DNA from: a virus
Virus record (IMG/VR): IMGVR_UViG_3300021077_000087
Span: 1-64,000 of that record
Strand: one strand, 5' to 3'
Length of the DNA stretch: 64,000 nt
Shown: positions 1 to 64,000 of the stretch, in pieces
How the letters are laid out: every line of letters begins with the position of its first letter
How positions within the stretch are numbered: the stretch's first letter is position 1
The notes under the pieces: model-generated
Databases searched by the model: none
Seen by the model: only the letters and a program-made list of their open reading frames with translations
Told to the model about the DNA's origin: nothing
Translations under genes and position numbers: made by a program

Positions 1-7403: not shown

Positions 7404-8611
7404 AATTGTAGTATTAATTTACGTTGTATATTTGCTAACCTAAACTCAAATATGCTGTCATATGCACAATATTTCATTAACTTTTCTTTACCACCAGGTT
7501 TAGCAATTAATTCTTCAATTCGATTTATTGAATTTGCATTTTTATCATCAACTGCTTTTAAATAAGGATCAATCTCTGATGAATAATCTATGATTCCAAA
7601 TTGAACATATGTTTGAAATTTAAGTCCTGTAACTCCTGGTCTGTTATCCAATAAGTGAGTTGCTAATTGTGTATCCCAAATCCATCCTTTTACTGGTTGT
7701 CCCAATATTCCAACACTCCATGCTTCTTCAAACTTCAGGTTTTGTGCGATCTTGTTGATTCGTCTGTTTGCAAGAAAATCTATAAACGGTTGTTGATCTT
7801 TCTTTCTTCGAGGCATCATGAAAACATGAACACCATCTTCATGATACGCAATAGAACAACATATTATTTTATGCCCTTTAGCATGTGGTTTCAAACCAGT
7901 GGTTTCATAATCGAAAGTAACTTCTGCTTGAGTTGAATTAACAAGATCATTTATGAAATTCAAATTTTCATGATAGAGTATGTCCGGTTCTTTGTGTATC
8001 GGAAAAGGTCTTTTCAAACATTTAAATGCTTGTTTCAAATCCAACTTCCATACGGTCAACACTTCAGGTCTTTCTTGAACTTGATAAGTATCATAAACAG
8101 GACATATCCATGCTTTAAAATCTTGATCAGGAATTGTCCAACCACGCCATTTGTCAATGTTATCAAAATCCTTTTTCCATCTGTGCCCTATTAAGCTAAA
8201 CAAAGCAGAATCCCCTAACAAGATTATCAATTTAGGTTTGTTTTCTCTTATTGTTTTAATAGTAGATTTTCTGCAACATTCAACTTCATAATTACTTGGA
8301 TCAAATTCAGTGTCAGGATTATAACAATGTCGTGCATAAGTTAACAAACAATCTTCAAACATATCAATATCAAACTCCTTCAGAGTTCTTCTCAAGAAAT
8401 TTGCATTTGAACTTTGGAATGCTTCCCCACGTTTATCATCCCTTTCCTCTGGTGCTGTTCCAATGATAAGTATTTTCTTTGCAAAATTACCTATCGCTGG
8501 CATCTTAGGAGTTTGACAATCTTTATATGCCCCACAACTTGCACAAGATAAAATCTTTCCATCGGAACGTGATGTGGATTCTGTCTGTTTTGCTGTAAAA
8601 AATCCTTTCAT
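7400..8611 (-). CDS. Family-4 uracil-DNA-glycosylase-like domain fused to the PolA-type 3'-5' exonuclease domain
   Basis: The N-terminus has CASCGAYKDC (Fe-S-type cysteines), IIGTAPEERDDKRGEAF (compare GEAPGxxEDxxGxPF) and LGDSAL. The C-terminal half has ExoI FDYETTGL and ExoIII-like YCAYDS. Confidence 0.8.
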   Translation of the reverse strand: MKGFFTAKQTESTSRSDGKILSCASCGAYKDCQTPKMPAIGNFAKKILIIGTAPEERDDKRGEAFQSSNANFLRRTLKEFDIDMFEDCLLTYARHCYNPDTEFDPSNYEVECCRKSTIKTIRENKPKLIILLGDSALFSLIGHRWKKDFDNIDKWRGWTIPDQDFKAWICPVYDTYQVQERPEVLTVWKLDLKQAFKCLKRPFPIHKEPDILYHENLNFINDLVNSTQAEVTFDYETTGLKPHAKGHKIICCSIAYHEDGVHVFMMPRRKKDQQPFIDFLANRRINKIAQNLKFEEAWSVGILGQPVKGWIWDTQLATHLLDNRPGVTGLKFQTYVQFGIIDYSSEIDPYLKAVDDKNANSINRIEELIAKPGGKEKLMKYCAYDSIFEFRLANIQRKLILQL

Positions 8612-9621
8612 TTACCTGCTTTAACAAGAATTATGAATTCCCAATTATCTCCAGCAAACTTCAAGATTCTGCCATTGAACCTACAAGTTAATACCGAAGC
8701 CAAAATATTTTTCAACAACATAGGTACTATCTCGAATTCGAGTTTTTTACCATCATATTTAATGTTGGCTTCTTCTTCAAATCTACCAGTATCACTTTGG
8801 CTGCTGATTTTAATTCTGTTATTTTCCAACGCTATCACTGCATCAACTGTATCGGATTCTTGTTTATGGAAAACACTCGCCCGATCTAATATTTGATTGA
8901 TAGTCCGTGGAAAAGTAAATTCTGTGCCCTTTACTTTCAAGAGTTCAGAAGTCTCAGGAAAACTTTCTTCAAATATCCTGCAAGACATAACCGTTCCCAA
9001 TTCTGTTTTGAAATGAACCCAACCTTCTCCATAGGATACTTTGATTGGGTTCATTTTGATAAGGGTATTCACTACAGAAGCAGGTATCAAAAAAGTATGA
9101 ACAGGAAATTTATTTTGTAAGGTAGTTCTCATAACTCTGAAACCATCTGAACCCTCTATATAACCAACTTCATTAACATGGACACAAGTTAAGACTGGTT
9201 CAGAATTATTTGTACCGCAAGAATACATAGCCATTTTCATTGCTTGTAAAAACTCTTCCGGCAAAGTTTTCCATTTTGTGATGGAACCTATTTCTTCCAA
9301 TGGAAGTGTTATTTCTGTTTGTAGTGTTAATCCTACTTTTACACGTCCGGCAGTTAGCAACACTTCGGATTCAGTGATCCCCACTTCAATATCTTCTTGC
9401 TTGATTTTCTTTAGAATCAAGTAAAGTTCTGTTGCTTGTATCGCTCCAGTAATTTCCATGTCTGCTACTGGATGAGAAATTGAAATTTCGTCATTATACG
9501 TCACAACTCTGCCTTCCATGAAAGCAAAGGAAGTTGATTGATCAATGACTTCTTTGTTTGCAAGTCCTGGCTTTACTATTTCCAAGGCACTGAGTAAATC
9601 TGCTTTTTTCATATTATTCAA
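8608..9621 (-). CDS. Sliding clamp (DNA polymerase III beta-like)
   Basis: 337 aa, immediately upstream of the exonuclease gene. The N-terminus LLSALEIVKPGLANKEVIDQSTSFAF...TYNDEISISH resembles beta-clamp N-termini. The call rests on context and size. Confidence 0.5.
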   Translation of the reverse strand: MNNMKKADLLSALEIVKPGLANKEVIDQSTSFAFMEGRVVTYNDEISISHPVADMEITGAIQATELYLILKKIKQEDIEVGITESEVLLTAGRVKVGLTLQTEITLPLEEIGSITKWKTLPEEFLQAMKMAMYSCGTNNSEPVLTCVHVNEVGYIEGSDGFRVMRTTLQNKFPVHTFLIPASVVNTLIKMNPIKVSYGEGWVHFKTELGTVMSCRIFEESFPETSELLKVKGTEFTFPRTINQILDRASVFHKQESDTVDAVIALENNRIKISSQSDTGRFEEEANIKYDGKKLEFEIVPMLLKNILASVLTCRFNGRILKFAGDNWEFIILVKAGK

Positions 9622-9701
9622 ATAAAGAATTAAGTTTTATTTTGATTTTATTATCTACAATAGTTTCTTGAAAAAATCCTTTCATCTTATTCTTATGTTT
9701 T

Positions 9702-10370
9702 TCAAATCTTTTTATTCCCATCATTAAAATAATCCTCATCTATTTCACAACCCCAAAAATCTAAACCTAAATCATAAGCTGCTATACGTGAACTTTGTGA
9801 TCCTAAATGAGAATCAAAAATCTTATCCCCTGGTTTAGCATAATTCTTTAATAACCATTTATAAAGTGCAATTGGTTTCTGTGTTGGATGAATTCTATTT
9901 TCTTTATGTTTCATATTTCCTTGAATCATACCGTTCCACGTGTATTTGAAAATACGAATAGGGGATTTAAAACTTGTCCATGCTAACTCACAATCACCAA
10001 AATTATTAGAACCATTATCTTTATCCCAAACAATCCAACAATTTGTAGGTTCTATGTTTTTTACCATATAATTTCCACCCCAAATAATTTGATTTTTAGA
10101 TACTCTAAACAACTCTTTAAAATATTCTGGTTTTGGAATCTCATTATCCCACTTTTTTAGAATGTAATTACTTTTTGCTGCAGCAGCTTTTCCAAATTGA
10201 GTTCCACTTTTTTTAGCTGCATCCTCGGCATACCCTATACCATATGGAGGATCAGGATACGCTAAATCAAAAAACTTATCAGGAAACTTTGACATATATT
10301 CCATATTATTTCCTAACCAAGTTTTGCTAATTGTTTTATTATTCATATCTACAAACATTTCCAGGTTCAT
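9702..10370 (-). CDS. DNA methyltransferase (N6-adenine / N4-cytosine type, beta class)
   Basis: Motif IV DPPYG near the N-terminus, then HPTQKP and the FxGxG-like FDSHLGSQSS near the C-terminus. The true start may be the internal Met at 10346. Confidence 0.8.
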   Translation of the reverse strand: MNLEMFVDMNNKTISKTWLGNNMEYMSKFPDKFFDLAYPDPPYGIGYAEDAAKKSGTQFGKAAAAKSNYILKKWDNEIPKPEYFKELFRVSKNQIIWGGNYMVKNIEPTNCWIVWDKDNGSNNFGDCELAWTSFKSPIRIFKYTWNGMIQGNMKHKENRIHPTQKPIALYKWLLKNYAKPGDKIFDSHLGSQSSRIAAYDLGLDFWGCEIDEDYFNDGNKKI

Positions 10371-10689
10371 CGGATATTTCTATTGCACTGATTGAAGCAA
10401 CTAACAACTTAAATTTATGGTAAAGCCAATGACAAAGATTTTCATTTGTAGTAGGCATTATACCAAAAATATCATTTAGATGTTTTTTGTGCAATTCATC
10501 TTTTATCCAATCTTTTATTTTATTCGTTTCATCTTCACCAAACAACAAACCGTTCTTGACTATGTATGAACTTCTTATTTCTACTCTTACTGTATAATTG
10601 TGTCCATGCATATTGCATTCATCCGAATCATACATTTCATACAAAGCATGGGAAGCTGAAAAATAAAAAGTTTTCGTAACGATATACAT
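10339..10689 (-). CDS. queD: QueD / PTPS-family 6-carboxy-tetrahydropterin synthase homologue
   Basis: FYFSASHAL...CNMHGHNYTVRVEI...HLNDI...PTTENLCHWLY aligns motif for motif with E. coli QueD as I remember it. Size is 116 aa. Confidence 0.8.
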   Translation of the reverse strand: MYIVTKTFYFSASHALYEMYDSDECNMHGHNYTVRVEIRSSYIVKNGLLFGEDETNKIKDWIKDELHKKHLNDIFGIMPTTNENLCHWLYHKFKLLVASISAIEISDEPGNVCRYE

Positions 10690-10781
10690 TTCATTTAAGC
10701 CTTTTCAAGAGACTTTATTTAAAAGTTAATACAGACTATTACTTTAGAATGCAAATTAAAATTTTAGTATTTGAAATAGAA

Positions 10782-11921
10782 TCAAACCGCATCTTTCGCA
10801 GAATCTGATACGTAGTTCGTAAATTTTATATCAAAATACTTGGAAGCTATTTTTGGATGCTGTTTTTGGAAATTATTTAACATTAATGTCGTACCATTCA
10901 CTTTGCAAAATTCCCTCAATGATTGCTTCTGAAAACAATTACCGGAATTGCACCAACTTTTAATACTCTGATACAAATCCTTGAATGGACTTTCTTTATG
11001 TCTTTCAAATTGCATAATGTATGGACGAGCACCTTGTTCCATTAATATTTTTACTCGTTCCAATAAATCAAGAACATCACGAATCCAAAAATCTAAGTCC
11101 CAAACATCATTTCTATCAAAACAACAGAAACAATATAAGACTGCACATGGATTATGTTTTCTGGTGTACTTATTCCAAAGAGTTAATTTTTTGATAATCA
11201 ATTCTCTGTCCTCAATACTATCGAAAGCAAATATGTAATTTCCTTCATACTTACTTTCGTTTAATACTTTTGCTTTTCTTTCCGTCAACAATCGAATATC
11301 CATTCCTTGCTTGTATTGGAATGGTTTCTTGGTTGCTTGTAACTCTAAAAATATTCTTTCCCAATGCTCCCCACAACCCAAAATATTATCATCCAAAAGA
11401 CAAATCTTTTTTCGGCTTTCATCCACAAATTCAGAAAGTGGTGAATGCACATAGACGTGCGTTTCATTTTTATTTACACAAAACTCACACCGTCGAAAGC
11501 ATCCACGTGTGCTGAAACCTATTGAGAAGTCAGTATAGTATTTGAAATACTTTTTTTCTCTGCCATGGAATCTGATCTCATTCTTTATCCATTTATCGTA
11601 CAAGTGATAATCGGGAAAAGCATGCTCAATTTTATGTGGTAGGTTTGGTGCTTTGTCATAAAAGAATCCTGTACCACCACATTCAACAAAAGGCAAACCC
11701 TGTATAAAATCAGGAATTTTTGAATCGGTAAAAACTTTTGATATGAATACCCTATCATATGTTTTACAAAACAATTTGTCTGGATTGATATCATTGAAAT
11801 GAATCAAAGTAACAGTATGTCCGAGTTTTTTATAATAACCGGACAACTTCATCAATGCCAAATTTGGAAAATTATGATCCTTCTGCAAAAGTAAATCTGC
11901 ATCAATGATACCAATATTCAT
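10782..11921 (-). CDS. Radical SAM enzyme with an N-terminal Rossmann / B12-binding-like extension
   Basis: CxxxCxxC cluster motif GCFRRCEFC at about residue 141, preceded by MNIGIIDADLL...LMKLSGYYKKLGHTVTLI. Its 379 aa is larger than a canonical QueE. Confidence 0.7.
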   Translation of the reverse strand: MNIGIIDADLLLQKDHNFPNLALMKLSGYYKKLGHTVTLIHFNDINPDKLFCKTYDRVFISKVFTDSKIPDFIQGLPFVECGGTGFFYDKAPNLPHKIEHAFPDYHLYDKWIKNEIRFHGREKKYFKYYTDFSIGFSTRGCFRRCEFCVNKNETHVYVHSPLSEFVDESRKKICLLDDNILGCGEHWERIFLELQATKKPFQYKQGMDIRLLTERKAKVLNESKYEGNYIFAFDSIEDRELIIKKLTLWNKYTRKHNPCAVLYCFCCFDRNDVWDLDFWIRDVLDLLERVKILMEQGARPYIMQFERHKESPFKDLYQSIKSWCNSGNCFQKQSLREFCKVNGTTLMLNNFQKQHPKIASKYFDIKFTNYVSDSAKDAV

Positions 11922-11960
11922 TTTAAATAAAATTAAAAGATTAACAAATCAAGTAAAAAA

Positions 11961-11988
11961 GTTAGGGGCAAAGAGATTCACCCCTAAC
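11961..11988 (-). terminator. Rho-independent terminator after the poly-Asp protein gene
   Basis: 8-bp stem GTTAGGGG / CCCCTAAC with a 12-nt loop, followed on the minus strand by TTTTTT. Confidence 0.65.
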
Positions 11989-12017
11989 TAATTTAATAAA
12001 CAACTGGGCCTGGTTTC

Positions 12018-12932
12018 TTACTTGCTCGGAACTTTTACATCCAAAGTCAAGTGTTTCAGGGATGCGCCGTAATTCTGGACAAGGTGTTTGGTCTGTTTTT
12101 CGTTGTCCTTACCACCCTTGGCAACGTACATTGCGTTGGCTTTGGTAATCCAATCTTCCATCGTTTTTGGCTTTTTGGTTTGCAAAGTGATCAATACGCA
12201 GTCCAAGCGGTTGAATTCCAACCTGACGAATGCTTTTCCTTTTTCTTTCTTTTCTGCAGGAGCAGCAGCTTTCTTTTTGCTGACAGGTTCGTCATCATCG
12301 TCGTCATCATCATCGTCGTCATCATCAGGCAGAAGGGCAGTCATTGCTTTGCGCAACGCACCGGCTTTGGCATAATTTGGTAATTCTTTCTTCAGACTTT
12401 TGAAGATAGGATTGCTTTTTGCCAATGCTTTCAACTCTTCCAAAGTGCCTCCTGCGATTTGATCTTCCAAACTTGCTTCGGAATCATCATCATCGTCATC
12501 TTCAACTACGACAGGAGCAGCTTTCTTTTTAGCTGGTGGTTCCGGTGCAGGTGCTGCTTTTTTCTTTTTAGCTGGCACTTCAGGCTCATCGTCATCGTCA
12601 TCCTCTACAACAACCGGAGCTTTTTTGCCTTTCTTGGCAGGAACTTCAGGTTCGTCGTCATCATCATCGTCGTCATCATCGTCATCTTCAACGACTACTG
12701 CTTTTTTCTTAGCAGCTGGTGCTGCGGCAGCTTTTGCTGGTTTGGCGGTAAATTCGTCAATGACTTCCTGAGTTGTTTCAGAGAATTCATCTTCCGGTGT
12801 GATGTGCTTCATAGCTGCTTTGATTCCTTTGGTAAGGACATCGACATCACCTTTAACATTAATTGCGGGAGTTAATCCCATCACGTCATTCAGCTCTGTG
12901 GCTGCTTTTTTCAACTGTTTGTCTGTTGCCAT
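12018..12932 (-). CDS. Low-complexity protein with poly-Asp tracts alternating with Lys/Ala/Pro-rich segments
   Basis: 304 aa. It has four D-runs (up to 13 D) interleaved with EPEVPAKK(G)KKAP and AKKKAAPVVVED repeats. More ordinary N- and C-terminal domains flank them. The gene has its own terminator. Confidence 0.7.
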   Translation of the reverse strand: MATDKQLKKAATELNDVMGLTPAINVKGDVDVLTKGIKAAMKHITPEDEFSETTQEVIDEFTAKPAKAAAAPAAKKKAVVVEDDDDDDDDDDDEPEVPAKKGKKAPVVVEDDDDDEPEVPAKKKKAAPAPEPPAKKKAAPVVVEDDDDDDSEASLEDQIAGGTLEELKALAKSNPIFKSLKKELPNYAKAGALRKAMTALLPDDDDDDDDDDDDEPVSKKKAAAPAEKKEKGKAFVRLEFNRLDCVLITLQTKKPKTMEDWITKANAMYVAKGGKDNEKQTKHLVQNYGASLKHLTLDVKVPSK

Positions 12933-12991
12933 AACATTTAAAATTAATTGTTTTTGTAAACTACTCTACTCAATTTTGAGTTTTTCTTTTT

Positions 12992-14257
12992 TTAATGGTT
13001 TTCTGTAACTTCCCAATGCGTTTCTTTGTCGTTATTTTCTTGCGAGTATCTCAACGAAAAAGTTTTGAAACTGAATCCGGCTGCTCTTTGTTTGTCTTTT
13101 CCAATCACAAACCAAGCTTCACCATCATCTACATTTTTGTTTGCATGATTAGTTAAAGCAAAAATATATTCGGCCATAGCCCCCATAGCAGAAGCCCCTC
13201 GCAAGCCCCTCTTTCCATCTTTTCCTGAATGATGGAGTAACAAACAAGCTACACCCAATGCTCTCAAATCTCTCAGAAATGGATTGACTTTATTGTTCCA
13301 TTCACTGTTGTCATTTTCTTCTACTAATCCAAACAATGTACTTGCACTGTCAAGGATTATTAATTTGTAATTAGGATGTGTCTTGAGCCATTGTATAATT
13401 TTTAATTGGTTAATTCGATTTGATAAATAAAACTGATCTTCTGTTGCTATTTGATATTCCGGTATGGATAATATTCGCATCCGGTATTTACTTTGTTGAA
13501 CTCCCAACCATTCAAACTGAGCAATTCTTGATTCCATTTGCTGTTCACCAAGTTCTCCATCTACATACAGTGTTCCGGTTTGATTCTTAACCTGCCATGG
13601 ACCGATTTCTGCTTCATCACAAGCGTAATCTTTTAAACCTAAAATATAAGCAATAGTTAAAGATAACAAAGATTTTCCACTTCCATAGTTACCATAAATT
13701 ATGTTTACTTCTCCTTCACGCAACCATGGTTTAAGCAACATCTTTGGTGGTTCTCGTTTGTGCTTTCTTATTTCAAGAACACTAAGAATAAATTTGTTTA
13801 AATCTGTTTTTGGATTACTATAATTTGTTTTGTATTCACTGGCTAATTGTTCAGCATCTTCTAATTTTCCGGCAGAGATTAATTGATTAATAGCATTGTT
13901 GTATTGAATTAATCTTCGTTCTTGAAAATATTTGCTGGTTTGATCAATTAAATAATCTATGTTAACTTCTTCTTCTGATTCATCACTTAATCCTTGTAAA
14001 ATTTCTTCTATGTCCTCAACCTCATCTTTGGGTATTTTGTTATCTTTTATTTTTTGATAAAAAATGCTTTCAATATCACGTTTAGGTGCTACTTGAAATG
14101 CATTATAATATTCCATAACCCATAATGCAAGTTTTCGAGCACTGCCTGATTCTAAAAGTTTAATATCCCAAATAGAAGTTATTTGTTCAATAAATTCGGT
14201 GCTGGTTATTAAACCTATGATAATTTTTCTTTCTTGCATACAAATCAATTTACCCAA
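12992..14257 (-). CDS. Replicative helicase, DnaB/RepA-like RecA-fold ATPase
   Basis: Walker A GNYGSGKS, Walker B LIILDSAS and LLLHHSGKDG. The N-terminal helical domain is of the DnaB-N type. Confidence 0.75.
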   Translation of the reverse strand: MGKLICMQERKIIIGLITSTEFIEQITSIWDIKLLESGSARKLALWVMEYYNAFQVAPKRDIESIFYQKIKDNKIPKDEVEDIEEILQGLSDESEEEVNIDYLIDQTSKYFQERRLIQYNNAINQLISAGKLEDAEQLASEYKTNYSNPKTDLNKFILSVLEIRKHKREPPKMLLKPWLREGEVNIIYGNYGSGKSLLSLTIAYILGLKDYACDEAEIGPWQVKNQTGTLYVDGELGEQQMESRIAQFEWLGVQQSKYRMRILSIPEYQIATEDQFYLSNRINQLKIIQWLKTHPNYKLIILDSASTLFGLVEENDNSEWNNKVNPFLRDLRALGVACLLLHHSGKDGKRGLRGASAMGAMAEYIFALTNHANKNVDDGEAWFVIGKDKQRAAGFSFKTFSLRYSQENNDKETHWEVTENH

Positions 14258-15066
14258 ATATCACCAGCACGATTTTTATAAAATCCATCTTCAGGATCAT
14301 AATTGTAATGTATTCCATCATAAACTTTCGGAGGACGTGAAGCATTATTACCTATGGTTCGTTTAAATATTATCATTTCTTTTGGATCATCCAACCATCG
14401 AGATTGATTGATCCACGTTGACGGCATAGGAATAAATTCTTTTTCTTGCCAACGTTCGGATTCTTTTTGTGCATAAATGGCATTGCTTATTGTATTCCAA
14501 TCTGGAACATCTTTCTTTTTACAAAGTTTATCCCATGCAGTTTTTGCTTTTCCTTGGTCTGTTTTCTTTGGATATAACTTCCAAAATGTATGGAACATTA
14601 TTGGTGTTATTTTATTGAATTTAGAAGAAGAAGTGAGCAACGGCAGCATTTGTTTATTAGAACTTAAAGCATTTGGGGTACTAATTTCCATGGGATAGAA
14701 ATTAGGGGTGGTGGAATTTGTGTTAATTTTATTTAATTTCTCTTTTGCCCATATAAAATTAACTTTAATATAATGTCCTGTTATTCTGCTTTCATTTGCA
14801 TCTTTAACAATTATATTTTCTATTAGATGCAAATCAATTAATTGTGCTTTGTATTTTTGCAAACGAACTTCACTACAACCAATACCTTTTGCTACATATG
14901 AGTTTGTAGCTTTTACTTGATTGGTTTTTTGCCATTTAGCAGTATAATAATAAAACATATACAATCCACAAAGTTCGAGATAATGGGGTTGTCCAATTAA
15001 CAAATCCATTAAATATTTTGAAACCACAATAGGTTCATCATTATTATCAAAATTTATAGTTCCCAT
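14245..15066 (-). CDS. Hypothetical protein; possible replication initiator or helicase loader
   Basis: 273 aa, overlapping the helicase gene start. No diagnostic motif, so the call is from context only. Confidence 0.3.
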   Translation of the reverse strand: MGTINFDNNDEPIVVSKYLMDLLIGQPHYLELCGLYMFYYYTAKWQKTNQVKATNSYVAKGIGCSEVRLQKYKAQLIDLHLIENIIVKDANESRITGHYIKVNFIWAKEKLNKINTNSTTPNFYPMEISTPNALSSNKQMLPLLTSSSKFNKITPIMFHTFWKLYPKKTDQGKAKTAWDKLCKKKDVPDWNTISNAIYAQKESERWQEKEFIPMPSTWINQSRWLDDPKEMIIFKRTIGNNASRPPKVYDGIHYNYDPEDGFYKNRAGDIWVN

Positions 15067-15289
15067 TATTCAGAAGAATAAAATTAGACAAAGGAAGCCT
15101 CCAGCAAAAGAACAACCAGAACAGCCTCCAACCAAACTGGTTGTGTAGACTCTTTTACTGAAGGCATATATTTTATGACTATTGAAAACATACATTGGAG
15201 ATCGTTTTTAAAAGAATAGTCAAAGGTAAGTAAAAGAATCCGAATAAAAAAATAGCAAAGAATTTATTTTTTAATTTTTTTAAAAGCCT

Positions 15290-15637
15290 TTATTTAGTAC
15301 GTAGCATAGAATTTATTTTCGTTCGTGTTATTTCATCCTTATGCTTTGTTCTAAGCATAGATGTTTGCTTTGTGCGTTGCATTTGCTTCGGTGGAAAGTA
15401 TGGTTCCCATGTAAAAAACCAAGCAAAAACAGGACCTAATCTGCCTTCAATCCAAACACCAGCATCACCATTTTTCCTTGCTCTTTTGAAAGGACGTTCA
15501 ACAATTGTATATACTTCTCCAGCATAGGCAGTTTCTTCCCATCGAAGATCGTATTCAGCAGGAGTTATGGAAAGTATTAATTTGATTTGCTTTCCGACAA
15601 TACTATGAGCTTCTTTCTTCTCCCTTGTTATTCGCAT
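15290..15637 (-). CDS. Hypothetical protein
   Basis: 115-aa ORF. The C-terminus repeats SMLRTK twice. Confidence 0.4.
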   Translation of the reverse strand: MRITREKKEAHSIVGKQIKLILSITPAEYDLRWEETAYAGEVYTIVERPFKRARKNGDAGVWIEGRLGPVFAWFFTWEPYFPPKQMQRTKQTSMLRTKHKDEITRTKINSMLRTK

Positions 15638-15909
15638 GCTCGTACTTTGTCAAAGAATTGTTCAAATGGACTATCAGGGTCATCTTCAAGGTCAAGAATC
15701 ATTCTAATAACAAATTCAAACCAATGAATTCGTAAATCACCAAATCCTAAGTAATCTGAAACAGGATAATCATCATCTATTCCATGATTATCATTTGCGT
15801 CTCGATCAAACCAGAAACTAAAATTTAATTCTGGAAAAGTTTTATTGCAAAGAGCAATAAGTTCTTCTCTTTGTTCGGGAGTTAAAACATACGGTGTAAT
15901 TGTAATCAT
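15628..15909 (-). CDS. Hypothetical protein
   Basis: 93-aa ORF, overlap-coupled. Confidence 0.4.
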   Translation of the reverse strand: MITITPYVLTPEQREELIALCNKTFPELNFSFWFDRDANDNHGIDDDYPVSDYLGFGDLRIHWFEFVIRMILDLEDDPDSPFEQFFDKVRACE

Positions 15910-16115
15910 GATTTTTTAATTTTAATAGGTTTCCATTCATGTGAACAAATATTGCATTTGCGTTTACCATTCTTAATAGCAAACATATCAAAGCCACAAA
16001 TAGGACAAACTTCTTTTTCTTTTTTTGCAAAATTCTCAGCATTTTTAAGAATCCGAAGATATTCAGCATTTTGATTGTCAAAATAACTTTGACCCGTTGG
16101 TGTTAAATCTTTCAT
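15906..16115 (-). CDS. Small zinc-ribbon protein
   Basis: CPICG...CNICSH, two CxxC pairs in 69 aa. Confidence 0.45.
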   Translation of the reverse strand: MKDLTPTGQSYFDNQNAEYLRILKNAENFAKKEKEVCPICGFDMFAIKNGKRKCNICSHEWKPIKIKKS

Positions 16116-16414
16116 TTTGTTGTTGAATTATTTATTTTGTCATAAAAGGCATTTGTAAAGTCTTGTATGAATTTTGGTAACAGTCGTTCTCTCATATGCT
16201 TTTTGACAGAATAGATATAATCTCTATCGTACATTTGATTATAATTGGGATCAGCAATGCAAACATTACCAACAACAATATTATCGTGATCTTCTGTTGT
16301 AAAAAATGGAATTAAATCACTTCCTTTTAAATTTTTCAATATAAAAGACCAATCTTGTAATTTTTTTTCTAATGCTGTTTCTGCATCTTTGTCAATTCGT
16401 TCTTGTAAGTTCAT
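16112..16414 (-). CDS. Hypothetical protein
   Basis: 100-aa ORF, overlap-coupled. Confidence 0.4.
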   Translation of the reverse strand: MNLQERIDKDAETALEKKLQDWSFILKNLKGSDLIPFFTTEDHDNIVVGNVCIADPNYNQMYDRDYIYSVKKHMRERLLPKFIQDFTNAFYDKINNSTTK

Positions 16415-16647
16415 GATTTTGTAGGATTATTAATGTTTAATTTCTTTCCACATCGAATACACAATCCTTTTGATTTTGGATCTAAATGTCCATAAACCAA
16501 CCAGCATCGGAATTTGTAAAATCGGGATTTTTGATCAGCAACAAGAGGATCAACTTCTTGCATGTTGTCCATCACATATTTCTTATGTAGGAATAGAAGC
16601 TCATTCAATTTATCCTGAGCATCAGTAGTTTCTAAAAATGTTTTCAT
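16411..16647 (-). CDS. Hypothetical protein
   Basis: 78-aa ORF, overlap-coupled to the primase gene. Confidence 0.4.
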   Translation of the reverse strand: MKTFLETTDAQDKLNELLFLHKKYVMDNMQEVDPLVADQKSRFYKFRCWLVYGHLDPKSKGLCIRCGKKLNINNPTKS

Positions 16648-17546
16648 TTTATTAATTGTTTTACTAAATAATTTGCTTCATTTTGATCCATACTTCCAGG
16701 ATCACCTTCAATGTCAACACGAAATGCATCAACACCACGAAATTTCAATTCACCTACTAAAAGGTTGGCCTGATGTATTGCTTCAGATTCTCCTCCATCG
16801 AAACATACTGCCACACGGCTAAACGTCTTTGCAATGAGTCTGGTTTGCTTTGGAGTATATTTAATACCAGAAGTAGCAGCTGAGCAAGGGCCAAATCTCC
16901 AAACATCTGTCGGTCCCTCCACAATAATTCCTGTTCGCTTCCACTTTGATTGTTTTCCATATAGAATATGTTTATGCTCTATTTTTTCACGATTCTTTGG
17001 ACAAGCCATGTATTTCGATGGATGATGTCCGGTTATATCTCTGCTATCAAAACTAACTTGTTCATAATTCCAAAAGAATGGAATCATAATTCTAAATCGG
17101 TAATCAATTTTATCAAGTAAAGCAATTGGACCGGTTCCAAGCAAATTCCATTCTCTTTCCAAATAGTCAGGATCAAAGTTACGACCTTCCAAATATCGTT
17201 TGTGATTCTTTTGTAAAGGCATTACACCCGAAGGAAATTGATGATTTACTTTCTGAACTTCTGTTGGAATGTCTTTGTAATCAGGAAGTAGTAAGTTGTA
17301 TGTTAGCAGTATTTGCTTAGTTTCCTTTGCATTGGTTTTCAATAACTTCATTAATGTTGGAAAGACAGGCTTGAATCCACATCGCCAACAAACATAATGG
17401 TTTGATTGAATATTGAAACCAAGATGATACCCAACATTTCCTTCACACCATGGACATTCTGTGTTAACCCAACCAGGTCGGCAATGCTTGTGACCTTCGG
17501 TTCGATAATCTACAGAATAATCCTGATAAAGTTGCTCGATATTCAT
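16644..17546 (-). CDS. DNA primase (zinc-binding domain plus Toprim)
   Basis: CPWCEG...VCWRCG zinc motif, and Toprim IIVEGPTDVWRF with CFDGGESE. Confidence 0.75.
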   Translation of the reverse strand: MNIEQLYQDYSVDYRTEGHKHCRPGWVNTECPWCEGNVGYHLGFNIQSNHYVCWRCGFKPVFPTLMKLLKTNAKETKQILLTYNLLLPDYKDIPTEVQKVNHQFPSGVMPLQKNHKRYLEGRNFDPDYLEREWNLLGTGPIALLDKIDYRFRIMIPFFWNYEQVSFDSRDITGHHPSKYMACPKNREKIEHKHILYGKQSKWKRTGIIVEGPTDVWRFGPCSAATSGIKYTPKQTRLIAKTFSRVAVCFDGGESEAIHQANLLVGELKFRGVDAFRVDIEGDPGSMDQNEANYLVKQLIK

Positions 17547-17743
17547 AATGAATCTTCCAACATTTCATCCGACCAACACCAACCCATTCCATAGAATTGA
17601 TATGAATCTTCTACAAATCCTCTGATGGTTTGTGTTGTTCCAAGGTAAGGTTTCATACATTCTCTAAATGTGCATGATCCATATTCCACATCCACTTTCA
17701 AATCTTTCCTCACCTTTACTTTTTCATTTTGTTTATGCTTCAT
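17543..17743 (-). CDS. Hypothetical protein
   Basis: 66-aa ORF, overlap-coupled. Confidence 0.35.
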   Translation of the reverse strand: MKHKQNEKVKVRKDLKVDVEYGSCTFRECMKPYLGTTQTIRGFVEDSYQFYGMGWCWSDEMLEDSL

Positions 17744-17755
17744 AATAATTTATGA

Positions 17756-18019
17756 TTATGTTATATTTTCAACTTCATCAATCCACATTTTATTGAGAGC
17801 ATTACCAATTGATTTACCCTTAGTTTTTCGTGTAATAGGTTTAAATACAATCTCTTCATCTTGTATTTTTTGATACCTCATTCCTTCAATAAATGCTTGT
17901 TTTATTATAGCACTTATTTGAGATTGATATTTCCAAGGAATGTCTGTTCCTATGATAAAAAATTTGAAAGTTTCACAGGATTCCGCAATTTTTAATTCTT
18001 TATTTGTTAATTTTTTCAT
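17756..18019 (-). CDS. Hypothetical protein
   Basis: 87-aa ORF, overlap-coupled to the HTH gene. Confidence 0.4.
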   Translation of the reverse strand: MKKLTNKELKIAESCETFKFFIIGTDIPWKYQSQISAIIKQAFIEGMRYQKIQDEEIVFKPITRKTKGKSIGNALNKMWIDEVENIT

Positions 18020-18207
18020 GATTTTTCTTCAAATTTAATTATTAAATCACAACCCAATTGTTTTGCAATCCTTCTCAACATTTTAACAGTAGGACTTTTT
18101 ATTTCATGTTCAATCTGACTAAGATATGTCTGTGAAATTCCTGTCATACTTGCCAATTCCTTTTGAGTGAGTCCTTGAAATAATCGGATTTGTTTTATCT
18201 CTTTCAT
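18016..18207 (-). CDS. XRE-family helix-turn-helix transcriptional regulator
   Basis: LTQKELASMTGISQTYLSQIEHE is a classic Cro/C1 HTH. Confidence 0.8.
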   Translation of the reverse strand: MKEIKQIRLFQGLTQKELASMTGISQTYLSQIEHEIKSPTVKMLRRIAKQLGCDLIIKFEEKS

Positions 18208-18365
18208 AACTTTCGTATGTAATGTTGAGTTTTACCACACCCAGGACTATCTGCACATGGTACAAATAAATCTTTGAATGCACACAAAGTACATCGTTTT
18301 CTCTTTGGAGTATCAACGAGCACATAAATATGCTTTTTGTATACAAAACCTTTAGTGCGTATCAT
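18204..18365 (-). CDS. Small Cys-rich protein (53 aa)
   Basis: Hand-translated MIRTKGFVYKKHIYVLVDTPKRKRCTLCAFKDLFVPCADSPGCGKTQHYIRKL*. It has ATGA overlaps at both ends (18362-18365 and 18204-18207). Confidence 0.45.
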   Translation of the reverse strand: MIRTKGFVYKKHIYVLVDTPKRKRCTLCAFKDLFVPCADSPGCGKTQHYIRKL

Positions 18366-18763
18366 TTGTCACACCATATTAATTGTAGTGCTTCAATAAT
18401 TTTAGCACTCAAATAATTTCCATTTTTTGATGTATATTCAATAGGAGGATCAGAATTAAGAAAGTCCTGTAATTCATGAGCAATTCTTTGTAATATTCCT
18501 AAATCTGATAAAGCTGGCGCTGGCGGTTGTTGAGCTATTACAATTGGTTGCGTTGCATTTTTGTCAAACATACCAAGTAAGTTACCATTGAGCTTTTCAA
18601 TTCTTTTAGCAACATTCTTTAGATATTCTTCTTCTGCATCAGAATTATCATCAATTTCTTTTGAATGTCTTTGAACTGCTTTATGCAGAGCAATCAATTG
18701 AGCACGTTCATTCAGCATTTTATTTGCCAAAGTATTTATTTTGATAACATCACTTATTTCCAT
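18362..18763 (-). CDS. Hypothetical protein; its C-terminal domain is paralogous to two neighbouring small ORFs
   Basis: The C-terminus LGILQRIAHELQDFLNSDPPIEYTSKNGNYLSAKIIEALQLI matches the pattern seen in 18750..18935 and 19682..19888. Confidence 0.5.
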   Translation of the reverse strand: MEISDVIKINTLANKMLNERAQLIALHKAVQRHSKEIDDNSDAEEEYLKNVAKRIEKLNGNLLGMFDKNATQPIVIAQQPPAPALSDLGILQRIAHELQDFLNSDPPIEYTSKNGNYLSAKIIEALQLIWCDK

Positions 18764-18935
18764 CTTGTTTCTTTTTTGGTTCTAATCTCATCATGGGTAG
18801 TACTTCTACAATACTATTGATTAAATAGTTTGGATTGGTGGATGTTGTCCGGATTTCAGGTTCTAATCCAAGGTGTTGATTTAGGATTGCTGCGATGTTT
18901 TGTAATACTTCCAGATTACTTTTCTTGGTTTCCAT
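18750..18935 (-). CDS. Hypothetical protein, member of a small paralogue family
   Basis: LEVLQNIAAILNQHLGLEPEIRTTSTNPNYLINSIVEVL. Confidence 0.45.
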   Translation of the reverse strand: METKKSNLEVLQNIAAILNQHLGLEPEIRTTSTNPNYLINSIVEVLPMMRLEPKKKQDGNK

Positions 18936-19302
18936 CTTGTTTCTTTTTACGTGGTTTCTTTACTTTCGGAGCAAGTGTAAGTTCAATTGGTTTTTCCTTT
19001 TCCAATTTATCATAGAACATAACTGTTCTCCATGTTACTCTGCGAATAAAACCATCAACCCACTGACGATCATCAGCAGAAATCAATGCTTTCTTTTCTT
19101 GGATAAGCAAGAATTGGTTGCACATCCAATCAATGTTCAGATGTCCATTTTCTTTTACACGGCTATATGGACTTGACCGGAATCGTGTGAATTTATCACC
19201 AGCTTCACGGCGAATTTGATCACGTCTTGTTTCAATCAATTTCAATTCTTCATCAAAGAAGATTTTGAATTGTTCGGTTGCAAATGCTTCTGTGTATGTC
19301 AT
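18916..19302 (-). CDS. Hypothetical protein
   Basis: 128-aa ORF, co-oriented. Confidence 0.45.
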   Translation of the reverse strand: MTYTEAFATEQFKIFFDEELKLIETRRDQIRREAGDKFTRFRSSPYSRVKENGHLNIDWMCNQFLLIQEKKALISADDRQWVDGFIRRVTWRTVMFYDKLEKEKPIELTLAPKVKKPRKKKQDGNQEK

Positions 19303-19670
19303 TATTTTACAATTAAATCATCAGTTGTAAATACACCATCTTTTTTCAATTCAGCAAAAGATCGGTATTGATACCCTTTCTTGTGCATTTCCTTTTTCAA
19401 TTTAGGCATACGAAGGGAATTAAGTTTAGCAGCAAGTTCGTCAAGGTTTTCCTTCGCACTCTTTGTTTTGTACAAAGGAGTTACAACCAAACACATTTCT
19501 TTGATCTCATCAATTCGCACCATCCAAGTGCTACAAGGAGCTACAAAACTTCTTTCTTTGTTGTTGATAAATCCTACGATTCCATCAATTCTACAAATGG
19601 GTTTACCACCCCTTTTGTTCTTCATGAATTCTACTGCGACTTCGTCGCCCACCACGATGTTGTTTGCCAT
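19302..19670 (-). CDS. Hypothetical protein
   Basis: 122-aa ORF. Confidence 0.45.
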   Translation of the reverse strand: MANNIVVGDEVAVEFMKNKRGGKPICRIDGIVGFINNKERSFVAPCSTWMVRIDEIKEMCLVVTPLYKTKSAKENLDELAAKLNSLRMPKLKKEMHKKGYQYRSFAELKKDGVFTTDDLIVK

Positions 19671-19681
19671 TTTGTTTTTGT

Positions 19682-19888
19682 TTATTGATTAATTATTAAA
19701 TCCAAAGCTTCTTTTATTTTTGATTTTAAATAAGAAGCACTGGTACTTTCCAAATAAATTGCTGGATACAATCCCAATTCTTTTTGTAGTAATGCTGCAA
19801 TTTCTCTTAAAAGAATTACATCAGAATCTATTTTTATTTTTTGAGGAATGGGTATGTTTTTATTCCGTCTTTCAGTCTTTTCTTCCAT
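19682..19888 (-). CDS. Hypothetical protein, member of a small paralogue family
   Basis: ILLREIAALLQKELGLYPAIYLESTSASYLKSKIKEALDLI. Confidence 0.45.
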   Translation of the reverse strand: MEEKTERRNKNIPIPQKIKIDSDVILLREIAALLQKELGLYPAIYLESTSASYLKSKIKEALDLIINQ

Positions 19889-19900
19889 GACAATAAATTA

Positions 19901-20128
19901 TTATTCAAGAGTTATTTTAAGAATGGGAGCACCAACTTTTTTGGTATCTAATCCTAATGCCCGTTCGTAATCATGCCGGTAAGCTGGATGTGCTTCTGCA
20001 CATAAATCTTCATCTGATAAATCCTGCAAAAAGGATTCAGATAATTTTTTGTTAATAGCGTGAATGTGCTGAATTAAATTCGCACGGATTTCGTCTCTTG
20101 ATAAATTTTTCAAAAAAGATGTGTCCAT
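19901..20128 (-). CDS. Hypothetical protein
   Basis: 75-aa ORF. Confidence 0.4.
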   Translation of the reverse strand: MDTSFLKNLSRDEIRANLIQHIHAINKKLSESFLQDLSDEDLCAEAHPAYRHDYERALGLDTKKVGAPILKITLE

Positions 20129-20149
20129 AATTGTAAAGTTTTAATAATA

Positions 20150-20602
20150 TTAAATAATTCTAAAAGTTTTTGTTTCCATTACAGGCCACCAATATTTACC
20201 ATCGTTATATCCTTCATCTTCAGGGAATAACGGCAGATAAAAGTCCCGATCTTTTTCAATTAGTCTTGCTCGCATGGCTCTGTGAAATTCTTCATTTCCC
20301 AACCACCAAGGTGATTGATACCTACCATAGAAAATATATGGTTTATACTTTGTATGTATTCCGTGAATATTCGTACATTCCCATAAAAACTCATCAAAAT
20401 AAGATTTTAAAGCAGCTTCATAACCAACCCACATTTTAACTGCAGGGTGATTCATCCATGGTACTTTGTCTTTTGGACATTCTTCTAAATGAGATAAAAT
20501 AGATATGATTTGTTTGGCTTCAACTACCTGTTTCCAACATCGCTTCTTATCTAAAATATCTGCTGATTTTATAAAATCAGCATATGGTAGAAATGTTTGC
20601 AT
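20150..20602 (-). CDS. Pyrimidine-dimer DNA glycosylase-like protein (DenV / Pyr_excise family)
   Basis: The N-terminus MQTFLPYADFIKSADILDKKR..KQ..E..QI, followed by W.NHPAVKMW, matches the family pattern as I remember it. Confidence 0.5.
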   Translation of the reverse strand: MQTFLPYADFIKSADILDKKRCWKQVVEAKQIISILSHLEECPKDKVPWMNHPAVKMWVGYEAALKSYFDEFLWECTNIHGIHTKYKPYIFYGRYQSPWWLGNEEFHRAMRARLIEKDRDFYLPLFPEDEGYNDGKYWWPVMETKTFRII

Positions 20603-20604
20603 AA

Positions 20605-20898
20605 TTATGAAATTTTAATTTTATTAAATTCTGGTGCATTCAAATTTTCTTTAAGTTTTGGTAACAAAGATATGAGTTCCTCTACAATGTCTCTATCGAA
20701 CAAAAGACAAATTTCATATACAACTTCTGTAGGAAACATCCTTTGCATTGTAGCACAAAATGTATATTTTGCAACCCTTTTTTGCAACTTTGTCCATGTT
20801 GGATTTGCTTTCATAATTTCATTTAAGATAGCTAAATCACGTGTTAGTTTATCAAATCTGTCTTGTCTTGCTTTTAAAACCTTTCTTGTTGCTTTCAT
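20605..20898 (-). CDS. Hypothetical protein
   Basis: 97-aa ORF. Confidence 0.4.
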   Translation of the reverse strand: MKATRKVLKARQDRFDKLTRDLAILNEIMKANPTWTKLQKRVAKYTFCATMQRMFPTEVVYEICLLFDRDIVEELISLLPKLKENLNAPEFNKIKIS

Positions 20899-20902
20899 TT
20901 CA

Positions 20903-22714
20903 TCATTTTAAGTAATCATATTTTTTACCAAATGTTACATTTCCCTGTTTTTTTAATTCAGAATATACTTCTTTTGTAGCTTTTGTAATTTTGTCTAATT
21001 CTAAAAAGCTATTCATCAATTCACCTAATAATGATTTTTCATCTGTTTCTACACCATCCAAGACAGCATCAAGCACTTTACGTTTATCATCAAGTAAGTG
21101 TGCAATTCTTTCTTCGATTGTGTCAGCAGCTAATAAATAATGTATTGTTACAGAATCTTTTTGTCCTATGCGATGACATCTGTCCTCTGCTTGAACTAAT
21201 GCCCCAGGAGTCCATGGTAATTCCATAAAAGCTACATTTGAGGATACTGTTAGTGTTAAACCTATTCCAGCAGCTTGTATATTACCTACAAATAAACGAA
21301 TGTTTGGATCGTTTTGAAATCGATCTACAGCTTTATTTCTTTCATTCATGGATACCGACCCATCTATTTTTACGGCCAGAGAACCAAATTCACGCATAAT
21401 AGCATCAATAGATGATTTGTGCACACCAAACAGAACTAATTTTTGATCGGAATCCAGGAAGTTGTCAACCCAATCTATAACCTGATTCATTTTGCCTTGT
21501 ACAGCTAATTGTTTCAGAGTTTCAATTTTAGTAAGTGCTTCAGCATTTGATGCTTTGTCGGCTGCAGCTTTTCCTTTTGTATCTTTAAGGTAGGATATGA
21601 AATCAGATTCTGCATCATCATATACATCTTGGTTATCAAGTCCCATTGGAACAAATGATTTCAACTTGTCGGGTAAGTCTTTTAATACTTCAGATTTCTT
21701 TCTGCGAATCATAAAAGCATGAATCAATAATTTATGAAGTTCATCGGTATTTGATGCACCGGTAAAATCCCAACCATATCCATTGTACTTAGCAGCACAA
21801 AATCGTTTTGTATATACTTTGAAATTAGGAATAGCAGAGGAATTGATTATAGTCAAAGCATTATATGCTTCAATAGGTCTATTCACTATTGGAGTGCCTG
21901 ACAATCCTATAACGTGTGTGATTCCTTTAGCAAGTTTTTTAACTGCCTTTGTACGTTTGGTCGTACTGTTCTTTATAGCATGGATTTCATCCATAATTAA
22001 AACCTTTGGTGCTAATTTAATCAAAGCATCTACCCAAGAAGCTAACACGTCATAATTAATAATGATAATATCACTTTTAGTACTAAGATGATATGAAGTT
22101 TTGCCGGATAAAATTGCTACCTTTCTGTCAGTCATCCATTTGTATGCTTCTTGCATCCAATTTAATTTCAAAGATGCAGGTACAATAATCACAACTGGTT
22201 TTAATTCGGGATGGAGTTGCAACCAAGCAAGTGCTTGTACAGTTTTTCCTAATCCCATTTCATCGGCAATTAATGCCCTTCCATTTTTTTCTTCTATGAA
22301 ACCCACACCAACTTCTTGGAATGGAAATAGTTTATGTTTTAATCCTGGAACTTTGATAGGTTTTACGGTGCTTATTACTATTTCTTTTTCAACACCTGTA
22401 AAAGTATCCCTTCTCCGCAAAAGATCATCCACTTGTTCAGACAAAGTAAAACCCCAAGCTTTTAATTTTGCAGCGTTATAAATATCAAATTTACACGTCC
22501 AACATTTCATAGCTGCAATATATCTTCTATCAGTCAAAGTTTTAATTCTATCAATATCCTCGAAGTTAAAAGGAAATGATATTTTCAATACTTGTAAAGC
22601 ATAAGATTGTGAACCTTCAATTACTTCGACACGACGTAAAAGTTTTTGACTTTCCGACAAAAGTATTGGTGCAGGTGGTGTCATATGCGTTTTGGTTGTT
22701 ATAATTTTGGGCAT
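20903..22714 (-). CDS. SNF2-family DNA-dependent ATPase / helicase
   Basis: Motif I ADEMGLGKT, motif II DEIH, LSGTPI, and motif VI QAEDRCHRIGQ. Confidence 0.9.
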   Translation of the reverse strand: MPKIITTKTHMTPPAPILLSESQKLLRRVEVIEGSQSYALQVLKISFPFNFEDIDRIKTLTDRRYIAAMKCWTCKFDIYNAAKLKAWGFTLSEQVDDLLRRRDTFTGVEKEIVISTVKPIKVPGLKHKLFPFQEVGVGFIEEKNGRALIADEMGLGKTVQALAWLQLHPELKPVVIIVPASLKLNWMQEAYKWMTDRKVAILSGKTSYHLSTKSDIIIINYDVLASWVDALIKLAPKVLIMDEIHAIKNSTTKRTKAVKKLAKGITHVIGLSGTPIVNRPIEAYNALTIINSSAIPNFKVYTKRFCAAKYNGYGWDFTGASNTDELHKLLIHAFMIRRKKSEVLKDLPDKLKSFVPMGLDNQDVYDDAESDFISYLKDTKGKAAADKASNAEALTKIETLKQLAVQGKMNQVIDWVDNFLDSDQKLVLFGVHKSSIDAIMREFGSLAVKIDGSVSMNERNKAVDRFQNDPNIRLFVGNIQAAGIGLTLTVSSNVAFMELPWTPGALVQAEDRCHRIGQKDSVTIHYLLAADTIEERIAHLLDDKRKVLDAVLDGVETDEKSLLGELMNSFLELDKITKATKEVYSELKKQGNVTFGKKYDYLK

Positions 22715-22788
22715 GGGAAAGTAATTTAAAAATAGGTTCTAAAGATACGAAAAAGAAACGACAAATAAAAATTTTGAACGATTTATTT

Positions 22789-22971
22789 TTAATATCCTTT
22801 TGTTTCAGGATAATGCTTATCTTCAGCGGTGGATTCATTTTCCCATTCACGAAATGCTTTGTTTCTCCACACGATTTCCTTATGGTCATTGTGTGAAAAA
22901 ACAATAACTAAACATATTGCTACAAAAGCAATAAAAAAGATACCAATTAAAACATAATCAAAAGTTGTCAT
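22789..22971 (-). CDS. Small membrane protein
   Basis: 60 aa with one TM segment, VLIGIFFIAFVAICLVIVF. Confidence 0.4.
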   Translation of the reverse strand: MTTFDYVLIGIFFIAFVAICLVIVFSHNDHKEIVWRNKAFREWENESTAEDKHYPETKGY

Positions 22972-22976
22972 AATAT

Positions 22977-23333
22977 TTATTTTTTAAATGTATTAGCAAT
23001 TTCTAAAATTTCATCAATTAAATCGAAATACAAAACATAATCACCATCATTAGCAGGTATTCTTGCATGTACTGATGTCCAAAATTCAACAAGTTTGTGA
23101 TCTTCATTCTCCCAATCGAGAGAATGAAAATTAGTACATCTTGCAACACAAGGATACACAAAATCATCATTATTATTGAAAGCAAAATTTGGACAGTTTT
23201 TACAATTATGCTGAAGAAACAATGAACAAAGAGTACAATATGTACTATTACCATAAGTATGGTTCATTGATTTATCTTTATATCTTTCAATAAGTACTTG
23301 AATTGCTTCACGAACTTCGTTATTTGTTGTCAT
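22977..23333 (-). CDS. Cys-rich hypothetical protein
   Basis: CTLCSLFLQHNCKNCPNF...YPCVARC. Confidence 0.45.
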   Translation of the reverse strand: MTTNNEVREAIQVLIERYKDKSMNHTYGNSTYCTLCSLFLQHNCKNCPNFAFNNNDDFVYPCVARCTNFHSLDWENEDHKLVEFWTSVHARIPANDGDYVLYFDLIDEILEIANTFKK

Positions 23334-23614
23334 GATTCACTAATTGCTTTAATTGTTGGATGAATTTTTCTGTTTGCCAGTTCTAATGAAATTCGAGCTT
23401 TGTTTATGCTTAGAATTTTCATTGTATTTCTTTGATTGTACGCAGTAAGAAGAATCATATCTGAATATGCTTCTAATTCTTTAGCAGACAATTCATGATC
23501 TGCACCGGTTCTTATCAAATGCTTTAGTGGATGCTGTGTCATAGCTTTACTAAATGATGCCAATTTAACATTGATCCGATGATTATGCAAATCCACAAAA
23601 ACATACCAATCCAA
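23330..23614 (-). CDS. Hypothetical protein
   Basis: 94-aa ORF, overlap-coupled. Confidence 0.4.
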   Translation of the reverse strand: MDWYVFVDLHNHRINVKLASFSKAMTQHPLKHLIRTGADHELSAKELEAYSDMILLTAYNQRNTMKILSINKARISLELANRKIHPTIKAISES

Positions 23615-23639
23615 ATTAGGATATTTTTTACAGTTGTTT

Positions 23640-23975
23640 TCATATCTTCATAAAATTATAAAGTGGATAAAATATTTCTACATCTGTGCCTTTACGCACG
23701 ACAAATCCAGGAGTGAATTCATCTTCCATGTCCAAAAAGTCAGGATCACGTCTGCTTTCAATTTCGTATTCTTTCAACTCATCGTCAACATCATCACCAG
23801 ACCAATCCGACCAAACTATGCAAGAACAACCATCATTAGACATGATGATTAGCAAACTACCGAAATTGCATTCAGTCATTGAACTCTGAGCTTTGAATTC
23901 GGCAGGATAATTGTTGCCTGCAAATTCTGTGGCATATTGCTGTGCTAATTTTGCCAACTTTTCGTCTCGTGTCAT
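23640..23975 (-). CDS. Hypothetical acidic protein
   Basis: 111-aa ORF. Confidence 0.4.
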   Translation of the reverse strand: MTRDEKLAKLAQQYATEFAGNNYPAEFKAQSSMTECNFGSLLIIMSNDGCSCIVWSDWSGDDVDDELKEYEIESRRDPDFLDMEDEFTPGFVVRKGTDVEIFYPLYNFMKI

Positions 23976-24045
23976 ATTATTCTTTGTTTAGATAAAAAGA
24001 TTGTACAATTCTGTCAATCATTCGGGTATATCCATAAATACCTTC

Positions 24046-24168
24046 TCATTGTAGGTAAGAATCAAGCACTTGTCTTGCAGACATATAATTGATTTCTTGC
24101 TCTGTGTGATTTTCGAGCAAGTCTTTTAATACTCCAAGCTCACGTGCTTTTTGTACGTTATTTTTCAT
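24046..24168 (-). CDS. Small hypothetical protein (40 aa)
   Basis: Hand-translated MKNNVQKARELGVLKDLLENHTEQEINYMSARQVLDSYLQ*. ATGA overlap with the upstream small ORF. Confidence 0.3.
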   Translation of the reverse strand: MKNNVQKARELGVLKDLLENHTEQEINYMSARQVLDSYLQ

Positions 24169-24317
24169 AGCTTGAGAAAATTAAAGTTTTGTAACAAATA
24201 CTTTACATAATCAGTAACCCAGAGTTCACCTTTGAAAGTGAATTCAGTCTTTTTTTCTTTTACAGCTTTTTCCCATGCCTTTTTTAATTTTGGCAATTCA
24301 CTTATTTTTATTTTCAT
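24165..24317 (-). CDS. Small hypothetical protein (50 aa)
   Basis: Hand-translated MKIKISELPKLKKAWEKAVKEKKTEFTFKGELWVTDYVKYLLQNFNFLKL*. ATGA overlaps at both ends. Confidence 0.35.
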   Translation of the reverse strand: MKIKISELPKLKKAWEKAVKEKKTEFTFKGELWVTDYVKYLLQNFNFLKL

Positions 24318-24535
24318 ATTTCTACCTCCCATTCTTTTGCATTATGTTCATTAATATAAAAATGATATTTCAATCCATAGGTTACCGGAATTTGAAATGC
24401 TTCCGGTCTGGTTTTCCAAGTTTTAGTTTTGCCCCTCCTGCGACATTGAAGAGCACCACCTTTTGCATATGTTCGTGACACATGAAAAAATACACAAGCC
24501 TTTTCTTGGTTTTCTTTGGTTAATGCAGTTTTCAT
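24314..24535 (-). CDS. Hypothetical protein
   Basis: The ORF is 24314..24565. I prefer the start at 24535 (MKTALTKEN) because it follows the conserved AAAACTTACGAA leader and avoids the hairpin at 24560-24582. Confidence 0.4.
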   Translation of the reverse strand: MKTALTKENQEKACVFFHVSRTYAKGGALQCRRRGKTKTWKTRPEAFQIPVTYGLKYHFYINEHNAKEWEVEI

Positions 24536-24612
24536 TTCGTAAGTTTTAAATGATTGATACACCATGTTTTTGACGCATGGTGTTTCGGCTAATCAAGCTT
24601 CATCGGTCAACC

Positions 24613-24966
24613 TTATTTCATTTTTTCTGCAAGTTCTGCAAGCATTGCCAGCATTCCAAATGGGGGAGTGATTTTCATTCGATTCTTTACTATTGCAAGT
24701 ACCTGCATTTGCAACATAGGAGGTAACTCAGTAAACAATTGACAAACAAAAGTAGCTTTGTCATTTTGCGAACCAGATCCCATTTGTCTATGTTCCGTAA
24801 GCAACAGAATTGCTTCTTTTTCTTCAGCATTTTCTGTTGCTTGATCTTTAGCATTCCATGCATCAATAGCTTCATGCATTGCTTCAACCAACTTTTCACG
24901 ACTGGGATTTTCATTCCCTACTTCTGCAGAGTTTTCATTTTCTTCAACAACTTTCTCATTTTTCAT
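24613..24966 (-). CDS. Hypothetical acidic protein
   Basis: 117-aa ORF preceded by the conserved leader. Confidence 0.45.
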   Translation of the reverse strand: MKNEKVVEENENSAEVGNENPSREKLVEAMHEAIDAWNAKDQATENAEEKEAILLLTEHRQMGSGSQNDKATFVCQLFTELPPMLQMQVLAIVKNRMKITPPFGMLAMLAELAEKMK

Positions 24967-25013
24967 GATGTAAGTTTTTTAATTGTTTATATTAAACATC
25001 TTTCACCACCAAA

Positions 25014-25039
25014 CCCCATGCCGAATTAACAGCATGGGG
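25014..25039 (-). terminator. Intergenic hairpin / candidate terminator
   Basis: 8-bp stem CCCCATGC / GCATGGGG with a 10-nt loop, followed on the minus strand by TTTGGTGG. Confidence 0.4.
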
Positions 25040-25081
25040 CGAATCCCGTCAAGAAAAACTTACGGAAAAACTTGGCAGGAT

Positions 25082-25354
25082 TTATTGAAATATTTTAATG
25101 CTTCTGTATAAAGTTCTTGCTTTTGTGAGTTCATAAGCACCAAAGGTTTCCCACAAATCATATTGTCCATGATGAGCAATACCATCTTCATCTTGTGGAA
25201 ATACTGGACCTGTCATCACATGGAATACATTTCCATCCATATACATCTTTTTCCATCTTCCTTTGGATTCAACTTTTTCTACATAACCACAAGCAAAAGC
25301 ATATGCAGATAATTTACCACTTTTGAGAGTGAATTCAGTTCTAATATTTTTCAT
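25082..25354 (-). CDS. Hypothetical protein
   Basis: The ORF is 25082..25444. I prefer the start at 25354 (MKNIRTEF) because it follows the conserved leader. Confidence 0.4.
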   Translation of the reverse strand: MKNIRTEFTLKSGKLSAYAFACGYVEKVESKGRWKKMYMDGNVFHVMTGPVFPQDEDGIAHHGQYDLWETFGAYELTKARTLYRSIKIFQ

Positions 25355-25365
25355 GATTTGTAAGT

Positions 25366-25464
25366 TTATCTGGTCAATATTATTCTTTTGACTGCAACAC
25401 AAGTCTTTTTGCAAACCCTGAACTTTGGGCAATACACTGCACATTTCAAGTAGATTATTTTCAT
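25366..25464 (-). CDS. Tiny Cys-rich ORF (32 aa)
   Basis: Hand-translated MKIIYLKCAVYCPKFRVCKKTCVAVKRIILTR*. Preceded by the conserved leader. Confidence 0.25.
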   Translation of the reverse strand: MKIIYLKCAVYCPKFRVCKKTCVAVKRIILTR

Positions 25465-25487
25465 GATTTTGTAAGTTTTATGAAGGT

Positions 25488-25712
25488 TTATTTTTGTTCA
25501 ATTATATATGGATTGAAGCAACCAGAAACATATTGAACTTTATAAGTTTTTCCATTAAATTCTGTTGAACAAAAATCAATATCTTTTTTGGAGTGATCAA
25601 TTGTTTGTATATATCCAAAATCTGAAATATATACATTTGCAATATCAACATTATTTTCTTTACATAATTTTTTTAAAATAGCATTCAATAATCTTTTGTC
25701 AATGTTTTTCAT
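25488..25712 (-). CDS. Hypothetical protein
   Basis: Short form (MKNIDKRLLNAILKK...) of ORF 25488..25946. This start follows the conserved leader and removes the overlap with 25726..26058. Confidence 0.4.
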   Translation of the reverse strand: MKNIDKRLLNAILKKLCKENNVDIANVYISDFGYIQTIDHSKKDIDFCSTEFNGKTYKVQYVSGCFNPYIIEQK

Positions 25713-25725
25713 TTTTGTAAGTTTT

Positions 25726-26058
25726 TTAAGTGTGAATACTCCATCCATTTGTAGGTTCAATGCAAACAGAATATGTTGGAGCACTTCCATTTCCAAATCC
25801 ATCGTGTTTGCCGTGGAAAATAATTCCTCCACAAAGCACTGATTCATTTTGTGCATTGTAACGGACAAAGAAAAATGATAATGGAGCAAAATCTGTGGAA
25901 ATATTGGTATATCCATCTTTATAAGCATAATCTTTGCCGTGAACACGATTTAACCTTTTCAGGCATTGGATCAGTGATAAATCACCAATTTTATGGGCAT
26001 ACTGAATTGCTTCAGTTAATTTACCTTGGGTTTGATCAATCAAATGTGATTTTTTCAT
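25726..26058 (-). CDS. Hypothetical protein
   Basis: 110-aa ORF preceded by the conserved leader. Confidence 0.45.
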   Translation of the reverse strand: MKKSHLIDQTQGKLTEAIQYAHKIGDLSLIQCLKRLNRVHGKDYAYKDGYTNISTDFAPLSFFFVRYNAQNESVLCGGIIFHGKHDGFGNGSAPTYSVCIEPTNGWSIHT

Positions 26059-26070
26059 TTTGTAAGTTTT

Positions 26071-26337
26071 TTAATCGTTTTCAGCATTTACCACGTCAAA
26101 ATATTTATGATTGAACCCAATAGTTGTGTTTCCTTGATCCCACATTTGTTGCTCAATTTCTTTTTGCACATCATTTAATTGCCCTAAAGTTTCATTGAAT
26201 CTTTCAGCAACATCAACTTCATTCAATTCCATTTTCAAATTGATGATTTTTTCCATTTTGTTTTTTCCTGGCCAAATTCCGTGGCAAATCATAACATTGA
26301 TTTGATCAAATGTTAATTCTAATTTGTAAGTTTGCAT
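26071..26337 (-). CDS. Hypothetical protein
   Basis: 88-aa ORF preceded by the conserved leader. It is the first gene after the gene-poor region. Confidence 0.45.
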   Translation of the reverse strand: MQTYKLELTFDQINVMICHGIWPGKNKMEKIINLKMELNEVDVAERFNETLGQLNDVQKEIEQQMWDQGNTTIGFNHKYFDVVNAEND

Positions 26338-26377
26338 TTTGTAAGTTTTTTAAGTGTAACATTTTATACCAACAAAA

Positions 26378-26400
26378 CCTCATCCTTTGCAGGTATGAGG
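26378..26400 (-). terminator. Candidate rho-independent terminator
   Basis: Stem CCTCAT / ATGAGG, followed on the minus strand by TTTTGTT. Confidence 0.45.
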
Positions 26401-26770
26401 CAACAATATTTTGGGGAATTTTTTGATTTTTTGATTTTTTTCGGAAATTATTTAATCACAATTTTTGGGGAAAATCTGTAAATGCAATTTTATGTGGAGC
26501 ATTCAGGGCATTCTGCCCGGTTTAAACCGTTCAACCGTTCAAAATTATGATTCAATAAAAAGTCAATCCGATACAGTTCAGTTGAATCTAAAAATCCGTT
26601 TGCATCGCTAAACAAGGCTATTGTGCGTATCATGATAGTATAAGTTATATACAAGTATTACTAATAAAAATAAGCGTTCAAAACGCCTTAAAATACGAAA
26701 GTAGTAAAAAGAGTTGAAACGAAAAAATACCAAAGATAAAAATAGCTTTGATAGGGTATAAACGTAAATA

Positions 26771-26796
26771 GGGTGCACCCCTAAAAGAGTGCACCC
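26771..26796 (-). terminator. Candidate terminator after 26825..27295
   Basis: 8-bp stem GGGTGCAC / GTGCACCC with a 10-nt loop. T-rich sequence follows on the minus strand. Confidence 0.45.
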
Positions 26797-26824
26797 GTAT
26801 TCCAAACCGGAAACCTTTACTGGT

Positions 26825-27295
26825 TTACTTTACCCAAACGTAATTTTTTCCAACAGGTTTAACCGTCCAACCGAATTTGCCATTGACTTGGTAGTTTACC
26901 GGCTGCAAGGTAGTATATAATGCAACGGCAATGTCCATCGGGCTTTGATCCGTGTGCGCAGCGCAAAGAGCTGCATAGATACCGTCACGAGTAATACCAA
27001 CTTCACCGGCGGCAAAAATCAACTCCCTAATTTCGTTTTTCAGCGAAGGTTTGGAATTGGTAACTTTGGCCAAAATTTTGTCGATTTCACCCAAAAGTTG
27101 GGTTTTTTGTTCAGCCTTCAAATAGCTTGCATCTGCAATCAATTTGATAATAACGTCGGATACCTTAACTTTGGCAGGTTTCTTTTCACCCTCAGCGGTT
27201 TCGGCTGGTTTTTTAGTCCTGGCTACAACGGGTTCAGCAGCAACTTTTGATTCCAATTCAGCCGTAACTTGTGCGGCAGTTCCTAAATTTTTCAT
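26825..27295 (-). CDS. Hypothetical protein with a Lys/Ala/Pro/Glu-rich N-terminal segment
   Basis: 156-aa ORF, visibly more GC-rich than its surroundings. Contains AEPVVARTKKPAETAEGEKKPAKVKV. It stands isolated inside the gene-poor region. Confidence 0.6.
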   Translation of the reverse strand: MKNLGTAAQVTAELESKVAAEPVVARTKKPAETAEGEKKPAKVKVSDVIIKLIADASYLKAEQKTQLLGEIDKILAKVTNSKPSLKNEIRELIFAAGEVGITRDGIYAALCAAHTDQSPMDIAVALYTTLQPVNYQVNGKFGWTVKPVGKNYVWVK

Positions 27296-27364
27296 AATAA
27301 ATAAATGTTAAAAAGTGTAAATAAATGTATGTTTTATCGAATTTTGAAGGCAACTCGAAATAGC

Positions 27365-27499
27365 CTATTTTTTTGCCCTTGCGGGTGATTTTTTAGAGTT
27401 AAGACTGGCCAGTAAAAAAGCACCGATGAAAAGTACTAAGGTAGTGCCGAAAATGGCCAGCGGTGAAATTCCTGATTCAACGAAAAGTAAAGTTGTCAT
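27365..27499 (-). CDS. Small membrane protein (44 aa)
   Basis: Hand-translated MTTLLFVESGISPLAIFGTTLVLFIGAFLLASLNSKKSPARAKK*. ATGA overlap with the upstream ORF stop. Confidence 0.35.
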   Translation of the reverse strand: MTTLLFVESGISPLAIFGTTLVLFIGAFLLASLNSKKSPARAKK

Positions 27500-27672
27500 T
27501 TGATAGAGATGTTAAAGTAAGTATTAAACATTTCGATTAATTCTGCACGGGTATAAAAGCTATAAGCTATTAAGGGCATACGCATTGGACGTGCTTCGTG
27601 TAACTCCCATGCAAGGTCAATTTTCTGTAACCTTTTGCCAGACTCGATCATTTTTAAAGTAACTTCAGTCAT
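27496..27672 (-). CDS. Hypothetical protein
   Basis: The ORF is 27496..27729. The likely start is at 27672 (MTEVTLKMIESGK). Confidence 0.35.
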   Translation of the reverse strand: MTEVTLKMIESGKRLQKIDLAWELHEARPMRMPLIAYSFYTRAELIEMFNTYFNISIK

Positions 27673-27729
27673 TTTGCTATTTTTAATTAGTCTAAATAAG
27701 CAGGGTTCATTGTATCTCCCCGACAACAC

Positions 27730-29040
27730 AAAGATATGTCAAATATTGGAAATAGGTATTCTAAATTAGTATGCTATACAACAACGTGCAAAGGTACTTA
27801 AAATAAAAGATAAATAATAGAGTAAGTAAAAGTATAGGTATGCTAACAAAGTAGCTTAAAACGTCTTAAAATCGAAATAAAGATATAAAAAGCATACGTG
27901 CAAAATGCTTATGCTTAATTAGTCTAAATAGCACGGGCAAAACGTTAAAAACGTCGTAAAAATAGGATATATAGATAGCAACGTGCAAATAGTAGTTGAT
28001 AGATAACGCAAACCCGGTACATCAATATAGATAAGATTGCTAAAAATATATAGTATAAAAAGGTAGTAAGGGCAAGTTGATAATAGTATATAAGGCAAAG
28101 TAAGTACAACCAAATTTAGTATATAGTTAGTATAGTATATCGGATATATAGAGTATATAGAGTATATATAAAAGCATCGAATTAATATAGATAATATAGG
28201 GCAAAATAGGATCAAAACCGCGCGACCTGCTGGCTTGCGTTGGCTGGCTATGAATTGACACAATAGCAACGTGCATACACATATAGCAAAGTAGATATGT
28301 AAAGCAAGGCCCATTTCAGCCTTACGATAGCTATATATAGTAAGTATATATCATTACTATGCTATTGATATATTAAATAACAAGACTTAAGGTAGGCTAT
28401 TGATTGATATGCGTTTGAATGGTTTGCAACCAAAGAGGGGGTGAAGGAGTGCTCCACAAATGTGCAAATTTTTAGACGTTTTTGGAAACATACTTAGCAA
28501 AGAATAAAGACAATAACGATATACTATTACTATATATACGGACGAAAACTAAAAAAGGGTAAGCATAGAGCATACACGTACATAGAGAAAGCAATAAGAA
28601 TATACACAATACCATTATGCCAAATAGATACGTATGCTTTTAGATATTTAATTTAGTATATATACTTACTACTTATATTTAATCTGCCTTTACTATGCTT
28701 TTTTATTTACATACACTTCATTATGCTTTTTACTTTTATAGGTTTTCTCTATTTATTGTTTTTTGCACAATTGCATACAAATTTGCAAAATTTTTTTAGG
28801 ATTTTTGAAATGAACCTTTGCTTTATTACTTACATTATGCTTTTTATTATTAATGTGCTTTTATAGCATAGATACTTTTTTTAAAGAATGTAAAATAATA
28901 TTCAAATGGTTGAAAAATAAAGATAGCACAGACACAAAGGTGTCCATACGCAATGAATATATGTTATGAAATACACTTTATATATGGGAATTTTTTAAAT
29001 TTAGGCTCTTAGCTTAAAAAATCCACAATTTATATCTGTT
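27730..29040. promoter_or_regulatory. Non-coding divergent control region with dispersed short repeats (candidate promoters, origin or packaging region)
   Basis: About 1.3 kb with no credible ORF, lying between the minus-strand and plus-strand gene blocks. It carries the repeat families detailed in the findings. Confidence 0.6.
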
Positions 29041-29685
29041 ATGAAACGTGCACGAGATAAACACACACATCCAAGTGAGCAAGAACCAATTACTGCTCAT
29101 CAATATCCTTACAAGTTCCGTGAGGAAATGATTGAAGAAACTCGCAGTCTTGCTCGTTTCGGTTGTGAAGATGAGGAAATTGCTGAACATCTGAAGATCA
29201 GTTTGCAGACATTCAATGCTTACAAACGTGATATACCAGAATTCTGGAATGCATTGCAAGATGGCAGGTTGTATGATAGTATGAAGGTAGTGGATAGTTT
29301 GCACAAACAAGCCTTGGGATACAATGTAATAGAATATGAAGAAGCAGAACATGCAATGCGTAGTGGTGAGATTGTACTATTAAAGAAAAAAATCACCAAG
29401 TTCATACAGCCTAATGTTACTGCTGCCATTTATCTTTTGAAAACTCGTCACGGAGACAAGTGGATGGATATTATCAAAACTGAGAAAACACAGAATCTCA
29501 ATATTATGGTAAAGAATGTGGACTTTTCAGATATGACAACCGAAGAATTGATGTTATTGAAGAAAGTAGGGATCAATCATATACCACAAGAATTTAAAGT
29601 TAAACAGGCTTTGCCTGAAGGAACACCACTTAGAAGTAAGAACGTAGGCAAAACCATACAAATCCAAGATGTACAGGGAAATTGA
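29041..29685 (+). CDS. Terminase small subunit
   Basis: HTH-like ARFGCEDEEIAEHLKISLQTFNAYKR. It lies immediately upstream of, and overlaps, the large-subunit gene. Confidence 0.7.
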   Translation: MKRARDKHTHPSEQEPITAHQYPYKFREEMIEETRSLARFGCEDEEIAEHLKISLQTFNAYKRDIPEFWNALQDGRLYDSMKVVDSLHKQALGYNVIEYEEAEHAMRSGEIVLLKKKITKFIQPNVTAAIYLLKTRHGDKWMDIIKTEKTQNLNIMVKNVDFSDMTTEELMLLKKVGINHIPQEFKVKQALPEGTPLRSKNVGKTIQIQDVQGN

Positions 29686-31234
29686 TACAGCAGTAATGGA
29701 TGAACCCGAAGTAGAATTTGTGCGTACCAAGAATTCAAAAGTGGAACGCATGAAAGAATCTTTGAATAATCCGCTGCTTATCGTAAAGGAATTGAACAAT
29801 CGCAGCCTTTATCATTTTATACAATGGTTTTGGCCGGTAATCTCAAACCAAGAATTTAGTGGTAACTGGCATATTGAATATCTTTGTAAAGAACTTGAAG
29901 AAATAGCATATCGTGTTGGCAACCGTGAGAAAAAGTTACATGATCTTATTATAAATATCCCTCCTGGGATGACAAAGACAATTACCTGCAGCATTATGTT
30001 CCCAGCATGGTGTTGGACCAAGTGGTATTGGATGCGATTTATTACTGCTTCTTATTCTGCGGTATTGAGTTTGGAAAGTGCTGAGTATTGCCGTGACTTG
30101 GTACGATCACCGCAGTTTAAAGCAATTTATCCTGAAATTGATATCAGGGAAGACAAAGATACGAAATCAAATTTTAAGATTATCAAGAAGGATTGGTGGC
30201 ATGGGAAACTGAATAAACCACCAAGCATATTACAAGGAGGAAACAGATATTCAACTTCTGTTGGTGGATCATTAACCGGATTCCATGCCGATATGATAAT
30301 ATGGGATGATCCACTGAATCCTGAGCAATCAATTTCCGACAAAGAACGTGATATTGCAAATCGTTGGATTGACCAAACTTTACCTACTCGTAAAACTGAC
30401 AAAAGTATTAGTGCCGTTATTGGTATTATGCAAAGATTACACCAAGATGATCCGACTGGACATATTCTTTCAAAAAAGAAAACAAATGTCAGGCATATTT
30501 GTCTTCCTGGGGAAATCTTAAATTACAAGGAACAACTAAACCCACCAGAATTAGCAATACATTACAAGAACAATCTTTTAGACCCTTCCCGATTGAATTG
30601 GAATGTGTTGATGGATTTGGAAGCAGACCTTGGTCAATATGGGTATGCTGGTCAGATTGGACAAAATCCAACTCCACCTGGAGGTGGTATGTTTCATGTT
30701 GATATGTTTACTGTAATAGAAACACCACCACCACCAAATCATATTGTAAGTGTTATTAGATATTGGGATAAAGCAGGTAGTGAAGGTAAAGGTGCTTATA
30801 CCGCTGGAACAAAGATAGCTCGTTTGAGAGACGACACCTTTGTAGTTCTTGATGTAAAACGTGGACAATTTGGAACAGATAAAAGGGAGAAAGTTATAAA
30901 GGCATATGCTGAAGCCGATGGTACAAATGTTCCTGTTTACATAGAACAGGAACCAGGATCAGGGGGGAAAGAAAGTGCAGAAGCTACAATTCGCAATTTA
31001 ATTGGTTATGCTTGCTATGCAGATCGTCCTACTGGTGATAAGGTATTCAGAGCTGATCCATATTCAGTTCAAGTTAATAATGGAGCATTTAAAATATTAA
31101 AAGCGGATTGGAATCATGCATTTGTAGAAGAACACAGATTCTTCCCTTATGGTACTTACAAAGATCAAGTGGATTCGGCAGCAGCAGCATTTAATCTTTT
31201 AGCTGGCAAAAAGAAAGTACAACGAGTAACGTAA
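29669..31234 (+). CDS. Terminase large subunit
   Basis: Walker-A-like IPPGMTKT and Walker B MIIWDDPLNP. The C-terminal nuclease region has RYWDKAGSEGKGAYT, YIEQEPGSGGKE and DQVDSAAAAF. Confidence 0.9.
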   Translation: MYREIDTAVMDEPEVEFVRTKNSKVERMKESLNNPLLIVKELNNRSLYHFIQWFWPVISNQEFSGNWHIEYLCKELEEIAYRVGNREKKLHDLIINIPPGMTKTITCSIMFPAWCWTKWYWMRFITASYSAVLSLESAEYCRDLVRSPQFKAIYPEIDIREDKDTKSNFKIIKKDWWHGKLNKPPSILQGGNRYSTSVGGSLTGFHADMIIWDDPLNPEQSISDKERDIANRWIDQTLPTRKTDKSISAVIGIMQRLHQDDPTGHILSKKKTNVRHICLPGEILNYKEQLNPPELAIHYKNNLLDPSRLNWNVLMDLEADLGQYGYAGQIGQNPTPPGGGMFHVDMFTVIETPPPPNHIVSVIRYWDKAGSEGKGAYTAGTKIARLRDDTFVVLDVKRGQFGTDKREKVIKAYAEADGTNVPVYIEQEPGSGGKESAEATIRNLIGYACYADRPTGDKVFRADPYSVQVNNGAFKILKADWNHAFVEEHRFFPYGTYKDQVDSAAAAFNLLAGKKKVQRVT

Positions 31235-31244
31235 AAATCGAAAG

Positions 31245-32792
31245 ATGGAACGGACAAAAGGAATGGAATTACAACGGACAAAAGGTGTTGGCACAAATGA
31301 GACACAGGTACTTTTACAAAGAGTACATGAATTGTCTGTTATGTCTGCTATGGTGGACAGGGCACGTCTTTCAACAAGGTTAGGACAACAATTTGGTGGG
31401 GATCGTGATTTATATAAAGCATTGGGATATCAGACGGATATTCAAATTACTGATTATTTCACAAGATACTACAGGCAAGATATAGCTAAGGCCGTTATTG
31501 ACAGACCAGTTAAAGCATCTTGGCAAGGTACTGTTTTAATTCAAGAAAATGCTGAAGTAGCATCTACACCATTGGAATCTGGTTGGAAAGATTTATGTAA
31601 ACAACTCGATTTAAAAACAAAATTTTCAAGAGTTGATAGATTATGTGGTATTGGTGAATTTGCCGTTTTATTACTCGGTTTAAATGATGTAAAAACGCCA
31701 AGTGATTATAAAAAACCAGTAAATGCAGGATCAAAAAATAACAAATTGATTTTTGTAAAACCTTACGGACAAACGGCCGTAAATATAAAAACACTTGAAT
31801 CCGATCCCACTAATGAAAGATATGGTTTACCGTTAATATATTCAATAAAACTCACAGATAAATTACAAAACGTAGATATAACAACAGTTACAACAACAGA
31901 AGTTGATGTACATTACACACGAGTTGTTCATATTGTAGATGATGTTTTAGAAAGTGAGATAATTGGTAATCCTCGTCTCGAATCTATATGGAATCGAATG
32001 ATGGATTTAGAAAAGATTGTTGGTGGGGATGCTGAAATGTATTGGCGTGGTGCTCGCCCTGGTTTTCAAGGTAAGGTTGATAAAGATTTTCAAATGACAC
32101 CAGAAACAAGGGCAGATTTGAAAGATCAAATAGATGAATATGAAAATTATTTAAGAAGGATTTTGGTTAATGAAGGAGTTTCTTATGAAGCACTGCAACA
32201 AAAGATTGCCAATCCCGCAAATCATGTTGATATACAAATACAAATGATTGCTACAGTTACTGGGATTCCTAAAAGAATTTTAACCGGAACTGAAAGAGGT
32301 GAGTTAAGTTCAAATCAAGATGCTGCAGAATGGAGATCATATGTTCAGAGTAGAAGGGAAGATCATGCAGAACCAAATATTGTTCGACCATTTATTGATC
32401 GTTGTATTAAACTACAAATACTTCCGAAACCAACAACTGATGATTATGTTGTGATCTGGTCTGATTTATATGCTTTATCAGAATCTGATAAAGTTAAAAT
32501 TGGATTAGATCGGTCAACGGCACTTAAGAATTATTTAAGTGCTCCGATGGGTGAGGGTATTGTTCCTCCAGAAGCATTCTTGATATATTTCCTTGGTTTA
32601 AAAGATCAGGATATTGAAGCAATTAAGCAAATGGGTGGAGCTGATATTTTAGCGGAAATGCAAAAGATGGTTGATGAAGCACAACAACCAGCAGTCCCTG
32701 CAATACCTCCAACACAACAACCAGTTGGAAAACAAGCAATACCAAAACCGACATTACCAAAAGATACTAAACCAGCACAAGTTAAAAAGTAA
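31245..32792 (+). CDS. Portal protein
   Basis: 515 aa, directly after TerL. The pattern YGLPLIYSI...VHYTRVVHI...GGDAEMYWRGARPG resembles DUF1073-type portals. Confidence 0.8.
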   Translation: MERTKGMELQRTKGVGTNETQVLLQRVHELSVMSAMVDRARLSTRLGQQFGGDRDLYKALGYQTDIQITDYFTRYYRQDIAKAVIDRPVKASWQGTVLIQENAEVASTPLESGWKDLCKQLDLKTKFSRVDRLCGIGEFAVLLLGLNDVKTPSDYKKPVNAGSKNNKLIFVKPYGQTAVNIKTLESDPTNERYGLPLIYSIKLTDKLQNVDITTVTTTEVDVHYTRVVHIVDDVLESEIIGNPRLESIWNRMMDLEKIVGGDAEMYWRGARPGFQGKVDKDFQMTPETRADLKDQIDEYENYLRRILVNEGVSYEALQQKIANPANHVDIQIQMIATVTGIPKRILTGTERGELSSNQDAAEWRSYVQSRREDHAEPNIVRPFIDRCIKLQILPKPTTDDYVVIWSDLYALSESDKVKIGLDRSTALKNYLSAPMGEGIVPPEAFLIYFLGLKDQDIEAIKQMGGADILAEMQKMVDEAQQPAVPAIPPTQQPVGKQAIPKPTLPKDTKPAQVKK

Positions 32793-32794
32793 TT

Positions 32795-33757
32795 ATGTGT
32801 GAAATATATGACAATATTGCATTGAGTACTAACTCAAAATATGATCCTACAAGGACAACATCTTTGCGGAATCTATTTGTTGCGGAAATTGACAGACGAT
32901 TTCTTAAGATTGAGCATGCAATTGCTGTGAAATTATTGTCACAAAATTTTTTGGAACCAACAATTCAGTTAAACACTAAAGTACCATATACATATCAAGG
33001 ACCATATACATTTCCAAGGAGTGCTGAAAAAGTACAGGAATTTATGGCATGGTTACAAGAACAAGTTGATAAAGGATTGTTATCCATTTCAGAATTTCAA
33101 TCAGTAGGTGATGCAATTGACAAAGCATGGCAAAATTTATATATAACAGATTCATATAAGAGGGGCGTTATTAGGGCACGTTATGAACTCCAAAAAGCAG
33201 GATTTGATAACATCCCGACCATCGAACAAACTGGGGGTATCGAAATGTCCATGATGACCCCTCTTCATATGGATCGTTTAGGTCTGATTTATACAAGGGT
33301 ATATTCAGATTTAAAAGGAATTACCGATGCAATGAGTTCTCAAATTAGTAGAATTCTTGCACAAGGAATGGCAGATGGTGATGGACCTCGTTTGTTGGCA
33401 AGAAAGATTCTTAGTACAATAAATGGCAAAGGAATGGGTGATTTAAGTCTTACCGATACTTTGGGAAGATTTATACCAGCAAAGAGAAGGGCTGAAATTC
33501 TTGCAAGAACCGAAGTAATAAGAGCACATCATCAAGCAACCATACAAGAATATCGTAATTGGGGTGTTTGGGGTGTTAATGTTATGGCAGAAATGGTAAC
33601 AGCTGGTGATGATCGGGTATGTTCTGAATGTGAAGCTTTAACATTAGCAAATCCATATACTTTGGATGCAGCTATGAATTTAATTCCAGTGCATCCACAA
33701 TGTAGGTGTATTTGTTTGCCATTTGAAGTTGGTGTTGATACATTAATTAAAAAATAA
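32795..33757 (+). CDS. Head morphogenesis protein (Mu F / SPP1 gp7 family)
   Basis: C-terminal DDRVCSECEAL...HPQCRC signature, in the position after the portal gene. Confidence 0.8.
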   Translation: MCEIYDNIALSTNSKYDPTRTTSLRNLFVAEIDRRFLKIEHAIAVKLLSQNFLEPTIQLNTKVPYTYQGPYTFPRSAEKVQEFMAWLQEQVDKGLLSISEFQSVGDAIDKAWQNLYITDSYKRGVIRARYELQKAGFDNIPTIEQTGGIEMSMMTPLHMDRLGLIYTRVYSDLKGITDAMSSQISRILAQGMADGDGPRLLARKILSTINGKGMGDLSLTDTLGRFIPAKRRAEILARTEVIRAHHQATIQEYRNWGVWGVNVMAEMVTAGDDRVCSECEALTLANPYTLDAAMNLIPVHPQCRCICLPFEVGVDTLIKK

Positions 33758-33763
33758 AACAAA

Positions 33764-35179
33764 ATGGAAGGTCTATATTTAAAGATTCAAGACAATCAAC
33801 AAATTGTAAGTTACACGGTTCAAGAAGCAATTCATCAGGAAAAAAAGAATTTGATTGTTCCTGTTACTATGATTGTAGAAGGAGTGTTGTATGGTAGTCA
33901 GGGACCTTTATTACATTTGGCAGAAGAATTTGGAAAAATTCCGGAAAGTTGGAATGGGATTCCGGTTGTTATTGATCATCCAGTTGTAAACGGTGTAAGC
34001 GTATCAGCAAATAGCCCAGAAATAATTGATACCCGAACAGTAGGCCGTATTTATAATGCTAAAATGATAGGCAATAAATTAGTTGCTGAAGCATGGTTGA
34101 TTGAAGAAAAATTGCTTGCTATTTCAAACAAAACTTTAGCATTAGTAAATGCTTCACAACCAATTGAGGTTAGCGTTGGTGTATTTACTGAGAATGAGGA
34201 AATATCAGGAGAATGGAATGAATTACAATATATCGGAGTAGCCAGAAATCATAGACCAGATCATTTAGCTCTTTTGCCCGACGGAGTTGGTGCCTGTTCT
34301 TTGGAAAATGGTTGCGGTGTTCGTGTAAATGCAAATAACAAAAAAAAGAAAGGAGTTGAGAATGAAATGCCAATAGAAAATACTCTTGAAGTACGACAAG
34401 CCATTAGAGCATTTGGGTATGTCTTAAATGCAATTGGAACAAATATGGCAGAAGGCTTAAAAGAAAAACTGGATGATTTGTATAATCTTGTACGGACACT
34501 TAATGTAACCGACGCAAATGGTTATACAACCGTTTGGAATTATCTTGAAGAAGCTTTTGATACTTACTTGATATATTCACAAGAAGAAGGGGATACTAAA
34601 TATTTCAAAGTGAATTATCAGTATAATGTGACAACAGGTGATCCGGAATTTGTTGGTGATCCAGTTGAAGTAAAAAGAAAAATTGAATTTAATGTAGTTA
34701 GTAATAAATTAAACACAAATGAGATGAGTGAAACATGCACCCCATGTGTAAAAAAGAAAGTAGATGCATTGATTGCAAATGTAGCATCTGCTTACAACGA
34801 AACTGATCGAGATATGTTAGAAACTCTTTCAGAAAACGTGCTTGACAGAATGGCACAAATTGCCGCTGTTATTCCTCCCAAACCAGAAATCCAAGCAATG
34901 TCAAAAGAAGACAAAGCAGCTTTGGATTATGGGAAAAGAATGTTAGCGAAACAAAGAGCCGACCAAATTGCCCATATTCAGGGTAATACAAAAGAAGGTG
35001 TTTGGTCACCGGAAGTTCTTGCTAATATGGATGACGATATGCTTGAGCGTGTGTATAACACGATTGAAGTAAAAGAAGTTTTTGATTTTTCACTCAATGG
35101 TAATGGAAGATCAAAAATAAACGTCAATGCATCCAAGGAAGAAGCTTTGTATCCTACTGGTGTTGAAGTAAAATCATAA
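33764..35179 (+). CDS. Putative prohead protease / scaffold (DUF2213-like)
   Basis: N-terminal IPESWNGIPVVIDHP pattern, in the position between the Mu-F-like gene and the capsid genes. Confidence 0.5.
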   Translation: MEGLYLKIQDNQQIVSYTVQEAIHQEKKNLIVPVTMIVEGVLYGSQGPLLHLAEEFGKIPESWNGIPVVIDHPVVNGVSVSANSPEIIDTRTVGRIYNAKMIGNKLVAEAWLIEEKLLAISNKTLALVNASQPIEVSVGVFTENEEISGEWNELQYIGVARNHRPDHLALLPDGVGACSLENGCGVRVNANNKKKKGVENEMPIENTLEVRQAIRAFGYVLNAIGTNMAEGLKEKLDDLYNLVRTLNVTDANGYTTVWNYLEEAFDTYLIYSQEEGDTKYFKVNYQYNVTTGDPEFVGDPVEVKRKIEFNVVSNKLNTNEMSETCTPCVKKKVDALIANVASAYNETDRDMLETLSENVLDRMAQIAAVIPPKPEIQAMSKEDKAALDYGKRMLAKQRADQIAHIQGNTKEGVWSPEVLANMDDDMLERVYNTIEVKEVFDFSLNGNGRSKINVNASKEEALYPTGVEVKS

Positions 35180-35185
35180 ATCAAT

Positions 35186-35197
35186 AGAAAGGAGAAA
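35186..35197 (+). promoter_or_regulatory. Shine-Dalgarno-type ribosome-binding site
   Basis: AGAAAGGAGAAA, with GGAG 10 nt before the ATG at 35205. Confidence 0.6.
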
Positions 35198-35204
35198 ATA
35201 AAAA

Positions 35205-35660
35205 ATGAGTAACACAGTTAAATTAAAAAATTATTCCGATGTCTTTGAGGAGTATAAAGCTGATGCAGCAATTATGCCAGGACATCTGATTGAATTGCTT
35301 GCTACAAATAAAGTGGCACCCCATGGACCTGCTGACGTGAATGCACTTCCAATGTTTGCAGTTGAAGATGAATTGCAAGGTAGGGGGATTGATGATGTAT
35401 ATGCTAAAGGAGATCAGGTACAATGCTGGATTCCTGGACGTGGAGATATTGTCAATGCTATTTTAAAAGATGGTGAAAATGTTGGAATCGGTGATTTTCT
35501 TACAAGTGCCGGAGACGGAACTTTGAAACAAACTGATTTTGCTTCCAGTGCCACTGAACCTGGTTTGGCAGTTATTGGAATTGCTGTGAAGGCAGTTGAT
35601 ATGAGTGGTTCATCCAGTCTTGATCCGGTTGGTGGACGAGTTGCTGTAAGAATTATTTAA
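35205..35660 (+). CDS. Putative head decoration or auxiliary capsid protein
   Basis: 151 aa, immediately upstream of the major capsid gene. It has a strong SD site. Confidence 0.4.
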   Translation: MSNTVKLKNYSDVFEEYKADAAIMPGHLIELLATNKVAPHGPADVNALPMFAVEDELQGRGIDDVYAKGDQVQCWIPGRGDIVNAILKDGENVGIGDFLTSAGDGTLKQTDFASSATEPGLAVIGIAVKAVDMSGSSSLDPVGGRVAVRII

Positions 35661-35670
35661 CTTTAAACTA

Positions 35671-35682
35671 AGAAAGGAGAAA
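35671..35682 (+). promoter_or_regulatory. Shine-Dalgarno-type ribosome-binding site
   Basis: The identical 12-mer AGAAAGGAGAAA, with GGAG 9 nt before the ATG at 35689. Confidence 0.6.
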
Positions 35683-35688
35683 CATAGG

Positions 35689-36792
35689 ATGAATACTCAA
35701 GTTGATTTATTTGGAGCAAATGGTCAAGCATTTGGAGATGTCGCTAATGAAATTATATCAAATGGCCAGTTAAATATCGGTGCTTTGAGACCTTTCATTG
35801 GTGATGATGGTCGTGCTTATATGACCGTGTATCAAGGTGGTGCACCCACTGCTAAAACCAGTTGGAAAACAATGTCCATTAATACCAACGCAACTTTGCG
35901 TAGGGATGAGTGGAAACAATTGGATACTGCATTGCTTGAAGTTGGTCGTCAACGTCTTGGAGGAATTCAAGATTTGATTGACAAAGGACTTACTTTCAAT
36001 CTTGGCAATGCAATGGGCACTACTGTTCTGGAATGGCATGATGTCAGTGATGCTATGGAAGCAGTTGTCACTATGGATGGGGTAACCCGTTCTTTTGGTG
36101 ACAAGGTTATTTTCCAACACAACTATTTGCCTATCCCGATAGTCCACAGTGACTATGAAATCAATGCCCGTACATTAGCAGCAAGTCGATCTTTGGGAAA
36201 TCCATTGGATACAATCTCTGCTGAAAGAGCAGGTCGTGCTGTTCTCCAAAAATTGGAGGATATGTTGTTTACCAACACTACGTATTCCTTTGGTGAAAAA
36301 GATTCAAGGAGCAGGAATTCAATTTACAGTTACATCAACCATCCCGACAGAAATCAAGTAACACTTGATGTTGCTTGGAATGAATCAGGAAAAACTCCGG
36401 CAGGAATTTTGGCCGATGTTATGGAAATGAAAGCAGCTTCACTTGCTGGATTCCATTATGGTCCATGGATGTTGTATATTCCTACTGCATATGAAGGTAT
36501 CTTGGATGAAGATTATGCTATTGCAGGAGGTTCTGTGATGACTATCCGTGAACGTGTTTTGAAACTTGCAGGCATTCAGGCAATCAAAGTCATTGACACA
36601 TTGCCAGCTGACAACGTTGTTCTTGCACAAATGACCAGTGATGTAGTTCGTTTGGTTCGTGGACTTGATGTACAAAATGTTGAGTGGACTGTTGAAGGAA
36701 AATTCATCACGAAGTACAAAGTATTGGCTATTCAAGTGCCACAAATTCGTTCTGACCAGAACGGAAATTCCGGTATTGTGCATCTTGCATAA
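35689..36792 (+). CDS. Major capsid protein (HK97-fold, encapsulin / DUF2184-like)
   Basis: 367 aa, in the position after the scaffold and decoration genes. It has a strong SD site and a sequence pattern typical of this capsid family. Confidence 0.75.
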   Translation: MNTQVDLFGANGQAFGDVANEIISNGQLNIGALRPFIGDDGRAYMTVYQGGAPTAKTSWKTMSINTNATLRRDEWKQLDTALLEVGRQRLGGIQDLIDKGLTFNLGNAMGTTVLEWHDVSDAMEAVVTMDGVTRSFGDKVIFQHNYLPIPIVHSDYEINARTLAASRSLGNPLDTISAERAGRAVLQKLEDMLFTNTTYSFGEKDSRSRNSIYSYINHPDRNQVTLDVAWNESGKTPAGILADVMEMKAASLAGFHYGPWMLYIPTAYEGILDEDYAIAGGSVMTIRERVLKLAGIQAIKVIDTLPADNVVLAQMTSDVVRLVRGLDVQNVEWTVEGKFITKYKVLAIQVPQIRSDQNGNSGIVHLA

Positions 36793-36853
36793 AATAAATA
36801 AAAGCTAATCATGCTTGTATTTTTAAATTTTTAATTCAAAAAACAAATATACC

Positions 36854-37276
36854 ATGAAAAATAAAGAAGAAGAAGTTATAAAAAGAACCACTAAACCAAA
36901 AGCTGCAGAACATGCAACTGAAGTAACTCCTGTTGAAGAAACCAGATTGCGTTGGAAAAAAATCGGTGGGGGTTCTTTACGTATAACTCTTGGAGGAAAA
37001 AAGAAAATCATTAAACCAGGTGAAGTATTTTTAGCACATGAATCAGAATTGCCGGTAGCATTTATGGATAGCCTGCAATGCCTTGCATCGGAAACAGAAA
37101 AGAAAATAAACAAGGAAATTGTTGCCAAGCAAAATGCCGTTCCTGCAATTTATGAATTGCTGGAAGCCGAAGGTACTGACGATCTTTGGAATGTAGTGAA
37201 TCCGGAAGGAAAAGCAATCAATGAAGAACCTCTGGATATTGATGCAGCAAATGAGTTGCTGAATTCATTGAGTTAA
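36854..37276 (+). CDS. Hypothetical protein
   Basis: 140-aa ORF between the capsid gene and the glyco-island. Confidence 0.45.
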   Translation: MKNKEEEVIKRTTKPKAAEHATEVTPVEETRLRWKKIGGGSLRITLGGKKKIIKPGEVFLAHESELPVAFMDSLQCLASETEKKINKEIVAKQNAVPAIYELLEAEGTDDLWNVVNPEGKAINEEPLDIDAANELLNSLS

Positions 37277-37289
37277 AATAATCCACATC

Positions 37290-38066
37290 ATGAAAGTTGG
37301 TATTTGTGCAATAATAAAAGATTGTAAACCATCATATCTTAACGAATGGTTGGAATGGCACCGACTGATTGGTGTGGATTGTTTTTTTATTTATGACAAT
37401 GATTCAAAAATACCGATAAAAAACATTATTCAAGATTTAAAGAATATCAGTATTATTCCTATACATGGAGAAATGCAACAAAGTATTGCTTATACTGATT
37501 GCATTAAAAAACAACAACAAGTAAAAGATTGTGATTGGATTGCTTTTATTGATGATGATGAATTTCTTGTATTTGATTGTGGTAATATCAAAACATTTTT
37601 ACAAAATCAAAAAAATTCAGGAGTTTGTTTGAATTGGATTCTTTTTGGTGCTTCTAAATCAGGTTCGGAAAATCAATCACAAATAGCAAAATACACAAGA
37701 TGTCTCCCAGTAACAGCAAAAGTAAATCTTCATGTAAAAAGTATTGTAAATGTACAAAAAACGGAATCATTTAATCACCCACATATAGCTAAATACAAAG
37801 AAGGATTTGCTGTTGATGTTTTTGGAAATGAAGTAAATACTCCTTTTGTTGAAAATGCAGTTCATTCAATAGCTTGGATCAATCATTATTATTGTAGAAG
37901 TTTGGAGGAGTTTCGAGAAAAAAACAAAAGGGGGAGAGCCGATTTATCAAAGGAAATGATGCCAAATTCATATCCTGATACAACTTTTACAATCTATGAC
38001 TCTCAGGCAACTGAAAATACAACAAAAATACAACAAATACTGGCAAAATTAAAGTGTAGAGTATGA
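37290..38066 (+). CDS. Glycosyltransferase (GT92 / Glyco_tranf_2_4-like)
   Basis: YLNEWLEWHRLIGVDCFFIYDNDS...WIAFIDDDEFL, which is the characteristic EW..H...G.d.f.iYDN and DxDEF pattern. Confidence 0.7.
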   Translation: MKVGICAIIKDCKPSYLNEWLEWHRLIGVDCFFIYDNDSKIPIKNIIQDLKNISIIPIHGEMQQSIAYTDCIKKQQQVKDCDWIAFIDDDEFLVFDCGNIKTFLQNQKNSGVCLNWILFGASKSGSENQSQIAKYTRCLPVTAKVNLHVKSIVNVQKTESFNHPHIAKYKEGFAVDVFGNEVNTPFVENAVHSIAWINHYYCRSLEEFREKNKRGRADLSKEMMPNSYPDTTFTIYDSQATENTTKIQQILAKLKCRV

Positions 38067-38752
38067 TATGGACAGTACCAAAAATATGGAATGGAGGAAC
38101 AGCAATAATAATAGGCGGCGGACCATCAATTTTAAAGCAATTTAATGTTCCTCAATCTATTATTCAAGGTGTATATACTAAAAAATTATCACCAGAAGCG
38201 TATTCCCCATATTTATCAGCGATTCATAAACAACATATTATTTCTGTAAATGTCGCATATAGAATTGGACCATGGATTGATGTAGTATTTTTTGGAGATA
38301 AAAGTACATGGGATGAAGAAAAGGTAAATTTAAGAAATTTTAAAGGATTAAAAGTTTCTTGCGCAACTGGATGTGGTTTAGAAAATGAAGCATCGGTAAA
38401 ATGGTTGAGACGTGATCCGAGAAGAAAAGTGGGAATTTCTGATAATCCAAGTTTAATATCTTGGAATCGAAATTCCGGTAGTGCAGCAATAAATTTAGCT
38501 GTGCATTTTGGTGCTAAAAGAATTATTTTGTTAGGTTTTGATATGCAATTAGATGCTAATAACAATCAACATTGGCATAAAATGTATGCAAGTCCTTTAA
38601 AAACAGTTCAATTTACAATGGGGAAACATTTGATGGGATTCCCGCAAATGAAAGCAGATTTGGATAAAATGCATATTGAAGTGTTAAATGCAAATCCGGA
38701 TAGTAAAATAACTTCATTTAGAAAACTGAATTTCAAGGATATTCGATTATGA
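38063..38752 (+). CDS. MAF_flag10 / DUF115-like putative glycosyltransferase
   Basis: IIIGGGPSI...GSAAINLAVHFGAKRIILLGFDM resembles the Maf / MptE-like fold pattern. Confidence 0.45.
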   Translation: MIWTVPKIWNGGTAIIIGGGPSILKQFNVPQSIIQGVYTKKLSPEAYSPYLSAIHKQHIISVNVAYRIGPWIDVVFFGDKSTWDEEKVNLRNFKGLKVSCATGCGLENEASVKWLRRDPRRKVGISDNPSLISWNRNSGSAAINLAVHFGAKRIILLGFDMQLDANNNQHWHKMYASPLKTVQFTMGKHLMGFPQMKADLDKMHIEVLNANPDSKITSFRKLNFKDIRL

Positions 38753-41580
38753 GCAAGCCAGATGTAAAAAGACCACGTACAATTTACAAAAAAGTACAAG
38801 ATGGTTTAATGTGGTTTGAAAATCGACATATTACTTTAGGCACTATTTTTATGGCATATCCTGAAAAAATAGAAGCTTGTCATAAAAAGTTTTTACAAGT
38901 AGTTGGTATTGAAAATGTGGATACGATTGAAACTACAGGTCGTGGTTTTCATTTAACTTCATATAAAAAACGAGAAAACGAGATTCCAAAAGGCAAAGTA
39001 GGAATACAACGGGTAGGTTCAAAACCGAGAGAAAAAATAGTAATTGAATCACCAATAAGAGTTTTTCAAAAAATAGAAACAAAAAACAAAAATGAAAGAC
39101 CAGAGCCAAAGGCACAATTACTTCCAAATAAACCAGTAAAAACAGCAATTAATAGAAATACAGACCCAAAAGTAAATATTGAAAAAGTAAATATTGAAAG
39201 ACCTGATCCGAAAAATAAAACAGAAAGAAAGTTTACACCTGGAAGCGTTCCAAATAATAAAACAAGAGAAAATGTAAGAAGAATTCGAGTAAGAAATGAA
39301 ACTCCTGCAAATGAAAAACAACATGGACCGAATAGGGAGCTACACAGACCAATCAGAATACCAAAAATACGTGAAAAACAACAATTATATGACTTATATC
39401 GAACACCATATATTACAAAGGAAGAAGAACAAATTTATGTTGCGCGAGTAAGACAAAGAAGAGAAAAAAGAATAAGAGAAATAACAAATCCAACAGAGCA
39501 ATTAAATGCTGATCAAGTTTTAGAAGATAGATATTCATTAACTTTAAGGATAGAAGATATGGAAGTTTATGGTGTTTCCAAACATAGAATTCCACCAGAG
39601 AAACCACAGATAGGGAAAGAAGTAGGTATTGGTGTCATGGATAAACACGAAATACTTGCACAAATGCATCATTTATATAATCCAGAGATTTATTTTGAAA
39701 TCGGGGTTGATGCAGGAGTGAGTATTCGATTAGCTACAAGAACAGCAATCGGAGTTGATCCTAAACCGCATATAGGAGGTAATGTGAATGCAGCTGAGAT
39801 TCATGAAATGACGAGCGATGCCTTTTTTGAACAGAATTTACTTAAAGGAAGAAAACCCGATTTAGTATTTATTGATGGTTTACACACTTTTGATCAAGTA
39901 ATTCGTGACTTTAGAAATGTTGAGAGGAACGTAAAAGATACAACAATTATTGTTATTGATGATATTCTTCCAACGCATAATTTACAAACATCACGTGAAT
40001 GGAAAGAAGGAATGTGGACTGGTGATGTATGGAAATTTGTTCCTATTATTAAAAAATATAGACCGGATTTAACAATTACGATGCTGGATTCTTATCCAAC
40101 AGGATTGATGATTATTACTGGATTTGATCCTAACAATAATGTTCTTTGGGATAAGTATAATTTGATTGTGCGGGAATATATGAATGCTCCTGTGCCTGAT
40201 TATATCTATAAAAGAGAGAACATGGATTTGCGAAAAGATATTGATTTTGCTATTAGGAATTTGTTAAAAATACAAGGGGTTAAGATTCTTTGTTATGTCA
40301 ATCATTATTTTAACCCTAAACCAACAGGAGCTGATTTTGTGGGTGGTTGCACAGGAGAAGCAGAATACAGAAAAAATAACGTTAAAAAGTGTTTACAGGT
40401 TTTACGATCAATTAAAGGCTGTGATGTTAAAGTTTGTGGTATAAAAGAAAATTCTCTTGTTCCTATTGATATTGATTTCACTGGAATAAATCCACAACAC
40501 ATTCCTTATGCATCATTGAATTTAATGAGAACTAAAGCAGAACAATATGATTATGTTTTAAATATAGAGGATGATATTTTAATTAGTTCAAATGTTTTAT
40601 CAAATTGTATTGAGTTTGAAAAAACGGCTGAAAGTAATGAAATATTTCTTCCTAATCGTTTGGAACAAAGAGGTGATTCATGGGATTGTGTTGATCTTCG
40701 TTCTATGACTGGTTGGACAAAAAACAAAAAAAGATGGCATAATTTATTGCTTAGAGAAGCTGTAAATTGTCATTCAGGAATGTTGTTCATGGGAGCACAG
40801 AAATTTATAAAAGGCACAGCTTGCTTAGATACATCATTCAGAAAACAATTTCATGGTGGTTTTATGGCAAGTGCGTATGCCTATTTTCATTCGGCATTTA
40901 TTTTATACAGAAATCCTTATCCAAATAAATTTCATTCGGTTTGGCATTTGGATAAATGGATTCGTCCTGACGATAGAAAAAACAATAAAGAAGCAAAACT
41001 ACATCCAAGAATGATTATAAATTACTTTGAAACAAAAATACCTTATGGTTTGAATGGGGATATATCAGGAGCCTATAATATGGCGATGGCGGCTTCAAAT
41101 GCTGAATGGGTGTTATTACTTGATCAGGATATATTTCTTTGTAATCCATTTTGGTATCAAATTTGTCTTGATGCAATTAACACAACACCATTAAATACCG
41201 GATTGATTACTTGTATGTGTAATCCTTTACATGGTGCTGATAAACGAACATCAGAAGAAGCTCAACAAGCTGAGATTGAAATACGTTCTACAAATATTGA
41301 AGATCATATAAGAGTAGCAGAAAAACTGTATAATAAATACAAATCAACAGTGCAACCGGTAACAACATATAAGTTGGCTGGATATTTTATGTTAGTTAAA
41401 AAGAGTATTTGGGAAGCAGTTAAATTCCGATCAATTGGAACAGGTGTTCTGGGTACTGATTGGAATTATGGCAAAATGCTATTGTCTTATGGTTACAAAA
41501 TTTATAGAATGCCTGGTTTATATGTATATCATAGAAGAGGTTTACGTTCATTAAATTGGAAATTACAAAACGTATCATGA
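38749..41580 (+). CDS. Multidomain protein: basic low-complexity N-terminus, class I SAM methyltransferase, and GT2-like glycosyltransferase region(s)
   Basis: Residues about 60-300 are K/R/P/N-rich. FEIGVDAGVSI...VFIDGLHTFDQVIRDF is CmcI / Methyltransf_24-like. The C-terminal AEWVLLLDQDIF is a GT-A DxD motif. Confidence 0.6.
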   Translation: MSKPDVKRPRTIYKKVQDGLMWFENRHITLGTIFMAYPEKIEACHKKFLQVVGIENVDTIETTGRGFHLTSYKKRENEIPKGKVGIQRVGSKPREKIVIESPIRVFQKIETKNKNERPEPKAQLLPNKPVKTAINRNTDPKVNIEKVNIERPDPKNKTERKFTPGSVPNNKTRENVRRIRVRNETPANEKQHGPNRELHRPIRIPKIREKQQLYDLYRTPYITKEEEQIYVARVRQRREKRIREITNPTEQLNADQVLEDRYSLTLRIEDMEVYGVSKHRIPPEKPQIGKEVGIGVMDKHEILAQMHHLYNPEIYFEIGVDAGVSIRLATRTAIGVDPKPHIGGNVNAAEIHEMTSDAFFEQNLLKGRKPDLVFIDGLHTFDQVIRDFRNVERNVKDTTIIVIDDILPTHNLQTSREWKEGMWTGDVWKFVPIIKKYRPDLTITMLDSYPTGLMIITGFDPNNNVLWDKYNLIVREYMNAPVPDYIYKRENMDLRKDIDFAIRNLLKIQGVKILCYVNHYFNPKPTGADFVGGCTGEAEYRKNNVKKCLQVLRSIKGCDVKVCGIKENSLVPIDIDFTGINPQHIPYASLNLMRTKAEQYDYVLNIEDDILISSNVLSNCIEFEKTAESNEIFLPNRLEQRGDSWDCVDLRSMTGWTKNKKRWHNLLLREAVNCHSGMLFMGAQKFIKGTACLDTSFRKQFHGGFMASAYAYFHSAFILYRNPYPNKFHSVWHLDKWIRPDDRKNNKEAKLHPRMIINYFETKIPYGLNGDISGAYNMAMAASNAEWVLLLDQDIFLCNPFWYQICLDAINTTPLNTGLITCMCNPLHGADKRTSEEAQQAEIEIRSTNIEDHIRVAEKLYNKYKSTVQPVTTYKLAGYFMLVKKSIWEAVKFRSIGTGVLGTDWNYGKMLLSYGYKIYRMPGLYVYHRRGLRSLNWKLQNVS
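39169..39198 (+). repeat. Perfect 15-bp tandem duplication in the basic N-terminal region of the 943-aa enzyme
   Basis: aaagtaaatattgaa x2, encoding KVNIE-KVNIE. Confidence 0.9.
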
Positions 41581-42086
41581 TAAAATTTATGACACAAGCA
41601 GATCATGCTGCTTTAGAAAAACAAAATTCGTATTGGAAAGGTCGTTGGCCTTACTTGGAAAGAGTTATAGATATTGTACAACATGATGTGCAAATAACTT
41701 CTGCATCTGAAGTTCTTGAATTAGGTGCTTATGAGGGTTCTATAATTCCAGAATGTGATTTAATGGATAAAAATGGTAAAATCCCAAATTTGAAATATAA
41801 ATGGGATGCATCCGTTGTTCCGTGGCCTGTAGAAGATAAAAAATATACATTATTCATCGCTTTACAAGTATGGGAACATTTAAAGGATGCACAAAAGGAA
41901 GCATTCATTGAAGTGTTACGTATTTGTAAATATGCAATATTATCATTTCCATTAAATTGGGATTGTCCTGGAAATTGTCATCATGGGATAACAAAAGAGA
42001 TAATTGCTGAATGGACATTGTTTATTGAACCAGTTAAAGTGATCAAGGTGGGGGCAAGAATAATTTACTTTTATAAATTTATATAA
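41577..42086 (+). CDS. Putative SAM-dependent methyltransferase
   Basis: The start at 41577 forms an ATGA overlap with the upstream stop. VLELGAYEGS (motif I-like) and LQVWEHLKDAQKEAFIEVLR. Confidence 0.45.
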   Translation: MIKFMTQADHAALEKQNSYWKGRWPYLERVIDIVQHDVQITSASEVLELGAYEGSIIPECDLMDKNGKIPNLKYKWDASVVPWPVEDKKYTLFIALQVWEHLKDAQKEAFIEVLRICKYAILSFPLNWDCPGNCHHGITKEIIAEWTLFIEPVKVIKVGARIIYFYKFI

Positions 42087-42087
42087 C

Positions 42088-42786
42088 ATGATCGTATTAA
42101 TTACACCAACTGGAGGTCGTCCAAGACAATTTGAATTATGTTGTAATTGGATGCGTAAGCAAACCTATAAAGGAAAAGTATTTTGGATTGTTATTGATGA
42201 TTGTGTACCAATAACATCTGAGATCAAAGGTGTTTTTCCTTCAAATTGGACAATTGTAAAAAAATACCCTCGTCCAATTTGGCAAAATGGAATGAATACA
42301 CAAGGCCGTAATATGAAAGCGGGAATTGATGTAGTTAAATGTTTGCCAAAAAAGGATATAGAAGCAATATTTATCATTGAAGATGATGATTATTACAAAC
42401 CTATATATCTGGAAGAAATGATGAAAAGGATGAAAAACTTTACCATCATAGGAGAAACAAATACAATATATTATCATGTTGTTTCTAAAAGATATATTGT
42501 AAGTCATAATATGCAACATTCAAGTTTATTCCAAACGGCTTTTGCCGTAGATGCAATTCCTACACTTGAAACTTGTTATGCTGAAAAATATATTGATATA
42601 TTGTTGTTTAAAAAAAGTAATAATATTTGTTTGTTTAGTGCTAATAATTTATCAATCGGGATTAAAGGATTGCCAGGTCGTGCCGGAATTGGTGCTGGAC
42701 ATAATGCCAAATATAATCACAATCCTGATGCTAACTTATCAAAGTTGAAAGAATTAATTGGAGCAGATTATAGATATTACATATGA
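42088..42786 (+). CDS. Glycosyltransferase (GT-A fold)
   Basis: VLITPTGGRP...WIVIDDC...IIEDDDYY. Confidence 0.55.
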   Translation: MIVLITPTGGRPRQFELCCNWMRKQTYKGKVFWIVIDDCVPITSEIKGVFPSNWTIVKKYPRPIWQNGMNTQGRNMKAGIDVVKCLPKKDIEAIFIIEDDDYYKPIYLEEMMKRMKNFTIIGETNTIYYHVVSKRYIVSHNMQHSSLFQTAFAVDAIPTLETCYAEKYIDILLFKKSNNICLFSANNLSIGIKGLPGRAGIGAGHNAKYNHNPDANLSKLKELIGADYRYYI

Positions 42787-43439
42787 ACACAACAACATCA
42801 CATAGTCCAATTTTTGTAACCGGAATAGAGCGTTCTGGCAGTTCTATCGTGGCAAAAATTATAGCTGCTTGTGGTGTTTTTATCGGTGATGTTACACCTA
42901 TGCAAGAAAATACAGCAATAAAAATATTAATAGATAACTATTACAAATATCAATTACATATTCCTATAAATGGACAAAATCCATTACCGAATACAAGACG
43001 TTTGTCGGAGTTTTTAAATTTAGAGGTATCTATCTATACCTTACTAAGAGATCAGGGATACAATGAGCTACAATCGTGTTTGCTTAAGGGTTTTCGATTC
43101 GCTCAGACTTGGCCTATCTGGGATAAGACTTATCCAAATGCTAAATGGATAATTGTACGACGTAGAACTGGTGATATTATTCAAAGTTGTTTAAAAACTG
43201 GTTTTATGAATGCTTATTCGGATCAAATTGGTTGGTTAGGTTGGATTCATGAGCATGAAAAGTTATTTGTTGAAATGATTGAAAAAGGTCTTAATTGCAA
43301 AATAGTTTGGCCTGAAAGAATGGTTAATGGAGATTTTCAACAAATGCAAGAAACAATAGAATGGTTAGGGTTGCAATGGGATGATTCTATCAAAGAAAAA
43401 ATACAACCTTTGCTTAAAAATAGTACAAATAAAATATAA
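42783..43439 (+). CDS. Sulfotransferase
   Basis: 5'-PSB-like loop VTGIERSGSSIV and 3'-PB-like IIVRRRTGDIIQS. Confidence 0.6.
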   Translation: MNTTTSHSPIFVTGIERSGSSIVAKIIAACGVFIGDVTPMQENTAIKILIDNYYKYQLHIPINGQNPLPNTRRLSEFLNLEVSIYTLLRDQGYNELQSCLLKGFRFAQTWPIWDKTYPNAKWIIVRRRTGDIIQSCLKTGFMNAYSDQIGWLGWIHEHEKLFVEMIEKGLNCKIVWPERMVNGDFQQMQETIEWLGLQWDDSIKEKIQPLLKNSTNKI

Positions 43440-43445
43440 TATGCC

Positions 43446-43808
43446 ATGGAACCAAGAGTAACAGCAAATGAAGTTCGTGAAATTATGGATGACACTGATT
43501 TGACAAATACCAACATAGATTCATTTATAAGTGGTGCTAATGCACTAATGAATACTCTTTTTGGTAATTCAACATTGCCTCTTCACAAAGAAGTTGAACG
43601 ATGGTTAACCGCACATCTTATTGCTTGTACGAGAGAGCGACAAGCATTGAAAGAGGAAGCAGGGTCTGCTAAAATAACATATACAGGTGTATATGAAAAA
43701 GGCTTATCCATGACGTCATACGGACAAATGGCAATGACATTAGATACATCTGGTAAATTAATGCTTTTGATGTTACGTAGGGCAAGTACATATGCTGTTA
43801 AAAGCTAA
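43446..43808 (+). CDS. Putative head-tail connector / adaptor
   Basis: 120 aa, the first gene of the connector cluster. The call is from position. Confidence 0.4.
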   Translation: MEPRVTANEVREIMDDTDLTNTNIDSFISGANALMNTLFGNSTLPLHKEVERWLTAHLIACTRERQALKEEAGSAKITYTGVYEKGLSMTSYGQMAMTLDTSGKLMLLMLRRASTYAVKS

Positions 43809-43813
43809 AACAA

Positions 43814-44260
43814 ATGAGCATACTAAATTTCATAAAAAAGATATGTGTTCAACCTGCAGTATATTGGGGAAATCCAGTAGATGATGGTTTTGGAAACAAA
43901 ATGTTTGATCAACCTATTGAAATAAAAGTTCGATGGGATGATGTACAACGTATAATCACAGCTTTGAATGGAAAAGAAATTGTATCGAAAGCAACTATTT
44001 TATCACCACTGGATTTGGATATTGAAGGGTACATTTATTTAGGAACATTAGACAGTTTAATTGAATATGATGAATCTGGTGATTCTGATGACTCATCAGA
44101 CTATTCATCGGATTCTGATGAATCTGGGTATATTGGAACAATAAAACATCCAAAAGAAATTGATGGTGCATATGAAATCATTGCACCGAGCAAAACACCA
44201 TTAATAAAATCAAATACTAAGTTTGTTAAAGAATACATATTAGGATTTAGAAACGTGTAA
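43814..44260 (+). CDS. Putative head-tail joining protein with a Ser/Asp-rich insert
   Basis: 148 aa. Contains DESGDSDDSSDYSSDSDESGY. Confidence 0.35.
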   Translation: MSILNFIKKICVQPAVYWGNPVDDGFGNKMFDQPIEIKVRWDDVQRIITALNGKEIVSKATILSPLDLDIEGYIYLGTLDSLIEYDESGDSDDSSDYSSDSDESGYIGTIKHPKEIDGAYEIIAPSKTPLIKSNTKFVKEYILGFRNV

Positions 44261-44262
44261 TT

Positions 44263-44712
44263 ATGTTAAACGGAACTGGAAAATATAGGTATAGTCTTGT
44301 ACGACCTGCTTCTGCGTTTGGAAGCAATGCTAAAGCATTAAGTATTGAGGGGTTTGATAATATTATCAAAAACTTGAATCTTGAAATCTTGGCAATTACG
44401 CAAGGCAGCAAGGATGGTTTATTAGATGTTGCAAAACATATTCGCAGGGACATGGAAGTGACACAACCATTTATTCCATTCGAAATAGGTAATTTGGAAG
44501 CAAGCTGGCAAACAAGACCTATAACAGAAGGTAAAAAACATGGTTTATTAATGGGATTTTCAGCAAACTATGCACTTTGGGTACATGAAATGGTTGGTTC
44601 TGATATACATTGGACAAAAGAAGGTTCTGGACCAAAGTTTCTTGAAAGTGCAATAAATAGAAATCACGATGAGATATTACAAATATTAGCAGATAAATCT
44701 AAAATAAAATGA
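44263..44712 (+). CDS. HK97 gp10-like tail completion / head-tail joining protein
   Basis: GSGPKFLESAI pattern, plus position. Confidence 0.45.
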   Translation: MLNGTGKYRYSLVRPASAFGSNAKALSIEGFDNIIKNLNLEILAITQGSKDGLLDVAKHIRRDMEVTQPFIPFEIGNLEASWQTRPITEGKKHGLLMGFSANYALWVHEMVGSDIHWTKEGSGPKFLESAINRNHDEILQILADKSKIK

Positions 44713-45113
44713 ATTCACCATCTTTAGATATTTCTTTAATGTTGGAAGCAGATGAAAGTTTAAAACTTAAATTTGCTGATAATTTATTTTTAAACAGGGA
44801 ACCTGCTAAACCAAATGACTGCATTACTATATTTGATTATCCTGGGAGACCTCCACAATTGAATTTAACATCACAAGGATATGAGTATCCATCCATACAG
44901 ATTCGTGTTCGATCACGTGATTATATGATTGGATGGACATTAGCTGAAAGCATAAAGAATGTTCTTCATGGCAGAGGTCAAGAAGTTATTGAAGAAACAC
45001 TTTATTCAGCAATCAGCTGTGCTTCTGGACCAGCCCTTTTGGACTGGGATGAAAATAGTCGGGCAAGGATTATTATAAATTTTAACATTCAGAGACGAAC
45101 GATTAACAATTAA
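44709..45113 (+). CDS. Putative tail terminator
   Basis: 134 aa, immediately upstream of the tube gene. The call is from position. Confidence 0.35.
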   Translation: MNSPSLDISLMLEADESLKLKFADNLFLNREPAKPNDCITIFDYPGRPPQLNLTSQGYEYPSIQIRVRSRDYMIGWTLAESIKNVLHGRGQEVIEETLYSAISCASGPALLDWDENSRARIIINFNIQRRTINN

Positions 45114-45120
45114 TTTAATT

Positions 45121-45576
45121 ATGAGTTCACAAGCGATTAGTGGTGTTGGAACAGAATTTCATCGGTGGAACGGATCACATTGGGATGCCATTGCTGAAAT
45201 CACTGCCATCAAAGGGCCTGGTCCGAAAAGGGAACAAATTGAAGTTACCTCATTGGACTCAATCGGTGGATATAAGGAGTTTATTGCTGGCTTCCGAGAA
45301 GCTGGTAGCATAACTCTTTCAATGAATTTCCGCCGTGATAATTATGATTTGATGTTATTGGATTTCGAGAGTAATGATTTGCAAAATTATGAAATCATTC
45401 TTGGTGATGATCTTATGACGTCATTTGAATTTACAGGGTTGGTCACAGAATTGCCATTGAATATTACTGCAAAAGATGCAGTGACGATGGATGTAACAAT
45501 TCTCATCAGCGGACAAATTATAGTCGATTCTGGAGCAGATTCAGGATTGTCTTCATTCATGTCCGGTGCTTCCTAA
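45121..45576 (+). CDS. Major tail (tube) protein
   Basis: 151 aa, directly upstream of the chaperone pair and the tape measure gene. Confidence 0.55.
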   Translation: MSSQAISGVGTEFHRWNGSHWDAIAEITAIKGPGPKREQIEVTSLDSIGGYKEFIAGFREAGSITLSMNFRRDNYDLMLLDFESNDLQNYEIILGDDLMTSFEFTGLVTELPLNITAKDAVTMDVTILISGQIIVDSGADSGLSSFMSGAS

Positions 45577-45634
45577 AACAAATTATTCCTAATCATGGAT
45601 TTTTTAATTATTTAAACAAAAACAACAGTTAATC

Positions 45635-46060
45635 ATGACAACAAAATTATTGGATCGTAAAAGTCTTCTCAAAAAAGAAGATTTACAAATTGTAAAAGTT
45701 GAATTGGGAAAAGATGAACACGTATTTGTTCGTCAAATGACGGGTCGTGAAAGAGATACATTTGAACAATCTCTTGTAAAAGAAGTAAGAGACAAAGATA
45801 ATCAAGTAGTAAGCTATGATCGGTCAATAAAAGATTTTCGTGCAAAGTTGGCTGTATGTACTCTTTGTAATGAGAAAGGACAAGATTTATTGGAACCAGG
45901 TGATTTTGAATTGCTTTCAGTAAGTATGTCTGCAGCACGTTTGGAAAAGATTTGTGTTGAAGCACAAAAAATAAACAAAATAACTGAGGAAGATAAAGAG
46001 GCACTAACAAAAAACTTAGGGGGCGACAAAGTCGCCAGTTCGCCTTCCGTCTCTGCTTAG
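45635..46060 (+). CDS. Tail assembly chaperone (G-like)
   Basis: Position, plus a slippery site near its 3' end. Confidence 0.7.
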   Translation: MTTKLLDRKSLLKKEDLQIVKVELGKDEHVFVRQMTGRERDTFEQSLVKEVRDKDNQVVSYDRSIKDFRAKLAVCTLCNEKGQDLLEPGDFELLSVSMSAARLEKICVEAQKINKITEEDKEALTKNLGGDKVASSPSVSA

Positions 46061-46443
46061 CACTGGGGTATGCCCATCCCGATCACTTATTGGAGCAGTT
46101 AACATCTGCCCAATTAAGTGAATGGGAAGCATACGATAGACTTGATCCAATTGGATCATGGAGAATTGATCATGGTTTTGCACAAGTGGTTTCAGAAATA
46201 ACAAATATTGTAAATCAATTATATCCAAAAGAAGGAACAAAACCTGTAGTTACAAGTCCAATTGATTATATGCCAATTTGGGATAAAGTTGAACGTCAAA
46301 AACAAATAAAGCAAAGAGAATTAAAAGATACACAAAAACAAACTGCAAGTGAAATTAAAAATTATTTAATGTCCTTTGCAAATGCACATAATCAAAGATT
46401 ATTGAAACAAAATATACCACCAAGAGAAAAACGAATATCATGA
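45635..46443 (+). CDS. Tail assembly chaperone frameshift product (GT-like, -1 shift at 46009-46015)
   Basis: The -1 frame is open from the slippery site through 46443. It reads ...LRGRQSRQFAFRLCLALGYAHPDHLLEQLTSAQLSEWEAY... Confidence 0.6.
46009..46036 (+). promoter_or_regulatory. Programmed -1 ribosomal frameshift signal
   Basis: In-frame heptamer A_AAA_AAC (46009-46015), a 6-nt spacer, then the perfect hairpin GGCGAC-AAA-GTCGCC (46022-46036). Confidence 0.65.
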
Positions 46444-49400
46444 CAGCAGAAGGTTTTTTAGGAGAATTATGGGTATCAATTGGAGTTGATTCATCTGGAT
46501 TAGCTAATGCACAAACTGCAGTACAGAATTTTCAGAGAAATGTACAATCCTCTGTATCTACTACAAATGGTTCTTTGAATTCTCTTTCAAATAATTTGTA
46601 TCGGTTTGGTACTTTTGCTACAATGGCGTTTACATTACCGTTAGCAGCATTGACTACATTATCTACAAAAGCTGCAGTCGATCTTGAACAAATCAAACAA
46701 AAAACTGTTGCCCTCGCCAATGTATCCCAAACTCAAATGGATGCTTGGCGGGGTGCAATTGTTAGTATTGGTATAGCTACTAACCAAACATCTTTAAGTA
46801 TAGCACAGGCTTTGTACTTTGTATCTTCTGCTGGTGTAGATAATGCAAGTGCAATGAGAATCGTTGAAGCAGCGGCAAAGGGTGCTGCAGCTGGATTAGG
46901 AGAAACTGAAACTATTGCAAAACTTTTAACATACACATATAATGCCTATGGGGCAGAATCTTTTAATGTTACAAAAATAATGGATTCCTTGACTGTTGCC
47001 GTAAGAGAAGGTGCAGCAGAGGCAACAGATTTTGCCGGAGTTATGGGTGATTTAGTTCCAATTGGAGCTTTGTTAGGTGTTTCTTTTCAACAATTAGCAG
47101 GATCATTAGCAGCTATGACACAAGTTGGTATGAATGCACATAAATCTGCTACGGCGTTACGGCAGATTATGATACAATTAATTCATCCACATCATGATGC
47201 TGCAGTAGCTATGGATACTGCTGCAAAAAAGATGGGTGATTCATCCATAGCGGCAAGAAATTTGACGAATACAATTAGAAATGAAGGTTTATTGGAAACC
47301 CTTGTAAAATTAAAAGATGCAGGGGATAAAATGGGACCTATGTTTTTACCAACAGTATTTAGCAATGTTCGTGCCTTTACTGGTGTTATGGCTGAAATAG
47401 GACCAAATCTTGAAAAGGTTCGAGCAATTATGAAAAAGACGACAGAAGAAACTGGTGCTTTTGAAAATGCTTTGTCAATAATGACACAAACATCATCTTT
47501 TAAATTAGGTCAATTTAAGAAAGTTGTAGAATTAGCATTTATTGATTTTGGAAACGCTATTTTACCAACGGTAATTGATTGGCTTCAAACATTTGCAAAA
47601 ACAATAGATAATTTAACCAACTGGTTTAAGAGTTTAAGTCCGGCAATGAAATCCTTCGTATTGGATTTAGGAATAGGTCTTGCTGTTATAGGTCCAATAA
47701 CAATTGCAGGTTCTGGTCTTGTCAGGGTATTTGCTTTATTAGGTATGGCTATTCCAGTTTTGACAACTGCTTGGAAAATACTTAATGCTGCATTGATTTT
47801 TACAGGAGAAATAATGTTGGCAAATCCATTCTTGGCTGTTGTAGCTGCTACAGCAGCATTAATTCCCATTATGCATTATTTATTATATCCTATACAAGAA
47901 TTGAATGCACATGAAAAAGTATTAATAGACTTAAATGGGCAAGTTTCAAATAGTATTACAAATGAAAAAGTAGCAATTGAGCAATTAATGCGAGTTGCTA
48001 CAAGTGAGAATGCTTCAAAGGAACAAAAAGAGAAAGCAATAAAAACCATAAATGCGATATCTCCAGCATATTTAGGAAATATATCAGAAGAAACAATAAA
48101 AACTGGGGAAGCAACAAAAGCAATTGATAAATATATTGAAGCTTTATCAGCACGAGCAAAAGTGCAAGCATTAAATACGATGCTTGTAGATTTAGAAAAA
48201 CAAAGGGCGAGTGATTTGATGACTGGAATGGACAGAGAATTATCTTTGTCGGAAAAAGCATGGGCGTATTTTAGGTATCAGAAAATTTCTGAAGGGGATT
48301 ATATGATGAAAGCTACAGAAAATACGATAAAATATAATTCAAGTAAACAAGCGATATTAAAAATATTGGATGCTACTTTGAAAAAGCTGAAAGAAATGGA
48401 TGATTTTGAAAAAGGAAAAGCAGGACCATTGCCAGGATTAGGTGGTGGCGGTGTAGCAGGAACTGGTGAATTACCGGAAGACAATGGTGAATTACCGGAA
48501 GACAATAAAGATTTAGACAAGGCTTTGAAAAAATACAATGAAAGTTTGACAAGTATATTGGTAAAAATGAGTTTGTTTAAAAATGAGGCTCGTCAATTTG
48601 GTTTTGAATTAAAGTTATCTTTTGATTTTGTAACTGAAACATTAAATGCAAAAAGAACATATTTTGATGTATTAACTGAAAAAGGTGAAGGAGCAACTAC
48701 AGTAGTAAAAAATCTTGCAAAAGAAATTCAAGCTTTACAAAAAAGAACTGAGTATCAAGATCAAAAAACAACTCTTATGAGTCCTGTTGGTAATGCCAGT
48801 TTATATGAAAACGACAAAACAAACGGAACAACATCTATTTCTTTAGGATGGGAAATAGCTGGAAAAGAATTAGATCAGTATAGTAACTATTTAGGTACTG
48901 TTGAAATAGGCACTTTAAATTTAGTTGATACAAATAAATTGTTGTTAAGTTCTGCACAATGGCAAAATATGAGTATTGATGCAGCTGATTATGCTGAATA
49001 TCTTAAAGAAATCAATACTATTACAAAGGATTATTATAACTCTTTAGATAGAAACCAAACAAAAGCGGTTGGTAAAGGAGGTTCTGAATATATAAATCCA
49101 TATAAGATGCAAATGGATGATTTGAAAGCTTATCTTGTTATGCAAAAAAAATTACAAGATGCAGCTGTGCAACATGAAGATTGGTGGGGATTTCTGGATG
49201 CCGGAAAAAACATTGATGCAATTACCAAACGAATGGAAAACCTTAATGCTTTTCAGAAATTCAATGATATGTTTCAAAAGATAGGTTCCCAAATGAATTC
49301 TATCATTACTTCTTATACTGATATAGTAAAACAAAAACAACAAGCTGCCTATGACATGATTGATGCAATCGCAAAAAGAGAAGGAAAATCAGCAGAGTGG

Positions 49401-49817
49401 GTAACTAAAAAGAAAGCTGATCTTGATTCTGATTACAACAAAAAGTATCAACAAATGGCGAAAACACAAGCTATCATTAATGGAGCTTTAGCAATTTCAG
49501 CTATTTGGGCACATTTTACAGATCCTGTTTCGGCTGCCATAGAAACGGCTTTTGTTACAGCAGCTACAATAGCATCAGTAGCTACTATTTCTGGACAAAA
49601 AATGGCAATGGGAGGTATTGTTCCAAGTGGTTATTCAAACGACTCTTATCCTGCATTGTTATCTTCCGGTGAAGCAGTTATTCCACCACATAAATTACCA
49701 AATTTATTACCTGTTAATAGGAATCATACTATAAATTTAAAAGGTAAATTAAAAGTAGAAGGTAGGGATTTAGTTTATGTTTTAGATGAAATGGTTGTTC
49801 TTCAAAACGCATATTAA
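46440..49817 (+). CDS. Tail tape measure protein
   Basis: 1125 aa with hydrophobic/helical composition, in the position after the chaperones. Confidence 0.9.
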   Translation: MTAEGFLGELWVSIGVDSSGLANAQTAVQNFQRNVQSSVSTTNGSLNSLSNNLYRFGTFATMAFTLPLAALTTLSTKAAVDLEQIKQKTVALANVSQTQMDAWRGAIVSIGIATNQTSLSIAQALYFVSSAGVDNASAMRIVEAAAKGAAAGLGETETIAKLLTYTYNAYGAESFNVTKIMDSLTVAVREGAAEATDFAGVMGDLVPIGALLGVSFQQLAGSLAAMTQVGMNAHKSATALRQIMIQLIHPHHDAAVAMDTAAKKMGDSSIAARNLTNTIRNEGLLETLVKLKDAGDKMGPMFLPTVFSNVRAFTGVMAEIGPNLEKVRAIMKKTTEETGAFENALSIMTQTSSFKLGQFKKVVELAFIDFGNAILPTVIDWLQTFAKTIDNLTNWFKSLSPAMKSFVLDLGIGLAVIGPITIAGSGLVRVFALLGMAIPVLTTAWKILNAALIFTGEIMLANPFLAVVAATAALIPIMHYLLYPIQELNAHEKVLIDLNGQVSNSITNEKVAIEQLMRVATSENASKEQKEKAIKTINAISPAYLGNISEETIKTGEATKAIDKYIEALSARAKVQALNTMLVDLEKQRASDLMTGMDRELSLSEKAWAYFRYQKISEGDYMMKATENTIKYNSSKQAILKILDATLKKLKEMDDFEKGKAGPLPGLGGGGVAGTGELPEDNGELPEDNKDLDKALKKYNESLTSILVKMSLFKNEARQFGFELKLSFDFVTETLNAKRTYFDVLTEKGEGATTVVKNLAKEIQALQKRTEYQDQKTTLMSPVGNASLYENDKTNGTTSISLGWEIAGKELDQYSNYLGTVEIGTLNLVDTNKLLLSSAQWQNMSIDAADYAEYLKEINTITKDYYNSLDRNQTKAVGKGGSEYINPYKMQMDDLKAYLVMQKKLQDAAVQHEDWWGFLDAGKNIDAITKRMENLNAFQKFNDMFQKIGSQMNSIITSYTDIVKQKQQAAYDMIDAIAKREGKSAEWVTKKKADLDSDYNKKYQQMAKTQAIINGALAISAIWAHFTDPVSAAIETAFVTAATIASVATISGQKMAMGGIVPSGYSNDSYPALLSSGEAVIPPHKLPNLLPVNRNHTINLKGKLKVEGRDLVYVLDEMVVLQNAY
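48465..48506 (+). repeat. Perfect 21-bp tandem duplication inside the tape measure gene
   Basis: ggtgaattaccggaagacaat x2, encoding GELPEDN-GELPEDN. Confidence 0.9.
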
Positions 49818-52349
49818 ATGAGTTACGCAAATTTATATACAATTCCCTTTACTGGTCGGTTAGGAATCGAAGGATATATCTATATTGATCAATTAGATTA
49901 TCAAGGTATTCCTGACCCTACTATGTTAAGAATGGAATTTGATTCTTTACAAATAACCTATTCTTTTGGAGATTGGGGTAATCCGGTAATTCCTTTGCAG
50001 TGTGAATTTAATTTATTAAATGATAAAGAAGATTTTTTTGAATTACTTCCTTTAATTTCGGCTCAGGAAAGACAATTTAAAGTGCGTGTTGTTTTGCAAA
50101 AACCGGAAGTTATTAATTTATTTGATGGCTTTTTAAATAGTGAGGCTATGTCTCAAAAATATTTAAAAAGACAATTCATAAAATTTGTTTCCAGTAATTA
50201 CTTAGCAAAATTAGAAGATAATTATCCAGACAGTATTGATATTTTACAAACGAAAACTTTTATTGATATTATTGATGAAATATTAACTTCCAACGGATCG
50301 TCTTTCAATATACGAATCAATAGTAAACTTCATGCCGAAGGAGATATATTACAAATCGGACAAACTCTTTTTAACAAAAACGGATTTTACACGGAAGTAT
50401 TTTGGGATGATTTAGTAAATAGGAAATATAGTTTGGATATTCTTAAAGATATTTTAACTTCCTTTGATTGTTATATTTATTGGCAAGATGGGTATTGGTA
50501 CATTGAAAGATATGAAGATTTATGGTCGGAAAATGGTACTTATGTAGAGTATGTTACAGGAAGCAAATATTCTCCATCTGATTCAGGAAATGCCATAGCT
50601 TTTACAAAAAGTATAGAACCCGTTCATTTTCATAAGTTCACTAAAAAAGGTTTGTTATTCACAGAACAAACTCAAACAATAGGAACAGATCCTGGTTACA
50701 AAACCATTAAAATTATTTTAGATGACAAACGGTTTTTAAATTTAATTCGAGCACACTTTGATGATGTTTCGTTGGCTACAATCTTTCCACCAGAACCTCC
50801 GTTAAGGACATGGTTAAAATATCAGATACCGGCTCGAATAACATGGAATATTTGGAGTCCTTATTCTACAATTCAAGATACTTTCAGACGATTGATTTAT
50901 CCTGATTTTGGAGAATATATTGATAATTACAAAGGTTTATATACTTCCTTTATAGTTTCCGTGCAAAATACTAAAACCCAACTTAATATCAAATTTAAGT
51001 ATGGCATAGAAAAAAGAACGGATGGTGATTCATGGGATAATTGGTCTTTTAATTTTTATTGGTATTTAAGAGTTGCTAACACTACAGATTATATTTTCAA
51101 AGTAGGTGATACAGAGGATTGGTTGAAACAACCTGGTGCGAATGAAAACGAGCATTTACAAACTATTTCCGTAAGTGGCTCCACATTAGACAAAGATTCT
51201 AATGTAATGGAAGTTTCTGTTTCCATTCCTATTGGTTTAGTTAGCAACTATGTATTAGGTTTGGATGTAGGAACTTTGAATGGAGATATTCCTTTAGTTT
51301 TCTGTTTAGGCACAGAAAACGTTACCAAAGATACTGAAGAAGATCAGGTTTGGGAAGCTTTTATTGGAGATTTTGAAATTACTTCTACCGGAGAAGTTCA
51401 ACCTAATGTTATTGAAGGAAAAGTAAATTCTAATTATCTTAACAAAAAAGACATTTCTTTGATTCTATATGATTGTGATTCGGCTAATTATAAAAATAGT
51501 ATTTTAAGAGGAGATTCTTTGAATATTCGCACTTTACGATGGGGAACAGATGGAGGCGTATCTTTAATCAATTCCAGAGGAGTTTGCTGGGCTATACATC
51601 ATACCCCAACCATAAATGATAGCAAAACCATAGATGGTACTGGTTTTGGAGTTTTTGAAAGTAAAATGACTGGTTTATCTGAAGGAACAACTTATTATGT
51701 TCGAGCCTATGCTATTGATGGGGATGGTGCTGTTTTTTATGGAGAAGAAGAAACTTTTACAACCATAGATATGACTATCGGAAGTGCTTATGAAGGGGGT
51801 AAAATAGCATATATCTACCAACCTGGAGATAATGGTTATGTAGAAGGAGAATTTCATGGTATTATCTGTGCCTTATCCGATGCTAAAACTCCAGATGGAG
51901 ATAGAGATTTTTGGTGTAGTCTTTCTAATGGAATGGGTTACTCATGTGGAGCATGGGATACAGAAATAAACAAAGGTAAGGACAATTCTACAAAAATGGA
52001 TGACCATCCTTGGATAACTCAATTTGCTATTAAAGAATGTATAGGTTGTTCTTATGCTGGTTATACGGATTGGGTTTTGCCGAGTATTGATGAACTTATT
52101 AAATTGAGAGATAGTCGGGGTATTTTAGGTGGTTTTTCTAATGGTTGGTATTGGTCAAGTACGGAATTTTCTAAAGATCAAAATCCCCCTAAAAATGTAT
52201 TAATAGAATTTTGGTTAGCTTTTAAAGTAATATTTGGAAGTTCTGCTTGGAAGTATGCTTGGGGATTAGATTTTAGTTCAGGTAGTAGTGCGGCAGAAAC
52301 TTACAAAAAAAATAATTGGATGAGGATTCGTCCTATAAGATATTTTTAA
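49818..52349 (+). CDS. Tail tip / distal tail protein with an Ig-like domain and a C-terminal DUF1566 (C-type-lectin-like) domain
   Basis: Position after the tape measure gene. GYTDWVLPSIDELIKL and WYWSSTE are DUF1566-type motifs. The Ig-like module is ...TTYYVRAYAIDGDGAVFYGEE. Confidence 0.6.
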   Translation: MSYANLYTIPFTGRLGIEGYIYIDQLDYQGIPDPTMLRMEFDSLQITYSFGDWGNPVIPLQCEFNLLNDKEDFFELLPLISAQERQFKVRVVLQKPEVINLFDGFLNSEAMSQKYLKRQFIKFVSSNYLAKLEDNYPDSIDILQTKTFIDIIDEILTSNGSSFNIRINSKLHAEGDILQIGQTLFNKNGFYTEVFWDDLVNRKYSLDILKDILTSFDCYIYWQDGYWYIERYEDLWSENGTYVEYVTGSKYSPSDSGNAIAFTKSIEPVHFHKFTKKGLLFTEQTQTIGTDPGYKTIKIILDDKRFLNLIRAHFDDVSLATIFPPEPPLRTWLKYQIPARITWNIWSPYSTIQDTFRRLIYPDFGEYIDNYKGLYTSFIVSVQNTKTQLNIKFKYGIEKRTDGDSWDNWSFNFYWYLRVANTTDYIFKVGDTEDWLKQPGANENEHLQTISVSGSTLDKDSNVMEVSVSIPIGLVSNYVLGLDVGTLNGDIPLVFCLGTENVTKDTEEDQVWEAFIGDFEITSTGEVQPNVIEGKVNSNYLNKKDISLILYDCDSANYKNSILRGDSLNIRTLRWGTDGGVSLINSRGVCWAIHHTPTINDSKTIDGTGFGVFESKMTGLSEGTTYYVRAYAIDGDGAVFYGEEETFTTIDMTIGSAYEGGKIAYIYQPGDNGYVEGEFHGIICALSDAKTPDGDRDFWCSLSNGMGYSCGAWDTEINKGKDNSTKMDDHPWITQFAIKECIGCSYAGYTDWVLPSIDELIKLRDSRGILGGFSNGWYWSSTEFSKDQNPPKNVLIEFWLAFKVIFGSSAWKYAWGLDFSSGSSAAETYKKNNWMRIRPIRYF

Positions 52350-52351
52350 CT

Positions 52352-52726
52352 ATGATAACTTTAGTAACAGATGTTATTTCTGAAATTTCTCCTATTTCTG
52401 CTAAATGTGGAGGCAACATTAGCGGGGATTTAGGTGGATATATTCCTATTGTGGATCATTTAATGAAAAATCGGTTTCAATTATATAATCGTAGCAGACA
52501 AAATATCACAGGGGATATTTTTCAAGGTTACCCTGTTAAAGTATTTCAATTATACGAAGATGAGTTACAAATAAGTGATGATAGTGAAGCTATTACAAAA
52601 AAGTTTGTAGCAACTTCAATTCAATACAAACCAGAAAGTGGGATTTCTAAAGTTACTTTAATGGAGTATGATAATACCGTTTCTGTAAATTTAATTGATG
52701 TAACAATTACAGATGATGGAAATTAA
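52352..52726 (+). CDS. Hypothetical tail-associated protein
   Basis: The ORF is 52316..52726. The likely start is at 52352 (MITLVTDV), just after the upstream stop. Confidence 0.4.
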   Translation: MITLVTDVISEISPISAKCGGNISGDLGGYIPIVDHLMKNRFQLYNRSRQNITGDIFQGYPVKVFQLYEDELQISDDSEAITKKFVATSIQYKPESGISKVTLMEYDNTVSVNLIDVTITDDGN

Positions 52727-53438
52727 TGTAGAGATTACCAAAAGGAATAAAGGAGTATTGGAAAAAGCACCTACTTCTCCAATTTACACCTATCGGAATC
52801 CATCAGAAAAAAGCACAAGTTCTGGGATTACGATGGATCAGGTATATGCTGCTCTTTCTAATAGAAAACCTTTACACGGATTTGAACGGATATTAAATAA
52901 TATTTTACTTTTTGATAAAGATACTAAAAATTTTTCAATTTTAGGAGTGGATTTTGGAGTTTGGTTTTCAGGAGTGCAATATTTAAAGAACGATGAAAGC
53001 ATTGCTATAAATATTGAAGCAAATATTCCTTCTATTTGGTTTGTTTATTATGATAATGAACTTATTTTGATGGTGGATTCTTCTTGGGATTGTTTTTCTG
53101 CTATTCCTATATGTATCATTTATTGGGATGGTTCCGATTACGAAATAGAAGATCATCGTCATCCGGTATTTACTGATTTTGATGCTGTTGTTTTAAAAAA
53201 TATTCCTTTAAGAATACCCGTTATCAACAATGATACACCAACCATTATCAATTATCAATCTATATATGCTTCTATATATGGAGAAAATCCAGATGTTCGA
53301 TTAGTGGTTGAACAAGAAGATGGTTCTTTCCATGAAGATGCTCAAAGACCTTATTTTACATATGAAAGTAACAGCTTATTAGATACTGTTTATTTTGATT
53401 GTGGTTATGAAGTTAATGGTTACATTTTAATAAAATAA
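52713..53438 (+). CDS. Hypothetical tail-associated protein
   Basis: 241-aa ORF between tail genes. Confidence 0.45.
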   Translation: MMEINVEITKRNKGVLEKAPTSPIYTYRNPSEKSTSSGITMDQVYAALSNRKPLHGFERILNNILLFDKDTKNFSILGVDFGVWFSGVQYLKNDESIAINIEANIPSIWFVYYDNELILMVDSSWDCFSAIPICIIYWDGSDYEIEDHRHPVFTDFDAVVLKNIPLRIPVINNDTPTIINYQSIYASIYGENPDVRLVVEQEDGSFHEDAQRPYFTYESNSLLDTVYFDCGYEVNGYILIK

Positions 53439-53443
53439 TAGTC

Positions 53444-56400
53444 ATGAAAAAACTAATGTTTTTCTTATTTTGGTTCATCCCTTTATTATCTTTGGGACAA
53501 TTTCCAAAACCGACAGGAGCAATACCCATTCCTAATTTTTCATTTTTTAAAACCCCCTCAGATAGTTCTATAACTATTTATTTGGGAAAAATTGATGGTT
53601 ACAATACACTTTTATCCAAATTTGATACCACAGGGAATAAAGGATATTATACAAATTATAAAGCTACTAAAGCAGGTTCCATAGGAGGTTCTGGAATAAA
53701 AAATTATATTCCTAAATTTACGGGAACTAATTCTATTGGTAAATCACTATTGTACAATAGTGATGCTGGAATTAGTATAGGAGATACTTCACCACCACAT
53801 TATTTGCTCACTTTACAATCTACTGCTGAAACAGAAAAATCAGATACAACAAGAGTTGGACCTGAATTGCTTACTGCATTAGGTTGGGACATAGGTGTTG
53901 GTTATGGTTGGACTGGTAATTATAACGATGGTTTTAATTATATTAATATAGGACAATCCATAAGAGGTTGTGTAAATACAGAATTTCAACCTACTATCGG
54001 TGAAACATATAAAGTATCTTTAACCATAAGTAATTATTCGGGATCAGGATATTGTTTAGTTAATTTAGGTTCTAATATAAGTTCAACACAATTCAAAGGA
54101 AATCAAACTCTTTCAACAACTATTACAGCTTTATCTAATGTATGGTACTTCGCTATAATTCCACAAACAACATTTGTAGGAACAATTGCACAAATATCTA
54201 TAAAACGAGTAGAATCATATGAACCTACTTTTGCTATTAAAGATCATGAAGGAACTCCTAATTTTGAAATTCGTTCTTCAATTGATTCATTACATAATAC
54301 TTTTATAGGAAAAGAAGTCGGAAAACAGAATACTTCAGGTTATAATAATACTGCTATTGGTTATCAAGCATTAAAATATAATAAAACTGGTTTTTGGAAT
54401 ACGGCTGTTGGTTGGCAAGCCTTGTTTAAAGGTTCTTCAAATTCATATGGTAATCTTGCCATAGGTCCTCAAGCATTACTTAATAATAATGCAGCTTTTA
54501 ATCTTGCCATAGGTCCACAAGCAATGCTTAATAATATTAATGGTGTTTCAAATATAGCAATAGGTAGTTTAGCTCTTGGTGGAAATATGTCCGGATATGG
54601 GAATACAGTGGTTGGTTATAGTGCTTTGCTTTACAATGTTATATTTCCATATAATACAGTGTTGGGATATATGGCCGGTAATTACTTAGCAAATGGCATG
54701 GATGCTAATCGAGTATCACAAAAAAGCATATATATTGGAGCGAATACACGAAGCGGTATGGCTTATACATATGATTATGACACTACTCATGATTCTTATG
54801 AAATTGTAATAGGTAATGATGCAATAGGACATGGAAATAATACTGCTACGCTTGGAAATGATTCTATTAAACATACGTATTTGAGGGGAGTTAATTTAGC
54901 ACCAATGACTCTTGTCGTAAGTCCTTTGTCTGGTAACCTTGAAAATGATGGTGATTCTATTTATTATACAAATTCATCCAATATCCGAAAAGCATTAGGA
55001 TCATCTGGTGGAAGTATTGATTTGTCTGCATATAAACAGAAAAATGACTCTATTACAAATCCTGGGTATTTTACAAATTATAAGGCTTTGAGTTACAAAC
55101 AAAAGTCAGATTCAATTGTAAATGCTGGATATGCAACTAACTACAAATTATTATCATATAAACAAAAATCGGATTCAATAATTAATGCAGGATATGCTAC
55201 AAATTATAAATTGCTTTCTTATAAGCAAAAGAATGATTCTATTACAAATCCTGGATATGCATCAAATTATAAGTTAAGTTTTAAGGTCGATAAAGTTGCT
55301 GGACAAGGATTAATACGAACAACTGCAAAAGATTCAATTACTACTGCTGAACAACACAATGATACTATTAGAAATGCTGGGCATGCAACTATTTATGATA
55401 TTAGTTCAAAAGTAGACAATACTGCTTTTGCTGCTACTGAAAGAACAGTAAGAAGGGATTCTACAAATTGGAATACAGCATATACTCATAGAATTACAAC
55501 TTTAACCACAAATGGTTCTTCGGGAAACGCTACATTATCACATGATACTTTAAATGTGCCAAGTTACACAGGAGGAACTTCATTGAATGGAACAGGTTTT
55601 GTAAAGGCGTCTGGTACAAATATAACTTATGATAATTCTACGTATAATTCTGGATCGGGAACCACTAATTATCTTACAAAATTTACTGGAACAAATACTT
55701 TAGGAAATTCGTTGATGTATGATAATGGTACAGGCATAGGGATAGGAACAAATACTCCTTCATATCTATTAACCACTCAATCTACAGTAGCTTTAGAAGA
55801 AGCTGCTGTAGGAACAGAATTATTAACTACTTCTGGTTGGACTACAACAGGTTGGACGGGAACAGATCCTTCGGTAGGCTTTACTCATACTGCAGGAAAT
55901 ACAAATAATCTTTCAAATACATTAACTTCTACAGCTTCTACTGATTATAAATTAGTTACAACTATTACTAATTGCACTACTGGTAATATTCAAGCAAATT
56001 TTGCTGGACAAGGTTTTAGTTTGTATTCTTCAAATGGAACATATTATGAAGGAATTATAAATGCTTATTCTACAAGTACATTTTATATATCTCCTTCAAG
56101 TAATTTTAATGGTACTGTAGTGATGTCTCTTAAGAAATGTAATGGGTCTGGGACTAATCCTGTTTATGTTAATCAGAATCATTCGGGTATTTCTAATTTT
56201 GAGATTCGATCTTCTCCAGCCGTTTACCCTCAAACAACTAATGGTATAGGAAATTGGAATAATGTATATATTGGAAAAAATGCTGGAAAAAATAATGTTC
56301 TTGGATGGGGAAATGTGGCTATCGGAGAAGAAGCTTTAAAATCAAACGATGTTGGTTATCTTAACATAGCTATTGGTCCACAGGCTTCTCAATTAAATAT

Positions 56401-58519
56401 AGGTGGAAAATATAATATTGCTATTGGGTATGCAGCGTCCAATTTAAATCATACTGGTAGTATAAATCAAAATAATATAGCTATAGGGAGTTTCGCTCTT
56501 GCGGCTAATTATGGGTATGAGCATATAGCCATTGGGCTTAGTGCTGCTGGTAATTGCACAGCTTCTTCTAATGGAGGTTCTATAAATATAGGATCATATG
56601 CTGGTTATAATTCCGGTAATATGAATGTAGTTATGGGTTACTCTGCAAATTATAGAAACCAAAGTTCTGGAAATTCTTATTACGGTTATAATGTAATTTT
56701 GGGACATTATGCTTTAAACCAAGCTTCTAATTCATATAATAATGTAGTAATAGGAGATAATGCAGCATATAATTATAACTATTATGGAGAAGGAGATCTT
56801 TGTGTGGTTGGGTATCATACTTTATATAGTTTTGGCAGTAACACGGGTAATCATATTTCTGCATTTGGAACAAATTCATTGCTTAAATTGACATCGGGAG
56901 CTTATATGACTGCAATAGGAGATAACGCTGGTTCCTATATTGCAAATGGTTCTACTTCAAATTTAACGGCAGATAACGGTGTTTATTTAGGAGCAAATAC
57001 TAAAGCTAAAGTAAGCGGAGGCACCAATGAAATAGTAATTGGGTATAATACTATCGGAAACGGAAGCAATACCACTGTAATTGGTAATTCTTCCGTGACA
57101 GGAGTATATTTAGGATCATCTACTCCGGCAGCCAGATTATATTCAAATGGAGTTACTTTTTCTGCAGGAACAAATACTTCTGCACCTATTACTTTCACCG
57201 CAGGAACAAATTTAACTAATGCAGCAAACGGAAATATGGAATATGACGGAACTAATCTTTATTTTACTCCTTCTGCAAATACTCGAAAAACAATTACTTA
57301 TACTTCTGATATTGCTTCCAAATTAGATACTACGAATGCTACTGTAGCTATGCGTAATAATTGGACGGCAGCATATAATAATGAAATAACAACCTTAACA
57401 ACTACTGGAACAAGTGGTGCAGCTACATTGAATAATCATACTTTGAATATACCTCAGTATAGCGGAGGTGGGGGAGGTTCTATGGTTTACCCTGATGCTG
57501 GAATAGCTGTTTCCACAGGAGCAGCGTGGGCTGCTTCTATTACAAATAATTCTTCAAATTGGAATACAGCTTATGGTTGGGGAAATCATGCTTCTGCAGG
57601 ATATTTAACGGCATCCTCTCTTTCAGGTTATGCTACTCAAACATGGGTAGGTAATCAAGGTTATTTAGCAAATGAAACTGATCCTACAATATATTCATGG
57701 GCAAAAGCAAGTACAAAACCAAGTTATTCTTGGTCTGAAATATCAAGTAAACCAACGAATCTTAGTTCCTTTACAAATGATTTAGGAAATTACGGAGGAT
57801 TTGTAACGGGAACTCCTTGGACTTCTATGGGTTATGTTACTGGTACACCTTGGACAAGTATGGGTTATGTAACAGGTACTCCTTGGACAGCCTTGGGATA
57901 TATTACAGCAGCTTCTTTACCAACGGTGAATGACGGCTCTTTATCTCTTGGAGTTTCAGGGTCAGGTATCAGTGGTTCTGCTTCATTCTCAGCAAATCAA
58001 GCAGGAACATCTACTTTTACAGTTACTTCAAATGCTACAACAAGCAATAGTGCTTCTACCATAGTTTTGAGGGATGGTTCTGGTTATGTTTCATTGACAG
58101 GTTATTTTTGTAGTCCTTCTGATATTAGATTAAAGAAAAATATTAGACCTTTAAATGCTGCAGATTATTTAAAAGCAAGGCAAATTGATTTTCATAGATT
58201 TGAATTTAGAGTAGATTCAACCAATCACGCTCATGTGGGAGTTATTGCTCAAGAATTAGAACAATTATTTCCAGAGTTTGTTTCTGTAGGAACTACTGGT
58301 AAAAAAGAAGTAAATTATATAGAAATGCTCGTTATGGTTGTTGCTCAACAAAAAGATGTTATTGAAAAATTAGAAAAAAGAGTCTCTGAATTGGAAGAAA
58401 AAACAAAATTTGGTTTATATATAAATAATGATAAAATTCCTCGTACATTTCCAGCATTACAAGCAGTAGATTGTACAAATAGTTATTACGATTTAGGTCG
58501 TATAGAAAAAGCTAAATAA
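53444..58519 (+). CDS. Giant tail fibre with YadA-head-like repeats and a C-terminal S74 intramolecular chaperone domain
   Basis: 1691 aa with many N-x-A-I-G-x-x-A-L repeats. The C-terminus SDIRLKKNI...HVGVIAQELEQLFPEFV...VNYIEML, followed by a coiled coil, is the endosialidase-type auto-cleaving chaperone. Confidence 0.85.
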   Translation: MKKLMFFLFWFIPLLSLGQFPKPTGAIPIPNFSFFKTPSDSSITIYLGKIDGYNTLLSKFDTTGNKGYYTNYKATKAGSIGGSGIKNYIPKFTGTNSIGKSLLYNSDAGISIGDTSPPHYLLTLQSTAETEKSDTTRVGPELLTALGWDIGVGYGWTGNYNDGFNYINIGQSIRGCVNTEFQPTIGETYKVSLTISNYSGSGYCLVNLGSNISSTQFKGNQTLSTTITALSNVWYFAIIPQTTFVGTIAQISIKRVESYEPTFAIKDHEGTPNFEIRSSIDSLHNTFIGKEVGKQNTSGYNNTAIGYQALKYNKTGFWNTAVGWQALFKGSSNSYGNLAIGPQALLNNNAAFNLAIGPQAMLNNINGVSNIAIGSLALGGNMSGYGNTVVGYSALLYNVIFPYNTVLGYMAGNYLANGMDANRVSQKSIYIGANTRSGMAYTYDYDTTHDSYEIVIGNDAIGHGNNTATLGNDSIKHTYLRGVNLAPMTLVVSPLSGNLENDGDSIYYTNSSNIRKALGSSGGSIDLSAYKQKNDSITNPGYFTNYKALSYKQKSDSIVNAGYATNYKLLSYKQKSDSIINAGYATNYKLLSYKQKNDSITNPGYASNYKLSFKVDKVAGQGLIRTTAKDSITTAEQHNDTIRNAGHATIYDISSKVDNTAFAATERTVRRDSTNWNTAYTHRITTLTTNGSSGNATLSHDTLNVPSYTGGTSLNGTGFVKASGTNITYDNSTYNSGSGTTNYLTKFTGTNTLGNSLMYDNGTGIGIGTNTPSYLLTTQSTVALEEAAVGTELLTTSGWTTTGWTGTDPSVGFTHTAGNTNNLSNTLTSTASTDYKLVTTITNCTTGNIQANFAGQGFSLYSSNGTYYEGIINAYSTSTFYISPSSNFNGTVVMSLKKCNGSGTNPVYVNQNHSGISNFEIRSSPAVYPQTTNGIGNWNNVYIGKNAGKNNVLGWGNVAIGEEALKSNDVGYLNIAIGPQASQLNIGGKYNIAIGYAASNLNHTGSINQNNIAIGSFALAANYGYEHIAIGLSAAGNCTASSNGGSINIGSYAGYNSGNMNVVMGYSANYRNQSSGNSYYGYNVILGHYALNQASNSYNNVVIGDNAAYNYNYYGEGDLCVVGYHTLYSFGSNTGNHISAFGTNSLLKLTSGAYMTAIGDNAGSYIANGSTSNLTADNGVYLGANTKAKVSGGTNEIVIGYNTIGNGSNTTVIGNSSVTGVYLGSSTPAARLYSNGVTFSAGTNTSAPITFTAGTNLTNAANGNMEYDGTNLYFTPSANTRKTITYTSDIASKLDTTNATVAMRNNWTAAYNNEITTLTTTGTSGAATLNNHTLNIPQYSGGGGGSMVYPDAGIAVSTGAAWAASITNNSSNWNTAYGWGNHASAGYLTASSLSGYATQTWVGNQGYLANETDPTIYSWAKASTKPSYSWSEISSKPTNLSSFTNDLGNYGGFVTGTPWTSMGYVTGTPWTSMGYVTGTPWTALGYITAASLPTVNDGSLSLGVSGSGISGSASFSANQAGTSTFTVTSNATTSNSASTIVLRDGSGYVSLTGYFCSPSDIRLKKNIRPLNAADYLKARQIDFHRFEFRVDSTNHAHVGVIAQELEQLFPEFVSVGTTGKKEVNYIEMLVMVVAQQKDVIEKLEKRVSELEEKTKFGLYINNDKIPRTFPALQAVDCTNSYYDLGRIEKAK
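55031..55282 (+). repeat. Four 63-bp (21-aa) tandem repeats in the fibre gene
   Basis: YKQKNDSITNPGYFTNYKALS / YKQKSDSIVNAGYATNYKLLS / YKQKSDSIINAGYATNYKLLS / YKQKNDSITNPGYASNYKLSF. Similarity follows an A-B-B-A pattern. Confidence 0.9.
57809..57907 (+). repeat. Three 33-bp (11-aa) tandem repeats in the fibre gene
   Basis: GTPWTSMGYVT x2, then GTPWTALGYIT. Confidence 0.9.
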
Positions 58520-58520
58520 T

Positions 58521-59741
58521 ATGAAAACAATTATTTTAGGTATTCTTTTATTTTTAGCAAGTTTAAATTTATTTGCTCAAAAACTTCCTATTAACGGAAT
58601 ATGTCTTACTGATGTATTGGCGGTAACAAGCGGAAGTTGTCTTGCTGATGCTTTTAGTAATGCAAACCCTAATTATTTTGATCCAACTTATGCAGTACCT
58701 AATGGGAATTTTCTTGATGATTTTCGTAACTATGGTCCAAGGTCTTGCGTTAGACCAAATGGGTTATCTACTGCTTTATATATTTATAGGACAGCTTGTA
58801 ATGGTTCTGATTCATATTTTACAGGAAGTTATGCTGCGGCTTCTCAAGCCGCATGGGATATATCAAATAATTCAGCAAATTGTTCTCCATCAGGATATAC
58901 AGGTTGTCAAGCCTTTTCTTTTGCCATAAATGATACTTTATATCATAATGAGTCTGGGCCAGATTGTTCATATGTTTCAGATGGATATTATTTGATAACG
59001 GCCTACCAAGGTTATCCTCCAAATTGGTCTGGTGTTTTTTCTTGGCCTTTAAATGTTTATCATGTAGTTAGCGGAAAAATAGTACAAATCACTCAAGCAA
59101 GTGTAGCTTCTATACCAACTGTAAATACAGGTTCTATTTCTCTCACAGGGATAACCAGTGCTTCCGTGGGGGGTTCTATTTCATCGGATGGAGGAGCTTC
59201 TGTTACTGCAAAAGGAATTTGTTATAATACTTCTGCTAATCCTACTATTTCCAATTCACATACTTCCAATGGTACTGGAAATACTTCTTTTACAGGGTAT
59301 CTTAGTGGATTAGATAAAGCAACTACTTATCATGTAAGAGCTTATGCTACAAATAGTGTAGGTACTGGATATGGTAATGATGATAGTTTTATTTCTTATG
59401 ACCTTCCTTATACTGCAGCAACTTTACAAACGTTAAGGATAGCCGGTAATATTCAAAATTTGAATTTAACATTCACAACTACTAATCCAACAGAATCCAC
59501 AAATAATATTTATATGAAAGTTAAAAATGTTACAAGAAGTTCAAGTTGGATTACTACAAGTGGTATGTTTTCTTACGCAGAAGAATGGAATGTTTCTCAT
59601 TCAGTTACTTTAGCAATGGGAGTAAGCAATTATAGTGGAGATGTTTTTGATATGCAATTTAGTATAGATAATGGAGCTACTTGGAGTGCAGATTTGTTTA
59701 TTGTCAATGATAAAATATTACCTTACGATATTAATCAATAA
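58521..59741 (+). CDS. Signal-peptide-bearing protein with an Ig-like domain shared with the tail tip protein (putative receptor-binding or accessory fibre protein)
   Basis: N-terminus MKTIILGILLFLASLNLFAQ. KGICYNTSANPTISNS...TTYHVRAYATNSVGTGYG parallels residues about 590-650 of 49818..52349. Confidence 0.45.
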   Translation: MKTIILGILLFLASLNLFAQKLPINGICLTDVLAVTSGSCLADAFSNANPNYFDPTYAVPNGNFLDDFRNYGPRSCVRPNGLSTALYIYRTACNGSDSYFTGSYAAASQAAWDISNNSANCSPSGYTGCQAFSFAINDTLYHNESGPDCSYVSDGYYLITAYQGYPPNWSGVFSWPLNVYHVVSGKIVQITQASVASIPTVNTGSISLTGITSASVGGSISSDGGASVTAKGICYNTSANPTISNSHTSNGTGNTSFTGYLSGLDKATTYHVRAYATNSVGTGYGNDDSFISYDLPYTAATLQTLRIAGNIQNLNLTFTTTNPTESTNNIYMKVKNVTRSSSWITTSGMFSYAEEWNVSHSVTLAMGVSNYSGDVFDMQFSIDNGATWSADLFIVNDKILPYDINQ

Positions 59742-59784
59742 ATATAATTTTATATTATAGTATTTATTTTTAAAAATAAAATTT

Positions 59785-60300
59785 ATGGCAATTAAAAAAG
59801 ATCAGACACAGATTGTATCAGAAAAGGATTCAGATGAAAAAAGATTTTTAGTACATAAGGAAGAAATCAGACAAGCTGCTGTAGAAGCAAGAGAAACAAT
59901 AACGAATGAAGCAAGAACGGCAGCCGCAACAATTTCGGATGCTGCTATAGTAGCTTCTAAGAAAATTTCAGAAGCTGCTGAGGTTGCTGTTCGTGTTGTA
60001 AGTATTAAAAATGCCGACGATCATGATTTACTTATTGAACTAAAGGTAGGTAACCAGTTTATTCGCAATGATATTAAGGATTTAGCAAATGGAGTCACAG
60101 CACAAATTGATGAATTACGTAAGACTAAAGCAGAAAAAATTGAATTAGATGCTTTAGCACATGAGGTACATGTTGTTAGAGAAAAACGAATAAGAGATTT
60201 GGAAAATAAAACAAGTAATTATTTTATTACCATGACCTTATTGATGATTGCGATTGGCTCCATGTTTACAGTACTTCTTTTTCATGTTTTTGGTAAATAA
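59785..60300 (+). CDS. C-terminally membrane-anchored coiled-coil protein (lysis-associated?)
   Basis: A single TM segment, YFITMTLLMIAIGSMFTVLLFHVF, at the C-terminus. The gene is directly upstream of the endolysin gene. Confidence 0.3.
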   Translation: MAIKKDQTQIVSEKDSDEKRFLVHKEEIRQAAVEARETITNEARTAAATISDAAIVASKKISEAAEVAVRVVSIKNADDHDLLIELKVGNQFIRNDIKDLANGVTAQIDELRKTKAEKIELDALAHEVHVVREKRIRDLENKTSNYFITMTLLMIAIGSMFTVLLFHVFGK

Positions 60301-60315
60301 CTTATTCTTATTATT

Positions 60316-60660
60316 ATGACAGTAGTAGAGCATCAAATTGAATTTTTAAAAGACTTTGCAAGACTTATTTTTAAAGCAGAAGAGCTGGGACTTACTGTTA
60401 CTGCAGGTGAGTTAATGCGTAGTCAAGAACAACAAGACCTTTATTTTAATGAAGGCAAGACAACAGTTCATCATTCCATACATCAAGACCGGATGGCTGG
60501 GGATTTGAATTGTTTCAAGGATGGAGTATTAACTTATAAAAAGGAAGATATTCAACTTCTTGGAGACTATTGGGTAAGTTTAAACCCGTTGAATAGGTGG
60601 GGTGGTAATTGGGTTGGTTTTCCTGATTCACCACATTTTGAACGTAATATTAGTTCATAA
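60316..60660 (+). CDS. Peptidase M15 (VanY / L-alanyl-D-glutamate peptidase-like) endolysin
   Basis: SIHQDRMAGD (SxHxxGxAxD-type) and WGGNW...DSPHFE. Confidence 0.8.
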   Translation: MTVVEHQIEFLKDFARLIFKAEELGLTVTAGELMRSQEQQDLYFNEGKTTVHHSIHQDRMAGDLNCFKDGVLTYKKEDIQLLGDYWVSLNPLNRWGGNWVGFPDSPHFERNISS

Positions 60661-60675
60661 ATAAAAAACAAAGAC

Positions 60676-61413
60676 ATGATAAGAATTTATAATTTAAAGC
60701 GACAAAAAGACGACGGAAGGGATAAGTCACTATCCGACATACTTGATGTTCATGAAGCTGTAAAACTTCCTGTATCAATTGATTTAAGGCCGAAAAATCC
60801 GCCTATTTTCGATCAAGGTAATTTGGGATCATGTTCCGCTAATGCTGGAATTCGTGCCAGAATGATACTTACAAATGAAAGTCAATTACTTTCCAGGTTG
60901 TATCAATATTATCAGGAAAGAGTAATCGAAAACTGTGTTGGTACTGATTCTGGAGCACAAATGCGGGACATAGGCAAAGCATTATTCAATTGTGGGGTAT
61001 GTCTGGAATCTGACTTTCCATACGACATTACTAAATTCACAAAAAAGCCTACCCCACTGAATGACACAAATGCGTTAAAATATAAAATAGGCTCTTATAA
61101 TTCGGTATCGGATGTAAATGGTATCAAGCAGGTTTTAGCTCTCAAGCAACAGCCTGTTATGATTGGAATGGATGTATATCCTTCTTTTGAGTCTGCCGAT
61201 GTGGCTAAAACAGGCATAGTTCCACTTCCTAAGAAATCCGAAAAAATACTTGGAGGCCATGCCGTCACAATTGTAGGTTATGATGATACCAGAAAATGGT
61301 TTGTCGTGGCAAACAGTTGGGGTACTAACTGGGGGGATAAAGGATATTTTTATTTGCCCTATACATATTTCACAAAGGGATTTGCTTACGATTTTTGGAT
61401 TTTGAACATTTAA
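60676..61413 (+). CDS. Papain-like cysteine peptidase (family C1)
   Basis: QGNLGSCSANA (catalytic Cys), GGHAVTIVGYD (His) and NSWGTNWGDKGYFYL (Asn/Trp). Confidence 0.8.
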   Translation: MIRIYNLKRQKDDGRDKSLSDILDVHEAVKLPVSIDLRPKNPPIFDQGNLGSCSANAGIRARMILTNESQLLSRLYQYYQERVIENCVGTDSGAQMRDIGKALFNCGVCLESDFPYDITKFTKKPTPLNDTNALKYKIGSYNSVSDVNGIKQVLALKQQPVMIGMDVYPSFESADVAKTGIVPLPKKSEKILGGHAVTIVGYDDTRKWFVVANSWGTNWGDKGYFYLPYTYFTKGFAYDFWILNI

Positions 61414-61422
61414 AAAATTAAC

Positions 61423-61911
61423 ATGAAAAAATTATTTTTAATTCTTGGTTTAATCATTTTGTTGACATTTAATATCAATGCACAGAAACTACATTGGTAT
61501 CCATTCAGTAAAAATGTTGAAAACACAAATGTAAAAGGTCAAATGAAAGTGCAAATAGCTTTCAAAGACAGTACAATTTTCCTTGCTCCTTCGGTTGCAT
61601 TTGATGTATTTTCAAAAGAGAAGGATACAGGAGAATATAATTTGGGTATTATTCCTGGCATAGGGTATGGACTAAAATGGAATCCTTATAAGTGGAAAAA
61701 TGATTATTTAATTGGAGTAGATGTTTTTGCACAGGCGGCTTTAAATGCACCGGAAGGGACTTCAAAATACTTTAATGTTAGAATTTTGCCAACCTTTACA
61801 TTACTCAATTGGATTCATATAGGGTATGGTCCAATGTGGAAGATAGGGCTAAACGGTAACTCTAATATTAACACTTCTGTATTCACGTTGGGTATATCCA
61901 AATCTTTATAA
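61423..61911 (+). CDS. Secreted or outer-membrane-type protein
   Basis: Signal peptide MKKLFLILGLIILLTFNINAQ. The rest is beta-strand-like with alternating hydrophobicity. Confidence 0.35.
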   Translation: MKKLFLILGLIILLTFNINAQKLHWYPFSKNVENTNVKGQMKVQIAFKDSTIFLAPSVAFDVFSKEKDTGEYNLGIIPGIGYGLKWNPYKWKNDYLIGVDVFAQAALNAPEGTSKYFNVRILPTFTLLNWIHIGYGPMWKIGLNGNSNINTSVFTLGISKSL

Positions 61912-61956
61912 TTAACACAATTCCAATTCATTAATTTAATCAAAAATCAAAAGATC

Positions 61957-62190
61957 ATGAAAAATTTAAAAGACACCATTACAACTATCTTTGCAGTATT
62001 AATGGCTATTGCAGGTGCTGTCAATGCTTTTTTACAGGCAAATACAGGAACGGATAAAATAAACTGGTATCAATTACTGGTTGCTGTCGTTGTTGCCGTT
62101 GTGGCTTACTTCACAGGAAAGAATCCAAACGGCAGTACAAAAGTTATTGATCCTAATACCGGACAACAAGACTTATCTGTAAAACCATAA
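61957..62190 (+). CDS. Small two-TM protein, holin candidate
   Basis: 77 aa with TM segments ITTIFAVLMAIAGAVNAFL and LLVAVVVAVVAYFTG. It is the last gene of the plus-strand block. Confidence 0.4.
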   Translation: MKNLKDTITTIFAVLMAIAGAVNAFLQANTGTDKINWYQLLVAVVVAVVAYFTGKNPNGSTKVIDPNTGQQDLSVKP

Positions 62191-62230
62191 AACCATAGTG
62201 GGTTTTTAGTTGTTTTTGTTAAGCAGAAAG

Positions 62231-62270
62231 AAGGGCAAGAAACGGTCAACCACGACCCGATCTTGCCCTT
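62231..62270. terminator. Bidirectional terminator-like hairpin between convergent blocks
   Basis: 10-bp stem AAGGGCAAGA / TCTTGCCCTT with a 20-nt loop, located between convergent genes. Confidence 0.5.
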
Positions 62271-62422
62271 TGATATTTATGAAAACGTGAGATACAGAAT
62301 CCAAAAGACTGCCTCACTCTTGCTATTAGTAAATGTGGTTGATTCTATTGTCACCGACTCCTCAGGTGGACCTTTATTTGTCCTCATCCATTTTGGAATC
62401 AGGAAAGATGGTATAATAAAGT

Positions 62423-62749
62423 TCATGATTCTTTGTTTCTAAATTCATACCCATTTATAAAACCTAACAAATAATTTATGATCAGAGTTGTATTTATATA
62501 GGGACATAATGATATGTCAGGATGATAAAAATTATATACCTGTACATCATACCCATGATCAAATAATAATTGATACCTATATGCTTTTATAGGTTTTTGA
62601 AACCATTTTTTTCGGTAAGTATAAAAATCTTCTTTTAAATAGATGGAAGGGTTGTATTTGCGTACGTCTTGATATATTTCATTAACTGCAAAATTTTCTA
62701 CAAACAGCAATCTTGCTAATTCTTCTTTTGTGTAAAATGTTGTTATCAT
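62423..62749 (-). CDS. Hypothetical protein
   Basis: 108-aa ORF, overlap-coupled to the ATPase gene. Confidence 0.4.
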   Translation of the reverse strand: MITTFYTKEELARLLFVENFAVNEIYQDVRKYNPSIYLKEDFYTYRKKWFQKPIKAYRYQLLFDHGYDVQVYNFYHPDISLCPYINTTLIINYLLGFINGYEFRNKES

Positions 62750-63354
62750 GATTGTATTACTTTTGTTTTTCCTTTCCGAATACTTGTTGTAAATGTACGA
62801 TCAGCGTATGAGGACAAAATCTCATTATGTGTTACCAAAATAAATTGCAAACCTAATCGTTGACTGATTTCTTTTAACATAGCACTTGCTCTTTCTTGAT
62901 TATCACCGGAAACAAATCTAAATGGTTCATCAAGTATGATTGTGTTTCTTGTCCGTGGGTTCATCATAGACCAACTTGCTATACGCAAAGCAAATGCAGC
63001 AACATCCACCGTTCCACCACCGGAAGCAGACATAGGATCAACTTGCACACCATTCCTTTCAAATAGCAAATCACATTCAGTTTTATTCCTACGTTGTACA
63101 AATTCTACTTTCAATTCATAAGGATTTTTGAAAATAGCTTGTAGAGCAAGTGATGTTATATCACTGATATGATAGCTTATTTGGTCCTGTGTTTTTTTGC
63201 CTACTTCACGAATAATCTCACGAGCTTTTTCATGCCTATGCAAACTTTTTGTAGCAATTTTCAATTCTTCTTGTGCAGATGCTAAGTCCTGCTCAATTTG
63301 CATTTGCTTGCCCTTGAGTTGATCCAGTTTGGTTCTTAGAGTTTGTATACTCAT
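62746..63354 (-). CDS. Rad50 / SbcC-like ATPase, C-terminal half only
   Basis: Coiled-coil N-terminus, signature-like MSASGGGTVDV, Walker B / D-loop IILDEPF, and LVTHN. There is no Walker A in this polypeptide. Confidence 0.6.
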   Translation of the reverse strand: MSIQTLRTKLDQLKGKQMQIEQDLASAQEELKIATKSLHRHEKAREIIREVGKKTQDQISYHISDITSLALQAIFKNPYELKVEFVQRRNKTECDLLFERNGVQVDPMSASGGGTVDVAAFALRIASWSMMNPRTRNTIILDEPFRFVSGDNQERASAMLKEISQRLGLQFILVTHNEILSSYADRTFTTSIRKGKTKVIQS

Positions 63355-63356
63355 TT

Positions 63357-63803
63357 TTAATTTTTATATAAGAATTTGCCAAATACTATACTGTCAGGAT
63401 GAACCCCTATTTGCCAGAAATTTATAGCAAAAGGTATTAACCATGTTAAGTTTGTAATTAGGTTCTTTGGAAGAGAATCAATAGGAAACCAAGAAACTTC
63501 TTGATCTTCCATTGTTTTTACTTTCCCATTATATTTAGGATTGTATTTTGTGGTGAAAATTTCTACTTTATAGTTTTCTTTATTTAGGATTGTTCCAATA
63601 TGTTCCCATTGTCCGTATAAAATATTTAAACCACATTCTTCTTGTATTTCTCTACCTACACATTCTTCAGCAATTTCTCTTTTTTCAATATGTCCACCAG
63701 GAAAATTATAAAGTCCTTTTTGCCAATCGGGTCTGTTTTTTAAAATTAATAAAACTTTGCTACAAGTTTCATTAAAAATAATTCCAATTGTGTACTTTTT
63801 CAT
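63357..63803 (-). CDS. NUDIX hydrolase
   Basis: Nudix box GGHIEKREIAEECVGREIQEECGL. Confidence 0.85.
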   Translation of the reverse strand: MKKYTIGIIFNETCSKVLLILKNRPDWQKGLYNFPGGHIEKREIAEECVGREIQEECGLNILYGQWEHIGTILNKENYKVEIFTTKYNPKYNGKVKTMEDQEVSWFPIDSLPKNLITNLTWLIPFAINFWQIGVHPDSIVFGKFLYKN

Positions 63804-63805
63804 AA

Positions 63806-64000
63806 CTATTGTATTTCAAGTTTTGCTTCAAGTTTATCTGAACTTTCTTCCATTTCAGTGCGCATTGTTTCCAATTCTTTTTTCATTTTAGTAAGTTTCT
63901 TCTCTGCTTTTTCAACAGTAGTACAACCCCAATTTTCACTGAGTTGTTTCATCAATGCACTGAGATGTCCTTTGGATTCTGCTATAGCAGTTTTTGCTTC
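63806..64000 (-). CDS. Coiled-coil protein, 3' end only (the gene continues beyond the window)
   Basis: Hand-translated ...AKTAIAESKGHLSALMKQLSENWGCTTVEKAEKKLTKMKKELETMRTEMEESSDKLEAKLEIQ*, with the stop at 63806-63808. Confidence 0.4.
   Translation of the reverse strand, partial: EAKTAIAESKGHLSALMKQLSENWGCTTVEKAEKKLTKMKKELETMRTEMEESSDKLEAKLEIQ

Follow-up and report, generated by a model that had tools for sequence, protein, structure and literature searches.

The region at 37290-43439 of the window (the whole analysed stretch of 64,000 nucleotides, IMG/VR record IMGVR_UViG_3300021077_000087) is probably a virion-modification cassette in the late structural operon, whose products would glycosylate, with sulfation, virion proteins in the cytoplasm. 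A Maf-like gene and a sulfotransferase gene form its conserved frame in the clade, and the cargo between them is hypervariable. If this reading is correct, the virus particle wears a variable, possibly sulfated sugar coat, which to our knowledge is undescribed for any bacterial virus. The phage is tailed and uncultivated, and is a member of a large uncultivated siphovirus clade, in which hundreds of relatives have genes of this kind in the corresponding place; its nearest cultured relatives, judged by the terminase, infect Bacteroidota, at an identity of just 36-39%. The features discussed are as follows.

35689..36792, + strand: major capsid protein gene, the upstream boundary (PF19774/DUF6260 1.8e-17; PHROG 771 6e-21)
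36854..37276, + strand: small conserved ORF of 140 aa in the gap between capsid gene and cassette, with homologues in the equivalent position
37290..38066, + strand: ORF1, GT92 / Glyco_tranf_2_4-type glycosyltransferase, 258 aa (PF13704 1.8e-15; PF01697 6.5e-14; both above the curated cutoff)
38063..38752, + strand: ORF2, Maf/DUF115 (MptE-like) sialyltransferase-fold enzyme, 229 aa (PHROG 4603 8e-35; PF01973 4.6e-6, below cutoff at 27 bits vs 34.6)
38749-41580, + strand: ORF3, 943-aa fusion protein with methyltransferase and glycosyltransferase domains
38749..39618, + strand: ORF3 residues 1-290, N-terminal arm, basic and of low complexity as seen in the translation
39697..39966, + strand: ORF3 residues 317-406, Methyltransf_24 (CmcI-like SAM methyltransferase; PF13578 2.8e-10, 41.4 bits vs a cutoff of 26.3)
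40189..41028, + strand: ORF3 residues ~481-760, middle domain with an EDD motif, no family match
41041..41538, + strand: ORF3 residues 765-930, GT2-like glycosyltransferase domain (PHROG 14179 2.6e-13; PHROG 26101 2.3e-12; Pfam Glyco_tranf_2_5 2.8e-4, below cutoff)
41589..42086, + strand: ORF4, small class I SAM methyltransferase-like protein (family-level Methyltransf_11 matches)
42088..42786, + strand: ORF5, GT2-family (GT-A) glycosyltransferase, 232 aa (PF00535 in homologues)
42783..43439, + strand: ORF6, PAPS-type sulfotransferase, 218 aa, the conserved 3′ frame gene (PF13469 1.9e-8, above cutoff)
43446..43808, + strand: DUF4054-type head-tail adaptor gene, the downstream boundary (PF13262 4.3e-4, sub-threshold at 20.9 bits vs a cutoff of 23.9; PHROG 302)
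44060..44149, + strand: hypervariable acidic Ser/Thr-rich loop, residues 83-112 of the 148-aa head-tail connector protein (61 homologues)
45514..45573, + strand: Ser/Gly-rich C-terminal tail of the tail tube protein, a candidate O-glycosylation site (relatives compared)

All six + strand ORFs are found where a first-pass annotation had placed six co-oriented, tightly coupled genes, between the major capsid gene and the adaptor gene that precedes the connector. Three of the cassette junctions are 4-bp overlaps and one is a 1-nt spacer, and ORF6, the final gene, ends 6 nt ahead of the adaptor gene. Promoter-like and terminator-like sites are not commoner in the cassette than in shuffled sequence, and none of its six proteins has a transmembrane segment. 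The six domain assignments of the first annotation hold, some of them through family-level evidence alone. The 140-aa ORF, which has no Pfam or PHROG match, has homologues in the equivalent place in L001, L002, L003, L004, L007 and L008. In L015, which carries neither the Maf-like gene nor the sulfotransferase, the capsid gene is followed by a comparable small ORF that has a Gly-rich motif; this likeness was judged by eye from the translation, and BLAST gave no match. If the two belong to the same family, the 140-aa ORF is not tied to the cassette.

The cassette arrangement is found again in more than 100 related contigs, and is therefore not due to chance. Among the first 18 capsid-related loci, 13 have both frame genes in the interval from capsid gene to adaptor, and the minimal form, found in L004-L007, consists of the capsid gene, the small ORF, the Maf-like gene, the sulfotransferase and the adaptor. 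In 80 further IMG/VR relatives, all 72 evaluable loci have the capsid gene upstream of the Maf-like gene at a distance of no more than 2.5 kb, and in 50 of 51 the sulfotransferase falls in the interval from the Maf-like gene to the adaptor. The adaptor starts at a median of ~18 bp past the sulfotransferase match in the relatives. Six phage contigs from GTDB MAGs also have the sulfotransferase directly upstream of the adaptor, five of them with the Maf-like gene after the capsid gene. What had been described as a six-gene island is instead a two-gene frame around lineage-specific cargo, the Maf-like gene and the sulfotransferase being conserved among related phages and the other four genes lineage-specific. 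Accessory genes are often inserted just downstream of a capsid gene, and location by itself is therefore weak evidence. The frame genes, in addition, track capsid divergence as well as true structural genes do: identity to the window correlates with capsid identity for the Maf-like protein (rho 0.46) and the sulfotransferase (rho 0.35) as it does for the tail tube (rho 0.42) and the adaptor (rho 0.26), and their positions are kept down to ~44% capsid identity.

ORF2, the 5′ frame gene, has at least 1200 homologues in metagenomes. Its annotation as a Maf/DUF115 protein is borne out by the PHROG match and by the fold, though not by Pfam at its cutoff. The AF2 model (pLDDT 95) has the Maf glycosyltransferase of Magnetospirillum magneticum as its top PDB match (5MU5; TMq 0.62, E 2e-5), followed by CstII, MptE HPPK, ST8SiaIII and ST6GALNAC2. 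A GGG-x-S loop, an LxGxDM motif and H172 are invariant in the family, and a QHWH motif is 90-100% conserved; the MptE-like motifs of Maf (GxGPS loop, LGxD) are common to ORF2. Maf is a cytoplasmic enzyme that glycosylates Ser/Thr of a protein bound for a large extracellular assembly, and ORF2 may be likened to it, even though ORF2 is the catalytic core alone (229 aa), Maf 5MU5 has 632 residues with N- and C-terminal domains, and their sequence identity is ~12%. The fold is also that of the archaeal MptE pyrophosphokinase, which counts against a glycosyltransferase. On the model, ORF2 is a candidate protein-directed glycosyltransferase. The usual donors of sialyltransferase-fold enzymes are CMP-nonulosonate or CMP-Kdo, and those of Maf enzymes are CMP-pseudaminic or CMP-legionaminic acid. 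No genes for the synthesis of any of these donors were found in the window, which likewise counts against the proposed role, and the PseB-like cargo genes of relatives are part of an L-FucNAc pathway, at least in L067.

ORF6 was correctly recognized as a sulfotransferase: nearly all of its 811 homologues match Sulfotransfer_3 (PF13469), and the 5′-PSB and 3′-PB motifs are invariant in the family, as are G14, R17, S18, G19, K102, R126, R127 and S135. Its AF2 model (pLDDT 91.5) has the sulfotransferase fold. TPST1, TPST2 and tick TPST take the first 13 places among the PDB fold matches (TMq 0.58-0.64, E about 1e-5), ahead of carbohydrate and small-molecule sulfotransferases, and TPSTs are the sole PDB matches of the family profile at E < 0.01. 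By fold and by sequence profile, therefore, ORF6 is closest to the tyrosylprotein sulfotransferases, which are eukaryotic enzymes of the Golgi lumen. The alignment with TPST1/2 (Sulfotransfer_3; PDB 3AP2, 5WRJ, 8W5Z) spans the whole domain, including the PAPS loops (GxxRSG in the 5′-PSB, R...S in the 3′-PB) and a conserved Lys equivalent to TPST K158, at 17-21% identity. Because of this likeness the acceptor could be a protein rather than a sugar. No homologue of ORF6 was found by tblastn in deposited phages (50,697 records). The earlier remark that no phage system is known to combine virion glycosylation with a sulfotransferase, methyltransferases and a Maf-like enzyme needs qualification, since Synechococcus phage S-SCSM1 and Xanthomonas phage FoX4 have genes annotated as such; none is described in a virion-modification role.

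The cargo between the two frame genes spans 0-9 kb (566-8938 bp in the 80 further loci) and includes glycosyltransferases, methyltransferases, extra sulfotransferases, APS kinase and genes for GDP-fucose or L-FucNAc synthesis. Pfam counts among 150 representatives are GT2 20, epimerase/dehydratase 14, GT11 12, Methyltransf_24 11 and FkbM 8, and the NCBIfam count for GDP-fucose synthase is 6. The L001 cargo has two additional sulfotransferases and an APS kinase (6.6e-16), and in that locus Methyltransf_24 is fused to the Maf-like protein. Polytopic membrane proteins (at least four hydrophobic segments) are absent from all 263 cargo ORFs, as are flippase, polymerase, ligase and polyprenyl-phosphate transferase.

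In the window, ORF3, ORF4 and ORF5 lie within the frame, while ORF1 lies directly upstream of it; none of the four has a homologue in the first 10 relatives compared. ORF1, for which both proposed Pfam families are confirmed, is lineage-specific, with a homologue in one of the 80 relatives (L038), and its matches among deposited phages are confined to huge metagenome-assembled genomes, namely Prevotella Lak phages and one uncultured 595-kb phage. The fusion proposed for ORF3, which has homologues in two of the 80 relatives, stands for the methyltransferase and the C-terminal GT2-like domain; the N-terminal arm gave no family match, and the middle domain (~280 residues), which possibly has a GT-A fold, has no Pfam, PHROG or PDB sequence match and no IMG/VR relatives. 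ORF4 may start at ATG 41589 (165 aa), which gene callers pick, or at TTG 41556 (176 aa). Its identification as a SAM methyltransferase comes through its family (570 representatives at 50% identity), with Methyltransf_11 in 27 of 47 members (best 1.9e-6) and Methyltransf_25 in 9, ORF4 itself having no direct Pfam match and weak PDB matches to methyltransferases. The GT-A assignment of ORF5 is likewise indirect: ORF5 has no direct Pfam match, and several of its 755 homologues, at 52-59% identity, bear PF00535 or a GT2 name. The EDDD motif noticed at first (E98 D99 D100 D101) is invariant in the family, together with D37 and D38, and the profile weakly matches the GT-A enzymes GlcAT-S and KfiA. 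Homologues of ORF5 occur in 17 of the 80 relatives, and tblastn gave no match in any deposited phage.

In the mechanism we propose, the Maf-like enzyme would, late in infection and in the cytoplasm, place the first sugar directly on Ser/Thr of at least one virion protein, as Maf acts on flagellin. Cargo transferases would next extend and methylate the glycan, and the sulfotransferase would sulfate either the glycan or the protein itself. The tools of this phage would be the 943-aa methyltransferase-glycosyltransferase fusion, the small methyltransferase, the GT2 enzyme and the upstream GT92-type glycosyltransferase. The host would supply nucleotide sugars, SAM and PAPS, and some relatives carry GDP-fucose, L-FucNAc or APS-kinase genes of their own. 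These steps would yield a coat of negatively charged glycan that differs between lineages, diversified as O-antigens are. The first suggestion, that virion proteins are the substrates, is strengthened by the strictly conserved head-module synteny, the exclusively soluble enzymes and a core that appears, from its models, to resemble protein-modifying enzymes, a case that is still circumstantial; which sugars are donated, in what order the steps run and what accepts the sulfate are likewise what we infer.

Several virion sites were compared as possible acceptors. The Ser/Asp-rich connector insert, an early candidate substrate, is the extreme of a hypervariable loop that ranges from 4 to 33 aa across the 61 homologues, the window's being among the longest; it remains a candidate modification site, not a conserved target. 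The loops are rich in Ser+Thr (28% vs 12% elsewhere) and Asp+Glu (27% vs 13%), 17 of the 61 contain Tyr, and strongly acid-flanked Tyr in the structural module is confined to the loop of the window. The tail tube protein ends in a short variable Ser/Thr/Gly-rich tail after a conserved 'ISG' strand in every relative examined; since similar C-termini occur in cassette-free relatives too, they do not discriminate a modification site. Ser/Thr-rich decoration-protein loops are also present in relatives without the cassette. A conserved acid-flanked capsid Tyr (LDEDY) is kept in sulfotransferase-free relatives and is Phe in one sulfotransferase carrier. None of the tail tube, decoration-protein, connector and capsid sites compared correlates with cassette presence.

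A variant of virion modification differs in the sulfate acceptor: ORF6 would sulfate virion Tyr independently of any glycan, and the Maf-like enzyme and cargo would separately glycosylate Ser/Thr. This is unlikely, even though TPSTs head both the fold and the profile comparisons, the minimal relatives pair the sulfotransferase with the Maf-like enzyme alone, and the window's connector loop DDSSDYSSDSDESGY resembles a classic acid-flanked TPST site. TPSTs are the only Sulfotransfer_3 members among the solved-structure matches, so that the ranking may mirror family membership and not specificity. ORF6 is ~100 residues shorter than TPST and lacks its C-terminal part, the TPST catalytic Glu does not align with the invariant E42 of the ORF6 family, and no Tyr in the connector loops or capsid is conserved specifically in sulfotransferase-bearing phages. 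The three sulfotransferases and APS kinase of L001, lying among glycan genes, fit glycan sulfation.

Alternatively, the cassette might leave the virion alone and act late in infection on a target in the host or elsewhere, such as host proteins, a soluble metabolite, or precursors of LPS or capsule at the cytoplasmic face; its place after the capsid gene would then reflect nothing more than the tolerance of that junction for accessory genes. Polysaccharide loci do typically contain glycosyltransferase, methyltransferase and sugar-nucleotide genes, the bacterial homologues of ORF6 (29-30% identity) occur in sulfotransferase clusters or TPR fusions with no phage link, and no virion acceptor was pinned down among the sites compared. 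Such a target is nevertheless quite unlikely, given cargo devoid of flippase, polymerase, ligase or polyprenyl-phosphate transferase in all 263 ORFs, frame genes that stay fixed beside structural genes and co-diverge with them, and frame enzymes that seem closest to protein modifiers; expression would moreover be late and coupled to head and tail genes, a poor timing in a cell near lysis. Hypermodification of phage DNA against restriction, by base glycosylation or methylation, is very improbable. It is well established that phages use glycosyltransferases and methyltransferases to modify DNA (PMC12619734), and two weak PHROG matches on the ORF3 methyltransferase domain are labelled 'DNA methyltransferase'. 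However, Methyltransf_24 belongs with the CmcI/O-methyltransferase type and not with the DNA methyltransferase families, the replication and nucleotide-metabolism genes are on the opposite strand and a long way from the head module that holds the cassette, and fucosyltransferases, GDP-fucose/L-FucNAc synthesis, sulfotransferases and APS kinase have no known role in DNA modification.

A cassette that modifies the virion has partial parallels in known systems. Bacterial O-antigen and capsule loci also have conserved flanks around hypervariable glycosyltransferase, sugar-nucleotide and tailoring genes, and enzymes of their type (fucosyltransferases, Gmd/Fcl, FnlA/CapG-like enzymes, methyltransferases) occur in the cassette clade. 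Unlike these loci, the cassette is embedded in a phage head module and has no Wzx/Wzy, ABC transporter, initiating phosphoglycosyl transferase or polytopic membrane protein. Maf-like genes ('alpha-2,3-sialyltransferase', PHROG 4603) with 25-31% identity to ORF2 are carried by the cultured phages Pseudomonas D3/PMG1 (orf7), P1 (PmgO/PmgP region), Caulobacter CcrColossus (gp126) and 'Tetraselmis viridis virus' S20. In PMG1/D3 it separates the gene of the major head protein from that of adaptor Ad1; in TvV-S20 two Maf-like genes, a glycosyltransferase and a methyltransferase follow the head genes; in CcrColossus a Maf-like gene, an NDP-sugar transferase, a methyltransferase and a GT9 enzyme follow a tail protein gene. 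The capsid lineages of these phages differ (HK97-like with protease, myoviruses, jumbo phages), and the Maf-like gene beside structural genes is an independent recurrence. None of them has an ORF6-type sulfotransferase by tblastn, and no functional study of their Maf-like genes was found in the literature.

Virion glycosylation is reported for mycobacteriophages Che8, Corndog and Myrna (Freeman et al. 2023, as cited in PMC12619734, PMC12363180 and PMC11256854), with glycans on the C-termini of capsid and tail tube subunits (PMC12619734 citing Freeman 2023). These sources propose or show that soluble glycosyltransferases of the phage, often accompanied by methyltransferases, modify virion proteins in the cytoplasm, and they report neither a Maf-like enzyme nor a sulfotransferase. 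The tail tubes of the window's clade also end in Ser/Thr/Gly-rich segments, like the subunit termini there described as bearing glycans. No sequence relationship was found between the mycobacteriophage glycosyltransferases and the cassette (ORF1 and ORF5, tblastn), and the mycobacteriophage hosts are Actinobacteria, whereas the nearest cultured relatives of the window phage infect Bacteroidota. The glycosyltransferases of the mycobacteriophages had been thought to lie in the structural operon; according to PMC11256854, those of cluster F1 (Che8-like) are near the genome 3′ end. The cassette of the window's clade, unlike the mycobacteriophage systems, combines a fixed two-gene frame with hypervariable cargo.

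Between the major capsid gene and the DUF4054 adaptor gene, the window carries a head-module cassette in which a Maf-like enzyme and a sulfotransferase similar to tyrosylprotein sulfotransferases (TPSTs) frame a hypervariable glycan toolkit. The cassette is widespread, conserved and uncharacterised. The first-pass annotation had described six consecutive genes here (ORF1-ORF6). These are indeed co-oriented at 37290-43439 and nearly contiguous, with three 4-bp overlaps and one 1-nt spacer, and the finding proves to be real and larger than could be seen from the window alone. The stop codon of ORF6 lies 6 nt from the adaptor gene. Internal promoters and terminators were considered and set aside, because promoter-like and terminator-like sites are no commoner in the cassette than in shuffled sequence; nothing points to a separate transcription unit. 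None of the six proteins has a transmembrane segment.

Late genes around the cassette, in 5' to 3' order
plus strand: terminase, portal, Mu-F-like protein, DUF2213-like protease or scaffold
35205-35660, plus strand: 151-aa decoration-like protein
35689-36792, plus strand: DUF6260-type major capsid protein
36502-36516, plus strand: LDEDY motif of the capsid protein, with the Tyr276 codon at 36514-36516; LD(E/D)DY acidic context, then a variable Ser/Thr/Gly-rich stretch
37290-43439, plus strand: cassette, ORF1-ORF6
43446-43808, plus strand: DUF4054 adaptor
43814-44260, plus strand: connector protein
plus strand: tail terminator
45121-45576, plus strand: lambda-like tail tube protein
plus strand: chaperones, tape measure protein

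The genome is that of a tailed phage with about 33% G+C, with the replication module on the minus strand and the late genes on the plus strand. DNA-level comparison with deposited phages gave no close relative of the window; the best isolate matches of its terminase are Croceibacter and Cellulophaga phages (36-39% identity), and public assemblies include the same genome in contigs 58.9 and 71.5 kb long. Neither an integrase nor a tRNA gene was seen. The family-A DNA polymerase is split on the minus strand into an ORF with UDG-like and 3'-5' exonuclease parts and a polymerase-domain ORF about 2.7 kb away (3320-4714 and 7400-8611), with ThyX (6753-7403) and other ORFs between the two halves. This strand also encodes a pyrimidine-dimer DNA glycosylase (20150-20602; PF03013, 3.1e-14) and, at 9702-10370, an N6/N4 DNA methylase. 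The tail fibre protein (53444-58519, 1691 aa) ends in a Peptidase_S74 intramolecular chaperone domain, and the 843-aa protein encoded upstream of it (49818-52349) has an Lcl_C-like domain at its end.

Seen across related phages, the cassette is one instance of a widespread and conserved head-module arrangement. The six genes proposed as an island are real, but they are not a fixed unit: what is conserved is a frame of two genes, the Maf-like gene (ORF2) on the 5' side and the sulfotransferase gene (ORF6) on the 3' side, with variable cargo. An IMG/VR search with the capsid protein gave 18 related loci. Both frame genes lie between the capsid gene and the adaptor in 13 of these, one relative has the Maf-like gene but no sulfotransferase, and three more distant, single-lineage loci have neither. 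The minimal frame, found in four loci (L004-L007), consists of capsid, small ORF, Maf-like gene, sulfotransferase and adaptor. A search with the Maf-like alignment found at least 506 stretches, the best 80 of which were analysed. Among these 80, the capsid gene is at most 2.5 kb upstream of the Maf-like gene in 72 of 72 evaluable loci, and the sulfotransferase lies between the Maf-like gene and the adaptor in 50 of 51. The distance from the end of the Maf-like gene to the start of the sulfotransferase ranges from 566 to 8938 bp (median 3.2 kb) in the same set, and the median from the sulfotransferase end to the adaptor start is about 18 bp. In six further clade contigs binned in MAGs, the sulfotransferase is always immediately upstream of the adaptor, and the Maf-like gene is present too in five.

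In their percentage identity to the window's versions, the Maf-like protein and the sulfotransferase follow the capsid protein about as closely as the tail tube and adaptor proteins do. Both genes behave as part of the head-module core, with vertical inheritance. For the other four genes, BLAST gave no homologue in the 10 relatives that were compared first; in 80 further loci, ORF5 recurs 17 times, ORF3 twice, ORF1 once and ORF4 never. The clade counts 500 or more contigs in IMG/VR, with 800-1200 protein clusters, and has no cultured member; SRR13557794 is one of the samples in which contigs of this kind occur. Host assignment through GTDB was abandoned. The six MAGs that contain clade contigs are labelled Paceibacterota, Hyphomicrobiales, Izemoplasma, Bacteroidales, Bathyarchaeia and Balneolales; these are unrelated lineages, one of them archaeal, which indicates mis-binning and makes the labels uninformative on the host.

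ORF2 is, judged by its sequence, a member of the MptE-like/DUF115 superfamily. Its score against PF01973 (MptE-like/DUF115/Maf) is 27.0 bits (E 4.6e-6), below the gathering cutoff of 34.6 bits; many of its close homologues have precomputed PF01973 matches, and it matches PHROG 4603 at 8e-35. The AF2 model (pLDDT 95) has the sialyltransferase-like fold, a variant of GT-A, of the Maf central domain. Its best PDB match is the Maf of Magnetospirillum magneticum (5MU5, TMq 0.62), followed by CstII, MptE HPPK, ST8SiaIII and ST6GALNAC2, which are sialyltransferases of bacterial or human origin apart from the archaeal MptE. Maf-family enzymes glycosylate flagellin directly on Ser/Thr. The N- and C-terminal domains that flank the central domain in the flagellin-modifying Maf are absent from ORF2 (229 aa), which aligns with the central part alone of the 632-aa 5MU5 chain (TMt 0.25). 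A nonulosonic-acid donor pathway was looked for and rejected, since no NeuB/PseI, CMP-synthetase or aminotransferase is present among the large ORFs of the window. The 'PseB' matches in the cargo of relatives were followed up in one locus (L067), where the PseB-like gene is accompanied by a CapG/FnlC-like 2-epimerase gene (1e-89), which indicates an L-FucNAc pathway.

ORF6 can be assigned a sulfotransferase fold with confidence from its profile and structure matches. It scores 35.3 bits (E 1.9e-8) against PF13469 (Sulfotransfer_3), above the gathering cutoff of 27 bits, and nearly all of the 120 homologues among the matches listed carry this domain. The PAPS-binding motifs, the 5'-PSB P-loop (GxxRSGS/T) and the 3'-PB (R...S), line up with those of TPSTs, and G14, R17, S18, G19, R126, R127 and S135 are invariant in 50 sequences. 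In a Foldseek search of the PDB the top 13 matches are all TPSTs, and with the family profile TPSTs are the only PDB matches at E <0.01, aligned over the whole domain; this ranking is to be read with the fact that TPSTs are the sole Sulfotransfer_3 members among the solved-structure matches. The equivalents of the catalytic Arg and Lys of TPSTs are conserved in the ORF6 family. The catalytic Glu aligns to a non-conserved position, with an invariant Glu (E42) five residues downstream, and the C-terminal Ser region of TPSTs is absent. Both the Maf-like enzyme and the sulfotransferase look like protein modifiers in their predicted folds.

The nearest bacterial homologues of the sulfotransferase (29-30% identity) are found in two settings. 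On a Pseudomonadales MAG chromosome (L032, 5082-8663) the homologue is clustered with two Sulfotransfer_2 genes, next to an animal-type haem peroxidase; in a Thiobacillus MAG (L033, 7464-9521) it is part of a TPR-Sulfotransfer_3-Sulfotransfer_1 fusion. In the relative L001, which has three sulfotransferases, an APS kinase gene (PF01583, 6.6e-16; 8671-9093) sits directly 3' of the conserved sulfotransferase and 5' of the adaptor gene. This phage would supply its own PAPS-pathway step, which supports genuine sulfation.

The remaining window enzymes have glycosyltransferase and methyltransferase features. The Pfam families expected for ORF1, ORF6 and the Methyltransf_24 domain of ORF3 were recovered above their cutoffs; those expected for ORF2 and the GT2-like domain of ORF3 fell below cutoff, and ORF4 and ORF5, with no direct match, are supported through homologues. 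ORF1, of the GT92/Glyco_tranf_2_4 type, exceeds the gathering cutoffs of both PF13704 (57.6 bits, cutoff 27.5) and PF01697 (52.6 bits, cutoff 23). ORF3 (943 aa) consists of a basic low-complexity N-terminal arm, a Methyltransf_24 domain (residues 317-406, 41.4 bits, cutoff 26.3), a middle region with no PDB sequence match and no IMG/VR relative, and a GT2-like C-terminal domain, which scores 21.1 bits against Pfam Glyco_tranf_2_5 (cutoff 27) and matches PHROG glycosyltransferase families at 2.6e-13 and 2.3e-12. ORF4 itself has no methyltransferase HMM match; 27 of 47 members of its family match Methyltransf_11 (best 1.9e-6), and E44 and G46, which are motif I-like, are invariant, as are E96 and H97. 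Homologues of ORF5 at 52-59% identity carry PF00535, the DD and EDDD motifs are invariant in its family, and the family profile has weak PDB matches to GT-A enzymes (0.26 and 0.39).

In the relatives, the cargo differs from locus to locus and is glycan chemistry, entirely soluble. L001 has a Maf-like::Methyltransf_24 fusion, two extra sulfotransferases, another methyltransferase and weakly GT8-like proteins, and L002 has GT11, GT10-like, GT47-like, FkbM and GT2 proteins. Among 150 representatives of the cargo, drawn from 55 loci, there are Pfam matches to GT2 (20), NAD-epimerase/dehydratase (14), GT11 (12), the GDP-mannose dehydratase family (12), Methyltransf_24 (11) and FkbM (8), together with Gly_transf_sug, Caps_synth, GT47-like and TcdA/B-type glycosyltransferases; six match the GDP-fucose synthase family of NCBIfam. 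This turnover resembles O-antigen diversification. In all 263 cargo ORFs the number of hydrophobic segments stays below four, so that the cargo contains no flippase, polymerase, ligase or polyprenyl-phosphate transferase.

Several virion proteins have features that would suit an acceptor. In all relatives the tail tube protein has a short Ser/Thr/Gly-rich tail at its C-terminus, which recalls the C-terminal glycan sites described for mycobacteriophage capsid and tail tube subunits in PMC12619734, and the decoration-like protein has a variable Ser-rich segment. The tail tube tails and decoration-protein loops were rejected as discriminating features, since their composition is similar in relatives that lack the cassette. 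The connector protein has a hypervariable loop of 4-33 aa, enriched in Ser/Thr (28% versus 12%) and Asp/Glu (27% versus 13%); the loop of the window, DESGDSDDSSDYSSDSDESGY, is among the longest, and the tyrosines in it are the structural module's only strongly acid-flanked ones. A Tyr-containing candidate acceptor peptide for ORF6 is DDSSDYSSDSDESGY. The Ser/Asp-rich insert that forms the connector loop was rejected as a conserved core target, because the loop is hypervariable and has Tyr in just 17 of 61 cases; it remains a candidate site. The only well-conserved acid-flanked tyrosines are capsid Tyr276 (LDEDY, 98%) and Tyr66 of the decoration-like protein. The former was rejected as a specific target, since its motif is present in L014 and L085, which have no sulfotransferase, and its Tyr is Phe in L011, which has one; LDEDY is probably structural. 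The motif around Tyr66 also occurs in relatives with no sulfotransferase (L014 and L015), and this residue was rejected too. No Tyr of the structural proteins is specific to the sulfotransferase-carrying phages, and none of the tail tube tails, the decoration segment and the connector loop tracks the presence of the cassette. The virion acceptors named here are therefore candidates at most.

The putative function that we favour, and which is somewhat better than an even prospect, is cytoplasmic glycosylation and sulfation of virion proteins. Soluble cargo lacking export components points to stepwise glycosylation of a soluble acceptor in the cytoplasm and argues against the assembly of an exported polysaccharide. 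One main alternative is that the cassette acts on a target outside the virion, with which the failure of any structural feature to track the cassette would agree; the protein-modifier resemblance of both frame enzymes and the soluble cargo speak for the virion. The other main alternative is a variant of virion modification in which tyrosine is sulfated directly. The TPST-like fold and the acid-flanked tyrosines of the connector loop are in its favour, and the distribution of conserved tyrosines among the relatives is against it. Since TPSTs are the sole Sulfotransfer_3 members among the structure matches, the C-terminal region is missing and the catalytic Glu does not align with the invariant Glu of the family, the sulfate acceptor could be either a glycan or a tyrosine.

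The boldest form of the virion-modification reading is that a global environmental siphovirus clade sulfates its own virion proteins through a TPST-related, fixed head-module enzyme, beside Maf-type O-glycosylation with O-antigen-like hypervariable cargo. We regard this as unlikely. If it is true, prokaryotic viruses would have their first sulfated virion and their first case of protein tyrosine sulfation by a virus-encoded enzyme, and phage particles would carry a 'glycan serotype' layer.

In this clade the proposed modification cassette equals the structural genes in its degree of conservation. If its products coat the virion, phage surfaces would bear a hidden, fast-evolving, negatively charged glycan layer, which could affect adsorption, stickiness to particles or mucus, resistance to proteases or grazing and recognition by host defences, and would bear on the engineering and detection of phage particles.

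To our knowledge, phage virions are usually regarded as protein shells that carry no modification, with a handful of mycobacteriophages as the only well-studied exception. In our literature search, no publication on Maf-like or sialyltransferase-like genes of phage head modules came up, nor any on virion sulfation or virion tyrosine sulfation. Neither frame enzyme is known to have been linked to virions before. In a tblastn search of 50,697 deposited phage records, neither the conserved sulfotransferase of the clade nor the two extra ones of L001 gave a match; a structure search does find a few phages with an annotated sulfotransferase, none of them studied. Some cultured phages do carry Maf-like genes, which are labelled only 'alpha-2,3-sialyltransferase', PmgO/PmgP or hypothetical. 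In the D3-like Pseudomonas phage PMG1, such a gene lies between the major head protein and the adaptor Ad1; in this locus (5813-6409 and 8575-9192 of L023), which has the D3-type Maf-like gene, the head gene is followed by an annotated terminator, and a methyltransferase is encoded within the group of head-tail joining genes. 'Tetraselmis viridis virus S20' (TvV-S20, NC_020840.1), a 39-kb Caudoviricetes genome deposited as an algal virus, has two Maf-like genes, a glycosyltransferase and a methyltransferase right after its terminase, portal, protease and head genes (5271-8128 of L115), with more glycosyltransferases downstream. CcrColossus has one copy, preceded by a tail protein gene and grouped with genes for an NDP-sugar transferase, a methyltransferase and a GT9, and in P1 the gene is in the 'pmg' (putative morphogenetic) cluster, adjoining tail and baseplate genes. 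The Maf-like half of the hypothesis could thus be tested in cultured D3/PMG1, P1, CcrColossus or TvV-S20.

Virion glycosylation is established for the mycobacteriophages Che8, Corndog and Myrna, as described in PMC12363180, and the glycosyltransferase genes of cluster F1 mycobacteriophages are placed near the 3' genome end in the account of PMC11256854. The Che8, Corndog and Myrna glycosyltransferases have no detectable similarity to ORF1 or ORF5, and tblastn with these two proteins gave no actinobacteriophage match among the same 50,697 phage records.
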